Positions 1 to 64,000 of a stretch of DNA of 64,000 nucleotides are shown here, one piece after another. The notes below the pieces were generated by a model. That model searched no databases, was not told the DNA's origin, and saw only the letters and a list, made by a program, of their open reading frames with translations. Numbering within the stretch: the first letter of the stretch is position 1; every line of letters starts with the position of its first letter. Source of the stretch: Amoebophrya sp. A120 (lineage: Eukaryota; Protista; Dinoflagellata); assembly GCA_905178155.1 (NCBI GenBank), contig CAJINV010000005.1, positions 2,234,054 to 2,298,053 on the forward strand. The letters run 5' to 3'. Position numbers and translations under genes: made by a program.

Positions 1-122
1 TGAAAATGAGCCAGGTAATGAGGAAGAAAATTTGTTTTGCTACCGCCCGCGTCAAAGCAAAAAATTCATTTTGCATGCACCGTAGAAAGGAAAATACTCT
101 CGTCATAAGTATCTATCTTCAG

Positions 123-1553
123 GTTGACTACCGCTTCTTCGTGGGACACCGGGGTCCGGACAATCCAAACGACATTGACGACGAGCCAGATGTGGAAGAA
201 GTTGGGGTTGTCGAGTCCTACCGCACCATCAACGTGAAGGCGCTCTCGATGGTTGCGCGGGCGAACGAGTTGTGGCCGAAACTGACGTTTCTCCTCCGCT
301 GCGACGACGACATTTACTTGCGTGTTTTCCCACTTTTGTACCACTTGGAGCGCCGCACGCCCGTCATGTACTGGTGGGGCAATTTCGACCACGGCAGCAA
401 CGTGGTGCGGAATGAAACCCATCCGCACTACAACACCTTCACGCAATTACCGGAACAAGCGCACCCGATGTGGGGCGATGTCTTCCCGTTGTACGCGCGG
501 GGGTCGCTTTGGATCATGAGCAGTGATTTACTCGAAAAGGTGGTCGAGGCGTTTCGGGAGGAGGAAAACGCTTACAAGAAGGGGGGCGACGCAAATTTGG
601 CGGAACTCGCGAGAACCATTCCGCACCCGGACGACCCCATGATGGGGATTTTTGTGGAGAATCTGGTGGATCGAGGGACGAACATCAATGTGGACGATAG
701 AGATTGGAATTTGTTCTCGTTGAACCCCTCGTGTGATGCGAAATTCTCCATGCTGCACGAACGGACCTGGATTATCCACCACGTCAACGCGGAAACCATG
801 GACTGCTTCTTCGACATTGACATGAAGAACTTCACCGCGTTCCCGACCCCGTTTCCGTTACAAAGGGACTTGCCGTCGCTCTGCACCTGCGCGATGAATG
901 TGACGGAGGAAGACAACGGAGACTGGGACGAATTGGAAGATCTGGCGCCCGGGCAGGACCACTGGTACCCGAGGAAAAGATTCAACCCAGAACTAGAATT
1001 CGTGGACGAACGGGATCAGGAGGAGGACGTTGCCACGTTGGACGCGCCGTCTTCTAGAAGTAGTGCTGGGAAAAGCACCAGCAGCAGTGGTTCATCTACT
1101 GAGGAAGGTCGTGCAAGAACAGATTCAGACAGCCCAACCGCTGCGTCGGAAGAGGATCAAGAATCGTCTGACGGTGCGCCATATCAAGTGTAAAAATGGC
1201 TGGGTCTGGAAGAGTGCGCGACTTGTTATGCAGCTTTTCCATGACCCATGAGGTCTGGAATGCAGGACCTAGCGTGACAGATTCTGTGCGATCTCTTTCA
1301 TGCCTATCCTGCGTGAGAAACTCCCTTGCGACTTGGTCAAAACTGGGCGACTTTTGGCAATCATGCAACACAGATTTTTGCATTCTTCAGATTTAGCATG
1401 ACAAGTTGCATTCTTCCAGACCCAGACATTTTTACATTTGATACGCCATCCGCTGCGGAATCTTCGGCGGGGTCTGAGGGAGCGGTAGAGGAACCGGTGG
1501 CTACTGAAGATGCTATTGGAGTGGGAGAGCCAACTTTGGTGGAGGAAATGTGA
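123..1553 (+). CDS. Galactosyltransferase family GT31 protein, 3' part (5' end outside window)
   Basis: Motifs LLRCDDDIYLRV (DxD), WGNF, FPLYARGSLWIMSSDL, PDDPMMGIFV. Intron 15-122 (gtaatg...cttcag). The frame stops at 1193 inside the TIR element but resumes in phase at 1449 (SAAESSAG...EEM*, stop 1553). Confidence 0.8.
1182..1443. mobile_element. MITE/introner-like element: ~48-bp imperfect TIRs and 5-bp direct repeat CGCCA
   Basis: Left arm TATCAAGTGTAAAAATGGCTGGGTCTGGAAGAGTGCGCGACTTGTTATGC; reverse complement of right arm TATCAAATGTAAAAATGTCTGGGTCTGGAAGAATGCAACTTGTCATGC. CGCCA at 1177-1181 and 1444-1448. Confidence 0.9.
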
Positions 1554-2420
1554 TGGTGAAGACGTTTCTTCTACCGGCGAGCGGCTTTCCTGAAACCTTT
1601 TTTTGGGTCGGAAAATTATGCGTCGAACAGGCAACCATTTAGAATTAGATCCAACATTCATACCTAGTGACAACCAAATGTACTTACTACATCTACAGTC
1701 AATTTGAATGAATTTGCAATCGCACGCCTTCGAAAATTTTCTAGTGATTTTCTTGTCGTTGTACTTAAATGGTAAGCTAAGGCATTCAAGAATGCCAATG
1801 CCTACCCTGTAGGAGCTTTTCTTTGTCGTAAAACAGTGTGTCTTTGCTGCTTGAAGTTTGGCTTCAAGCACGAGCATGAAGAAGTGAAAAAGTGGGTTTT
1901 CTGCTCGGAAGTGCGATTTCTTTGTGTTCAAGGCGTTTGGGTCGAAAATAATAAATCGGTCCTCAGTAGAAGAAGAAGTATTTTCATAATCATCGTTCCT
2001 CAAATTAAAAAAAGTCAAGCGGCAAGCGGTTCGAAGTTCCAAACTCTATTTCGTTTCAAGCTTTCAAACGGTCGTCTCGTCTGATGCGTTTTTAGAAATA
2101 TTATTTGTGTCCTTGCGTTTTGCCTTTGCGTGTACTCTGCCAGAACAAATTTGCAACTTCTACAACAAATCCCTACTCGCGACATCGAAACAGCCTAGAG
2201 CTGCGGCACCAGTGTTTTGATGTGCTTCGGTCAACATTTTCCGCTTGCAACAATCAATAAAGAAGCAACCTAACCTTGTCGTGGGAGAAATAGAATTCTC
2301 TACCACACGACCATGGTAGACGTGGTCAAAACACCAGCGCAGCTGCCTCTCACCACGCCCGACAGTCCGTCGGTTTCTTCCTCTTCAAGGAAAAGGCGAC
2401 GAGAAACTCGCGCCACCGCC

Positions 2421-5400
2421 ATGCGCGCTTCCGTCGCAAAAGTTTTCTGCGCGACCGCCGCAGTGGCCTCCAGGGCGCAGCAGAATGGCTGGGGAGCAAG
2501 CAAGTAAGTACCTGCTTTTGGAGTTGATGTTGAGGCGAGGAACAAGAAGCATTTTTCCATTTGAATGATTTGCATTTTCTTTTTACCATGCATAGTTGTA
2601 GCACCACATCTTCAGGTACGCTCCACCCCGTATAGAAGAGACCATCGTGGATTCACCGATAAGTGTCGAGACGGGCTTCAACTGGGTCGGGAGCAACAAA
2701 AACACCATGCTGCTGCACACAACGGCAGATAAGATGTACCGAAGTAGCGACTCAGGCTTTCTGTGGATGGACATAACGAAGGATCTGGATCCAAAGTACG
2801 AGATATGTTGCTTTACTACTTTTGTAATCGCGCATTAGAGATAATTGAGAGTTTGTCCTCAATGGGGAATACCTGTGCTACCCATGCGACATTGCCACTA
2901 TTCGGAAGAAAAACTTCGCAACTTCAGGGCCACCGGTCCGAAGGACACGGCGGGTGTGTCTCACATCGAAATAAGTCCGGCGGACAAGAGCGTCGTTCTC
3001 GCGGTGGGCACGGACAAGACGCACTACATAAGCGAGAACGCGGGCGTGTCCTGGCGAAAAATAGTGTCGAAAAACAAAATCAAAATGATGGCGTTCCACC
3101 CCACGAGACGGAATTGGCTACTTGTCACCAGTTGGACCACGGAGTGCGACAAAGTGTCAAAAAAGGAGAGCGGGTTAGGAGACAACACATGCACACACAT
3201 GGCCTGGGTCACCAAGGACCTAGGCTACTCTTTTACGCTCATTGACACGTATAATTGGTTGTAGCTATGCTTGATGTTGCTAGATGGAAATTTTTTGCCC
3301 GTGGTCATTCATACTGTCGAACAAGGAAAGAGATTCTTTTTCTACTGCTTCGGCTTGTTTCTCTTCGGCACACTATGACTATCGCCTTCATCTAATAAAA
3401 ACAGTTACATCGTCCAAGTGTCCTGGGGTACTGAAGCGCATCAACAGCAGGACTCCGTCTATTTCACGCACTATAACAAAAAGTCCGGGAACCAGCCCAA
3501 CACGCCGCACTTCACGCACCCAATAGAATTTTCCGTGACGCACAACCAGGGCAAAACGTCGACGACGCTGCTGGAGAAGGGGAACAGATTCATGATCAGC
3601 GACAAGTACATCTTTTGCGCGACCATGAGACAGCAGGACGACTTGACAAATTTGGCGTTGATGGTCAGCAACGACGGAGGAAGCACCTTCCAGCCCGCAC
3701 AGATCCCGGAGAAACTAGAGCAGAAGGGCTACACCATCGTGGACACCAGTGAGGGGGTATAGAAATTCTGATTCTAGTGGATGTTGTGGCTTGATGTTGA
3801 TCTAACGTGCCAACAATGTAGTTCAACCGCGACCTAGTACGTGTGCGAATACTTTATCCTGTCCAGCATGAGAGAGTAGGTCAATTGTTCACGAGAAACT
3901 TCTCTGTCAAACAGGAAGTCATGCTCGAAGTGAGACACGGGAGCGCCAGACACGGCAACGTCTACGTCTCCGATGAACCAGGTGTGCGGTACACGAGGGC
4001 GCTGTGGCAGGCGGAAGAAAACTCCGTCTCGAAAGTAGCCGGGATCGACGGGGTATTTGCGAGTCTGTAAAACTTTGTTTTTGCTCCTGATGCGGCCCAA
4101 TAGCGAATGGTGACCCGACTCGTCAATCGGGATGCATCGACCCAAGTGGTTTGACTGTGATGTAGGTGAAAAACAAAATTTCCTCCAGATCTACATGGCC
4201 AACGTCCGCATGGACGCCTCTGCGGCCGTCGGGGACCACGCGCATGGCACGAGACACGAACTCGCGGAGGAGGATATGGAGGAAAACGCGGCGGCACCAA
4301 AAAAAGCTGCAAAGCCCGGCAAGAAGGAAGACGTGATAAGGACTGTGATTAGTTTTGACAAGGGCGGGTTTTGGGAGCAGATACAAGGTAACTTTTATTC
4401 TGTCTTTTTTGGATGACGAAGCTAATCCTAATTTCGACCTGCGTGAAGATTGTTACTATGAAGCAATAGTAGAAACAGAACCAAGAATTTGTCTTTTTCT
4501 CAAGGTCCCCGTTTGGATTCCCTCGGCCAACCGATCACGGACTGCGCAGATTCACAAAACTGCTACTTGCACCTTCACGACATGATGAGCTACCGGACTT
4601 TCCCCGGATTCTACTCCCTCGACAACGCAGTCGGGATCATCATAGCAACAGGCAACATGGGCGATAGCATGCGATGGGAGACCGATTTGACCCATACGTA
4701 TCTAAGCAAGGACGCCGGCGTTACGTGGTCAGAGGTAAGTACAAGTAGTGGTTTTTGATGTTACAGCGTTTATCCGAAGTGAAGCAGCTGAAGCAATTTG
4801 CTGTTTCGATCTGTCAAACAGCAGGAAGTCTTGTTGCCAACAACAAGAAAATCAAAAAATATCTATCACCTTCACAGATTCATCGCAAGCCGATGATTTA
4901 CGAAATTGGCGACCACGGTGGGATTTTAGTGATGGCATCCAACAACGAGGCAACGAATGAAGTGCTTTACAGCTGGAACGAGGGCGAGAAATGGCAGACG
5001 TTGCAGATGGACCAACAGGGCAGAAAATTCAACGTGGACAACATTATCATTGAGCCCGGCGCGACTTCCGTCGTCTTCATCGTGCACGGAACCCGGGGTG
5101 GGAAAGGTATCGTCGCAATTGCTAGTGTGTGTGATCTGCATGACAGCCTATTGCGCAGCCGCGCTTTGTATAAGATTCTGGTTCTCATCCGCCTGCGCGA
5201 GGGATTCGTAGTAAGTCCAAATCAAACTAAGTACTTCTGTTATCGCCCTAACACCAGGCGTTCTCTACCACCTCGACTTTTCCGTCATGGGCATCCCGAT
5301 GTGCAACGAAGTCTGGTCCCCGGGCTCCGTGGCCTCCGATTACGTCCTCTGGTCGCCAACCGACACGAAAAACTCCGACCAGTGTCTGATGGGGAAGCAA

Positions 5401-6285
5401 GTCACCTACACGAGGAGAAAACCCACCGCGGAGTGCTTCAACGGGGAGCAGTTTGAGCGCCCGGTGCAAAAGAAGAACTGCCAGTGCACACAGGAAGACT
5501 ACATGTGCGAGCTGGGGTTCACCCGGGAGGTCGGGGCCATGGAGTGCACCCAGGTGGTGGTAGAAGCGGACTCCACGGAGGAGGAGGTAATACCCGAGGA
5601 GTGCAAGGACGGGTCACTCTACTACACACCAGCGGCGTATCGGAAAGTGCCGGGGGACGTATACAGGATTTTTTATTTGATGATCAACGAGCGAATTAGG
5701 TCCACATGAGAAATGCGTTTGCTGTTCATGCATGCTTGCGCACCATCAGTAGAAGTTCAAGTTTCATTTCTTTCCACGACATCGTCATGCTCGTCATAAA
5801 GCCTCGATCATCCTCGACTACATTACCCACAGGCCTGCGAGGGCGGGTGGATGGCGCAGAACCCGACCATAGGCTGTCCGGCGAATTCTGCGGTGCATCA
5901 CTTAGGCAGACTGGTTCTCCTCCTTTTCATCGTCGGCGCGGTCTATTTCGGGTACAAAAACGCGGACACCGTGAACTTCTTTGCGAAGAAGGGAATAGAG
6001 AGGTTCAACCAAGTGAAATACCAGAAACTCGGGCCGAACGCGGGGGACTTGGAGCACCAGGGCATCGATCACGCACTGGATACCTTTGTCGACCGGGACG
6101 ACTTTTTGCACTCCACCACCTACGACGAAGACGCGCCGGCGGTGTTCGAGCTGGAGGAGGAGGCGCCGAAGATGGTCCGCGGGCAGGCGGATTCGCTGAC
6201 GACACCCATTCCAGCGCTGTTTGCGCCCAGAAGTAGTGCGTCGGAGCAGGTGCAAACGTTCGGAACCATGGACGATCTGTTGTAG
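2421..6285 (+). CDS. Sortilin/Vps10-domain sorting receptor (about 10 exons)
   Basis: Signal-like N-terminus; repeated BNR/Asp-box motifs (SSDSGFLW, SENAGVSW, SNDGGSTF, SFDKGGFW, SKDAGVTW, SWNEGEKW); GIIIATGNMG; YEIGDHGGIL; Cys-rich 10CC region (CLMGKQVTYTRRK...CQCTQEDYMCELGF...YRKVPGD); TM helix; acidic dileucine tail DDLL*. GT-AG introns join the ORF pieces in frame. Confidence 0.93.
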
Positions 6286-7108
6286 GCTGCCGGCGGCGGT
6301 AGCGGCGAGATCATGAAACTGCGGGTTTTTGGTTTTGCGAAGTACTTTACAAATTTTAGGCTTCTCGAAGAAATTAAGCTTAGATCTGAATGTTCCCCTG
6401 ATTTTCACAAGAAACGTCTGAGGTGACAGCGACTGCCTTGCTGAATGTGCTTTAGAAAGTAATGAATGTGGGAAACGTCGGTGCCTGTGAGTTCAAAGGA
6501 ACGCAGGCGAGAAAAGACAAGGTTTTGAAACTTTTTTAACTCAGCAAGATCGTCATAAAATACAGAAAATCCTACACACCACATAGGCGTTGTTTTCGTG
6601 TTTTTGGTCAACGCTCGGCTTCCAAGCAGGTTGCTCAGTCAAAGGTATTGAGCGCTTCTTTCTAAGAGGCCAGAGCGCTGGATCGGTTTTCGAAAAATGC
6701 TTTTGGTTTTGCAATATCAACTCCAGATTCTACTGTATCTTTATTAAGAATTGCTATCGATCTGTGTCACAATGTGGCTTCTATGCGGATTCATTGTTTT
6801 GCGATTACTGACATTACGAGAGACTCTTTGTCCCCATTCAAGATGTGGTTTTTCTTGGTTGGCAAATAACTTGATGACGATGACACACCTGATTGTAGGT
6901 CTGTGGAGGCGTCATGCCGTGTAAAAACACTTATTTCTTTTGTTCTTGGAAGGGATCGGTTTGTGGGAGGTCTCTTGCTCTTCTGTGTGCGTCTAGATCT
7001 GGACCCTTCGAGAGTGGGAGCTGAGCGTGTGTGCTTTCTGCCAATACGTTCGAGTATTGTTGCAAGCCCGAGTGCGACGAGCAGGTCTCACGCAAAACGT
7101 GGAGCGTC

Positions 7109-7132
7109 TGTGTGTGTGTGTCTGTGTGTGTG
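7109..7132. repeat. (TG)n microsatellite
   Basis: tgtgtgtgtgtgtctgtgtgtgtg. Confidence 0.85.
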
Positions 7133-7516
7133 AGAGCCGAAAAAAAGCCTCCAACTCCACGATCAATGTTCTGCTGGTAGTGCTTGCTTCTGTGGTTTGA
7201 ACTTGAATAAACTCATGTCGACGGCCGGGTCCGGGACCTTCGCGCGGTCGGTGTTGCTGGCGGCCAGCGTTGTGGGCTACTTGTTTTCCGTAGTGGAGCG
7301 GCGCGGTTCCCACTTTGTTCGCCGTCCCCCCTTGAGCACGGGAGACGCGGTTCGTGTTCTCACTTGTTGGAGCAGCCGAGTGGTGTGCAAGCAGCCCAGC
7401 GGCGTAAGCTCAAAGTGTGGCTGATAATCCATTTCTGCGGATGTGACGCCGCACGAGCCCGCTGAAGCTGTGCAGGGTTCCGCGCCAAGCTTTTGAAGAG
7501 CCGGACCGGCGACGCC

Positions 7517-7890
7517 GTCCCAGTCCTGGCGCAGTTCGGGCGCCCCCGTCGCGGAGGGGCGGCGCGATCCCGGTCGCCGCCAAGAGGCGGCCCGCCCGGC
7601 CCGCGGCCCGCCAACAGCCTGGCAGCGGGGGTGCCGGGGCTGGTCGGCCGCCCACCCTTCCGCCAGCCGTCTCGCCGGCAACTCTTCACGCGCGCGCCGC
7701 GGACCTTGGGCCGCGCGCCGGCCCCGCGCGCACCCTGGCGCCCCGCCAGTTCCTCGCGAACGCAGGGCCCACACAGGCGCGCGCGCCAGGGCGCTAGGTT
7801 TTGTCGGCCTGCATAGGCTATCGCCCCCCCGGGGCGCGCGGAACGGGCATTACGGCTTTGCTGGGGCCGCTGCGCCTTTTCCAATTGTCA
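7517..7890 (+). repeat. GC-rich dispersed repeat, copy A
   Basis: Shares cctggcgcagttcgggcgcc, tgggccgcgcg, ggcccayacaggcgcgcgcgccagggygctag and ataggctat...gcgcgcg blocks with copies B and C. Confidence 0.85.
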
Positions 7891-8430
7891 GGAACAGCGA
7901 CTTGCGACTCTCACTGTCTTCCAATTGTGCGCTTTTCCGTGGTTCTTTTCGCTCTGTTTCAGATCTACCCAAAACCGTTGCCTCGAGTGTGTGAAAGCCG
8001 CGAGAAAGTCTTGAAAGGAACATCAACGCTCATTCTGGGGATTGGGAGAGCCGATGCAAAATCAAAGGCAACGTTACCGCCGACCGTCCTTGTTTCTTAT
8101 GTTGAGAGCTAGAGAGACATTGCCATTGGCATATGGTGAAGGCCGGGGCCCATATTGAGAGCAGTTTGCATGCGGGCAGTGTGTGTGCGTATTGTTCGCA
8201 AATTTAAGTACCATGGTAGCGTTTTCTGCTATTTGAGACAAAAAGGGGCGTATGGCTTGCCCCAGGCAGCAGACGAACAAAATGGGCAGCGTCACCGGAG
8301 CGCAATCCGGGTACGTAAGTGCCTCTCAAACGGCGCATGGCTCGTTGCGGTGCATGTTCTGCGTTTCTGTATTTCATACCACCATCGGGCGTGCGGCCCC
8401 GTGCGGCTCTGCGAGGACCGGGCCGGCGGA

Positions 8431-9176
8431 GCCATCCCAACCCTGGCGCAGTTCGGGCGCCCACATGGCGAGCAGGCAACGCATTTCCGGGCGCCACGTC
8501 TGGCGTCGTAGATCTTCATGGCAGTGCGCTGATGCCTTCGGACAGCCCAAGAGTCTGCCGAGCGACGCCGTTCTCGTCCAAGGGTTCCAGCGTGCCAGCG
8601 CGAAAGTTGCAACCTTCTTTGCCTCGGACAATCTTCGCGGCCACCCTTGGCGTAAAGAGGGCCGAGGCGTCGCCTTTGGTGCGGCGCGCCGGCGCGGTGC
8701 TGCGTGTTCTGTTCTGTGAGCCCGACGAGGGGGGCCAACGGGTTCCCGCCTGCCATCCGTCTCGCCGGCAGTTTTTTGCGCGGGCGCGCGCCGCAGAATG
8801 TGGGCCGCGCGCCCGCTGGCCCGTCCCGCGCGCCAGCTTTTCGCGCCCCCCGCTGTTTCTCGCGAAGGGCCCATACAGGCGCGCGCGCCAGGGTGCTAGA
8901 CTCGATATATTGGCTCGCATATGGATAGGCTATTGCGCCATCCGGGGCGCGCGTAACGAGCACAGCGGCTTTGCTGGCGCGAGCCGCTGCGCCTTTTGCA
9001 ATTGTTCAGCCACCAATTTGGCCGAGGTTTTCTATGTCGACGGAGCGGGAAGGAGCGCGGCTCCCCGCACGCAGTGCAGTGTTCATTGCCAGGTATGGAC
9101 CAGGAGCGAGCGCCATTATATCATCTGCGCAGTGAGGAGCTTTTCGTATGCGCTCGCGCCCGGACTTCGTGTTTTT
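8431..9176 (+). repeat. GC-rich dispersed repeat, copy B (with ~250-bp internal insertion)
   Basis: Same blocks as A and C. The 3' extension gttcattgcc...atggaccaggagcgagcgccattata...gcagtgaggag...gtatgcgctcgcg...ggacttcgtgttt is shared with copy C. Confidence 0.85.
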
Positions 9177-9314
9177 TTGTTGGCGCGACCCTCCCAAGTC
9201 ATATGTAGTGAGGTCACGAACTGCGTTCTATCCTAGCGTAGTACTCTGCGACTCGTGCCGCCCGGCGCCGTCATCTCCTGTGTCAGTCTCCCTGCCAGCG
9301 CCCCGCATCAAAAG

Positions 9315-10595
9315 ATGGCCACGACCGGTGGCTTCTTCTCTGTCGACGCGCCCCCCGCTCCGGAGGACGACGACGATGCAGCGGAGGAGCAGAAGCGGCT
9401 CGTCAACCGGGCACGACTGGCCCTGCACGTGGACCGCGATGTTAGCGACGTGCAGAAGCGTGCTAACCAGTTCCAGGCCAAGCTGAAAAAAGCGATCAAC
9501 GAGTCCGAGCCGGGCACGGTGAAGTGGAACAAAACGGCAAGCGGCAGTGGGAGTTTTTTGTCTACCTTTATCAATAAGCGGCAAAGCAAGCCGGCAGCTG
9601 GAGTTGGGGAGGTTTTGTCGGGAACGGGAAGTGGCTACACGAGTACCGCAGAGAAAAATGTTCCAAGTGGTCAAACAGACGCCTCGTTAGGACTCGACGC
9701 CCTGCATCTCTCGCCAAACCCTCAAACAAATCTCTTGGAGAAACATCAGCCGAGCGACACGCCACCGCACGCGGGCTCCAAAGATACACGACTCCCAGCC
9801 ACGGATGACGTGGTTGACAGGAAGCGACAGGAACAGGACCAGGACGACCTGCTGAACCGCTTGGAGCAGCTGATTGCGCAGACGACGCAGGCAAGCTACG
9901 CCGCGTTTGAAGACTCCGAACAAGAAGAGCGCGTGAACGCGGAGATGATGGGCATGATGAAGCCGAGTCTCGCTGAGAAGCTGCGCAGCTCGAACGAATC
10001 AGCGCAGCAGAGACAAGTCGCAGCCAATCCGGCGAACAAGACGCAAGAGTTTTCGACCGGAGCTACAGGATCCACATTCTTCCCGAAGCAGACGAAAGTG
10101 CCTTTGGCGCCCACGGACGGTCTCGATGATGACAATCATCCGCTATTCGGGTCGCAGAAGAAGAAAATTCAGGAGGCCATGAACTCCACCGCGAATACTG
10201 TGGAAGCAAGGAACCGTGTGGAAGATCGGCAGAATAAGATGAAGGCGCTTAGGGAAAAGGTTTTGAAACAGGCGAAACAAAAACCAACAACGGGCAGTAC
10301 AAGACCACCTCCGGCAAACAGTTCTTTCACGAGTTCTAACATAGGTGGACAGTTCGCAGCAGCAGAGGTTCCAGGCAGTGGCGTCGGTAGTAGTCAACTG
10401 CAATCTGAGAAGCAGGCAATCGAGCAGCTGCTGCGCAGCAAAACGTACTTGTCGAAAGCAGAGCGGCAAACGTTCTTTCGCAAACAGATGCTTTTACTGC
10501 ATCCGGACAAGCGGGTTCTCGAGGAGGACAAAAATAGCACAGCCCTTTTTCAGCATCTCATGGAACAGCAAAAATGGTTTCTTGGGCTGGAGTGA
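9315..10595 (+). CDS. Protein with C-terminal J-domain-like (HPD) region
   Basis: Uninterrupted ORF. The C-terminal FFRKQMLLLHPDKRVLEEDKNSTALFQHLMEQ fits J-domain helix II-HPD-helix III. ATG at 9315 is preferred as the start. Confidence 0.7.
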   Translation: MATTGGFFSVDAPPAPEDDDDAAEEQKRLVNRARLALHVDRDVSDVQKRANQFQAKLKKAINESEPGTVKWNKTASGSGSFLSTFINKRQSKPAAGVGEVLSGTGSGYTSTAEKNVPSGQTDASLGLDALHLSPNPQTNLLEKHQPSDTPPHAGSKDTRLPATDDVVDRKRQEQDQDDLLNRLEQLIAQTTQASYAAFEDSEQEERVNAEMMGMMKPSLAEKLRSSNESAQQRQVAANPANKTQEFSTGATGSTFFPKQTKVPLAPTDGLDDDNHPLFGSQKKKIQEAMNSTANTVEARNRVEDRQNKMKALREKVLKQAKQKPTTGSTRPPPANSSFTSSNIGGQFAAAEVPGSGVGSSQLQSEKQAIEQLLRSKTYLSKAERQTFFRKQMLLLHPDKRVLEEDKNSTALFQHLMEQQKWFLGLE

Positions 10596-11153
10596 TGTTT
10601 CAAAATCACAGGACGATAAAGAGAAGCTCCCAGGGAGGTTTCGTAGTTTCCGTTTCAATCAGAATATAAGAAGTACCTTCTACTTGTGATATCAGCAACG
10701 CTTCATGCTGCAGAGAGAGCTCCGCTCGTGGAGATTCACCGGTGGCGGGCGATTGCTCAGTGTTCGTCTCAAAAGTACTTATTAGAAATAGAATGACGAG
10801 AATGCTTTGGATGTTTTTTGCTTGTGGAGACGAGGGGGTAGTTACCATTGCGGAGGTCTTACTGTGGTTTCCTATTTCTCTTCAAAACTCCATGGGTGGG
10901 AGATTCAGTGTGAGGAGTTGCCTGCGACGTCATTGTAAAAAATACGCTGTGGCATGCATTGGTATGTGAATGTGATGTGCACACCATGTCGTAGAGCTCG
11001 TCACAATTGTCAATTGGATCGCTAAACTAGCTTTTACCATGGATGCCACCAGGTTGTTGAATTTTTGAACAACACCTTCCAAAGATGGCGCCCCACTCCG
11101 AGTATGTAATCTTGCGTTGGGTGCGCGATTCCGTCGCGTCTGGTCTGGGTCAG
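10471..11153 (+). repeat. Segmental duplication, left copy (J-gene 3' end + intergenic + truncated CH-gene start MAPHSEYVILRWVRDS)
   Basis: Aligns by eye along its length with 14191-14825 (e.g. tgcatcc..gaggacaaaaa..tttttcagca.ctca; ttgaatttttgaacaaca.cttccaaagatgg; ccactccgagt.tgtaat; tgggtgcgcgattcc.tcgcgt.tggtctgg). Confidence 0.85.
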
Positions 11154-11300
11154 GTACCCAGGACCCAAAGAACGCACATAACAAAGATCCGCATGCCCCG
11201 GGCCGGCGTGGCAGAAATAACTAGTCCGCAGAAACCAGATCTGCGCACCCTACCGGGGAGCGGGCGAGCCACCCGATTGGGGCCGAGTGGATTCAAGCTA

Positions 11301-11827
11301 TCCGAGCCCTGGCGCTGTTCGGGCGCCCCCATCGCGAGCAGGCTACGCATTTCCGGGCGCCAAGAGGCGGCCCGCCCGCCGCGGGAGTTTCGGGGCGGAC
11401 CGGCCGCCTACCCGATAGCTACCTACCCGGCTGCTGGCAAACAATTCTTCGCGTGCGCGCCGCGTGCTGTGGGCCGCGCGCACGCCGGCCCCGCGCGCAC
11501 CCTGCCCTTTCCCCCGCCAGCTTCTCTCGCGCGGCCCATACAGGCGCGCGCGCCAGGGCGCTAGACTTTATCGGCCCGCATAGGCTATCGCCCAATACGG
11601 GACGCGCGGAACGAGCGCCGTGGCTCTGCGGGAGCCGCTGCCCCCTTTTCAGTTGTTCAGCCAATGTGGCCGAGGCTCCCTTTCTACATCGACGGGGCGG
11701 GAAGAAGTGCGGCTCCCCGTACGCAGCCCAGTGTTCATTGCCACGCATGGACCAGGAGCGAGCGCCATTATATCCGTTTCGCAGTGAGGAGTTTCTTGTA
11801 TGCGCTCGCGCATGGACTTCGTGTTTG
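11301..11827 (+). repeat. GC-rich dispersed repeat, copy C
   Basis: Same conserved blocks as A and B; ends immediately before the satellite. Confidence 0.85.
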
Positions 11828-11844
11828 GCATGCATGTGCATGCC

Positions 11845-13868
11845 CCTAGGTGCTAGGTTCCCGACCTAGGTGCAGCACCTAGGTGCTAGGTGTCAGACCT
11901 AGGCGCGGCACCTAGGTGTCAGACCTAGGTGCAGCACCTAGGTGCTAGGTGTCAGAGCTAGGTGCAGCACCTAGGTGCTAGGTGTCAGACCTAGGTGCAG
12001 CACCTAGGTAACAGACCTAGATGCAGCACCTAGGTGCTAGGTGTCAGACCTAGGTGCAGCACCTAGGTTCCCGAACTAGGTGCAGCACCTAGGTGCTAGG
12101 TGTCAGACCTAGGTGCAGCACCTAGGTGCTAGGTGTCAGACCTAGGTGCAGCACCTAGGTGCTAGGTGTCAGACCTAGGTGCAACACCTAGGTGTCAGAC
12201 CTAGGTGCAGCACCTAGGTGCTAGGTGTCAGACCTAGGTGCAGCACCTAGGTGCTAGGTGTCAGACCTAGGTGCAACACCTAGGTGTCAGACCTAGGTGC
12301 AGCACCTAGGTGCTAGGTGTCAGACCTAGGTGCAGCACCTAGGTGCCAGACCTAGGTGCAGCACCTAGGTGCTAGGTGTCAGACCTAGGTGCAGCACCTA
12401 GGTGCTAGGTGTCAGACCTAGGTGCAACACCTAGGTGTCAGACCTAGGTGCAGCACCTAGGTGCTAGGTGTCAGACCTAGGTGCAGCACCTAGGTGCTAG
12501 GTGTCAGACCTAGGTGCAACACCTAGGTGTCAGACCTAGGTGCAGCACCTAGGTGCTAGGTGTCAGACCTAGGTGCAGCACCTAGGTGCTAGGTGTCAGA
12601 CCTAGGTGCAACACCTAGGTGTCAGACCTAGGTGCAGCACCTAGGTGCTAGGTGTCAGACCTAGGTGCAGCACCTAGGTGCTAGGTGTCAGACCTAGGTG
12701 CAACACCTAGGTGCCAGACCTAGGTGCAGCACCTAGGTGCTAGGTGTCAGACCTAGGTGCAGCACCTAGGTGCTAGGTGTCAGACCTAGGTGCAACACCT
12801 AGGTGTCAGACCTAGGTGCAGCACCTAGGTGCTAGGTGTCAGACCTAGGTGCAGCACCTAGGTGCTAGGTGTCAGACCTAGGTGCAACACCTAGGTGTCA
12901 GACCTAGGTGCAGCACCTAGGTGCTAGGTGTCAGACCTAGGTGCAGCTCCTAGGTGTCAGACCTAGGTGCAGCACCTAGGTGCTAGGTGTCAGACCTAGG
13001 TGCAACACCTAGGTGTCAGACCTAGGTGCAGCACCTAGGTGCTAGGTGTCAGACCTAGGTGCAGCACCTAGGTGCTAGGTGTCAGACCTAGGTGCAACAC
13101 CTAGGTGTCAGACCTAGGTGCAGCACCTAGGTGCTAGGTGTCAGACCTAGGTGCAACACCTAGGTGTCAGACCTAGGTGCAACTCCTAGGTGTCAGACCT
13201 AGGTGCAGCACCTAGGTGCTAGGTGTCAGACCTAGGTGCAACACCTAGGTGTCAGACCTAGGTGCAGCACCTAGGTGCTAGGTGTCAGACCTAGGTGCAG
13301 CACCTAGGTTCCCGACCTAGGTGCAGCACCTAGGTGCTAGGTGTCAGACCTAGGTGCAGCACCTAGGTGTCAGACCTAGGTGCAGCACCTAGGTGCTAGG
13401 TGTCAGACCTAGGTGCAACACCTAGGTGTCAGACCTAGGTGCAGCACCTAGGTGCTAGGTGTCAGACCTAGGTGCAGCACCTAGGTGTCAGACCTAGGTG
13501 CAGCACCTAGGTGCTAGGTGTCAGACCTAGGTGCAACACCTAGCTGTCAGACCTAGGTGCAGCACCTAGGTGCTAGGTGTCAGACCTAGGTGCAGCACCT
13601 AGGTGCTAGGTGTCAGACCTAGATGCAGCACCTAGGTGTCAGGAGACCTAGGTGCAGCACCTAGGTGCTAGGTGTCAGACCTAGGTGCAACACCTAGGTG
13701 TCAGACCTAGGTGCAGCACCTAGGTTCTAGGTACAGCACCTAGGTGCTAGGTGTCAGACCTAGGTGCAGCATCTAGTTTAGCGACCTAGGTGCGGCACCT
13801 ACCCACGTGCCAGAGCTACCTACGTCCGGCACCTAGATGCCAGAGCCAGGCGCGGCACCCAGGTGCAG
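11845..13868. repeat. Palindromic CCTAGG minisatellite with 33-bp and 26-bp units and a ~92-bp higher-order repeat
   Basis: Unit L = cctaggtgcagca-cctaggtg-ctaggtgtcaga (33 bp); unit S = cctaggtgcaaca-cctaggtgtcaga (26 bp). Mostly arranged L-L-S and decaying at both edges. No ORFs on either strand. Confidence 0.97.
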
Positions 13869-13929
13869 AAAAAATCTGCAGTGGGGAGCTGCTTATTGCC
13901 GCACGGCGCCAAGCTTTTCAATTCACCTC

Positions 13930-14110
13930 CCGGATATTCCTTGGTGCAGCGCAGCACCAAGATTTGCGGCCGGGGCTTTCTGGGTCCCGCGCGGCACCAG
14001 GATTTTGAACCGGAAATCTTGTGGTGCCGCGTGGCACCAAGATTTCCGCTTCGCCCGGAAATTTCTTGGTGCTGCGCGGCTCCAAGATTTGCGGCCGCAT
14101 GCATCCGGGA
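13930..14110. repeat. Degenerate head-to-head inverted array (ccggaaatcttggtgccgc / gcggcaccaagattt)
   Basis: Alternating-orientation copies of gcrgcaccaagattt directly after the satellite. Confidence 0.7.
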
Positions 14111-14190
14111 ATTTCACGTGGTTGTCGTGGCGACCGGCCACCTGAATCGGGCAGGCGGCTGCCTGAGTTTCAGGTGATTGCCGGGGGCAC

Positions 14191-14310
14191 GCGTTTTCCG
14201 AAAAGAGGCCCTGTTGCTGCTGCATCCGCAAAAGACTGTTGTTGGGGAGGACAAAAACATTTTTTCAGCACCTCATAGAGGAGGAAAAGCCTCTTCTCGG
14301 GGTGGAACGA
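14191..14310 (+). pseudogene. Decayed copy of the J-domain gene 3' end (start of right duplication copy, 14191-14825)
   Basis: Reads RFPKRGPVAAASAK or LLLLHPQKTVVGEDKN depending on frame. The nucleotides match 10471-10595 with indels, and HPD has become HPQ. Confidence 0.7.
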
Positions 14311-14759
14311 TGTGTGAAATCAACATAAGATGATGGATGAGAAATGGTTTTCGAAGTTTGCGTCCCAATGAAAAAGAGTCAGGAAGTAGGCTTCAGCATC
14401 AATGATTCTGGCAACACTCCATGCCGCTGGAGCTCTGTTCCAGTCATTTCCATACGGGCGATTCTTTGGTGTTCATAATTATCACGAGATACTCATTAGA
14501 ATTAGACACAAGAAGTGTTTAGGGTCTTGTTGATCAAGGTGACGAGGTACTGCGGAGTTGCTTAGACTTGTTATGTATGAGTCAAAAGTTCAATATTTAG
14601 TTTATCAGACGAGTGCGTAAGCGTAATTTTGTACGCTGCGGACTCTTCGCCATATGATGTCCATGACATAGAGACTTCATGCTACTGTGAGCGAGAAACT
14701 AGCTTTTCAAGTGAGTCATGTCATCAGGTTCTTGAATTTTTGAACAACATCTTCCAAAG

Positions 14760-17700
14760 ATGGCCCACTCCGAGTCTGTAATCCTACGCTGGGTGCGCGA
14801 TTCCATCGCGTTTGGTCTGGATCACAGTTCTTTAAAAGTGCAGGAGCGAATTCGAGAAACTCTTGGCGCGCCGCAACTGCCGAAAGAATTATCCCTGCAA
14901 GACCTGCGTGATGGGAAAGTGCTGGTGGCGCTGGTATAGCAAGTAGGTTTTTCTGCATCTGCCTGCATGTCATACGTATCACAGGCCTCTCGAAATAAAT
15001 TGAAATACGCAACTACTTGCTTTTGCAAAAAACGATAAAAATGATTCACAGGTCCAAGGCATTGACATTCGTCTCTGCCGCAGAAGTAACAACATTCCGC
15101 TCGGCCGCCTTGCTCAGTTTCAGACCAGCTGTCGCGAGTTGGGCTTGACCGACGCCCAGATTTTCGCGGTGCCGGACCTTGTTCCCGACGTGAAAAATCC
15201 GAAATCGGTTTTGAAGACCCTGCAGTCCCTGTCGGAGTGCCTGGACCACAAGTGGCGGGGGCCCAGGATAGGTAGAGAATAGTTAGGGTTTAGGTGGAAC
15301 TGTTTTTGCAGGAGAAACCGCATCACATACTCCATTTGTTTTGCATGAGCTGCACCGTATCTAATAACATCGATTTTCCACCTTCAGATTCCTTCCGCCA
15401 GTCTTTCCAGAAGAAGAAATCTTGGTCTGAGTCGTCTTCTTCTGAAGACGAAAAGGAAATCCGACGTTCTTCGATCCACTTCCGCGGCCGGCAGACGAAC
15501 CGACGGCAGAAGCAGCGCGTGGTGGAATCCAGTTCGTCCGAAGAGGATTTTTTGGACAAAAATGAAAAATCCGAGTTTCAATCCCTCTCCCCGAAAGGAG
15601 GAACTACCAACGGCAGGCTCACCTCGGTGGATGAGAGCGGGAAAAGAAACTACATCAGTGCGCCGGGCAACACTGCAGCTTCTAGGGGAACTACTTCTGC
15701 AGCTGCCCAGCTTTCGTCACCTCTCGACGATCTGCTTTCCAACAGCACCGACAAGAAGCAACTGGACTACCTCGGCACGGAAGCAACTGCAGCGACTTTT
15801 GAAGGGGGGCCAGGCGATCGCTCGAACCTCGCTGCATTCGAAAACAGTAACCAGCACCCCTCTTCGGTTCGCCTTTCCGCGTCGAGCGACCTGCGGTCCT
15901 CCTCGTCCGCGAGCGATCTCAGCTCGTCCGCCGCGTCCGGCGGTGCGTCGATGCAGAACTTCCAGTCGCCGAACCGGGCCGGAGGGAAGAAGCACCACGC
16001 GAAGCGGCACGTGAACAGCTTGCGGAACGTGTTTCCGACCGCGAGTGGTGACGGGGGAAAAGCGCAGGATAACGAGTTTGAGGACGCGGAGGAGGGGGTG
16101 GATGTCCGGGGCATGCTGCAGACGTGGGAGGAAAAACATCAAGGTGCTGGACTGAACGGCGGCGTTGCGCAATCAGGAGAAACTACTTCCACTGGGATTG
16201 TCATGCGAATTTTCGACGAGCACGAGGACGGGGGAATAAAACAGGTCGAAATGGACGCCGACGAAGGCGTAAGAAGTGCAGATTCAGCACTAGAGGAAGA
16301 CCCAGCGGACGCCGTCAAGAGAAGCAAGGACTCCGCGGCGAAGTCCAGTAAGCAAAGCGCAGGAGGAAGTGCGATTTTGCTGGAAGGAACAAATGTTGGG
16401 TCGACCGGCGGGGCCGGAGAACATGTCAATTCCCACGCAAGCAGCGCGGTTTCCTCCTCGGTTCTGTCCTCAAATTTGCGGGACGAAATCCGGCAAGATC
16501 TGGAGCGGGCCCGGGTGGTGGAGGACAGTTTCGAGGAAACACTGGAGAGCCCGAACGACGGAACTGCAGGTGGTCTTGCGCATGCAGCTCCCGCTCCGAC
16601 CGGAAGTCTCGTGGTGGACGAAGAGGAAGAGCGTGGAGGTCCTGCTTCTTCCAGTGTAGTTGCTTCACCGGTGAAGAGAGAAAGCAAAAACCCCTTCGCT
16701 TTCACGCCGCCAGCGAGGGACGAAAATAAAGCAAACGAGAAGGACGATACCGCGAAAAGTGTTGTTCTTGGAAAAAGCAGTAGACTCGATACCACACCAA
16801 CGACCGCGTCTGTGGCGAACATAGTGGAGCAAGTTTTGCAAAACGCGGCGAGTATTAGTGTGAAGGAAACCACACAAACATCATCTTCAGCTGCACCATC
16901 TGGAACACGTGATGGAAAAGTAGACCTTCGCGCAACTACGGCAGGCACAGAACCATCTTCAAGCCAAGTTTTTGTGGAAAAGAAGGAAGTGCAACAAATA
17001 GTCGAGTTGCTTCTCGACAAGGCGGCGAGCCACGTCACGGTTGAGAATGTCGTGGATAACTTAGTGGATAAAACGTTTGAGCAAGTGGCGAAGGAAATTT
17101 TAGAGGAGAAAAGCGTGAAGAATTTGGTAGAAGAGATGATAGAAGCCGCTGCGGACCGAGTTGCCGCGTCGCCTTCGAGAAGGAGTGGCGGAGAAAAGAA
17201 AGCGACCCAAGAAGGAAGTAATGACGATCTTCTGCGAGGCAACAACAATTCCACCGAGACTGCTTCTCGAGGAACTACCGAACCAGCTTCGTCTGGCACA
17301 CCCAGCTCGAAGACGGTGAAGGAAATCATCACGAACATGGTCGATGACGCAGCGAAACAGTGCGCGATGGAAATAGTGAGGGGCAGTTCGATACAGGCGA
17401 AAGGCAGCGGTGCACCAGAAGTTGCAACAAGCAATCAGACCGCGGACGACCACCAGGATGAAAGCGGAATAAAGAAGAAAGAGAGCAGCGGATCCGGCAG
17501 AAGTGCCAGTCCGTCTCGGCAGCGGGTTTCAAAAGATTTCTCTTGTGACCTCTCCATTCCAAACGAGAGGTCGCCCCAGTCGCCGCAAAGTCCAGTTGTG
17601 TTTTCGCCAGGAGAAAAAAATGCAGCAGCGGTGGTAGAATTGAGTGGGAAGAAAGCGGCGGTTGAAGAAGCGGCTCCGGTTCCGGCGGCTCCTGCCGGCG

Positions 17701-19481
17701 TCAATGTTGACTGTGATGCCACACGAGAAGAACAGGTAGAGGAAGGAAGAACGGGAAGCAAGCCAAGTCCAGAAGAACCGCAAAAGCAGGTTGCTTCCAC
17801 AAGTAAGAACGCCGAGGAGAACAAAGCAGAGCCAGAAAGTGACCCAGGTGGTGTCGTTCAGCACGACAAGAACATCCAGCAAGAGCACTACCCGCACGTC
17901 GACCCGGACACGTCAAGTAAAGACGTGCTTTTGCGGAGCAAAGGCCACGAGAGCGAGGATCTGATGAGTTTGGTGACTGAAGAGTCAGTCACCGTGTCAG
18001 CGACTGGCGAACAGGGCAGTGCGGAGAGGAGTCAATCGCAGCAGCAGGAGCAAATAGTTCAAGAGCTGCTCGTACCACCCGCGGTGAAGGTGGAACAAGA
18101 CGTCACGCCGGATCTTCCCCAAGGGCAAACTCCAGATTCTGCCACCGTGAGTGCAAAAGGCGCACAGCCAGGAGTCGTCGCGGGAATAAGCACGACAACC
18201 GGGGCTCCGCCACCTGCACCAGGTGCTAGTACACTCCAGACCAGTGGCCCAAGCCGCCGAGGACCTTCTTCCGGCGTTTCCAGCATCGACTTATCGGACA
18301 TTCACAGAATTATGAACCCAGAGCACGAAGACGTGTACCCGAAGAAGGATACAAAGCAGCGAACAATGCCGAATGTAGCGACAGAACAGCAGCACAGCGT
18401 GAGCAGCAGCAAGGAGCATTCCGTGGACCTGAACGCTTTCCTCGTCACCACGCCCTCCGAGTCGGAAAACAACAGCAAAAACACCTCCGCTGCTGTCAAC
18501 CCGCTGGAAATGAGCAACGAGGAGTTTTTTTCGTTCTTGAAACCCCCTTCGTCGGGACGGTTCAATCCGTTGCCTAGAACTGGGAATAGTACTGGAAGTG
18601 GGGAACAAACTCTTGATGCCAGTGGGGCGACCACCACAACCACTGCGCTTGCCGGCGGAGCTACAGCCAACATGACCTCTTCGTCCACGCTGCCGCCGAG
18701 CAACCGCACGAACGCGAATTCTCCGCGGGCGACCAGCCCCTTCAGTTCCCGCTCCTACAACACGCCAAGGACGGAGAAAGAGAAAATGTCAAGCTCGGGA
18801 TCATATTCGAACAGCACAAGCAAGAATCCTTTCGCGGAATTCTCCCTAACCGGTTCGTCAAACGAGAAGTCGTTTTCCAGTACATCTGGGAAGGACAAAA
18901 ATGCGTCCAGTGGTCGGAATAACAACCCATTCGGAGCAGGAGCCGGATCCTCCTCTCCGGGGGATTTGTTTAAAGGGCTGATGGGAGCTACAAGTTCATC
19001 TGCAAATAATAAAAGCGCGTCTGCTACTTCTATCACCGACCCTTTCGCAGAGTTTGACCAGCTGTATCGCAACAAACCCGCCACGCCAAGCCCGAGACCG
19101 CCGCTGATGTCGGATCGAGGAACTGCTGGAAGTGTAAACAAAAAGTCTCAACTCGGCGACTACACGACCGTTGCAACTTCTACAGGGACTGGAGTTACGA
19201 GTCTCAGTGCCCCGTCGAGCAGTAGGACGTTGTCTTCGGCGAAAAAAAGCCCGGCGCTGGGGAGGGAAGTGTATGGTGGAGTTGGAAGTGGAAATAATTA
19301 CACAAACAGCAAGAATAATCCCTCTGACATAACCAACATTGACAAGGATATCGATCGACTTTTTGAAGATCTGCTGGGGCATCAATCAATCGCATGCGAG
19401 TTTCTTTTGGAACTTCGTGACAGACCGCCTCCTAGGTGTCGTCTTTTGTGTCGTGTTTCTCTTCTCTTGTTTACCTTTTAG
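14760..19481 (+). CDS. N-terminal calponin-homology (CH) domain protein with long disordered region
   Basis: Exons 14760-14933, 15052-15271 and 15388 onward splice to ...VILRWVRDS...LQDLRDGKVLVALVQGIDIRLC...GRLAQFQTSCRELGLTDAQIFAVPDL...NPKSVLKTLQSL (CH pattern). NPF/DPF motifs lie near the C-terminus. The true 3' end is uncertain after ~19378. Confidence 0.8.
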
Positions 19482-19959
19482 ATTTTTTGTTTGTGATACA
19501 GTGTAACTTACTGCGCTTCTGTTGTGGGTCTGGGTTGAGGAAAGGAACGATTCTGAGTGCGGCAAAAAGGGAGTACGTATCTATGCAGGGCCAGTTCAGA
19601 GCGACGGTGGCGTTTGGTGATAGTAAACGAGGAGGCAAATAAGTACTCAAAACGTTAAGAAGATGCTTCGCATCCTAAGTTAGCTGTATAATCACAACAA
19701 ACTATGTTTCAACACATCTAAAGAATCATGAAACCGCTGGCGCTTTACCGCAGCTGCGCTCCTACGAGAAGCTCAGAAACAAGCCTGTGCGGTGCAGCCG
19801 AGACAAGATCAGCGCGCACCGCTATGCGGAGGGAAGCAGTGGTGCCAGGAGAGAGAGAGTACTTACAATCAGGACCGCGGAAGAGCTATGACTTCTAGGA
19901 AGCTAGGGCATTTGTCGTGCATCTAGCGAGGACTCCGAGCGATCCCTGGGTGTTCCGTT

Positions 19960-20705
19960 ATGGACGACCTGGATGCGCTCCTCGACGACGTACTGGGTCC
20001 GTCCCAGCCGCCCGCGAAAACCAGTCCGCCGGCAAGGCCAAAACCCTTCGACCCTCAGCAGCCGGATTTGCGGAGCGCGGAAATTTTCGTCAAGAGGCCA
20101 GAACCAAAACCGGCGGGGTTGATCGAAGGTACTATTGGGGATGATATGGTGTTGTTGAATCAATTCGGTATGCGACTCTGACATCACAAAGTACTTACTT
20201 GCATCCGCATCTCCACAAACAACCAACAGGTACGAAATCCCTTCTCGACGATGTTTTGGGCGAAGTGATAGGGCTCGACACCAGCTATGTTGCCTCCACG
20301 TCACCAGCACCACCGAGCCTCGAGAACGCACCCATGATGTGTCGGAAGTGCGATTTCAATGTAAGTATAATTTTTCATGTAGGATTGCAAACGAAACCGA
20401 AAGCGAAACCGTACTTCTTTCTGTGTGTAGTAGAGACAACTGCATGCGAAACTAGAACAGAAACACAATAAAAAACCCCCGCACTACCGCACCAGGTCCT
20501 GACTTTCGAAGACAGTTTTTGGCTGGGAAAGTGCGACTACATGTTTTTCCGGAACCACTTTCCGCAAGTCGAGAAGCTGCAGACAGGGCTCGGGCGAAAG
20601 CCGGGGAAGAAGGCGCTGGCCTGTCAGTGCCGTTGGGCGGTCATAGACAAAACGCAGCACCCCCGCGAGGCGGGTGTCAGCACCTGGATCCTGAGGAGAA
20701 ATTGA
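19960..20705 (+). CDS. CFAP418: Cilia- and flagella-associated protein 418 (C8orf37/RMP domain)
   Basis: Exons 19960-20128, 20230-20360 and 20496-20705 give MDDLDALLDDV...CRKCDFNVLTFEDSFWLGKCDYMFFRNHFPQVEKL...ALACQCRW, matching the C8orf37 signature (CDF..W...CDYLFFRN..P...ACQC.W). Confidence 0.88.
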
Positions 20706-21087
20706 CGTTTTGTCGTGTCGTGTGTAGTTTCGTTTGAAAAAGTTGGCCTGGAGGGCGGAAGGAAGAGAATTTTTGGAAATCATGAACAAACACGTTGCGG
20801 ACGGCATACGTACCTTGTCGCGCGTGTGTGCCGTCTCCTGAGATAGTCTAGATTTGGCCTGTTCATAGCAAACACAATCTACTTCTGAGAGCGACGATTG
20901 TCAGTGTGAATTAATAGGCGAATCCGTCCGTGCAAATATGCGCGGAGTTGTCGTGATACGAAGAGACCCTCCGCCCCTGCTGCAGAGAGTACAGGCTTGA
21001 CAGTGAAAAGAACTTTGACAAGTCACTGGCATAGAACGACGAGGGCCGCGACCGGCACCACGCAAAATAAAGATCCAATAAAACAAG

Positions 21088-24000
21088 ATGCTGATCGCGT
21101 TAGAGCCGCCTCCGGTGAACAAGAACCGCGCTATTCGAATCCGAATTCTCAACGGCCATGGAATTCTCGGCGACCACAGTTCCCGGAGTAAGCTCGACCT
21201 GGAAGTGCATGTTTCGATCAATGAGAAGAAAAAGTTTTCCACCGAACTTCGCCGGGTCAGGAGAACCACAACTGCTACACCAGGAGGTGGTGCGTCATCT
21301 TCATCATCTTCGTGCTCTTCACGACCTGCCCCAGTCGATGTGGAATGGGCCACAAATTTGTTCGAAATGGAGTACACGACGGAGGAGCCGCTCGAAGTAA
21401 AATTCGAACTGCTCGGCCGCAATGTGTTCCGCTCGAACTGTTTGCTCGGCACGGGGACCGTGTTCTGCATGCCATTAGCGGAGGAGAACCAGCCGCGGGC
21501 GAGGAAGGAGGAGACGCTGAGGTTGCAGGTGCCGGAAGTAGGACAGCATTATGCGAGGAAACAGAAGGTACTGATTAGAGTGCTTGGCGTGGAATTCCTT
21601 TCCTTTCATTTTTTTGAACAGCCAAATCACGGGCCCTGGCGGTAGAGTCAGACTTGAACTTGATACGACCTCAATACCCGGTTTACTGAAAGACAATAAA
21701 TGAAAAACAAACCGCTCACAGCCACCACCTGCTTCCAAACCCGCTCCTGGCTACCTGAAAATCATCATCGAATATGGACTGGACATCGTGACCGCCGCTC
21801 GGCGCAAGGAGCGCTTTTGGGAAGAGATCAAGGAGCGCTTCAGTGACGAGGGGAAGTTTTACCACCACAACTGGTTCAACATCCAGAAACGGGGTCTGGA
21901 TTCCCAACTCGGTTTTTCCCGGCCCGGTATGTGTTTGCAGGACCAGGAGGCGGAAGATTTTTTGGAGGAGCACGAACGAGAGGACGCAGAATCTGCAACC
22001 GCTGCCGGAATGGTGTTGACAGGAACGTCGGCGGCCTCCTCTTCATCCTCCTCCTCGTCAAGCGTGTCACGAGCCCCAGGTGCAACGACAACTCTTCACA
22101 CGACTTCGAGAAGACGGAGACAGTGGCCCCACGGGCTGCGGGTCCGGCACAAGACCGAGGGGCCGGGGACAGTGGTGGTGGCGGAATACGATGATGATGA
22201 TGACTGCCAAGCTGATGGAATGCAAGAGGATCAGTTCGTTTTTGTCACTTTCGATAACAGCCCGGCTTGTCGGTCTCGCCGCAAGCGGTTCGACGCCCAT
22301 GGAGTTCCGGTTGCAGAGCTCACGAAGCAGCAGCGGAGCAGGGTAGATATTGGCACAACACATGACCACGAGTTGTCATTCGACGAAGGGGGAGCAGGAG
22401 GAGTGCGTAATGAGTCAAACCCGATCCCCAGCGCTTCCACAAGAACGCTCTCTCACCATCCCACGTCCAACATCATCACCGTTGGCAGTTTTGTCCGCGT
22501 GAAGCCAAACGTCGTGCCCTGCCGGGGGTGGGGAAAGGTGACGAAAAACTGCGTCGGCCGCGTAATGCGACTGCAGGGGTTGCGGGCGATCTGCGCGTTT
22601 CCCAGCCAGAAGAGCTGGACGACCACGATTGACGAGCTGGAGGTGGTGGCGGCACGGAAAATAAAGTTGTTGCGCGCGGAGGGCCCGTTCCAGCGCGGCG
22701 AGGAGGTGTTTGTGGTGCGGGAAGATTACGACGAAGTGGCGGATAATTCATTCTCCCAGGGGTTGCTGCCATGTGGAGGACGAGGAGGTGCTTCTTCTTC
22801 CTCTTCAGCATCTTCTTCTGCGGGACAAGCACGGGAGCCGGGGATTGACTTGCAGAGCGGCGAACAGATTCTGGAGCGAGAGGCATCTTCTTTTTCGGCC
22901 GCAAACGACGTTGACAGCAATACCGGACCTGGTAGTTCAGGGTCGACAGCGCATGGTCGAAATCATCGGCGAGATAGAGAAGCTTCTAGGTCGTCCCGTG
23001 CGTCGTCTGAAAGCGTGTCTCCGTCTCAACCGCGACGCACGGACGCCGTTCGTCAACGTTCCAGTCGGGCGTCGAGATCGTCCGTTGCTAGTCCCAATGC
23101 AAGGCCACGGCGGAACTCGACCCAGCGCCCGGAAGAGCGGCCTTTCGCTCCGCCATCGCGAACTAGAGGCGTGAATCACGAAGGGACTGAGTTATCCGGC
23201 GCGCCCGCGTCTGTTCTTGCGCAGCAAGATGCACCCACGAACACTGGCGTTCGTGGGAGCCTCCGGAACCGCATCCGTAAGGCGTTGAAGCGAAAGTTCC
23301 GGCGGGCAAACTGCATGCGGTCTCGGGGCGACGAAAGCCCGGCGATGCAAGAGTATCTTTATCCGTTGTCTTCGTCAAATGATGTGGCGGCCGTACGAGA
23401 GGACGTCGCGGCCGGGCGGCAGAGTGCTGCGGGAAATCAGAATCAAAACTCTGAGCAGGAAACGGACGGTCAGACCCGTGCTAATGCAGGAGCGTCTAGC
23501 AGCTCAACCGGAGCTGGATCCTCGCGTTGCCCGAGAATCTCAGCGAAAAGGAAAACAACCTCGAAAAGGTTGAACCTGCAGTGCATGAACTCGAATGGCG
23601 TTGCGTGGTGGATCTACGCGGACCTGGAAAACGAGATATTCGTTTACAAAGCGACCAGCGAGACGTCAGTCTTTGGTGACACCTCTTCGGAGAACGAGGA
23701 TGAAGACACTACTGCTGCTGCGTTCGGACCCCGGGAAACTGTGGGAGGATCGTCAAGCTCGACAAGTAGGAGCCAGGTCGCTCACGAGTCAGAATGTGCA
23801 AGAGCAGCTGCTGCTGCTGCTTCCAAAAATCCTGCTACCACAGCTGATCAGAAAGCACTTCTGCAGTTTCTCTTAAATGGCGATGTGGAAAAGTGGCTGG
23901 ATGCAATTTCTTCACATCAAACTCGAGTAAGTGTTTCCAAGAATCCCAGCGTCGACGTGCGAAATAATGCGGATGATTGTGTACGCCCCCGTGCCGCGGG

Positions 24001-27000
24001 CAAAAATCTGCTTTCTCTCCACAGTGCAGTCAAGGGACTCATGGCAACGTTTGCCATACCACAGAGCCAGCGCCGGTTCCTCCGGAAATACTTGCAGAAA
24101 AACTGGCCGTTCCCGTTGGACATAGACGAAGTCCTGCAGTACGGCGTCTGTGCGGTCGGTGAGAAAGCTCTGGTGCAGGACCCAGAGACGAAAAGGGTGC
24201 ATTTGGTCACCGTCCTCGGCCGGATCGTCAATGCGGCAGGGGCAGAAGGAGGAGGAACGACCGCTGGCGGGACGAGTTTTAGCGCACAGCCGGATGAATC
24301 GTCTAAGGGTGGCGCAAGCGTTTCGGCGTCTACTTCAGCTTCAGCCAGCTCTAGTTCTTTGTCCTGTAGTCGACGACATCCGCCGGAAGAGAATGAAACA
24401 CAAAGAGAAAAAGGTTTCTCGTCTTCGCCAAACATTCAATACGCAGTCGAAGTCACTTACTCCGGAGATTGCGGCCGTGATGATGAGGTTTCTTCCAGCT
24501 CGAGCTCAGCTCATGTATTCCCCTCTTGGTTTCTTGGTGACGTCAAATTACTCAATCGCACCGACCTGCACCTCCTCCTCAGCCCGCTCGATACGGCGAT
24601 GCTGGACAAGTTCAACAATGATCTGCTGCTCAGAAATAAATCTCCGTCGAAAACGAAATCTAAGTTGCGGGCCGCCCTCACTATCCGCGAGGACGACCAC
24701 GACATTTTGGTGCTCGGCGCCGGCGGCAAGGGCGAACGCTGCAACGGGAACTACGGGCGGAAGCCGGTGCGGTTTTTTCGGGGCCGGCCGGTGTACAAGA
24801 ACGAGAAGGGGGCGATTCTGTACTGGGCGGGCTTTTGGAAAATGAACTACTTCGACGACACCGGGAGCTGGTACTTCGCCGTGCCTGGGTCGAAGCACGC
24901 CGCCGAGCCGCCGGAGGGAGATTGCTGGACCAATTACGGGTACACGGGCGGGAAGGCGAAGCCGTTTCCGGTGTTGTACCGGAACGGGAGAACGGATTCG
25001 CTGGTTGCGGCGCTGTTCCAGCAATCTGCTGTTGGTCTTCCAGGAGGAGTAGAGGGGGAATTATCGTCAGGGGGCCATGTTGATGAGGGCGCAGATGATC
25101 TTTCATCTGTTGAAGAGCCAGGTGCGGGTGACGTGTTACCTCGAGCGGCAGCTTCCGGGTGTGGCAGTAGACAACGGAAAAAGAGGGCAGTGGCCAAGCC
25201 GCACGGTGAAGCGGAAGAGTCTTGTTTGAACAAGGGACAGCTGCTGGTTCAGGTACTGCCTGCGGACCGGGACAAATTGTCAACGCCAACCTCATCTACA
25301 TGCAACACACAAAGTAAAATCTCTAGCGGAATTCATGGCTTTTCCCCGCACGAAATCGTGGAAGTGCTCCATTGGCCGCAAGGTGTGCAAGCTGATCTTC
25401 TCTCGCGCAGTAGCACGAGCACGGCTTTCACTGCGAATTTTCCATCCAACGCAGTGATGGTGCGAAGTTTGCTCACCGGGAAACGAGGGTTGATTGACCT
25501 GCCAGGCAAACAACATTATCCGGACTCAGCACCAACAGCGAGTTCTTTCCACGACCCGAAAAGGTTGCAGGACGTGTCCGCTTTGTTAGAGCTTACTGGC
25601 AACCGGGAGACGTTTCCTGCCTGGTGCGTCGAGCGTTTTCTGCCACCAAGAGACTCGCAGTCTGTGTTCTGGCAAGAGTTCTACGGGAGGACGTCGGTTC
25701 GAGGCGGGGATAATGTTGCGAAGTCCACATCAAAGCCATTGGTGCATCGTGGAAGCGATGACCAACATCTCGCTCCAAGAAAATCTTCCCGCGCAGCACG
25801 TCACAGCTCCTTGCAGCAGCATTTTCCGCCGGTGGACTCCTTCGGCTTCACGGAGGAATTTTTACCGTCTTCGTCTGCAACCTCCATCTCCCCCTCAGAC
25901 CACCTCCGCACACGCAGCGCGTCGTACCGCTCGAGGCGTGCCTCTGCCTCGATAGCCGAGGACGACCGGCGGTCGCCCGGGGGGTCAAACCGCTACCCGG
26001 CGACGACGGCACGGTCGAAGGTAACGCGGTTGCTCCGGCAAGCCCGGGAGTTAGAAGTGAACATGCACCGGACACTGCAGGCGGGGGAGCTGGTATAATG
26101 TATGGCTGTTTTTTGCTTTTGATGTTCGCATCAGCAAATTACTTTAGCATCAGATTAAGCATCATCATTTTCGCCACCGTACTGCAAAGAATAGAACCAA
26201 AGTGTTGTCACTTGTTCAACAGGATCTCCACCCGGACACGCCCCCGGACTCGTCTGCAGGAACGCGACCACAGCCAAGTACTCTTTCGCTCACAGCCGAT
26301 GACAGCAGCACAGCCGCAAACGGCCGGGACACAGTGATCAGCTTGACAGGCCCAGGGAACGACGACCACGACGAGGCTTTTCTGCTGAATTGCCATGGCG
26401 CATCACACATTTCTTTGCCCCCTTTCACGGAGGAGCAGACGCCGAACAGGCGGGGATCCCTCGTAAATGACGCAAACGAGGATAACAGGGAGGAAGCAGA
26501 TTTGGACGCAACCTTCCTCGACCCGCCAGTAGACGAGTGGGGCGGAGATACCAGTTTGAGTCTGACGAGTTCCTTTGCACAAGCGGGAAGTAGCAGTTCT
26601 GGATTTCAATCGACGAGTAGCTCGAGACAGCAGGAGCGCGGTCGAAACGTCGGTCTTTTAGGAGCGAACGGCAGTGCAGCTGTGCCGAAATTACAGCAGG
26701 GTACTGCGAAGGAAAGAAGCAAGGCTTTTGAGCAGGACAACACACCCACTTCTCTTGGCGGAGCAGCACTAGAAACGAAGAACCTCAACCCGCACCTCCT
26801 CCGCCTCGACCAGGATTCGGAAAACCTCTTGTCCGCTTTCGACCGCGCTGCTTTGGATGAAGCATGCTCCGAAATCGACCGCCTGCGGGGCAAATTTTCC
26901 TGGCCGAAAGCGAGCGAGAAACCGCGACCCCCGAACGGCGTGCCGGAGATTTTGCTGAAGAGGCCCGATAGTGAAATCGGGCCTACTGGTGGTGTTTCCA

Positions 27001-28913
27001 CCTCAAGCTCATCTTCGACGACGTCTCCGGTGCAACTGCTTTCGTCTTCAAACAGAGCAATGTTCTCCTCCGCAAGCTCATCTTCTAGCACGGTTGGCGC
27101 TTTCAAAATTTTCCTGCAGGTCTTTTCCCAACTCGGCTGCAAGACGGGGGAGTACTGGCTGCGGGGCTTCACGATCCGGTTCACGCAAGACTCCGGTGTA
27201 GACTGGGGGGCACTGACGAAGGCGTTTGCGAAGTTTCTGGTCGAAGATTTGTTTCGCATCGACGCCGGGCTGTTTTTCACGGCCAGTGTGGAATCTGGGT
27301 GCAGCAACTGCCCTACTGCGGACTGGGTAAGTGAAAAAGTTTTCAACCGCGATCCGTCTTTCGTGCGGATTCTCTACAGCTTCATCGGGCGGTTTCTAGG
27401 CTACTGCCTGTACATGCGGTGTCTGGTGCACGCACACTTGTCGCGTTGGGTCTACAAGTGCCTGTTGTCGCCGAAAATCTGGGAAACGTTTCGGAATTTT
27501 TCCGCGGGGAAGCGAAGTGCGATGGTGGAGATGGCTGCTGATAGTTTTGGCAATCACGTGTCCTCGCAGCTTCCAGTCGTCGTTGTGAACGACGAGAACC
27601 ACGACCAAAGCGCTTCCACTTCGGTCTATCCAAGTGCGATGAAGCATCCGGCATATGATCCTGCGCCAGAAGGAAAGTACTGCAACTCCGAGCAGGCTAG
27701 CACGACTTGCAGTCCTGCGACGACGGAAGCTGCCGGGTCATTTGCTACCGGAGGGAGTTTCACTGAGCACAGCGTCGAAAGCGTTTTTGAGATCGCCGAA
27801 CAGGAGGAGCTGTCGGTGCGAGCGAGAGGCGTGCATGTGGATCCTAGTGATCACGAAAAGCCCTTTCACAGCACCGCCTCTGCACCTCTGGCTGATAATG
27901 CGAAACCTACACCACCTTCGCTGGTGCCTGCCACAGCGGCTGGTGCAGCCGCCACCACGAAGACACCAAGCGCAATGTTGAAACAAAACTTCACCAATCC
28001 AGACTCCTTCCTCCTCACCCTGGACGACGACTGCTTTCTCGGTCCGTCCTGGAACAACTCCGCGGAAAGCGCGATAGCCGACCTGGCAACTGTGGACCCG
28101 GTCAAGGCAAAGGGGCTCCGCGAGCTACTCGACTACGAACCGAAGGAGGACGTCGAGGACGTTTTTTGCCTCGATTTTACCCTAGAATTCGACGTTTGCG
28201 GCTACAAAAAAGTGGTGAATTTGCTACAAGTAAATCAGCCGACTAGTGCTGGTGGTGGTGGTGGTGGTGATGGTGGTGCTGTTGGAGACATCAATGGACA
28301 CTCAGAACCACTTCTACCACATCCACCCGCCCTGTCCGTCACAGGCGACAACCGCGAGCAGTACATCCTCTTAGTCTGCAAGTATTTCCTGAAGACCAGT
28401 ATCCGCGACTCCCTCAGTTCCCTGGTCCTCGGCTTCCAATCGGTGATCCCGCAGCAGTGCTATTCGCAGCTAACGCCGATTCTGTTGGAAAAGCTCCTGT
28501 GCGGAAAAATCACCTTCGACGTGGAAGATTTGAAAAGAAGTGTCCGCGTCACGAACCACGACGGGTTGACGGAGGAGACGACTGCGATGAAGCAGCGGAT
28601 AACCTGGTTTTTCGACTGCATCGCGCAGGACTTGACGGTGGAAGAGCAGCAGAAACTGTTGGTCTTCTGGACGGGGACGGCGCAGGTCCCGGCCGCGGGG
28701 TTTGCCGAGCTGTATCCGCCCTTGACGCTGAGTTTGGCCAGCGTGAAGAAGGAAACTTCCAGCTCGACTTCTGCGTTGGGAGAAAATAGCTTACCGCAGA
28801 GCCACGTGTGCTTCAACCGGTTGGATTTGCCGTTTTACCCGTCGAGAGACCGGTTGAAGGTAAAATTGCGGAAAGCGATTCATCTGTGTGGAAACGCGGT
28901 GGCGATTGAGTGA
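21088..28913 (+). CDS. HECT E3 ubiquitin ligase with N-terminal C2 domain and a KEG/Mind-bomb-type SH3-like repeat
   Basis: C2 (RIRILNGHGI...VEW...FEM...VKFELLGRNVFRSNCLLGTGTV). SH3-like VGSFVRVKPNVVPCRGWGKVTKNCVGRV. HECT: F...GVDWGALTK, FIGRFLG, DLATVDP, FWTG...VP..GF, LPQSHVCFNRLDLPFY with the catalytic Cys. Introns at ~21569-21721 and ~26093-26222 join the three ORFs. Confidence 0.9.
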
Positions 28914-29657
28914 GCGGGTGGGGTGGTGGGACAGGTCTCGAAAATCGTACGTACGGTAAATGAATGATGTGGAATCATGTTTCCGGTTTATGGAAGTTTC
29001 AAATTATGTGCAATGTTTCTGTTTCTTCTGACTAAATGCAAGATAAACCCGAAAGCCTACTCAGGCGCCAATTGACATTTTGTTGACAATTAATGAAAGC
29101 AAGAATGAACACTATTCCTGAATGGATGATGAAGCTAGGGACCAAAACTAACACTTTGTATGTCGTGCTGGATAAAAGAAATTGATGCAATCATCATGAC
29201 GAGTTGTACAGCGATTGCTGATGATGTGAAATTTCCCTGCACTCTCGCACGTAGTTCTTGTCGAGGAGACGCGTTCTCTACCAGGCATTCATTGGAATTG
29301 GTTGATCGCGCAAAACGATCCAGTTAAAGTCGAAGAACAGGCTCCACAGATCACGACCGAATCAGGTTCAACTCAAGGTAAAAAGTCATCAGGGAGGTGA
29401 CAAAAGTTCTTGCTGCGCAGACGAGATCCAAGTTCTTATTTCTACAAAAGATCGAAAGATCATACTACTCCAAAACCTTCTTCTTCTTCTTCTTTTGATA
29501 CAGCGACCACAATCTGATTTGAAGTAGTAAATACAAAAATAACCACGTATTGCGGACCTCAGCGACCATTTTTTACCAGCCTTCTTACCATTCGGCATTC
29601 TCCCCCGCACCATACTTTCCCCGATCAAAAAAATAAGTACCACCCACAGCAATAACC

Positions 29658-32600
29658 ATGAAGCAGAAAACCAACCGCCCCCAGGAGCTCACGCTCGACC
29701 CGGTTTTCGAGAAGTATTACCGTGCAAATTGGGGCGATGAGATTTTCGACGCCTTCTGGGAAGCGTCGAAAACCGCCCTTCCCTGTGTCGTCCGCTTACG
29801 GGAGAGTGCGAAGAGAAACCACCTCCGCGACCAGCTTTTGAAATACGGCTGGGAGCCGCTAGAAAGTACGAAGACCGCCAAAAATAATTCCTCCTCCTCC
29901 GCCGACATTGAGGCGTTTTCCCTCCCCGCTGCCGTCTACAGTTTACCCGACAGTACAGATGAAAGGAGCAAAAACAGCAACAAGCACAGAATCCTCTGTG
30001 AAGACGAGAACCGCCGAGGTTTTCTCCAGTTCGGGGAAATCGCGTCGATGCTCCCGGTGATCGCGCTTCAGCCGGAAAAAAACGACAAAATCCTCGATCT
30101 GTGCGCCGCGCCGGGGAACAAAACACTAGCTTTGTCCGACGCCGTCGGGCAGGACGGGCTGGTCTGGGCAAACGACTACGACATCGAGCGGACTTGCTGG
30201 ACGTTGACGCGGCACAGCGGGAAGGCGCGGAGCCGGGGGTTGGTCGTCACCTGCTGGGACGGGGCGACGTTGGGGAAGAAGATTCTGGGCGGTGGCGGAA
30301 AATCGTCAACTTGTAGCACAAGTAGCGCAGCAGCGACTGTTGTGAGCGATGGAAATCGTGAGGGTCTAGACCGCCTTGACGTAGCAGTTGATGCACAAGA
30401 CGACAACATCAAAAGAAGTCCTCTCCTTTTCGACAAAGTGCTCTGCGACGTTCCCTGCAGTGCGGACGGGACTTTGCGGAAGTACCGAGACACGGTGCTG
30501 GACTTCCAGAAGAAGCTCCACTACGCAGTCTGCCAGCTCCACCCTTTGCAGCTGGACTTGCTGGAGTCCGCGTTCCAAATGACGAAAGTCGGCGGGTTAA
30601 TCGCGTATTCCACCTGCTCGTTAAACCCGGTGGAAAACGAGGCGGTGGTTCGGGCGTTTTTGGAAGCGCATGGGGAGGAAGTGGAATTGGTGCCGATCTT
30701 CGACGAGATGAACGAGAATGGAAATTGCGACGGTCGTGGATTCGACCAGGACGATTGCGGCAACGCAGCCTTATTCGGTAGAAAACTTCGCGCAACTCAG
30801 GGCTTCAAATGCATGCCGGGGTTGACGAGGTGGGAAGACGTCGAGCCGTTCTTGGAAACGACAGCGGGGACGGTTGCAGCTTCCGCGACGAGTAGTGCAG
30901 ATGTGGAGAAGGTTGTTCTTCTTGAAGATGAGATGAAGGAACATGCTTTCGACGAAGCCGCACAACAGTCGGAGCCAGTGAAGAAGCCTGCAACTACTAG
31001 TGCAGCGTCCACCTCTCCACCCCATCTCGCCGCAACCCCAAACACCACCGCCAGCTCGCCCGAAGTTTCACCTGTGGCTGCAACTACTGCTGCCAAAACG
31101 ACGTCGAGGAAACCGGTTGTCGACGAGAAGGCGAAGGCCGCGAAAAAGCAGAAGAAAGCGCCGATTCTCCCATCTACCGTCCATCCACCAAAATTCCCGG
31201 ATGAGCGATTGCGAAATTGCGCGCGGGTCATGCCGAATCTGGAGCCCGTTGCGGGTGGGTTTTTCCTCGCCGTGTTTCGGAAGAAGGCGGGGAAAGTGTT
31301 TTGTGGGAAAAGAGCAGCAGCAGCAGCAGCAGCTACGAAGCACGATCAGGATGGAGACGTGGTTATGCAGGTAAGCGCTTCATCCAGTTCCACCTCCACA
31401 ACAACCAATTGTTCTCCTCCCTCCCCGGACCACGAAAAGCAGCTCCAGTTCCGGCAGGCGGGGTATTTCAAGCGACTGCGGGAAAAAGCGAAGTGGCGAC
31501 GGGAATTGTCGAGTAAGTGGGCCCGGTTTTTCACAAGCAAGTACGACGAGGGGCTGTTGCTCGGGTTCGACGAAGAGGTTGGTGGGGAGGAGGGCGACAG
31601 CGAAAAAACAAAAACTATTGGCGGTAAAAAAATAAAGGAAAAACGCGCGTCTGGAGAGGAGACAAAAGAACAAGTGGCGAGAAGCGCAGCAGACAGTGCT
31701 GAAAAAACCGAAGCAAGCCTTGAAGAGAAAGGGCAGCAGGATGCAGCAGCCTCAGAAATAGCTCAAGCCGGCAAGCCGCAAACTTCTGGTGCAACCGACG
31801 CCACACGACAGGTACAAGATCCAGTGAAACCCGAGGGCGCCACCACGACTCTGGAGCGGGACCAAAGCAACCTCCCTTCCCACGTCACCCCCTGGGAATT
31901 TTACGGGTTGGAAAGCTTGAAAGAAGCTCTCACCACGAAAGAATCCGCCACCAGTCTGTTTTTCCACACTTCTCGCGGTCACAGCAAGCCGCGGAAGGTT
32001 TGTATTGCCTCTAGTTTTTTGGGCGAATTCGTTTCTTCCGTTCTGGACACTGAGGAGCAGGAGCGGGACGATTTGAAGCGGAAGAGGGTAGAGGAGCAGG
32101 AGAAGGACAAAGCGCAAGAGACGATGAAATCAGAACAACCCGGATCATCTTCCTCTTCAGCTGAGCCACGAGTCAAGAAAAGCGACAGCGCTGCAGAGCC
32201 AAGTGATCTGCCAAAAGCGGAGGATCAATCCCAAGTGGACATGTCCACGTCCTCTACCGAAAAACAGCCAGAACATCGCGAAGCAATAAAACACCAGAAA
32301 AAACCACCTCCGGTGAAAAAGCAGTTCCAAGACGCCGTCGACCCAGAGATCGGCTTCGCCCTGCCCTTCGTCCAGCTCGGTCTGGCGCTTTTCAAAAGGG
32401 AGCGGAACGAAAAGTACATGCGGCACCTGAAGTGTCGGTACCGGCCGACGCAGAAGTGCGTGGATTTATTGTTGAAGCACCAGACGAAAAGACGGCTGAC
32501 GGTCTGTGCTGACGAAGATTTCACAGCATTTTTGAACCGTGACTTGAAACAGGGGCTGCCGATCAAAGAGCTATTGGAGTGGAGCGAAAGTGGGAGAATC

Positions 32601-32759
32601 ACCGGCGTGGCGAATTTAAATGATGAGGTCGGCGCGGCGCTGCTGTGCAATGGGGATGGGAGTGTGGGGGTTTGTGTGTTTATCACGAGTCAGCGGATGA
32701 TTGTGCAGGCGGAAGAAGAGGATGTGGAGTGGGCGGTTTGGAAGTTGGGTCGAGAATGA
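29658..32759 (+). CDS. NOL1/NOP2/Sun RNA m5C methyltransferase (NSUN2/Trm4-like)
   Basis: ASMLPV, ILDLCAAPGNKT, FDKVLCDVPCSADG (motif IV Cys), YSTCSLNPVENEAVV (motif VI Cys), GGFFLAVFRK. Confidence 0.93.
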   Translation: MKQKTNRPQELTLDPVFEKYYRANWGDEIFDAFWEASKTALPCVVRLRESAKRNHLRDQLLKYGWEPLESTKTAKNNSSSSADIEAFSLPAAVYSLPDSTDERSKNSNKHRILCEDENRRGFLQFGEIASMLPVIALQPEKNDKILDLCAAPGNKTLALSDAVGQDGLVWANDYDIERTCWTLTRHSGKARSRGLVVTCWDGATLGKKILGGGGKSSTCSTSSAAATVVSDGNREGLDRLDVAVDAQDDNIKRSPLLFDKVLCDVPCSADGTLRKYRDTVLDFQKKLHYAVCQLHPLQLDLLESAFQMTKVGGLIAYSTCSLNPVENEAVVRAFLEAHGEEVELVPIFDEMNENGNCDGRGFDQDDCGNAALFGRKLRATQGFKCMPGLTRWEDVEPFLETTAGTVAASATSSADVEKVVLLEDEMKEHAFDEAAQQSEPVKKPATTSAASTSPPHLAATPNTTASSPEVSPVAATTAAKTTSRKPVVDEKAKAAKKQKKAPILPSTVHPPKFPDERLRNCARVMPNLEPVAGGFFLAVFRKKAGKVFCGKRAAAAAAATKHDQDGDVVMQVSASSSSTSTTTNCSPPSPDHEKQLQFRQAGYFKRLREKAKWRRELSSKWARFFTSKYDEGLLLGFDEEVGGEEGDSEKTKTIGGKKIKEKRASGEETKEQVARSAADSAEKTEASLEEKGQQDAAASEIAQAGKPQTSGATDATRQVQDPVKPEGATTTLERDQSNLPSHVTPWEFYGLESLKEALTTKESATSLFFHTSRGHSKPRKVCIASSFLGEFVSSVLDTEEQERDDLKRKRVEEQEKDKAQETMKSEQPGSSSSSAEPRVKKSDSAAEPSDLPKAEDQSQVDMSTSSTEKQPEHREAIKHQKKPPPVKKQFQDAVDPEIGFALPFVQLGLALFKRERNEKYMRHLKCRYRPTQKCVDLLLKHQTKRRLTVCADEDFTAFLNRDLKQGLPIKELLEWSESGRITGVANLNDEVGAALLCNGDGSVGVCVFITSQRMIVQAEEEDVEWAVWKLGRE

Positions 32760-33536
32760 CGTCTGCCTTTGTACTAACTTATTTAAATGCATGAGCTTGC
32801 AGATGCTGATGCAGGAATGCGAAGGCGCGGCGACTTCTCTGGTGCTCTGTTTTTGTTGCGACGCTGGAAATACAGAAGTCTCAGTCTGTTTATTTTCTGA
32901 CACAGTGTCATCGATCAACATTAACACGGAGGATCATCCTTCACCTATGCTGGCTATGTCTGACTACTGCCGATATCCTGTTCGAGACGACGATGTTCAT
33001 CAGGCAAAATGATGTAGCAACATGATCGAGGATTATCATTATTTTCTCAGATGCATGAAATGTGGGAGTCAGGCGTGTTGCTAATCGTGGCCAAAATGTT
33101 TTATCGTCCAAGTTTCTTACAAGAACTGAGCGGAAGAAAGAGCATTACCAGAGCAGCCTTGTTGAGTTTGAACAGTAGAGTCCTTGTCCGTGACGCGATG
33201 AATGCGACTGAGAGGTGAGCGCTCCAGAAGTGTTAGACGCACTCGCTCGTTACATCCAGAAAAATTGATATCTGAGACTCCTCGCCCTCAGGTAATTTCG
33301 TCGAGCGCGTCATCGTTCAGCGTCCCGCCGAGTAGCGCTCAGATGTGAAAGTAGTTTCGGCATCAATGAGAATGAATGCCAACAATATCTCCTTGCGTTT
33401 TTTCATAATCAGAAGAACAATTATCATTATGTAGGCGAGTAGGAGGCCCTCGTCCTCCATCGTTTCCCTTTCGAAGGATCATTCACGGCGCTTCATGCTG
33501 GTTCGCTTCGAGGTTTGCGAACGCATCATGCTGCGC

Positions 33537-34316
33537 ATGTCCACCACCGTCTGGTTGATGTCGTCCTTCGCCGGGATGACTACTGCAGAGAAGGTGGACG
33601 CCACAGGCGACGGGGACGCCTCGGAGCAACCCTCTGGTGAAGGAGACAGCACGGAGAGCATCAATTCTGAGCAAGGTCGTGCGGCTCGTACCGCAGCCGC
33701 CGACAAGGCCGCGAAAGCTAGTCGAACCAGCGAAATACAACATGAAGGGGCAGATTCCATCTTTAACGACCTTCTTGGGGCTGCGCACGCCAGCGCCAAC
33801 GATCATTTGCACCGACTCTTGCAGGCCCTCCCCCAAGCTGACTTAGACCACGCTCCGTTTACCTCGGACGATGTTGAAACGCGTTTACTCCGACACGCCT
33901 TTCAAATAAAAGGAAACCGGGAACCAAGCCAGCTAAAGGCCTTGAGACACGGGATACCAGACACCGACGACGCAGTCGTGTTGGGGGCGCACTTCAAGCG
34001 GTATTGCATCCTCTACGGGTCCGCAGTAGCTGTGTATTCCGGGAGCATTCGTCCCCTCATTCCGACGAGTACACTAGCTCTGCGCATGAACGGGAAGTCG
34101 AAAGACGATGTCGAAGATGAACTCCAAACCGACAACATCGCGTATAAAGCCCAACGCGAAGTCTTGCACATATACTTTCATACGCAGAGCGCTTCTTACC
34201 GGGACGTTTTTCAGGGCACTAAAGTACAGATTTCCGATGAGTGTGTGTTTTTTATAAGAGTGAGTTGTATCTTCTTCTTGATGGTTTTGGTGTTACTTAT
34301 CAGCTTACACCAGTAA
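33537..34316 (+). CDS. Hypothetical protein (probably spliced, boundaries uncertain)
   Basis: ORF of about 260 codons with coding-like composition; no family recognised. Confidence 0.4.
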   Translation: MSTTVWLMSSFAGMTTAEKVDATGDGDASEQPSGEGDSTESINSEQGRAARTAAADKAAKASRTSEIQHEGADSIFNDLLGAAHASANDHLHRLLQALPQADLDHAPFTSDDVETRLLRHAFQIKGNREPSQLKALRHGIPDTDDAVVLGAHFKRYCILYGSAVAVYSGSIRPLIPTSTLALRMNGKSKDDVEDELQTDNIAYKAQREVLHIYFHTQSASYRDVFQGTKVQISDECVFFIRVSCIFFLMVLVLLISLHQ

Positions 34317-35416
34317 CAGTAGTTCTGCAGTTGTAAGCAGATTTCATTAATCTGCAAAATCAAAAAGCACTTCAAGCTACATGCCACTAGTCCTATAATT
34401 CGATGGTCACCTGCACAAAGAACATAATTGAGATAGATGAATGCAAGAAAGAAGCGAGTTATGCTTATGGCATACTACACCACGCGCCGCGTCCTTGCTT
34501 TTTCTTCTTCATTCGTTCCAGCCCTGCTCCGTTCCCATTTCGCTTTCATTGTCAATGGCTGGAGCGGCAGATGATGATCGATCTGTACACCGTCGGCGAA
34601 CGGTTTGCAAACTCAAGCCGCTGCCCAGGGTGCAAGTTAAAACGTCCACACTTACCAACTGACCACCAGAACGAAAATCAATGACTCGCTTGCTTGCGCC
34701 TTATCCTCCTTTGCTTCTTCAGGTTCCTGGCCATGCCCTCCATGTTCCTAAAAACTACATGAAAAATCATTACAGATACAGAAGTGTGGTTTTCAATTAT
34801 CTATTTTTCCATTCTGTTTGCTTTGACATTAGTATTATTGTTGTACTCTTACAGATCGTCGAAGATCAGGCTCAAAAGGTGAAGTTCGTTGAATTGGAGA
34901 ATGTAGCAGACCACCGTCGGCAGAAGAAGTTATTGTAGAGAATTTCAGGCTAAGTTTACATCGACCCGGACGTGTGGACGAGATCCGCGTTCGCGCGTAC
35001 GCCGGTCTGCGTGGTGTGGTTGTTTCGGGCAGCCGAGCTTGAGACCTGTCATTTTTTGGTCTGGGCCCATATTATTGCTAACCGCCCCCAGGTATATTTA
35101 GTTGCACAGCTGCGAAGCAAGCACGTCTGGCGAAGCTTCCGGATATAGAGAGCCAGAATGACTCTGGCTCTCCACGAGGGGCTATCCACGTTGGTTTACA
35201 GTTCTGAAAAGTAGCAGGCTCGGCACCAGACTCATGAAAAATTGGTCCCGGGGTTCAAAAGAAACGCAGGTACAAGAGTACAAAGGTCCTCAGCCTGCTC
35301 GCCCGTTGGTTGCAAGCATGCCATGCAGAAAGGACCTTGCCCGCTCGGCCGGGTGGATGATTAGAAACCTAGGCTGCAAATTCTCTCAATAATCTGAACC
35401 TGGTGCAAAGAAATTC

Positions 35417-37803
35417 ATGCATAACGACGACAACGGGCGGAAGAAAAATGACGAAACGCAGGATCTGATGATGCGCATGTTCAATCTCGATCTGCGCGAA
35501 GGGCGAGGGCCAGAGGAATTGAACACCGAATTGAACGAGCTCTACGAAAAAGCCAACAGTTTTCTTCCCGAACAACCCAAAGACGGGGCATCATTCTCCC
35601 AAGTGGCTTCCAAGGAATCACGGGTCGCATCAATCACGAACAAATTGAGCCACAAGGTAAGATCATCATGCGCACGCAGTCCCCTCCACCTTCTTCGTCG
35701 TTCCGTGAAGCAGCGGCCGTATTGCACCCACATGATGAAGAAACGATCGGAGCGGCTACTTCAGGTGCCATCGAGTCCACCTCCGCACCGGAATACGCGA
35801 GGTTGACACCGCATGCAACGCCAGTGAGAAGAAACGTCGGACAGAGCAGTGACGAACTAAAGCACAAGACGTCAACCACTCCACTTGTTGCTGCACCTGG
35901 CTCCAGCGACGAAGCCAGGCCTCCTGCAGTCCGTCACGCGGTCAAGGAGTCGCGGAAGCAAGGTCTTGCCAAGCAGCAGGCTGCAGACGATGACGCTTCA
36001 TTAATGGAAGCAGAGATGACGTCATCGAGTGCCATCGAGGTAGCGTCTGCGGTAGCAAGAGGCAGCACTGACGCACCATCGGATCATGCTGCATCGCACG
36101 TGGTCTCGTCGATCTCCGCAGCAGTGTCAGGCAGCAGTGGTCGCACAGCGAAGACCACGCCGACTGCTGAGATAGCAGCGCCTGCCAAGACGACGTCGAA
36201 GAGAATGCTGCGGAAAGAAGTACCGGAGAGGGATGAGAAGCCGAGCTATTCAACTTTTCACCATTTTTCGTACTTTACCGTTGCCGAACTCGTGTCGTCC
36301 AAGCAGTGCGGATTATTCGGAGTCCTCGTCCTCGCCGCTTTTGCCTCGTTTCTCATTTGCTGGTGTTCCAGACGTCTGTGTGGACTTGGAGCGTCAGAAG
36401 AGCAGCAAGACCGCCGGAATGTCTCGGGGAAAGCGGTTAGGAACAAATTCTCCCGCAGTCTGGAAAAGCACGCGCCGTCCTCCTACGGAACGCTCCAGCA
36501 GTCGGGAAGAAACAACCGCGACGAGAGCAGTCCCAGCGAGCGCTGCGATGGCGGGAGGGCGAACAAGGAGTCCGCTTTTCACGTCAGTGGTTCGGACGAT
36601 GAGGAGAAGCCGAGCCGGCTGTCTTCGGCACAAGAACACATCAACAGCGGGAAGAGGATGGGATTTGGAGGTTTGGTGAATGGGGAACAGCACGTTGCTA
36701 GAGAGGATTCTGTGAACGTACAAAGGAACTACTTATTTGAAGAAGCGTCTTTTTTTTTTCACAAAAGTAATTTTTTCTTGCATAGATACGGAGGGATACG
36801 CATGTTCGAGAAGTGGATTTCAGATCAAACAACACGAAAACACTCAGGTTAGCGGCTTCTCCATGGACTACAATTCAAACCGGCAGCGCTACATAGTCGA
36901 GGGCGCCGAATCCGGGTCCGGAGACGGTTTACGGGATTGCAATACCGATACCAGTCGGAAGAAGACGACGTTTCTTGCGAGGACCAGTGGAGCAATTGCA
37001 ACCACGGTATGCTTTCGTAGTGTGATTACACTGGTGGCACGAGAAATAGAAAAATTTCGTCCGAAACAATGTGTCCGGCGTGTTTTAATTTGCTTGCATT
37101 GAATAATCGATAATACGCGATAGCGAAAACCTAATTTCGAAAACTCAAATCGACCAGAACTCGACGAGCACAAGGCTGGCTACCATGGCGCGTGGCATCA
37201 TCGGCGGAGAGAGCATCGCTCTGGAGAAGGATGACATGCTGACTCGCCGGGAAAAGGGCGTCTTTGTGACGTCGAGCACACAAGTAGAATCTGGCAGTTC
37301 GCATCAGACTGAGGGCACCGCCAAGGAGGTATTGACTGATACAAAGGTGATTCAGAATCGTCCACTGAGCGAGTCCATTTTGCATATTTGGTCCGTACAA
37401 GCAGTTGCCCTCGACCTCGAGGCCAATTTTTGCGAAGAACTACCTAGGAGTTCCCCGGCCAGTGCAGCATTTGAAACTAGCGAGGAGTTCCTAATGAAAC
37501 AGTGTAGCATCTGAAAAACTACAATTTCTACAAAACAGGCCCACGAGACTACTACTTCCGCGACGTCGAGAAACTGTGTGATCGCTGGGCATCATGTTAC
37601 TTGGCCCGACAGTGCCGTTCTGTCGCCTCCGGACGCTTATCACGGAAGCGACCGCCAAGACTCGCTGGTGTAGCCCTCGGCGGGGACGACGGAGGGAAGA
37701 CGATGATGTGTCTCAGAACTACACTAACGGGAATGATTTTATGCGAATCACAGCTGCATATATTGATTTCAAAGAAAATGATACGGAAAAGGTAGGGACC
37801 TGA
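35417..37803 (+). CDS. Hypothetical multi-exon single-pass membrane protein
   Basis: Chain of + ORFs with GT-AG joins (e.g. ~36718-36847, ~37007-37158) and a TM segment GLFGVLVLAAFASFLICWC. Exact structure uncertain. Confidence 0.5.
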
Positions 37804-39105
37804 AGTTCCGACTCAATATGACCGAGTATGTAGGTATGCTCTGTGTCTTCAGTTGCAAAACCAAATATGATGATAGTGAGAGATATGAATAAATCAACTT
37901 CACATACTTACATTGTTTAACAACTCCCCTAGGTACTTACGAAGTAAGTGAAAAAATCACCAATGCCTTATGGTTGAGCTTCAAAGCAACCACTGCGAAA
38001 CTGGCTGTTTTACGGACAGCACGAAGAATATCAGAATTGCCAGACAGCCACCAGCTAAGCAAATCGACTGATTCACGTAGATAGAGAGGATGTTTTCATC
38101 GTAGATTTTTCCTAGCGCTCGTGTATCTTTTGCTCCAATAAAAAACGAATCAGACGCAAAGCCATTGATAGAACACCTAGCATCGAAAGTCGTAGCGCAG
38201 CAAGGCATTCCCATGCTTACCCTCTATGAAACATATGCGTTTATAATAGCTGCAGCATTTGCCAGGCTGTGAACAGGTATTTAATTATAGCACCGTAAGT
38301 AGAAGCACGGGTAGCTACGCGTCTGCGCAGCAAGCGTTTCAATTAGAGGCGAAGGGTATGGCAAAACGATTTCGCAGCAACACGTTGAAAGAATACTTCA
38401 ATGAACATAAACAAATGACTTTACATCTTCTGTAGCAGCTCCTCAGCAAAATTTCTAACTCGTAAAGAATTTTTTATCGTTCTTCACAATTAAGTGTTAC
38501 CCTTCTTTGACGTTTTTAATCCCGCCCCAGGTAAAATGAATGTATAGCTAAGCAATGCAAATTTTGTAAAATCCAAACCTTATCGTTATCCACCTGTATT
38601 TGATTTGCGAAGTCAGAATTGTACAGTATTCGTCGTTTTCAATCTAATGGAACTGGAAGGGCTTTTTAGCTATGCGCTGACGCAGTGCTACACATTGCCA
38701 CTGGTGGTCGAGAGGAAGTACCAAAAGAAATGCTGTTTGTTCTACCCCACTGCGTTTTGAGTTTGCTGATTTGCAGACCTGATCGCAGATGAGTGGACAT
38801 GCAACGCAAGCTAGTGCTTTTGTTTTGGTCTCCGTCTTGCACCGGTAACAAGTACTCACACCCACACGTCACCATGATCCCATACGCATTTCCGAGCGAT
38901 CTGCTTTTGCAAGTTTCTTTTTGCCTAGGCTCCTGCCCAGGTAGGTTCGCACCAGGTCGCATTTGCTTAACGCCATGGCCTTCAAACAGTTGTTTTCGTC
39001 TCGAACACCGGTCGCGCTGTCATGCGGCCGGGGGTGCTTTACAGAAAGAATGGGACGATCCGCGCGCGTCCGGGTGGGTCGTGCTCTTTTCTTCCTGTGG
39101 CAGAC

Positions 39106-42100
39106 ATGGTCGTGTGGAAGAGTGTACGGCGGTCAAGCCAGGTCACCAGCAGCTTCTGGACTGCTGGAAGCACGAAGGACTGTGATTCAACACGTGCGCC
39201 GTCCTGTGTGCGTGCATTCACTACCTTCTATCGGCCGATCCAGGAGAAGTTGCTTGGGCGCGGGACGGCCTGTGTCAAAGAGTTGCGGGGACGACATGAG
39301 AAGCAGTTTTCTTCGATCTCCGCCGCACGGATCAAAAATGCCATCCAGCAACATCACCAGGAGCAAGCCCCCGCTCGAAACCCGGCTACTGTGGGCACTG
39401 CACGTGGCACGCAAGTTTTCCCTCCGCTCCAACAAAACCTCGACACCGACGCCAAATTGATCCAGAGTTGCTACCGCCTTGTCACGGAACGGGTAGATCG
39501 CCCGATCGCGGTGAATCTCATCCCGCAACTCGACTGCAGCAACTTACTCGGCTTCCCATCGCCGAGTCTGGCGAGTTTGATGAAGTTGAAAACGAAGAAG
39601 TCACTCACAAAAAACCCCCGAACAACCAGCCCTACTGTGCCCGCCGGCCGCCAGTCGCTCCTCCGTGAGGTCTTACTCCAGAAGGAAGCCGCGATCTTAC
39701 ACTCCGCTACCTACCAGCAGACCGGAGCGCATAGTGTCGTTTTCCTGACTCGCGTCGGCGATTTTTACGAGGCTTGGGGTTTTGACGCGGTGCTCTGTGT
39801 GCAGTTTTGCGGGCTGAATCCTATGGGCGGCAAGGCGAAGTGCGGCTGTCCGAAGAGTTTGGTGCAGCAGACCTGCGACGCGCTCACCACGCAGGGTTTT
39901 TCCGTCGCGATCTACGAGGAAGTGGCCGGGGACGTGGTGAAACGAAAAAACGCACAACTGAAACAGCGGTTTCTGGCACAGATCGTCACCGCGGCGCAGC
40001 CAACTTATCGGTATGGAATGTCTATTTGCTCGGCGGGTACGGGGGCAAGTCTGGCGTCTAGCACCACTTCGACTGCTACCGATAAGGTTGACACCACCCA
40101 TTCCCCGATCCTCGGCGCGGGTCTCGAGTTCATGACGAAATCCAGTCTGCAGCCCCGTCCTGTCGTCGCCCTCCGTCGCTCCGTCGATCGCGGGTTCGAC
40201 CTCTGCGAGATTGATTTGGAAAGCCAAACCTTCCGGCGCCTCCGCGGACTGACGCGGGAAGCGGTCCGCACGCAGCTGGAGCGGCTCCCGGGCGTGGCGC
40301 AGTTGGTCTGCTTCCACTGCAGCCCGGCGCAACTGCCCTTTCTGCGGGAGTACACTACGACTGCGCCGGCTTTGGTGTACCGGGTTGGGATGCTGGGAGG
40401 CGGGGCTTTCCCGGGGACGACCGGAGCAGGTGGACAAGATGTTGGAGCTAGACCCTCTGGTGCAGGAAATGGTGTTTTTGTGGCAAATTTCGTCCACCAA
40501 GCATTGCGGATGCTGCAGGTTAACGACAGTGAAATTGCAAATTTTCGTGAGGTCAGCTGCTCATCATCAGCCTCATCCGATGGGCATCAAACTCTTCAAA
40601 ACCACGAAGACCTGCCAGTTCTCCCCCCACTCGGTGTGGGCGTCGCGAGGTTCCTCGGCCTGACAAGCACGAAAATCGGAGGAGGCGGTCCTCTTCGGGG
40701 CAGTTTTGCAAACGGTGAAACAACGTCCAGCCCTTCCTCCCCTAACCTGATCAGCTGCTTACTGCCCCAAAACAGCCCGGCCTACGCCCACCGCTGGCTG
40801 CAGGAGTGGCTGTTGTCACCGCCCGTCTCCAAGCTTCGAACCTGTTTCGCCGAAGCCGTGAAATACTTTCGGGACACGAACCAGCCGCTGCCTGGGCCGG
40901 AGTCCCTCCGGCCGGTGAAGTTTGATTTCGCCAGCTGCCACAACTTTCACCAGGCCGGCAGCGAGTTCCAGGTGCTGAAAAAGTCGCTGAAAGCGTTTTT
41001 GGACGTGGAGAAACGGTTCCGAGGGAAAATCGTGGAAACCTCTATTTTCCCCATTGCCGCCTACCACTCCGGCGTGCCTGCGAGTGTGGACGTTGTCCGG
41101 ATTGCGGAAAAATTAGTGCGGAGGATCGAGGAGACGGTCGTCGACGAGACGGCGGCGCGTTTTGGAGACGTGAACGCAACCGGGACAAACGCTTTTGATA
41201 GTGCTGTAGGAGATGAGGAGATAGACTCAATATATGTTGCCACCGACACTCACGCGACAACGAGGCAACAGCCTGATTTTCTCAAAGAGCTCCTCGACTT
41301 CGCCGCGCACAAAGAGGCCGCACTGAACCAGAGCAACATCCTTGTGTGCCGCGAAGGCCTACGTGACGCATTCGACGCTTTCCAGGGGTACGCGGATTTA
41401 CAGGTCGGAAAAGGGTTTCGGATTGTTTTCAGAAAAGCGTTGCCGCCAAAACGGGCGGCGGAGGGGGGATTTTCGGGAGGTGGCGATGGTACAGCCGCTG
41501 GCTTTTCTCCTTCACCCGCGCACGACTCCGCGATTGTTTTTCAGGACGCACTCTACCTCGCACCGGTGACGAAAAAAGTTCAAGTTGCCAAAAGTCCTCG
41601 TGGTGATTCGGCTGCAATTATTGACGAGGCCGAGAACCATCAACATCCATCAGACCCTTCGTCATTCTCTTCCCCACATGAACCAACCAAGTTTTCGAAA
41701 AAATCGTCCACCTCGACTCTCGGCCCCCGCTACCGCCACGGTGGCTACCGGCCGCTTGATTTGGTCCGACTGGAGCGAGATTACCTGAGGGAACTCGAAA
41801 ATTGCGAACACGCCGCAAATGCCAAGATTCGCAAGCTAGCACAGGAAATCCAATCCGAGACCGCGGCTGTCGCATTTATTTCCCACACTTTGGTAGTTGT
41901 TTCTGTCGCATCACTCCATGCGGAAGAGAGTTTACGACGCGGCTGGACCTTTGTGGAAGGCGGATTTGAAGAAGAGAGTAGTAACACTCTGACTAGCAGG
42001 ATAGATGATAAGCACGACAAGAATTCCGCCAGCACTGCCTCGCTTGCTGAAGAGACTGAAAAACCTCCCGCAGCTATCCACCTCCGCCATCTCTACCCGT

Positions 42101-43578
42101 ATTGGCTTCAGTCCCCCACAGACACTGCAAATCCGCAAAACGCGAACACCATTTCGCTCCAAACTGCGAACTCCGTTGTCGTCCTCACTGCGCCGAACGC
42201 AAGTGGAAAATCCTGTCTGCTCCGTTCCTTCCTCGCCGTCGTTTTGCTCCACCACTGCGGTTTGTTCGCTCCGGTCGCAGCAGAATCCTTTCTGACAACC
42301 CGAATCTCTTCCCTCCAAGCCTTCCACCCGACGGGCGACTGTCCGGTGGAGAATCGGTCAGCGTTTGAAAACGAAATCGCGCAAATGTCCGAGATCCTAC
42401 AGGAGGTTAACGACTACCACTCTAGGACGAAGAAACCATCTCTCATCATGATCGACGAGTTTGGACGGGGGACCAGCGCCCGGGAAGCGACGGCCTTGGC
42501 GGCCGCGATTTTGGAGTATTTGAAACCGCCAAACGGGTTCACGTGCACGATTTTCGCCACGCACTTGCACGAAATTTACCCATTGTTGGAGACAGGAATA
42601 ACTGCAACGAGTTGCATGGCGAGAACGAGTGATGAAGAAGAAAGTGAAGAAGCTGGTGCTGCAAAAATCGACGCTGTTGGAACAACCAAAGGCGGTGGCG
42701 GATCTGGTGAAAGAGCAACTACAACTGAAGCGAAGAATGAGCAAGAAAGCGACTACCTCTTCTGGCGCATGGCCGCGAACTACAAGCTAGAGTCGGGAAA
42801 GTGCACGAACAGCGAGGCCCTGCACTGCGCGAAACGCGGGGGATTGCCGGCGAAGATTTTGGAACGGGCGGAAGCGCTGTTGCAAATGGAACAGGAGCAC
42901 CAAATGGAAGGAGCTGCTAGCGGTGCGATTTTTCGTCCTGCTATTCAAGCTGGAGCAGTTGTGACTGCGGCAGACCCGGTGTCAGACACAACCGAGTTAG
43001 AAGACGCTGCACCAAAGAACTTCCCGATGGCTCAGTCAGAATCTCACGTAAAACACGACTGCCCTCATTCGCAAGACATTAACGCATTCGAAGAAAACCA
43101 GCCTGACCCGGAAACAGCGCAGTTGGACGTGATTAAACTCCTGATGCAGCAGTTGGCAAGCACACAGCAGAAGCAACATCAGACGTCGGGACTGTTTCCT
43201 CCTGATTCAGATTCAACCTGCAATTCTTCAAAAATCGACATCCTCGAGTTGTCCGAAGCCCACTCCCGTCCGCCAGCCTCCGTGAACGCTAGACCCTGCG
43301 TGTACTGCTTCAAACTGCAAGAATCCGGCAGATTCTACGTCGGCGAGACGGCGTCGCTGCGCCAGCGGCTGATGTACCACAAGCGAACGAAAGGCAGCTG
43401 GTCGACTTGTCTGTGCGTTGTTGTGAACGACAAATCCGCGGCGCAATTTGTCGAGACGGCGTTGATCCAGGAGCTGTGTCGTCGCGAATTCCCGATGCAC
43501 AGCGCCAATGACGGGAACCGGAGGGTGGCGAGGGGAGGGGGTCGTCCGGGTGGAGGATTTGGTGGCGGCGGGGGTTGA
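39106..43578 (+). CDS. MSH1: Plant-type organellar MutS homolog 1 (MutS domains + C-terminal GIY-YIG endonuclease)
   Basis: RVGDFYEAWGFDAVLCVQFCGLNPMGG...GCP...QQTCDALTTQGFSVAIYEEV (MSH1-type domain I); LYPYW; Walker A TAPNASGKS; DCPVENRSAFENE; LIMIDEFGRGT; IFATHLH; GIY-YIG CVYCF...FYVGETASLRQRL.YH...KSAAQFVETALIQEL. ATG 39106 follows a pyrimidine-AG site and opens an R/S-rich presequence-like stretch. Confidence 0.92.
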   Translation: MVVWKSVRRSSQVTSSFWTAGSTKDCDSTRAPSCVRAFTTFYRPIQEKLLGRGTACVKELRGRHEKQFSSISAARIKNAIQQHHQEQAPARNPATVGTARGTQVFPPLQQNLDTDAKLIQSCYRLVTERVDRPIAVNLIPQLDCSNLLGFPSPSLASLMKLKTKKSLTKNPRTTSPTVPAGRQSLLREVLLQKEAAILHSATYQQTGAHSVVFLTRVGDFYEAWGFDAVLCVQFCGLNPMGGKAKCGCPKSLVQQTCDALTTQGFSVAIYEEVAGDVVKRKNAQLKQRFLAQIVTAAQPTYRYGMSICSAGTGASLASSTTSTATDKVDTTHSPILGAGLEFMTKSSLQPRPVVALRRSVDRGFDLCEIDLESQTFRRLRGLTREAVRTQLERLPGVAQLVCFHCSPAQLPFLREYTTTAPALVYRVGMLGGGAFPGTTGAGGQDVGARPSGAGNGVFVANFVHQALRMLQVNDSEIANFREVSCSSSASSDGHQTLQNHEDLPVLPPLGVGVARFLGLTSTKIGGGGPLRGSFANGETTSSPSSPNLISCLLPQNSPAYAHRWLQEWLLSPPVSKLRTCFAEAVKYFRDTNQPLPGPESLRPVKFDFASCHNFHQAGSEFQVLKKSLKAFLDVEKRFRGKIVETSIFPIAAYHSGVPASVDVVRIAEKLVRRIEETVVDETAARFGDVNATGTNAFDSAVGDEEIDSIYVATDTHATTRQQPDFLKELLDFAAHKEAALNQSNILVCREGLRDAFDAFQGYADLQVGKGFRIVFRKALPPKRAAEGGFSGGGDGTAAGFSPSPAHDSAIVFQDALYLAPVTKKVQVAKSPRGDSAAIIDEAENHQHPSDPSSFSSPHEPTKFSKKSSTSTLGPRYRHGGYRPLDLVRLERDYLRELENCEHAANAKIRKLAQEIQSETAAVAFISHTLVVVSVASLHAEESLRRGWTFVEGGFEEESSNTLTSRIDDKHDKNSASTASLAEETEKPPAAIHLRHLYPYWLQSPTDTANPQNANTISLQTANSVVVLTAPNASGKSCLLRSFLAVVLLHHCGLFAPVAAESFLTTRISSLQAFHPTGDCPVENRSAFENEIAQMSEILQEVNDYHSRTKKPSLIMIDEFGRGTSAREATALAAAILEYLKPPNGFTCTIFATHLHEIYPLLETGITATSCMARTSDEEESEEAGAAKIDAVGTTKGGGGSGERATTTEAKNEQESDYLFWRMAANYKLESGKCTNSEALHCAKRGGLPAKILERAEALLQMEQEHQMEGAASGAIFRPAIQAGAVVTAADPVSDTTELEDAAPKNFPMAQSESHVKHDCPHSQDINAFEENQPDPETAQLDVIKLLMQQLASTQQKQHQTSGLFPPDSDSTCNSSKIDILELSEAHSRPPASVNARPCVYCFKLQESGRFYVGETASLRQRLMYHKRTKGSWSTCLCVVVNDKSAAQFVETALIQELCRREFPMHSANDGNRRVARGGGRPGGGFGGGGG

Positions 43579-45700
43579 TGTGCTACTTCTTTGTAAAACA
43601 AATCGACCTAAGTTGCGCTTCCTATCATTAGTAAATTTTGCACTTCCACCTCTACTAGTAGTTTCAAAGAAAATATAACGAGTCTCGTTTTAAGTTTTTG
43701 CATTTTCGTTCTGATTGGTACGGTAGTACTAGCAGGCGTCTTTTTTTGAATTCTACCAACATGATTTTCTTTTGTACAATTGACCTCCAGCTCTTGTGGG
43801 CGGGACGAAAATTTCTTGTAGATAAAGATATGTTTTGGACGATGGTATCGTCGCGCGAACATCTTGTCGAGTCACTTTCTTTTTCGTCAGACAAGAACTT
43901 CTCTGTACCTGGATCTATTCCCATGTCCTACCTCTGTGAAAGATGAAGGACGTTGCAGCCCTTTCCCTTTCGCGAGGAATACAGGTTTCCACAGGAATAT
44001 TTTATCTGTTCACATCTCCCCAAATTAGCTCGAGCGACAGAGCAGAACAGGTATCATTTTTCAATGCATGCATTCTGGTTCTTTTTCATGCAGTGTGAGA
44101 TGGCGAGCAACAGCAAGGATGGTGATAGTGCGGCTAGAAAATCAGTTTGATGGCTCCAGTAGATGAGAGTTGCACCAGAATCATTCAAAGTTATTGGTTT
44201 CTATCAGTCATTGTCTCTCATCACAAGAGCAACGTGCAGCTTCGTGAGAACGTGGTCACAGCTCTTTTGAAAATTGGCGGTGCGAATTCAAGTGGAGCGC
44301 AGTGCCTGAGCGGAGAGCTTGACAGACCAAGTAACTCAGTCAGTAGTACACCATTCTGATATCCGCACGACCACCCAGTATTTTCATCATGTGAGAGCGC
44401 ACGACCCAGCATTTCTGTCCAAAAAAAATAGCAGCTTTGGATTTTTTGACGCCGGTTTTGTTTTGCATAAGAAGCACGACAACTCAAGGGTGAGTAGAAG
44501 CAAACTAGGGAAAACTTGTTCTAACCGAATTAAGGAAGAGCCGTTTGCTTGTAGCTCTAGTCTTCGAGGTCTTTTATTCTTGCTGTATTTAATGTCGCAC
44601 GGCTTTCACTCATCTTTAGCTTTACAATACCTTGCCTATACTAGCCCCCCCTGGCCCCGTCCCTCTCTGCACCTAGTTTGATGTGGCCGTAATTTTTCAA
44701 CAGCGTACTAAACAGCTCCGGTAACTTAGTGACCAGCAAAAATCGGCACTGTAATCGATACTGCCTACTTCCACATGAAGGTCTCACACACACATAATCG
44801 GGTTGGTTGTCTTTATTGGTGTCTACCATTTTGAACTTTTGACGATGTATTTTTCTCTCGACCAACGGTAGAAGTAAAACGTTAGAAATAAAAATATCAT
44901 TTGTTACACGTCTAAACTCCAGAGCCAACTAACTTCATCAAGTGGTTTCAGGCTGCTGACGGGCTCAACCTTAGTCCTGTCGGCTTCCTAACTTACATAG
45001 CTGTCATCTAGAGAAAGGGTTGTAGCAGGTACAGGAAGTTGTTGTAACTTTCTCTGGAAACTACAAATGTCATGTACACTAGTTTTTGCTCCAAAACCAA
45101 AACTTAAAGCGGCCGCAAAATCAGATAACGTCCTTGTCGTCCATGTGGTGCTCCTTCGTGTGTTTGTGTGTGTGATTTTTAGCAGCTTTCACTACTCTCC
45201 TGTCGCATGAGACAGTTCATTTACGACTACATTTTTTTACGCAGCTTAAACTTAAACGGTGAAAAACGATACATGTAGGTGCGGCTTCTTCCTGCTATAG
45301 TGGTACCTGCTCACCACTTGATCTACGTCTAGCTGCAGGCCTATTTTTGTGGTATTTTGTGTAGCCCACTGTGTCTCGTTTTCATCTGTTTTCGGGCCGG
45401 AGGGGCACATCGCTCGACCGGGCCGATCTTGTGATCACTTCTTTACACAAGTTTTGCTTCACGTCGTGCGTCTTCACAATTCTGAGCACTCCTGAGCGAT
45501 CACGATACACCGGACGCCACTCATTGTTCCTTGACTAGGATATCAGTGCTCCAGCTACGGCTCGTGAAAACTTGCGGCTCGTCCCAGCATCTTCATCTGG
45601 ATACGACCGTTCGTCCCCGGCTGAAGAAAAGCTTGCCGTTTGCTACCCTTGCTCCGGCGTGACGTGAAGATTTTCCTCGTTTTTGACGCGTTTTTGATGC

Positions 45701-48700
45701 ATGGAACCGCCCGACGAAGAGTTTTCACTGCCCTCCGTGGTCCCGGTCCTTGCCCGCCGGTCCACGCAGTTGAGTAGCGGTACATCAAAGGGGCAAGAAC
45801 AGCTTCAACGAAGAACTTCTGCAATAACGTTGGAGGAACTGGTGCTAGCATGGCTCCACGACACCATCGTTCACGGGCTGCAGACGGCCAGCCGGAAGGT
45901 GGGAATGTGGCGACTTTCTTTGAAACGTTCAAATATGACGCATGGCTAGCAACGCGCCGGCGGCGCTGATGTTGTTTATGTTTTGATGCAGAAATGCATA
46001 AACAAAGAACGCAATTCCCTTTACGTCGTAAAACTAATCAGGTTCGTCAGCGCATGAAGGAGACGCTTCCGGACTTCGGACTTCCCCCAAAGGGAAAACT
46101 CGGTCTCCGACACCTGTCCGATGGGCGGCTGCTACTGGTCTTCATGCAAGCCCTGGACATCCGGCTGTGCAAGCGCGCGAGCCCCGTTCCGGTCGGCCGC
46201 CTGGCGCAGTTCCAAGTCGCGTGCCGGTGTCTGGGCGTTCCGCGCCGGGAAATTTTGCAGACCAGTGACGTGTTTCCCGCACCGCCGAGGAACCCTCGTA
46301 TTTACGTGAATGACTATATGGTTTTTGTGTTGTTATCGCAATAGTACGCTTACTTTGAACTGTTGATATCAAATCAGAGATTGTCGACCCTCTATCGCAG
46401 GTCGCGTCCTCTACTGCATGTGCCACGTAAACGACGCGCTCCCGGAGTCCTACGCCGGCCCCAAACTCCCGAAAAGCGACGCCCGGTCTGTCGTGCCCTC
46501 CATTCCCTGGCAGGACGAAAGTTTTCTACAAACAGAGCAGGACGGGCGGACTCTCCGGCTCTACGACGGGTCGCGGCATTTGTTGCGCGCCCAAATCGCG
46601 ACCAACACGGAGCCGTCGAAGCGGAGGAAGCGGGTCCGGAAGGTCAGGATTCACTCCAGCAGAACCGATCCGCCGGCGAGCAGTCGGGGAGAACTACATA
46701 CTGGGGCGGGTGGGAGTGCAGAAATAAATCAGGCAGGAAGTAATAGAACGTCTGGCACTGCCACTGTCGATGGAGCGGGCGCGAACAGCGGAGATCTACA
46801 CAGTCGTGGCTCTCAGCAAGAAGCTCCTACAGCGATGCAGGCCGAGCAAACTTCTGATGTCGCAGCAGCAAGTCCTGTTTCTGCGGACGCGGAAAGAACA
46901 CCTGGAGACTCATCTACATCAGCAGGACTCCATCATCCCGAACAACGAGGCTCCGTTGCCGGGGGGCAATCAGCAGACCCTGCCGCTGCAAACAGTCACG
47001 CCGCGCTTTCAGACGACGACTACTACTGCTACATCGATTCCACCTCGTCCTCTGGCGGGGAAGATGACGCGTCGGAGGATGAGAATCAAGAGGCAGCAAA
47101 CAACCGCGACAAGAACAAAAATCTTACTAGCGCAAGAGCCGAAGAAGACGAGGATCAAGACGATAGTGCCGCCGCTTGCCACCTCCTCACCCGCAGCCAG
47201 ACCTGTCACGAGCCTGCGAGGAGTTCTTGTTATCGCAAGAATAGCGAAGATGGCACGGAGGACGCGCATAGTCATGCAAGAAATACTCTTTTCGACAGCG
47301 AACGGGCGTACCAGGACTACGTGTTGCGCTCTTGGACCGCGAATAATCCGTCGAGTGCGTCGAGTAACAGCAAATCTGCTTCTTCCTCTTCGCGCACCAG
47401 GCATGAGCAGGTCCTCGACATTTTGATCAACAAGCAACAGAGCGACCCGCTCAGCCGTTTCCGGCCGAACTGTTTTCCGGCCAACGTGGTGTCCGCGCCG
47501 ATCGCGTTTCCCGCGACCTCGCTCTCCCACCTGTCGGAACTGCGGGAAAGGGAATTTCGGGAAGAAACGAGAAGCAAAGCATCGCCAGTGCGATGTGCGT
47601 ACGGAGACGCTCTACTTCCGAAGAGAATCGTTCCGAAGGTTGCGAACTTGCGCAGCGAATGGGTGCGGAAAGAGGACGCAGACGATATTGCGATACACGC
47701 CGAAGAAGCAACGAAGCCGGTGGAAGCTGTAAATGACGAAGATCTTCAAGGCTTATCATCTTCGTTGTTGCGCTTACCGGAAGGCCGTCTGAGTGAGGTT
47801 GTGAAGACTGTGACTCCGAGCACTGCGGAACCGTCTCCGCTCTTTGGGCCACCACTGGCGAAGGACACGAGCCCGCTGGATGAAAATTCGAATGTTGCGG
47901 CCTCCGCTGCGTTCGCAACATCCGCAGGTCTGCAGAATGACGTGGAATCAAAAGTAGAAGAAGCACACCCAGATCCGCCCACGAACGACGCCATGCCGCC
48001 CCTGATGTCCCTCGAAGAGTTCCTCCGCGATGTCGAGACTTTTCCACAGGACAGCACCGACGTATCAACCTCCCAGTTGTTCGAGTTAGAAAACGAGAAC
48101 GAGCACAGCTGCAACGAGGGCGCTTCCGCCTCGACGAAGTCCACGCAAAGCACCAGCTGCTGCACAGGTAATTACTGCGAGTCGTTTGCACATGCACAAC
48201 CAAGTTCAAGTGCAGTAATGGGGCCGAACAACGTGGTGACATCGAGTGCGGTCGCCCCTGATCGGATCATTACAGCGCCGGGGGTGAACATCCTGCCGCC
48301 CGCGAAGAAGCACCGCTCGCGCGACCACGTGGAGACGCCCAGCACCATGACCAGCAGTGCCTTCGGATTCGGGAAGGGGCCGGTCTTTTTCCAGGCCGGG
48401 CACTATCAGACTGCAAGTGCGGGACCTCCCACGGCTGCATCGTCTTCGTGCGCCAGCTCTGCAAGCTCTTCGAAGAGCAGTGCCAGCGGCGCAGTGAATG
48501 GAGAAACTGCGAAGATGAACCTGCAGCAGCACAATGATTTCGGGAAAATGAACACTGCATCCTCGTCGCCCACGATACGAGTAGACGATAAGCGAAAATT
48601 ATCTTCGCGTCTGAAAACGCCGGAGCTGCTACTAGACGGTCGTGCAGCGGCGCTCCTTGCCCAAGGCAAAATCGGCGAGCAAACAAATCAGGAACTGCAT

Positions 48701-50919
48701 GACGTCCAACCAGACCGGCACCAACACATCCACGTATTGGACCTTGAAGAGTTTGGGCCCTCGCCGCCGTCGTGTCAGAAGTTGGTCTTCTCGTCTTCAA
48801 GAAAGAAAAACCAATTGGATCGCACGTCTTCACATGGTCAGCTCGTCCAGCAAGCATCCTCACCGTTGCTTCCAGGAGGTCCACAAGCCTCTGGCACCAT
48901 CCTGGTCGGAACGGAACCGTCCTCCTCCAGTCGCTCTAGACCACCGAACCAGAAGTTCATGAATTGCTCCACGCAGCTTTCTCCGGAAGCAGAGAGACTC
49001 CTCGCGAACAGCCAGAGTTGTAATCATCAAAACCGACCGCCACCCCATGAAGATCTGTTCCCACCCGGCTTCTCTACCCCCGATCGCGCGTCGCGCAGAC
49101 GGGAGCAACGGGTGCGGCGCTCATTCTTCGAGCGCCGCAGCACCAGTCGGAAGCGTAGCAGGACGAAATCCGGGTTTTGTGCGGGAGACGACGAAGATGC
49201 TCTCAACGGCTCGGGTTCACGCAGCCCGGTTTCGTCTGTCACGACAATTCTCTCCAACTTCTCCTCGCACAACAGCTATGTTGGCCGCCGAGACGGCACA
49301 AGGAGAAATAACAGCGGCCGCGATGATAGTACTGAGAGAACACCCTTTCACGACGACAATCAAGATAGTCCGCGGCAGAACCCTGACATCGACGCGCTGA
49401 CCTACGTGAAGTCCCTGCCCACCTGTCGGGGCTGGCTGACTAAGAAAGCGCTTACGTCTGGGGGCACGTATCAATACCAGTGGCGGTGGAGCGTGTTGGA
49501 AAACCTGCAGTTTTCCTTCTGGGATACCGAGCAGGACTACGATGAGGGGCGGCCCTGCGAAGCCGATTGCATAAACTTCTTGGGGATCGACGCGGAGGGA
49601 ACGCAGCCGGTGCGGGTGGTACAGTGTCAGCGATTTGATCGATCATGTTAGTTTCGCTTTCGCTGCATTTTGCAATCAAAGAAGGAGGCGGCAGTAGACA
49701 TTTATTTTTCATTTTGCGGATTAACGTTTAAATTTTGAATGTACTTATTCGGATTGATATTCATCACGCATCACAGCGCCTCCGCGGTTCCGGCGGAAAG
49801 TTTTCCGTCTCGGTGGGAAAGACTATCCGCATCGAGCTCGCGTGCGCCGACCCAGAGACCTGCCAGCGCGACCAGTGGGCCAGTTTGCTCGCCTTGCACG
49901 CCTCCTGCGGCCGGTTGTTGCGGAAGCAAATCATTGACGATTTACTCGCTGGGAACGAGGAAGATGACTCGAGTTCGGAGAGAAACTTCATCTCCGGATC
50001 TTCTTCATGCGGAGATGGGAACAACGCCGAAGTCCAATCACAATCTGCTGTAGCTGCTTCATCGCACAAGAACGACCCGGCGGGTAGAAGAACAACTACC
50101 GCAGCTAAGGAACTCGAGTCTCTACAGCGCGTTCTCCAGTACTCCCCGCTGGCTCTGCTGCAGGACGTGTGGGTCTCTAGCGAAACGCGCGCGGAGGCAC
50201 TGGACACTGCTTCGTACGAGGTCGATGAAAGTGCCGGGCAGGGCGGGACGAAAGATGACCACGAGAAGGCGGCGGGGAAAACTACGAAAACTGCTTCTTC
50301 GAAAAAACGAGACCGCGGAACAAAAGAAAAACGCTCCTCGACGCGGCGGAAGAAAGACGGGAGTAGAGATGCTGCTGGTAATAAAGATGGGGCTACAACA
50401 ACTATCGGTGGAAGCGAAAGCGCGAAGAAGCAGAAGAAATCATCTTCGAAAAAGAAGGACAGCAAATCGTCCAAAGGAAGAAGCTCCGTAACGGCGTCAA
50501 CGTGTGCTGCGACCGTCGTTGCAGAAGATACATCAAATGTTCCAATGGCGGTGGCAGACGGACATCATCAAGCCAGATCCACACCGCATGATGTGCCCGC
50601 CCGCGGGAACAAGCAGCAAGCTTCCTCTGTTGAAGATCCACCACGTCATTCTCTTTCGCCAGAAGATCTTCATTCCGCGTCTCCTAGCCCGGGGCAGACC
50701 GCAAATAAAACCTCAGCCCAAGGAGGACCAGTGGTGCAACAAGTGCAGAAGACAGGTAAGAAAGTGCAGAAAGCAAAAACCGCCCGCAAAGGAGATGTGG
50801 AACACAGCGATTGTTCCCAAATAACTCTTCAAAGCGTTGACGACGCAGCTGTGTCGAAAGAAGATGGAGATCATGCGAAAACCAAGCGCGTGAAAAAAAA
50901 GAAAAAGAAACCCAGGTGA
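45701..50919 (+). CDS. CH domain + PH domain protein
   Basis: Exons 45701-45898, 46042-46297, 46401-~49618 and 49777-50919. CH domain (VLAWLHDT...LSDGRLLL...DIRLC...GRLAQFQVACRCLG...SDVF...NPRRVLYCM). PH domain (CRGWLTKK...QWRWSVLENLQFSFW...FSVSV...IELAC...RDQWASLL). Confidence 0.82.
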
Positions 50920-51103
50920 ACTGGAGTTCTGTGTATGGAAAATGATAAATACAGATCATGGCGATACCAATTCTACTACCGTGTGAACAACCACCTCGAT
51001 GAATCTTCCCGCCACCCAATTGCGTGCTTGGTTGCCCTCGTCAACCAAGCAACATTCAGTACCACCGCACGAAGAATTCTGCACCACTGGCAAGGATTGT
51101 GTC

Positions 51104-52133
51104 TTGATTTTGCCGTTCGACAACGACATAGGATGGAAAATGCGCCAAGATGTGATTTTGATGTGATCTGTTCCGCTTGAATGTCTGTTCCGCTTGAATG
51201 TCTGTAATGCCTAGGTGAAAGCCAGGTAGTAACGGCAGTCCAGCTCTTGCTTGAGAGATGCCATCGGTGTCTTTTTCTTATGCGAGATTCTTACTTTTCT
51301 TTCTTCGTAGTTGCCGTAAAGTATTCTTTCTGTCCTCACCACTCTGAGGAAAGCAAGAATCTAGTCCATCGGGGGGGAGAGTGGGGCTTGTTCTTTTTTT
51401 TTTCCCGTTTGGCCAATGGGCAGATTTGGGCCGGCAAGACCGGCGGATCTTTTGCAAAGATGAAAACCCCCAATGACCTTCTTCCTTTTATCGCGCAACC
51501 TCCTATAAGATTCTTTGAGGTGCCAAGATTGGGACCAAAGAATGAAAAAAAACTCAAGAGCGCAAAACAGTAAAAGAAAGAAAAACGCGCCACCTTCCAG
51601 CACCCGCCGGGCTGGAAAGGAGAAAACTCATATAAAAGAAAAGAAAAGGCAAGGCTCCAAGCCTAGGCGGTGGCAACTGGCGGCGCAGGGCATAACTTCG
51701 TGTTTTCCTGTGGCCCCCGGTGGCGTCGGTATACCTCTCCTTCCGCTCCGGCGGTTTGAGAGTCAGCGACACCTCTCGTAGCGCTGTGGTTCTTGGATCC
51801 GGTTTGACGTCAGGTTGAGCACATGAGGAGGGTTGTTCAGCACTGGCGGCTCTTTGGAGGTTGATCTGCTCACACGGATGAGGTGGTAGTGTGATGCTTA
51901 TCTGAAGCGCAGCAGCAGTGAGTTTTCGGATTCACTCACACTGTGCGACTCCCTACGCTTGGTCGTTCACCGCTAAAACGGGTGGTGTTTGGTCTTGCTG
52001 TAGTGCCTAAGCTCTCTCAAGCTTTCGCAAAGGACTTACTCTCAGGATTCATTAGCTGTATATGTCAGACAGTTACTCGCAGGCCATAAGAGGCGAGCAA
52101 AGGGTTGATTTTGCTGTTCGACAACGACATAGG
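51104..52133. repeat. 29-bp direct repeats ~1 kb apart
   Basis: TTGATTTTGC(C/T)GTTCGACAACGACATAGG at 51104-51132 and 52105-52133. Confidence 0.8.
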
Positions 52134-52564
52134 CATAATAGATGCATAAAGCAACAAAACACCTCTGTGCTGGCACATCCCAGCCAGCTGCTGAAGGTGA
52201 GTAGGACGATGAGAACATTCAACCACAACCCTACTCAAGTTTCATAACTAAGTGACAGAGGACGTGTTCAGCAGCAGGAGGGCAAATAAGTGGCGAGTGA
52301 GTGCTCTCAAGAACCTAGTGTTGAGCAGTGGGATTTGCTTTTTTAAGAGTGTGACCACATTCTATACCAAACAAAGCCTGGAGCATCAATGAGGTTCTAA
52401 GTAACCCTATCACGGTATTGAAGCTCCCCACGTTGTCTTCAACAGTTAACATAGTTATTTGCGGCAACCGATCATGCTGTCAATGTCTTGTTATCGAGAC
52501 CCCCACCGTGCGGGTGCGCGTTTTTACTAACTAGGAATTCTTCCGGTATTTCGGGCACTATATT

Positions 52565-52888
52565 ATGGGTTGCGGATCTTCCAACTTGCCGTCAGGGGCC
52601 GGGCTGAGGCCCCCCAGGCAGTCCGCTGACATGTTTGCTTCCGCGGTAGATACCTGTGACTTCGCGATCCTCCGTTTCTACAAGGGGTCCCTGTACAGTT
52701 CCGAGATCCCCGACCCGGCCTTGCACAAACTCGTCACTACGACGGGCGCGACTACCGGGAGTATTTGCCAGGTGCTAACCGTCTGCAAGCGTGCCGGGTG
52801 GAACTACACCAGCTACGGTTTGACGGCCGGCGGCGCACCGCCCGAAGACGGCTTTGAGGTCTTCGTCATGCAGAGAATAGGGGCTTAG
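52565..52888 (+). CDS. Small protein with N-terminal dual acylation motif (MGCGSS)
   Basis: GC-rich 107-codon ORF in AT-richer flanks. MGCxxS is a myristoylation/palmitoylation signal. Confidence 0.7.
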   Translation: MGCGSSNLPSGAGLRPPRQSADMFASAVDTCDFAILRFYKGSLYSSEIPDPALHKLVTTTGATTGSICQVLTVCKRAGWNYTSYGLTAGGAPPEDGFEVFVMQRIGA

Positions 52889-53660
52889 CAGAATATATTC
52901 AGCGTAAAAAATAGTGACTTCGCGACGGCCCCAGCCCCACATGTGTTTCGTTTCGCGCATTTTTTTACATTTTTTCGAGAACAATGCCCACGCATGATCA
53001 ATGACAATGTCGCATCGGACAAAATTGCAAAAAAAATCCTGAGGATGTTGTGCAATGTGTTGGAAACAACTGGAATACTACCTCCTGACGCGCGTTGTCG
53101 TTACCCCTATTTCGCCTTGGCAGTAGCAACTGATTTAGTGCGTAATTTTTCGGATGCGCGACAGTCTGGTGCCCTCCGTCAAACACTACGCGGGGCGGAA
53201 ACTCAGCGGAATACTAGGTTTATCGCGGGTTTTCCCCGAGCGATCGCTGCATATTTGTTTGGCTAATAAATAGAGTTCTAGTTCTTGGAAGCATGTTGTC
53301 GTGTGTAGACCTGTTGTCATCAACGAGAAAGGACAAGTACAATTCGTAGAAAAGCCCCACTTCACTCCTCGTCGTCTTCGCATTCATCGTGACTTCGATC
53401 TTCATCCTTGCTTTCGTAGAAAATCGAAATCGTTATCGTCAGGTTCTTTCGTCAGGTCGTGGCTTTTCGCAAATCGGTTGGCTTCGAAAAAGTGGAGTAC
53501 TAGTACGCCAGGCCTCTGCAATTAGGTTTTTCTGCTGAAGGAGCGGTAGTTTTTGTTTGCATTGACCTCAGCAGTCCTCCTCCGGAATATTTCATCTTGG
53601 CGCCTACTGTTGAACTTGATCTTTATCGTTTAGAAGTCTTTCACAAACAACATTCCAATA

Positions 53661-54560
53661 ATGGCTCTCCGCAGCATGCTGGACATGGACTCGTGGTTTT
53701 CCTCTGCGCCAGATGTGTTGCCAAGGATGATAGGGAACAAATTACGACAGACAAAAACTACTACAGATTTAGTTTCGGGACAAGAACACACACTTACTTT
53801 CTCCGGCGACTCGTCTCCATTCACGGGAAGATTCCATCGATATTACCCTCACACAACAACTACAACCACCTCCTTCAGCGCCCTCCCCTGCTGCCCGGGA
53901 ACGGGGCCGGCGGACCCAGATCCGCCGGGGGAGACTAGTGGTATGACCGTGACCGACGAAGGCGCGGCGAGTAAGGACAAGGCAGAAGTACACGAGGGAA
54001 TTTTCGTCGGGATTGCTTCTCTGATCGTCGGCTTTATTTCGTCCAAGAAGGTAAAAGGTGCGAGAAAACGGTACAACGAACAGAAGGAAGCGGAAAAAGA
54101 ACTGAAGAAACAAAAGTATTATACTATGCGGGTTTATTTTTTCGAGGATTTTTGCATCAGTTACAGTTTTATTTTAAATACACATGACGTTTTTATTGTG
54201 CTTCTGCAGGTGGATCAAAAATATCTATTGGCTGTTCCAAAATGAAATCGAAACAGGGAAGACCTCGAGGCAGACAGCGGCGGGGATTCCTCCGTCGTGG
54301 ACAGCGCCGACAGTGCCTCGGACGAGGGCAAGGTGACGCAGCAGGACAGCAAGGCGGCCCAGCCAGACGTCGTGGAGGAGGTGGCTGCGGGCGGGGAAGG
54401 CGGCGCCGGAGCAGGAGACGCGGGCACGCCCGGGAGTCCGGAAAGTGGCGGGGAGGGAGGCGAGAACAAGAAGGGCAAAGGGAAAAAGAAGGGTAAGCCC
54501 AAATCGAAATCGCCGCCAAGTGGCGGGAAGACAAAAGGGAAGGGGAAGAAGAAAAAGTAG
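53661..54560 (+). CDS. Single-pass membrane protein with acidic region and Lys-rich tail
   Basis: TM GIFVGIASLIVGFI. Intron 54116-54256 (gtatta...aaacag) joins ...KQK to EDLEADSGG...KGKGKKKK*. 5' end uncertain. Confidence 0.6.
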
Positions 54561-54993
54561 GTGTGTATAGAGGTTGTTTTTCTGAACATCATTCGAAAAC
54601 AGCAACAAGAAAAGATGAACTCGCCTGGTGATAGGTGCATGTGTTCCTTTCATCAAGGCAGCACTGTAGTTGCTCATCCATCTGTTTGTCGTGCCGGTTA
54701 GAGTGGAACCCGCAACTGGATGAACTGTCCACAGAGGGCACTATGGCGGCATTTGTTACATCTAGCGCAGTACTGTCGCGCTCAACCCTATGTTATGTAT
54801 TTGTTCACCGTCATGGCCACGATGTTCGTTGTATTTAGAAGACTTTTTTCACAAGAAATCGAACAACATTTTTCGGTTCCTTTTCACTTCAAGTTCAACT
54901 AGTTCACTTTCGTTTTTTCGGCAGCGATGAATTTGAATGCAGCTTCATGAGAATCAATTACTGCAACTAGAAATCCAATGACGCAGGAAGATA

Positions 54994-56346
54994 ATGTCCA
55001 ACGTACAACTACTCCCAAGAACCCTCTCCTTCCTCCGCCTCCCCGGACGACCGGCGCAGCACCTAGTCGGCCGCTTTCGGTCCTTCCTGGCTTTGCGGAA
55101 GTTGGTGCAAGCGGAGGAAGGCAACCCAGAGTTGCAACGGTTTTTCAGCCAAACGTTTCTTGGCAGGAAGAAGCTGCAGGACAAATCCAAGCTGGTAGGA
55201 GGTTTACTGCCACTGTCGCTGCCATCGAGACTAAAATTGTTTGGGCACAACAGGGAAGAGGGCCCAGAGAGATGTTTGGCAAAGGCACGAGCAGCGGTTG
55301 ATGCTGTCCTCGTTGGCCCCCAGCACGCAAAATGGCAGTGCTCCACGTTGCACTTTTCGTGGCTGCAAATCGAGGCGCGAGCAACATCGCCTGCAGTCAA
55401 CATGTCTTCAACTACCATGTCTAACAACTACAGGGACTGCAATGGCGTTTACTCGCCGACGAAACACGAGACCATCGCGCACGTCAGGAACGTTCTGAGA
55501 AAAAATTTCTCAAACATCCTCGAAGACTACAGGCAAATCACAACCTGGTACCAGGACCAAAACATAACCGGCACCTCCGTGGTGAAATCGGGTAAGTGGA
55601 CGAAGTTCCCGGTTTTATCGTATGCGAAATTCCACGAAGAGGCGAACTGGACCTTCACGCAACAATTGTTGCAAAGCGAGGAGTTAGCCCCTTATCTCGC
55701 GAAAGGCCTGGGAAGTTGCTACTTCAGCCGCCTGCAGGGGAAAACGCACATCCGGGAGCACTACGGACCCACGAACGGAAGGGTGCGCGTGCATTTGGGA
55801 CTCGAAATTCCGGGCGAGAACGGCGGGTTGGGGACGAGGGGATCTGCAACTGCTGGCGTGGGAGATCATCGTGCTACATCTGTTTATGGACAAGATTCTA
55901 CTGTTGCAGCGGCAGAAGTGGAAGAAGCTGCACGAGTAGATGTGGAACATCAGCAACAAAACCAGCATTGCTTCCTCCGTGTGGGCGATAGCTGTTACCC
56001 CTGGATCCAAGGCGATATCTTGGCCTTCGACGACAGCTTCTATCACGGCGTTTACCTCGACAGCGGAGATGGAAATGCGACAAATTCCTCTTCTGAGAGG
56101 GAGAACGTGAGGGGTACTAGTGCAAGGATAAAAACCTCTTTCGGGAATAAATCGAAATCACCAGCATCCGAAAGAACAGACGAAAATCTAGTGCGTGGCG
56201 TTTTGGTCTTAGACATTTACCACCCTGATCTAACGTTCGCCGAGCGGCGATTTTTGGAACAAATGGAGCAAATAAACGCCAAGTTTTTACCAAAAGCGCA
56301 GAACTGGAGCCAGATTTCAAATGCTCGCGGCAGTTTTGCACATTGA
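54994..56346 (+). CDS. Aspartyl/asparaginyl beta-hydroxylase family 2OG-Fe(II) oxygenase
   Basis: YFSRLQGKTHIREHYGPTNGRVRVHLGLEIP, WIQGDILAFDDSFYHGV, RGVLVLDIYHPDL. Confidence 0.92.
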   Translation: MSNVQLLPRTLSFLRLPGRPAQHLVGRFRSFLALRKLVQAEEGNPELQRFFSQTFLGRKKLQDKSKLVGGLLPLSLPSRLKLFGHNREEGPERCLAKARAAVDAVLVGPQHAKWQCSTLHFSWLQIEARATSPAVNMSSTTMSNNYRDCNGVYSPTKHETIAHVRNVLRKNFSNILEDYRQITTWYQDQNITGTSVVKSGKWTKFPVLSYAKFHEEANWTFTQQLLQSEELAPYLAKGLGSCYFSRLQGKTHIREHYGPTNGRVRVHLGLEIPGENGGLGTRGSATAGVGDHRATSVYGQDSTVAAAEVEEAARVDVEHQQQNQHCFLRVGDSCYPWIQGDILAFDDSFYHGVYLDSGDGNATNSSSERENVRGTSARIKTSFGNKSKSPASERTDENLVRGVLVLDIYHPDLTFAERRFLEQMEQINAKFLPKAQNWSQISNARGSFAH

Positions 56347-56879
56347 AAAACTACGAACAAGTTTTTACACCACCAATAGTTATCGCGGTGTCGATAGTGT
56401 TGATTTGTTCTCTAGAACGTAATCTTCGTGTCAAGGGTAAAAGTGATTGAGAGACTCGAGAGAAAAGATAAGCAAATCGGAAGTCGTTTATTTGACCACA
56501 AATCGGATTTCGTTTATTCGTGCCTTCATCTTTTCTGAGTGACAAGCTTCAAATCGTTTCTTAACTCTTTGCTTGTTTTGTCGCATCACAAATTGCTTTT
56601 GAGCACTTGTTTTGTTTTCTTCCAAAAACAATCATGAATGGAATCTTTCCCAAACAATTCGTTTGCTCCGCCGCGGGCTCAAGGTCCTAAATGTGTATCG
56701 TAAACTGTTAACGAACCCAACCAAGAAATAAATAAATACTTCTGAAAGAACGACCAATGCTTTCTCCGCATTGAGACCTTCGCTGTTCATCCGACGCTAC
56801 CATCGTAATTCCATTCCGACGATCAACACGAAGATCGGGAAGATCTGAGTTTTGGAGAGTGTCTACCCGCTTTTCGCAG

Positions 56880-56890
56880 TGGTAGCGGAG
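56880..56890 (+). promoter_or_regulatory. Candidate primer-binding site (tRNA-iMet type)
   Basis: TGGTAGCGGAG one base after ...CGCA. It is complementary to a tRNA 3' end CUCCGCUACCA and resembles iMet PBSs (TGGTAGC...). Confidence 0.6.
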
Positions 56891-57029
56891 ATCAGGTTGT
56901 ATCTCCAACCTATCTCGCTCCCGGCCTACGACGACGGTACGGGACCAGTGCGGAACCTACGAGAGAAGATCCTCCCCCTTTTTGAATGAGCCCAACGAAT
57001 AACTCCTGAAGACACTCGGAGGAACAACG

Positions 57030-60000
57030 ATGAACGGACATACCAGGCAGTCTAGCAATGCCAGCATGGGTATGCCGATCGGCGCGGACGCTGCGTTCGT
57101 GCTGCAGGAGCAGCAGCAGGGAATGCTGAGGAACGGCAGCAGTCCGAACAGTGAAGTCCCGTACAACGGCGGGATGAATAATTCGTCTAGAAACAACATG
57201 CAGATGCAACGTGTGCCAGCGCCCAATCAGATGCAGGTGCAGAATTGGGTGCAGCAGCAACCGCGTGAAGTCCAGTTGCAACAGCAGCAGGCGCAGTGGT
57301 CTAATTCCAATGGCGTGAACCAGATCCCGCCGGGAATCGGTCCACCCAGCTATTGGGACAATGTGATTGGCGCAACTGTTGAAGGGCGGACGCAGATGCT
57401 AGGTCAGGCCGCATTCTCGCTGCAGAACACACAGCAGCAGAATTTCAACCAGTTGTCGAATGCCGCGATGCAGCTAAATCAACAACAGCATCAGCTCGGG
57501 CAAGCTGCTGTGGAAATCAACCAGCAGAATCAACAACTTGGACAGGCCGCGATGCAGTTGAACGCACAGCGTCAGCAGCTGCAGAGTCAGAATATGATGT
57601 TGAACCAGCAACAGGACCAGATGCTGGCGCAGTCCGGTTTTAATCAGCAGCAGTTGCAGGCTGACGGACAACAGATCCTGAACCGGTTCGGAAATGTCGA
57701 TCAGAGTCTGACCACGGTGCACTCCTCGCTCCAGACGCAAGCCCGTGACTTGCAGAATCTCGCCCGAATTGCAAATGACCTCGAAGAGGAGTCCAAAAGC
57801 AAGAAGGCAGAAAAGGAGCAGTACGAAGCGCGCATGAAAGAAATGGAGGAAGAAATCGCCCGTCTCCGTGATTCTCCCCGAAAGAAGAAGACTGTGGATC
57901 GGCTGAACGAAGTGGAACAGCAGATCAGCAGTGGGGAAGAGGGCGGTACTGTCATCTGGGATGACGTCATCGTCGGGAGACCGATCTTGGACTTGAACGA
58001 GGACGGAGACGACACGCTGTCGAGCATGCAGGAATCTCCGGATGGCAAAGCCAACGAGTCGAGGAAGAAGTCAGTCAAGTTCGAGGAAAACGGTCACAAG
58101 AAGAGTTTCTCTCCTAACACCAAAATTCCCGCACGCAACCAGGAGACTGCGGATCGAGAACAGCGTCTGCGTGATTTCATGAAGACGCACCGTGAAAACT
58201 ACCAGCGTGAAGAAGCTGAAACCCGTGCGAAATTCCTCCAGCAGCAACAGCAGTGGAACTCTGGTGGAAGCATGAACGGATCCAGCAATGGAAACTTCAA
58301 CAGTGGTCACGGTGGCTACAACCCGTATGCAGGACATGGTCACCAGGGGCACGGAGTGAATTCCGGTGGTGTCCGGCCTGGTTTTGCCAACTACGGGTCT
58401 GGTGGTTTGGGTCCGAGCAATGGTTTCTTTGGCGGAAATCAGCAGTTTGGCCCGCACGGAAACTACCACGGAAATTTCGGTACGAACCCTACGGGAACCA
58501 TGAATGGTGGTCACGGTTTTGATCGACGCCTCAGCAGCGCCGGTGGAAACTACGGCGGCGGTGGCTATCAGGTGCAGGCACCGAAAATGCCGGGAATCGC
58601 TGAGTCCCTTCTCCCGATGGGAACGCGACGTGACGGCATCGTGCGATCCGAGAAGTTTTTCTTCACCAAGATCACGTTCGAATCCACCTACAAGGAGCAG
58701 AGCGGTGATCGACTCGGAGTTCCGAACGAGATGCGTTTGATGATCAAAGACCGTATGCCGGATCTCCCTGCACCCACGGTGAAGGAGAATTGCGCCCTGT
58801 GCGGGTGGTTGGAGTCGCTGGAAGAATACCTCATGGGTTTGATTCGCGACGACAACAAGCGCAGTGACGGAAGAGTTTTCTTTCCTGCTCGTGCCGAGCA
58901 CTCCATCATCGAGGAAATGCTCTTCGAAATCGACGCGGACCGTGCGAAAGTGTCGAAGTTTTACCACTGCATGGCCAAGTCAATGAAGGAGAAAGTCCGC
59001 CGGTTCTATTTTAAGAGGAACTACCGCGAGACGTACACCTTCGCCAATCTCGCCGAAGCGCTCTATGTGAGCTACGCGTCGGGATTCGTCCGGAACCGCG
59101 TTGAGATGCAGAAGTGCAAGTCCTTCTATTTCAAGAAAGGTGATGATCCGAAACAGGGTCTATTGCGATACTGCGACGTGGCACAGGATGCGGGAATCAA
59201 TCCCTTCCCAGATAACCATCTGGAGCGACACCGGGTGTGGGAAGATTTTGTCTCCAAATGCCAGAACAAGGAGAACCCCCGCAACAACAATTTTCCGGTC
59301 GAGCTGACGACGCAGTTCATGATGGCGCCGGGGTTTGCCACCATGGAGGTGCCCTACATCGAGGAATTCATCAATTTCCTCAACATGCGCGAAAGCGTCA
59401 GCGTGTTGATGCCAGGACAGGATGAAGAAGCTGCTCGCGACATGGGTTTGACCAAAGAACAAGCTTTCCCGGTCTGCGAAGAAGAAGTGGGCAGTTTCAT
59501 CTCAACCTCGGTGGCAGGGACTTTTGGTCCAGGCAGTGAACTAGTCCTGGCGGCGAAGACCAATCCGCGCAGCAACTACCCGTACGACCCGAAGAAGCCG
59601 TTTGGAAAATGGCCAGTGGGGAACGGGGGCAAAAACCAGAACAACCAGAAGTACGCCGGTGAGTGGAAAAACGGTGGTGGTTCTGGACGGATTGTGTGTC
59701 GCAAGTGTCTCTCGAAAGAGCACAAGACGGACGCCTGTCCGTACGAGGTGAAGGTCTGCAGCTTGTGTTTCAGCCCCGAGCACCTGCGTGACAAGTGTCC
59801 GAAGATGCAGAAGCAGCTGGCCGCTGGTGCTGTGATCGAGCCGGTGACAGCTCTGTTGGGGACCGAGAGGTTTGCCAAGGCCAACATGCCGGAAAAAGTC
59901 GCCATGTTGGTGGAAGCTATCGGCCAGGGCGACATTGAAGCGGTTCTGTTCTCGGTGGTGAAGAAGGACGACACTGAGCGTGCGTTTGCGCTAAGTATGG

Positions 60001-60128
60001 CTGAGGACACGTCCAAGAAGGAGACCTGCTACTACAACGAAGAAATCTTCGGGCGCAACGACGAAAGCCAGGAGTTGGTCTTTCCGGTGAGTGAGGGTTT
60101 CCAGGCGGGCCACAGCGGACGCCAGTAA
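57030..60128 (+). CDS. Gag-like protein with two CCHC zinc knuckles
   Basis: CRKCLSKEHKTDAC and CSLCFSPEHLRDKC (CX2CX4HX4C), preceded by Q-rich, coiled-coil and G/N-rich segments. Confidence 0.85.
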   Translation: MNGHTRQSSNASMGMPIGADAAFVLQEQQQGMLRNGSSPNSEVPYNGGMNNSSRNNMQMQRVPAPNQMQVQNWVQQQPREVQLQQQQAQWSNSNGVNQIPPGIGPPSYWDNVIGATVEGRTQMLGQAAFSLQNTQQQNFNQLSNAAMQLNQQQHQLGQAAVEINQQNQQLGQAAMQLNAQRQQLQSQNMMLNQQQDQMLAQSGFNQQQLQADGQQILNRFGNVDQSLTTVHSSLQTQARDLQNLARIANDLEEESKSKKAEKEQYEARMKEMEEEIARLRDSPRKKKTVDRLNEVEQQISSGEEGGTVIWDDVIVGRPILDLNEDGDDTLSSMQESPDGKANESRKKSVKFEENGHKKSFSPNTKIPARNQETADREQRLRDFMKTHRENYQREEAETRAKFLQQQQQWNSGGSMNGSSNGNFNSGHGGYNPYAGHGHQGHGVNSGGVRPGFANYGSGGLGPSNGFFGGNQQFGPHGNYHGNFGTNPTGTMNGGHGFDRRLSSAGGNYGGGGYQVQAPKMPGIAESLLPMGTRRDGIVRSEKFFFTKITFESTYKEQSGDRLGVPNEMRLMIKDRMPDLPAPTVKENCALCGWLESLEEYLMGLIRDDNKRSDGRVFFPARAEHSIIEEMLFEIDADRAKVSKFYHCMAKSMKEKVRRFYFKRNYRETYTFANLAEALYVSYASGFVRNRVEMQKCKSFYFKKGDDPKQGLLRYCDVAQDAGINPFPDNHLERHRVWEDFVSKCQNKENPRNNNFPVELTTQFMMAPGFATMEVPYIEEFINFLNMRESVSVLMPGQDEEAARDMGLTKEQAFPVCEEEVGSFISTSVAGTFGPGSELVLAAKTNPRSNYPYDPKKPFGKWPVGNGGKNQNNQKYAGEWKNGGGSGRIVCRKCLSKEHKTDACPYEVKVCSLCFSPEHLRDKCPKMQKQLAAGAVIEPVTALLGTERFAKANMPEKVAMLVEAIGQGDIEAVLFSVVKKDDTERAFALSMAEDTSKKETCYYNEEIFGRNDESQELVFPVSEGFQAGHSGRQ
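60095..60101 (+). promoter_or_regulatory. -1 ribosomal frameshift slippery heptamer G GGT TTC
   Basis: X XXY YYZ in correct gag phase. The -1 frame opens immediately after TGA 60092-60094, and gag stops at 60126-60128. Confidence 0.75.
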
Positions 60129-63100
60129 ACTCAACGCAGACTTCTATCGAAAATGTGAAAATTTTGAAAGAAGAAGAAAGTGAGGAGAAAAATTCTTCGA
60201 ACAGTCATGATGTTGCCGAACTTTCTCAATCAAAAGTTGACCTCAGTGAATTTGTCAACTATGCACTACAACGAGCTCTTTTTGCAAGTGAAGATCGGGG
60301 GTACGACGACAATTCCTTCTCTGTCCAGAACAGTGCCGACCCCATTCTCGAGAAGATTCTGCACGAAAAGAACGCGACTCTAATCAGTAAAGAAGTTGAA
60401 GAATTCTCTCCCAGCAGGTGCGCGACCATTTTGGCCGACCTGCAAGGTGAAAAGCAGGCACTTTCCACATTTCCTTCTTCTCCTGCGGAGACCGCTAGCG
60501 GCGCGACCATTTTGGCAACCGAGCGGCACTTCTGCCAGGATGAGAACAAAGCACTTTTTACAATCGAAAGAACCGAAATACAACTTGACGACGGGTACAA
60601 CATTTGTTTGTACCTCACTGCGAGAGCCGGAGAATTCTGTGTGGCCGAGGCTATCAAGAACGGTCTCTCCCTTCCCGAAGACGACGTGGCAGGTGAGCGA
60701 GCCTGCGGGATCGGAGGAGCCCACAGGAAGATACTCCGGAAAATCGCAGTACCCTACAAGATCTACAGTGAAGATGGAGAGCCCTATGCTCTCGGCCTCG
60801 AAAAGGCAACCATCACGGAGGAGGGTCCCAACTTGTACGGCATGACACTGAGAAAAAAGTGTTACTTCTCTGTGCTGGTCAAGCCGGGAACGCCAGATCG
60901 TGTGGAAGGGCACGACGGAACCAAGTTGATCGACTTCCGGGGACAAAATGCAATCTACACGCGCATCTTCGACCTGACCAAGGACGACTATGCAACTCTG
61001 CGTCGGATGCAAGAAGAAGTTCCTCGGGACCAGTGGCTGCGGCCGATCTTCTACAACAAAATTCGCCCCAAGGGAAGCTTGCCGCTGGAGTTTGACTACG
61101 ACCCGATGACAATCCGGCAGTACCAGGACCGGATCACCAAAAGACAGATGGCACAACGTCGCGGGCGCGTCAGCGAGCAGGTGAATTTTGTAAACGAGGT
61201 GGACACCGTGCTTTTCCTTGAGCAGGAAAAGGAAGACCTGATGCGTGTACAGGAGCAGCAGTTCGCGGCAAATACCGACGAAGAAGGAACCTCGACCAAA
61301 GCGCAAAACACGGAAAAGGCAGTAGTAGTAAACCTGCATGACTACGGCTGCAACTGGAGTGATTGGAAAAGCATCCAGCGATGGCTTGACCAGGATCCCC
61401 GACACGTGTACATTGGCCGAGGAGAGAACTGCAAGTGGGGAAACCCATACCGCATTGGGGTGAACGGTGACACTCGTGCAGAGGTATGTCGCAAATACAG
61501 AGACCACTGTGTTGCTCGGGGACTCGACCGTGATGCCCGAGAGGAGCTACCGGGAAAAATCCTCGGATGCTTCTGTTCGCCAGCAGCATGCCACGGCGAC
61601 AGTCTTTTGGAATTTCTGCAGTGCGAAGAGGTTGGAGCTGCAGGCGAAGGAGGAAGTCGTAGTTGGCGTAATCCTCCACCAGCACAAAATCTGGAGCCAG
61701 CGCCGGTTGTTCAGGATGTTCAAGACGGTCTGTTCCGTGTCACCACCGAACAGCTGCGACGAAACGGCGACCGAGGTGGCTACGCTGTTTATCGCGTCGT
61801 GGATTTTGGTCTTACCAAAACCCCGCTCACCCCAGACTGGCTCACGGAGAGAGTCAGGCTTAGGAGGGTGGTGGACGTCCAACGGCAGGAGCGCGCGGTG
61901 CGGGACATCGTGAACGATTGGTCTCGTGCAGATCTGATCAACTCGCAGATGATGATTCCCGGTGGAAAACAAAAATATGTCTCCATCGATTATTATTATC
62001 ATCTCGCCGACGACGCTGGTATTCTCCAAGGAAAAGCAAGAGAAAAGGCGACCCGACTCCGCGGCAAATTGTCGGGACAGTCACACGAGCTTGCAGTTTC
62101 CTTCGATGGGAGCATCGACTATGGAGAAACTGGACCTGGTAACCAGACCGGAAATGTCCGCCAGATCAAGGCCGAAGACGAAGAGAGCGGTTCCCTGCGA
62201 CTAAAGCAGCCTCGACATCTCGATGGTGTCCGCATCTTTACCGCTCGTCATATCGACGATTTACCCGATCCTGTTCGTGCGATGGGATATCGGGTGCGAG
62301 TGGACGAAGAGGCGGAGCTCGAACCAGTGCAGCTTCAGTTTCCGGATCTCGCGCGCGACATGACAGCCAAGAAAATCCGAACCGGATTCAGCGAAGAAGT
62401 CCTTACAGCCATCGACGACAAGTACATCGCGAAATTGATCGGGATGTTACGAGAACACCCGAAGCGGCGAACTCTCCTTCTGGATGCCACCGGTGTAGGT
62501 CTATCTGTTGCGGTCGGCGAACGAATCCGTCGAGCAGGACGATCCAACGTGGTGTTTCACGGGTCTGTAGCGAAAGAACTCTTCGTACACGAGTACACGC
62601 TACTGAATGATGGAACTGCCATGCGGTACAGCGACGAGGAACGACTACGGGTCGACGCTGTGATTTCTTGTTTCCGTTTTGTCAAAAAGGAACATCGCGC
62701 GAAGCTCCGTGCTGTTCAGGAAATCCTCTTCCTGACAGGGAAAGTAGCGAGTGAAAAAGAGTGCTATGACCTCTGCAAGAAACGCCTCTCTACCATCAAC
62801 CTCCAAGAGTTGGAAGAACTTGTTGCTGTTGTTCGGCGGGACACGATGGCGGGCCTGAAATTCGGGCTCAGCAAGCGAAGCAAGTCGCTCACCGGATGGG
62901 ACCCTTGCACAGCCGCCATGCGAGGTGGGGTAACGCTTCTCGACACCTGTTTCCTCACGGAAAACGGAGTGGTGTATGTGGTGATCTGCTGCATGTCTCT
63001 GCCGGATAAGCGCTCCGCGTGTTTCGTCTGCGGGACTAAGTTCAAACTGTCCGCGCTTGTCGCCAAGTCCAAGCTCACCACCGACGAAGCTAATTCCATC

Positions 63101-64000
63101 GAGGAAGGAATTCTGATGAACATGTACACAGAATTCGGCGAGAAACTGTTCCAGGGACACGCCTCTCCTACCAAAGTCGACGTTGTTCGCGCCCTGTGCT
63201 GCTTTCTCGACAAAAAGGTGCTGCGACGCAAGTGCTATGCAGACAGTGGCGTGGAAAGCATCGCGCTCGAGGACTGGCTTCCACTGCACAACAGCGGTAG
63301 AGAAATCTATCTTCTTCCTACCGGCACACCGGTCTATCCGATGGAAAGGCGAATCTTATCGCTCAAGACGATTGTGAAGCGTCTGCGCCGTCTCCCAAAT
63401 TTCAACCGGATGCCGCTCTTCATTCTCTTCAATGAAGCCTGCGAAGCTTTGGCTAACATCTCTTCGACAGGATCAAATGGAAGAAGTTCCAACGAGATGT
63501 GGTGGGGCGTAGAAGAATCCAACAACACGATGACTACGCACCCGGACGACAAGGCAGTCTGCAACTTCGCCGGCGGAAGTACGGAGTACACCATCCAGCA
63601 TCTGAGTGAGTGTCGTGCGAGAGTTTACGGCGAACTGATGACGATGCAGGGAGAAACTTCGTACATCGACGCGGTCGCCAAGATCATGGCAAACTGCAGA
63701 GCAAGATTACGTGCTGCAAACAAAGAAGGTCTCAGCATTGGGGAAACTGTAAATGTTCACAGCCCGCACATGCACGGCGTGGACACGGTCAATCCTGTTT
63801 TTGGCCGTCAGGTTAATAAAGGAGCCTCGGGCTTTGACTACACGATCAAAACGAAGAGAGGGCTTCAGGTTGTAAAAGAGAACATGATCAGTCCGCAACA
63901 CAATCTTGATGCGTTTTGTGATGTTCCAACTGACCTGCAACCATTGACGGAGTTGGATTTTAAGCGAGGTGGAAAACTCTACGAGGCACAACGGAGGAGC
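60095..64000 (+). CDS. Pol polyprotein (partial): retropepsin-like protease, DUF4326, unknown region, DDE integrase
   Basis: Hand translation gives 1302 codons without a stop. Protease IQLDDGYN (D at 60587), CGIGG, NLYGM. DUF4326 VYIGR...KWGNPY...LGCFCSPAACHGDSL. Integrase LLDTCF (62942), YADSGVE (63242), MERRILSLK (E at 63344), then an SH3-like LSIGETVNV segment. Confidence 0.85.

Follow-up and report, generated by a model that had tools for sequence, protein, structure and literature searches.

What does a DUF4326 domain do in the polyprotein of a eukaryotic retrotransposon? The domain is common in phages and giant viruses, its chemistry is only predicted, and a 2021 study describes, in its available text, DUF4326 fusions to replication and restriction components. 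Accessory enzymes of retroelements point to host defences worth finding. The question arose from a prediction made on 64,000 nucleotides of Amoebophrya sp. A120 (the whole stretch that was analysed, hereafter the window), which placed a DUF4326 domain between the protease and the integrase of a retrotransposon Pol.

A complete DUF4326 domain is encoded within Pol

The profile PF14216 matches residues 433-506 of the pol ORF over profile positions 8-82 of 82, with 61.5 bits vs a cut-off of 25, and is the only Pfam family found on the 1,302 codons of this frame. The DUF4326 peptide itself corresponds to residues 409-509, and a six-frame scan of the 64-kb window revealed one copy of the domain. 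The match (E 1.3e-16) falls within the predicted positions, 61319-61621 in the frame 60095-64000, and this frame does run open out of the window. At the local base composition, 1,302 open codons would occur by chance with a log10 P of about -26.

The signature that had been described as complete is indeed so, the YIGR, WGNP and GCxC-P-CHGD motifs all being intact. Of the 29 columns that at least 80% of 111 homologues share, the Pol domain keeps 28, all Cys and His residues included, a count biased upwards by the choice of homologues for their likeness to the query. Across the family alignment two Cys, the Pro and the His are invariant and a third Cys is nearly so. The GC3 of the insert says little (0.55 vs 0.57-0.65 in the rest of pol). 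A GCFC variant was considered as a mark of retroelement copies and dropped, the F being present in 39 of 168 domains.

The element is a young, single-copy Copia-order LTR retrotransposon

Features of the element are listed in Table 1. The 481-nt LTR contig had a depth of 72.9 vs 41.0 and 44 for its neighbours in X1, and of 51.7 vs 26.2 and 26.9 in X2, the internal region being at 41.0 and 26.2; it has two entries and two exits in the assembly and differs from the window at two positions. Doubled depth, paired entries and exits and the shared ATAG together indicate one element with two LTRs. At most 2 of 481 sites distinguish the two, the 3' LTR being deduced from the contig joins, and the insertion is therefore recent. 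Among contigs of the same sample the element is single copy at 80% likeness or more. Contigs of that sample that are 80-90% alike to the LTR start (window 56398-56462) point to at least one related element, whose internal region is too distant to align.

Table 1. Coordinates of the element and its coding features in the 64,000-nucleotide window
Feature	Position	Strand	Basis
Left target-site duplication	56394..56397	+	ATAG, 4 bp; the same four bases begin the contig leaving the other LTR copy (loose end at 56878)
5' LTR, 481 nt, TG...CA	56398..56878	+	481-nt contig with roughly doubled depth relative to the internal region
Primer-binding site	56880..56890	+	Begins TGG, one base after the LTR; from sequence
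gag ORF, two CCHC-type zinc knuckles at 59697-59798	57030..60128	+	ORF, zf-CCHC, likeness to P0002 gag
Candidate -1 slippery site G GGT TTC in gag/pol overlap	60095..60101	+	Sequence and frames
pol ORF, -1 frame relative to gag, open to the window's end	60095..64000	+	1,302 codons, no stop
Aspartic-protease-like region, motif at 60584-60598 by eye	60530..61120	+	Identity 74/192, 67/194, 77/191 to P0002, P0003, P0004
DUF4326 domain in variable linker 3' of protease	61319..61621	+	Pfam E 1.3e-16; model pLDDT 93.7; linker length vs relatives
Conserved domain X, predicted beta-rich	61733..62074	+	First part 51/92, 42/95, 49/94 identical to three relatives
Conserved domain Y	62219..62743	+	40% and 36% identity to two relatives
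Integrase core, D-D(33)-E	62936..63520	+	82/201 and 77/201 identity; motif and alignment

A HMMER search over 1.84 billion representatives gave 3,289 matches at E <= 0.001, and the best 150 of these 3,289 were listed. Among the matches listed, at least five proteins resemble Pol in regions other than DUF4326; these five are gene models of Amoebophrya, namely P0002 (strain AT5.2), P0003, P0004 and P0005 (A25) and P0008 (A120). Two of them, P0004 and P0005, have neighbouring gene numbers and may belong to a single element. Pol is 36-40% identical to P0002 and P0003. The 1,033-codon gag ORF, from an ATG at 57030 to 60128, aligns with the gag portion of P0002 at 30% identity over 507 aa (E 1e-51); its zf-CCHC matches to Pfam are weak, the best at E 0.0028. 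We take the primer-binding site to be of the initiator-Met tRNA type; no tRNA gene was found within the 64-kb window. As the arrangement of the two frames suggests, Gag-Pol would be produced by a -1 frameshift at G GGT TTC. A search for a stimulatory hairpin 3' of this site gave nothing better than shuffled sequences (z +0.69 to -1.18).

The order of domains in the window is protease, then integrase, with no RT between them; RT and RNase H come next in the colinear P0002 and P0003. An RVT_2 (Copia-type) RT matched 3' of the integrase in P0003 (E 2.2e-8) and P0005 (E 5.6e-10); P0002 gave no match, and the RT of the window copy lies beyond the window. Integrase precedes RT in the family alignment, which is not the layout of Ty3/Gypsy and BEL/Pao elements, where integrase comes after RT/RNase H. 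The protease motif reads D-D-G in the window and in P0003 and D-S/T-G in P0002 and P0004. The acidic triad of the integrase and its 33-residue spacing are kept in three of three sequences. Profile searches of pol (Pfam and others) returned no protease match and no rve integrase match, and no HHCC zinc finger of the integrase was seen by eye. The place foreseen for DUF4326, between protease and integrase, is correct as to order. However, the domain does not adjoin the integrase, from which it is separated by about 400 residues comprising domains X and Y.

No Pfam or PHROG match was found for domain X. Domain Y shows by eye a degenerate dual-specificity-phosphatase-like loop at 62474-62500, and profile searches of domain Y as a phosphatase gave no match. 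The corresponding strand-loop-helix reads C-S-x-G-x-G, without the Arg, in two relatives and is without the Cys in the window copy. Both domains (61733-62743) are present in all family members that cover them. A joint structure model of X and Y, built from four sequences, reached a pLDDT of 44.7, at which its fold searches are meaningless.

An element of about 11.6 kb, with room left for RT and RNase H, would result if the 8,750-nt contig directly joins the 1,996-nt one. The 30 letters before the other LTR copy, beyond the window, are C-rich and not polypurine; they are common to two contigs, which were pooled. The 8,750-nt contig, from two runs of one sample, agrees with 56849-64000 without a difference; that sample is possibly the window's own source, so the agreement is not independent. 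A chimeric assembly is rejected as far as one sample allows, a single 8,750-nt contig spanning gag, insert and integrase. From three raw RNA runs bearing this species label, 0 reads mapped to any part of the stretch, not even to the neighbouring host gene, so these runs are uninformative on expression. Low-depth contigs of X3, X7 and X8 reach the host gene, the LTR or gag, not pol, and are too shallow to show expression or silence. Altogether, the LTR, primer site, gag and Pol relatives identify a young, single-copy Copia-order LTR retrotransposon, and place DUF4326 within a retrotransposon Pol as originally proposed.

About 50 bases separate the element from the stop codon of an upstream aspartyl/asparaginyl beta-hydroxylase-like ORF (E 2e-21), which has the same orientation (window 54982-56397). 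At 38971-43578 (+) is an intronless MutS gene with MutS_I, MutS_V and a C-terminal GIY-YIG (E 2.8e-4), which we take to be the layout of organellar MSH1. Such a gene is of note because the mitochondrial genome of Amoebophrya is reported as possibly lost (PMC7789003, available text). All long ORFs with Pfam matches in the window are on the + strand, and the same text describes one-strand gene clusters for Amoebophrya. Further upstream, the window holds a GC-rich satellite with 13/20/33-nt units on a palindromic core (11761-13640), flanked by a two-copy repeat (11043-11152 and 14718-14824). A GC-rich block is present in three diverged copies at 7500-11830, with spacings of about 1.1 and 2.7 kb; repeat families D3-D5 and D7-D11 cover these and the flanking repeat.

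Related elements lack the domain or carry it elsewhere

Three relatives cover the linker between protease and domain X, and none of the three has DUF4326 there. This linker measures 212 aa in the window vs 138, 147 and 53 aa in these relatives. The absence from the same place in 3/3 relatives agrees with the earlier view of a captured accessory module that is not a standard part of Pol. That view also called for Pol-DUF4326 fusions to be sought in other genomes, and P0002 carries one, inside RNase H. There, a full DUF4326 (E 2.7e-22) follows the first aspartate motif of RNase H and precedes the strand that comes next, with colinear flanks on both sides. The RNase H loop, assigned by eye, is 207 aa in P0002 vs 90 aa in P0003, so that one of the two relatives covering RNase H has the domain within it. 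P0002 is a gene model joining gag and pol, with 63 RT residues missing, and its insert is known from the protein model alone. Since P0003 is a near-complete Pol yet without any DUF4326, the domain is dispensable.

The inserts of the window and P0002 are identical at 44 of 93 positions, and the Pol backbone at 35-55%. As insert identity is at about the level of the backbone, it is compatible both with a single old insert that was relocated and with two independent captures. Comparison of these sequences suggests that DUF4326 is likely a mobile, optional passenger of this Pol family. The case is strongest in its pattern of presence, absence and altered position among sister elements, with a small sample of two family carriers, one of which, P0002, comes from a gene model.

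Other searches returned no further relatives. Word-index protein searches found none and also missed the known P0002 and P0003; they are hence uninformative on absence. Scans of metagenome and viral contigs for the Pol family, with few patterns and low sensitivity, found no relative, nor did PDB sequence searches find one of DUF4326 or of Pol.

Host or other protist genes are possible donors

A phage or giant-virus origin, implied by the original prediction, did not find support: among the matches listed, three of the five best single-domain matches are standalone Amoebophrya genes (P0011, P0012 and P0014), and trees settle no donor. By local score these rank 1, 2 and 9 among 128, with P0002 third. 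They represent one standalone DUF4326 gene in three Amoebophrya strains and form one clade (support 100/99). This gene is a cellular eukaryotic member of DUF4326. The Pol domain is identical to it at 45-49 of 98 positions, while the three genes among themselves share 69-80 of about 103. A long N-terminal helix with a Trp before YIGR was seen in 13 of 129 domains, including the Pol copy, P0002, the standalone Amoebophrya proteins, and oomycete and diplonemid proteins. Phage matches amounted to 461 records, mostly partial, of which 13 cover 80%.

Trees were built from 141 rows by 93 columns (a quick tree, 11 domains without the anchor motif being skipped) and from 36 rows by 111 columns. AU tests gave p values of 0.39 for the window with P0002, 0.20 for the window with the host genes and 0.39 for the three polyprotein copies, so that no grouping was rejected or established. 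Judged from these comparisons, capture from a host gene or another protist gene appears at least as likely as a viral origin.

Such a source bears on the possibility that DUF4326 is a neutral passenger, template-switched from host or viral RNA and tolerated in floppy Pol linkers with no benefit to the element. We regard this as doubtful. It would fit the length variability of both insertion sites (53-212 aa and 90-207 aa), the absence of the domain from P0003 and from the P0004 linker, the single copy of the element and the standalone gene in the host lineage. However, identity to the host genes is too low for a recent copy, but no motif residue has been lost, and two or three elements have the domain intact, each at a site of its own.

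The model points weakly to a phosphatase-type fold

A structure model of DUF4326 from 112 sequences reached a pLDDT of 93.7 and a pTM of 0.85. In this model, strand 86-89 ends at Cys89 and is followed by a loop and then by helix 97-106, which is the layout of the PTP/rhodanese active site. The CX5R loop of classical PTP/DSP enzymes was not found, as no Arg stands six residues after either Cys, and it is absent from the family alignment too. A fold search against 48,161 solved chains placed the RapZ C-terminal domain first (Z 4.0, rmsd 4.5, 89 aligned), below the noise level of the tool. RapZ-C is an RNA-binding domain. Burroughs and Aravind are said to have defined, in 2023, a RapZ-C/DUF488/DUF4326 clade, with DNA-end processing predicted for some of its members. 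By title, 28 of the 50 rows of the fold search are PTP/dual-specificity phosphatases and seven are of tetrapyrrole-methylase type, none reaching Z >= 5. Foldseek on PDB gave no match at E <= 0.001. Among viral structure models, 28 match at E <= 0.001, most of them named DUF4326, the best being a Marseillevirus NADAR-plus-phosphatase protein (E 3e-8).

Iyer et al. 2022 assigned DUF4326 to the rhodanese-phosphatase superfamily and suggested that its role is to take terminal phosphates off the ribose of ADP-ribose derivatives. The model likewise points, weakly, to a rhodanese/PTP phosphatase fold. The nuclease activity that had been envisaged did not find support, as the published proposal and the modelled fold would indicate a phosphatase-type fold instead.

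A role other than that of a phosphatase could also be considered, be it metal binding through Cys and His, redox chemistry or sulfur transfer, or nucleic-acid or protein binding that aids integration targeting. The invariant C, C, P and H with the near-invariant third C would suit it, as would RapZ-C at the top of the fold search and the missing CX5R arginine. The site in P0002, inside RNase H, is however ill-suited to an integrase-targeting domain, and we consider a role of this kind improbable indeed.

A metagenomic polyprotein is a lead to a third carrier

The domain was also found near the C-terminus of P0143, a 4,402-aa metagenomic polyprotein (E 1.1e-21). In the corresponding locus L001 (306-17428), a gag-like ORF is followed by a 4,493-codon ORF in the -1 frame, with a slippery site G GGT TTT and a strong hairpin at this site (z -2.6). 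L001 encodes an Upf1-like helicase, an exonuclease-III-like domain and a weak DSP-like match (E 0.038), whose loop matches the loop of domain Y weakly (probability 14%). RT, RNase H and integrase motifs in Gypsy order were seen by eye; profile searches of L001/P0143 gave no RT, RNase H or integrase match, and no LTR pair was found in L001. A scan of viral contigs for P0143, with few patterns and low sensitivity, found no relative. We treat P0143, which looks retroelement-like by eye, as a lead and do not count it as a carrier.

A possible role at nucleic-acid ends

Our preferred reading, which we hold tentatively and at somewhat less than an even chance, is that the in-frame DUF4326 is an optional cysteine phosphoesterase, packed with Pol, predicted to clear phosphate or ADP-ribose-phosphate blocks from nucleic-acid ends. 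Gag-Pol made by the -1 frameshift would carry the domain into the particle, where it may be cut out of Pol or kept on the X-Y-integrase block. The putative nucleophile is the first Cys of GCxC-P-CHGD, at the strand end before loop and helix, as in PTP/rhodanese enzymes. The domain would then act on blocked ends of RNA, primer or cDNA, stripping off phosphate or ADP-ribose-phosphate, and the unblocked ends would allow reverse transcription or integration to proceed. The second copy in P0002 and the third in P0143 argue against a one-off accident. The primer site speaks against end-healing: its initial TGG is compatible with a tRNA ending in the usual CCA, and a requirement for repair of a cleaved primer is therefore not apparent.

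We prefer nucleic-acid ends to free signals, since Pol is scarce and confined to the particle and since the two insertion sites of this family both adjoin enzymes that work on ends (the integrase block and RNase H). The domain could instead be a sink for soluble ADP-ribose signals, in keeping with the ADP-ribose proposal for DUF4326 in the accessible text of Iyer et al. 2022, with SLOG fusions in P0018, P0020 and P0099 (29 scanned) and in Atlas rows, and with the NADAR fusion that is the best viral fold match. However, no SLOG, Macro or NADAR partner occurs in the 1,302 aa of Pol, in P0002 or in P0003, and a scarce, particle-bound Pol would presumably be a poor sink for a diffusible signal. 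A sink therefore seems clearly unlikely.

A wider proposal, which we put forward as unlikely, is that DUF4326 is a roving end-healing or ADP-ribose-countering module, recruited by unrelated alveolate-type protist retroelements at three polyprotein places, namely the protease-integrase linker, the interior of RNase H and the region close to the C-terminus, beside a decayed dual-specificity-phosphatase-like domain, and marking an undescribed phosphate/ADP-ribose-based restriction of retroelements. If this were true, it would offer a single-domain handle on DUF4326 chemistry. The sister elements provide a natural comparison with and without the domain, and a well-folded protein of 100 residues suits direct assay.

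Comparison with known systems

Our literature search, outside of which lay Repbase, GyDB and the supplements of Burroughs and Aravind 2023, found no report of DUF4326 in a retrotransposon, and the papers naming DUF4326 were virus-themed by title. DUF4326 within the Pol of an LTR retrotransposon is apparently new; the capture of accessory domains by Pol was already known (NADAR, methyltransferases). Gain, loss and relocation of DUF4326 extend the theme of NAD+/ADP-ribose conflict from viruses to protist LTR elements.

The element resembles Ty1/Copia (Pseudoviridae) in its LTRs, primer site and zinc-knuckle gag and, in its relatives, in an integrase placed before an RVT_2-type RT and RNase H. 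It differs in a 4-bp target duplication, which in Ty1/Copia is usually 5 bp, in a probable size of about 11.6 kb, in two extra domains before the integrase, in the D-D(33)-E spacing, in a pol in the -1 frame and in showing no HHCC finger by eye. With the DUF4326 proteins of phages and NCLDV (PMC9503650, PMC7824862 and bioRxiv 10.1101/2025.06.06.658234, available text) it shares the same domain with full motifs. Those proteins fuse to replication proteins and SLOG/Macro/NADAR, whereas here the carrier is a eukaryotic LTR retrotransposon, the N-terminal helix is longer and no SLOG/Macro/NADAR partner was seen.

The accessible portion of PMC5890265 describes cytosine methyltransferases captured by dinoflagellate and charophyte retrotransposons, and the present element likewise illustrates repeated capture of accessory enzymes into retrotransposon coding regions in the dinoflagellate lineage. 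The methyltransferases have known chemistry, hundreds of copies and shown activity, in contrast to the one copy and predicted chemistry of DUF4326 here. A case similar in kind is the YbiA-family NADAR that the available text of PMC12477816 reports near the Pol N-terminus in one Gypsy lineage of Ectocarpus and in the ORF1 of an oyster Tx1 LINE. In both cases an ADP-ribose-linked enzyme domain, mainly prokaryotic or viral, lies in N-terminal Pol, and processing of RNA intermediates is suggested there too. The domain and fold are different, and the NADAR element is of Gypsy order, in contrast to the Copia order found here. As described in that text, NADAR is fixed across one lineage, whereas DUF4326 shifts its place or is absent among close relatives.
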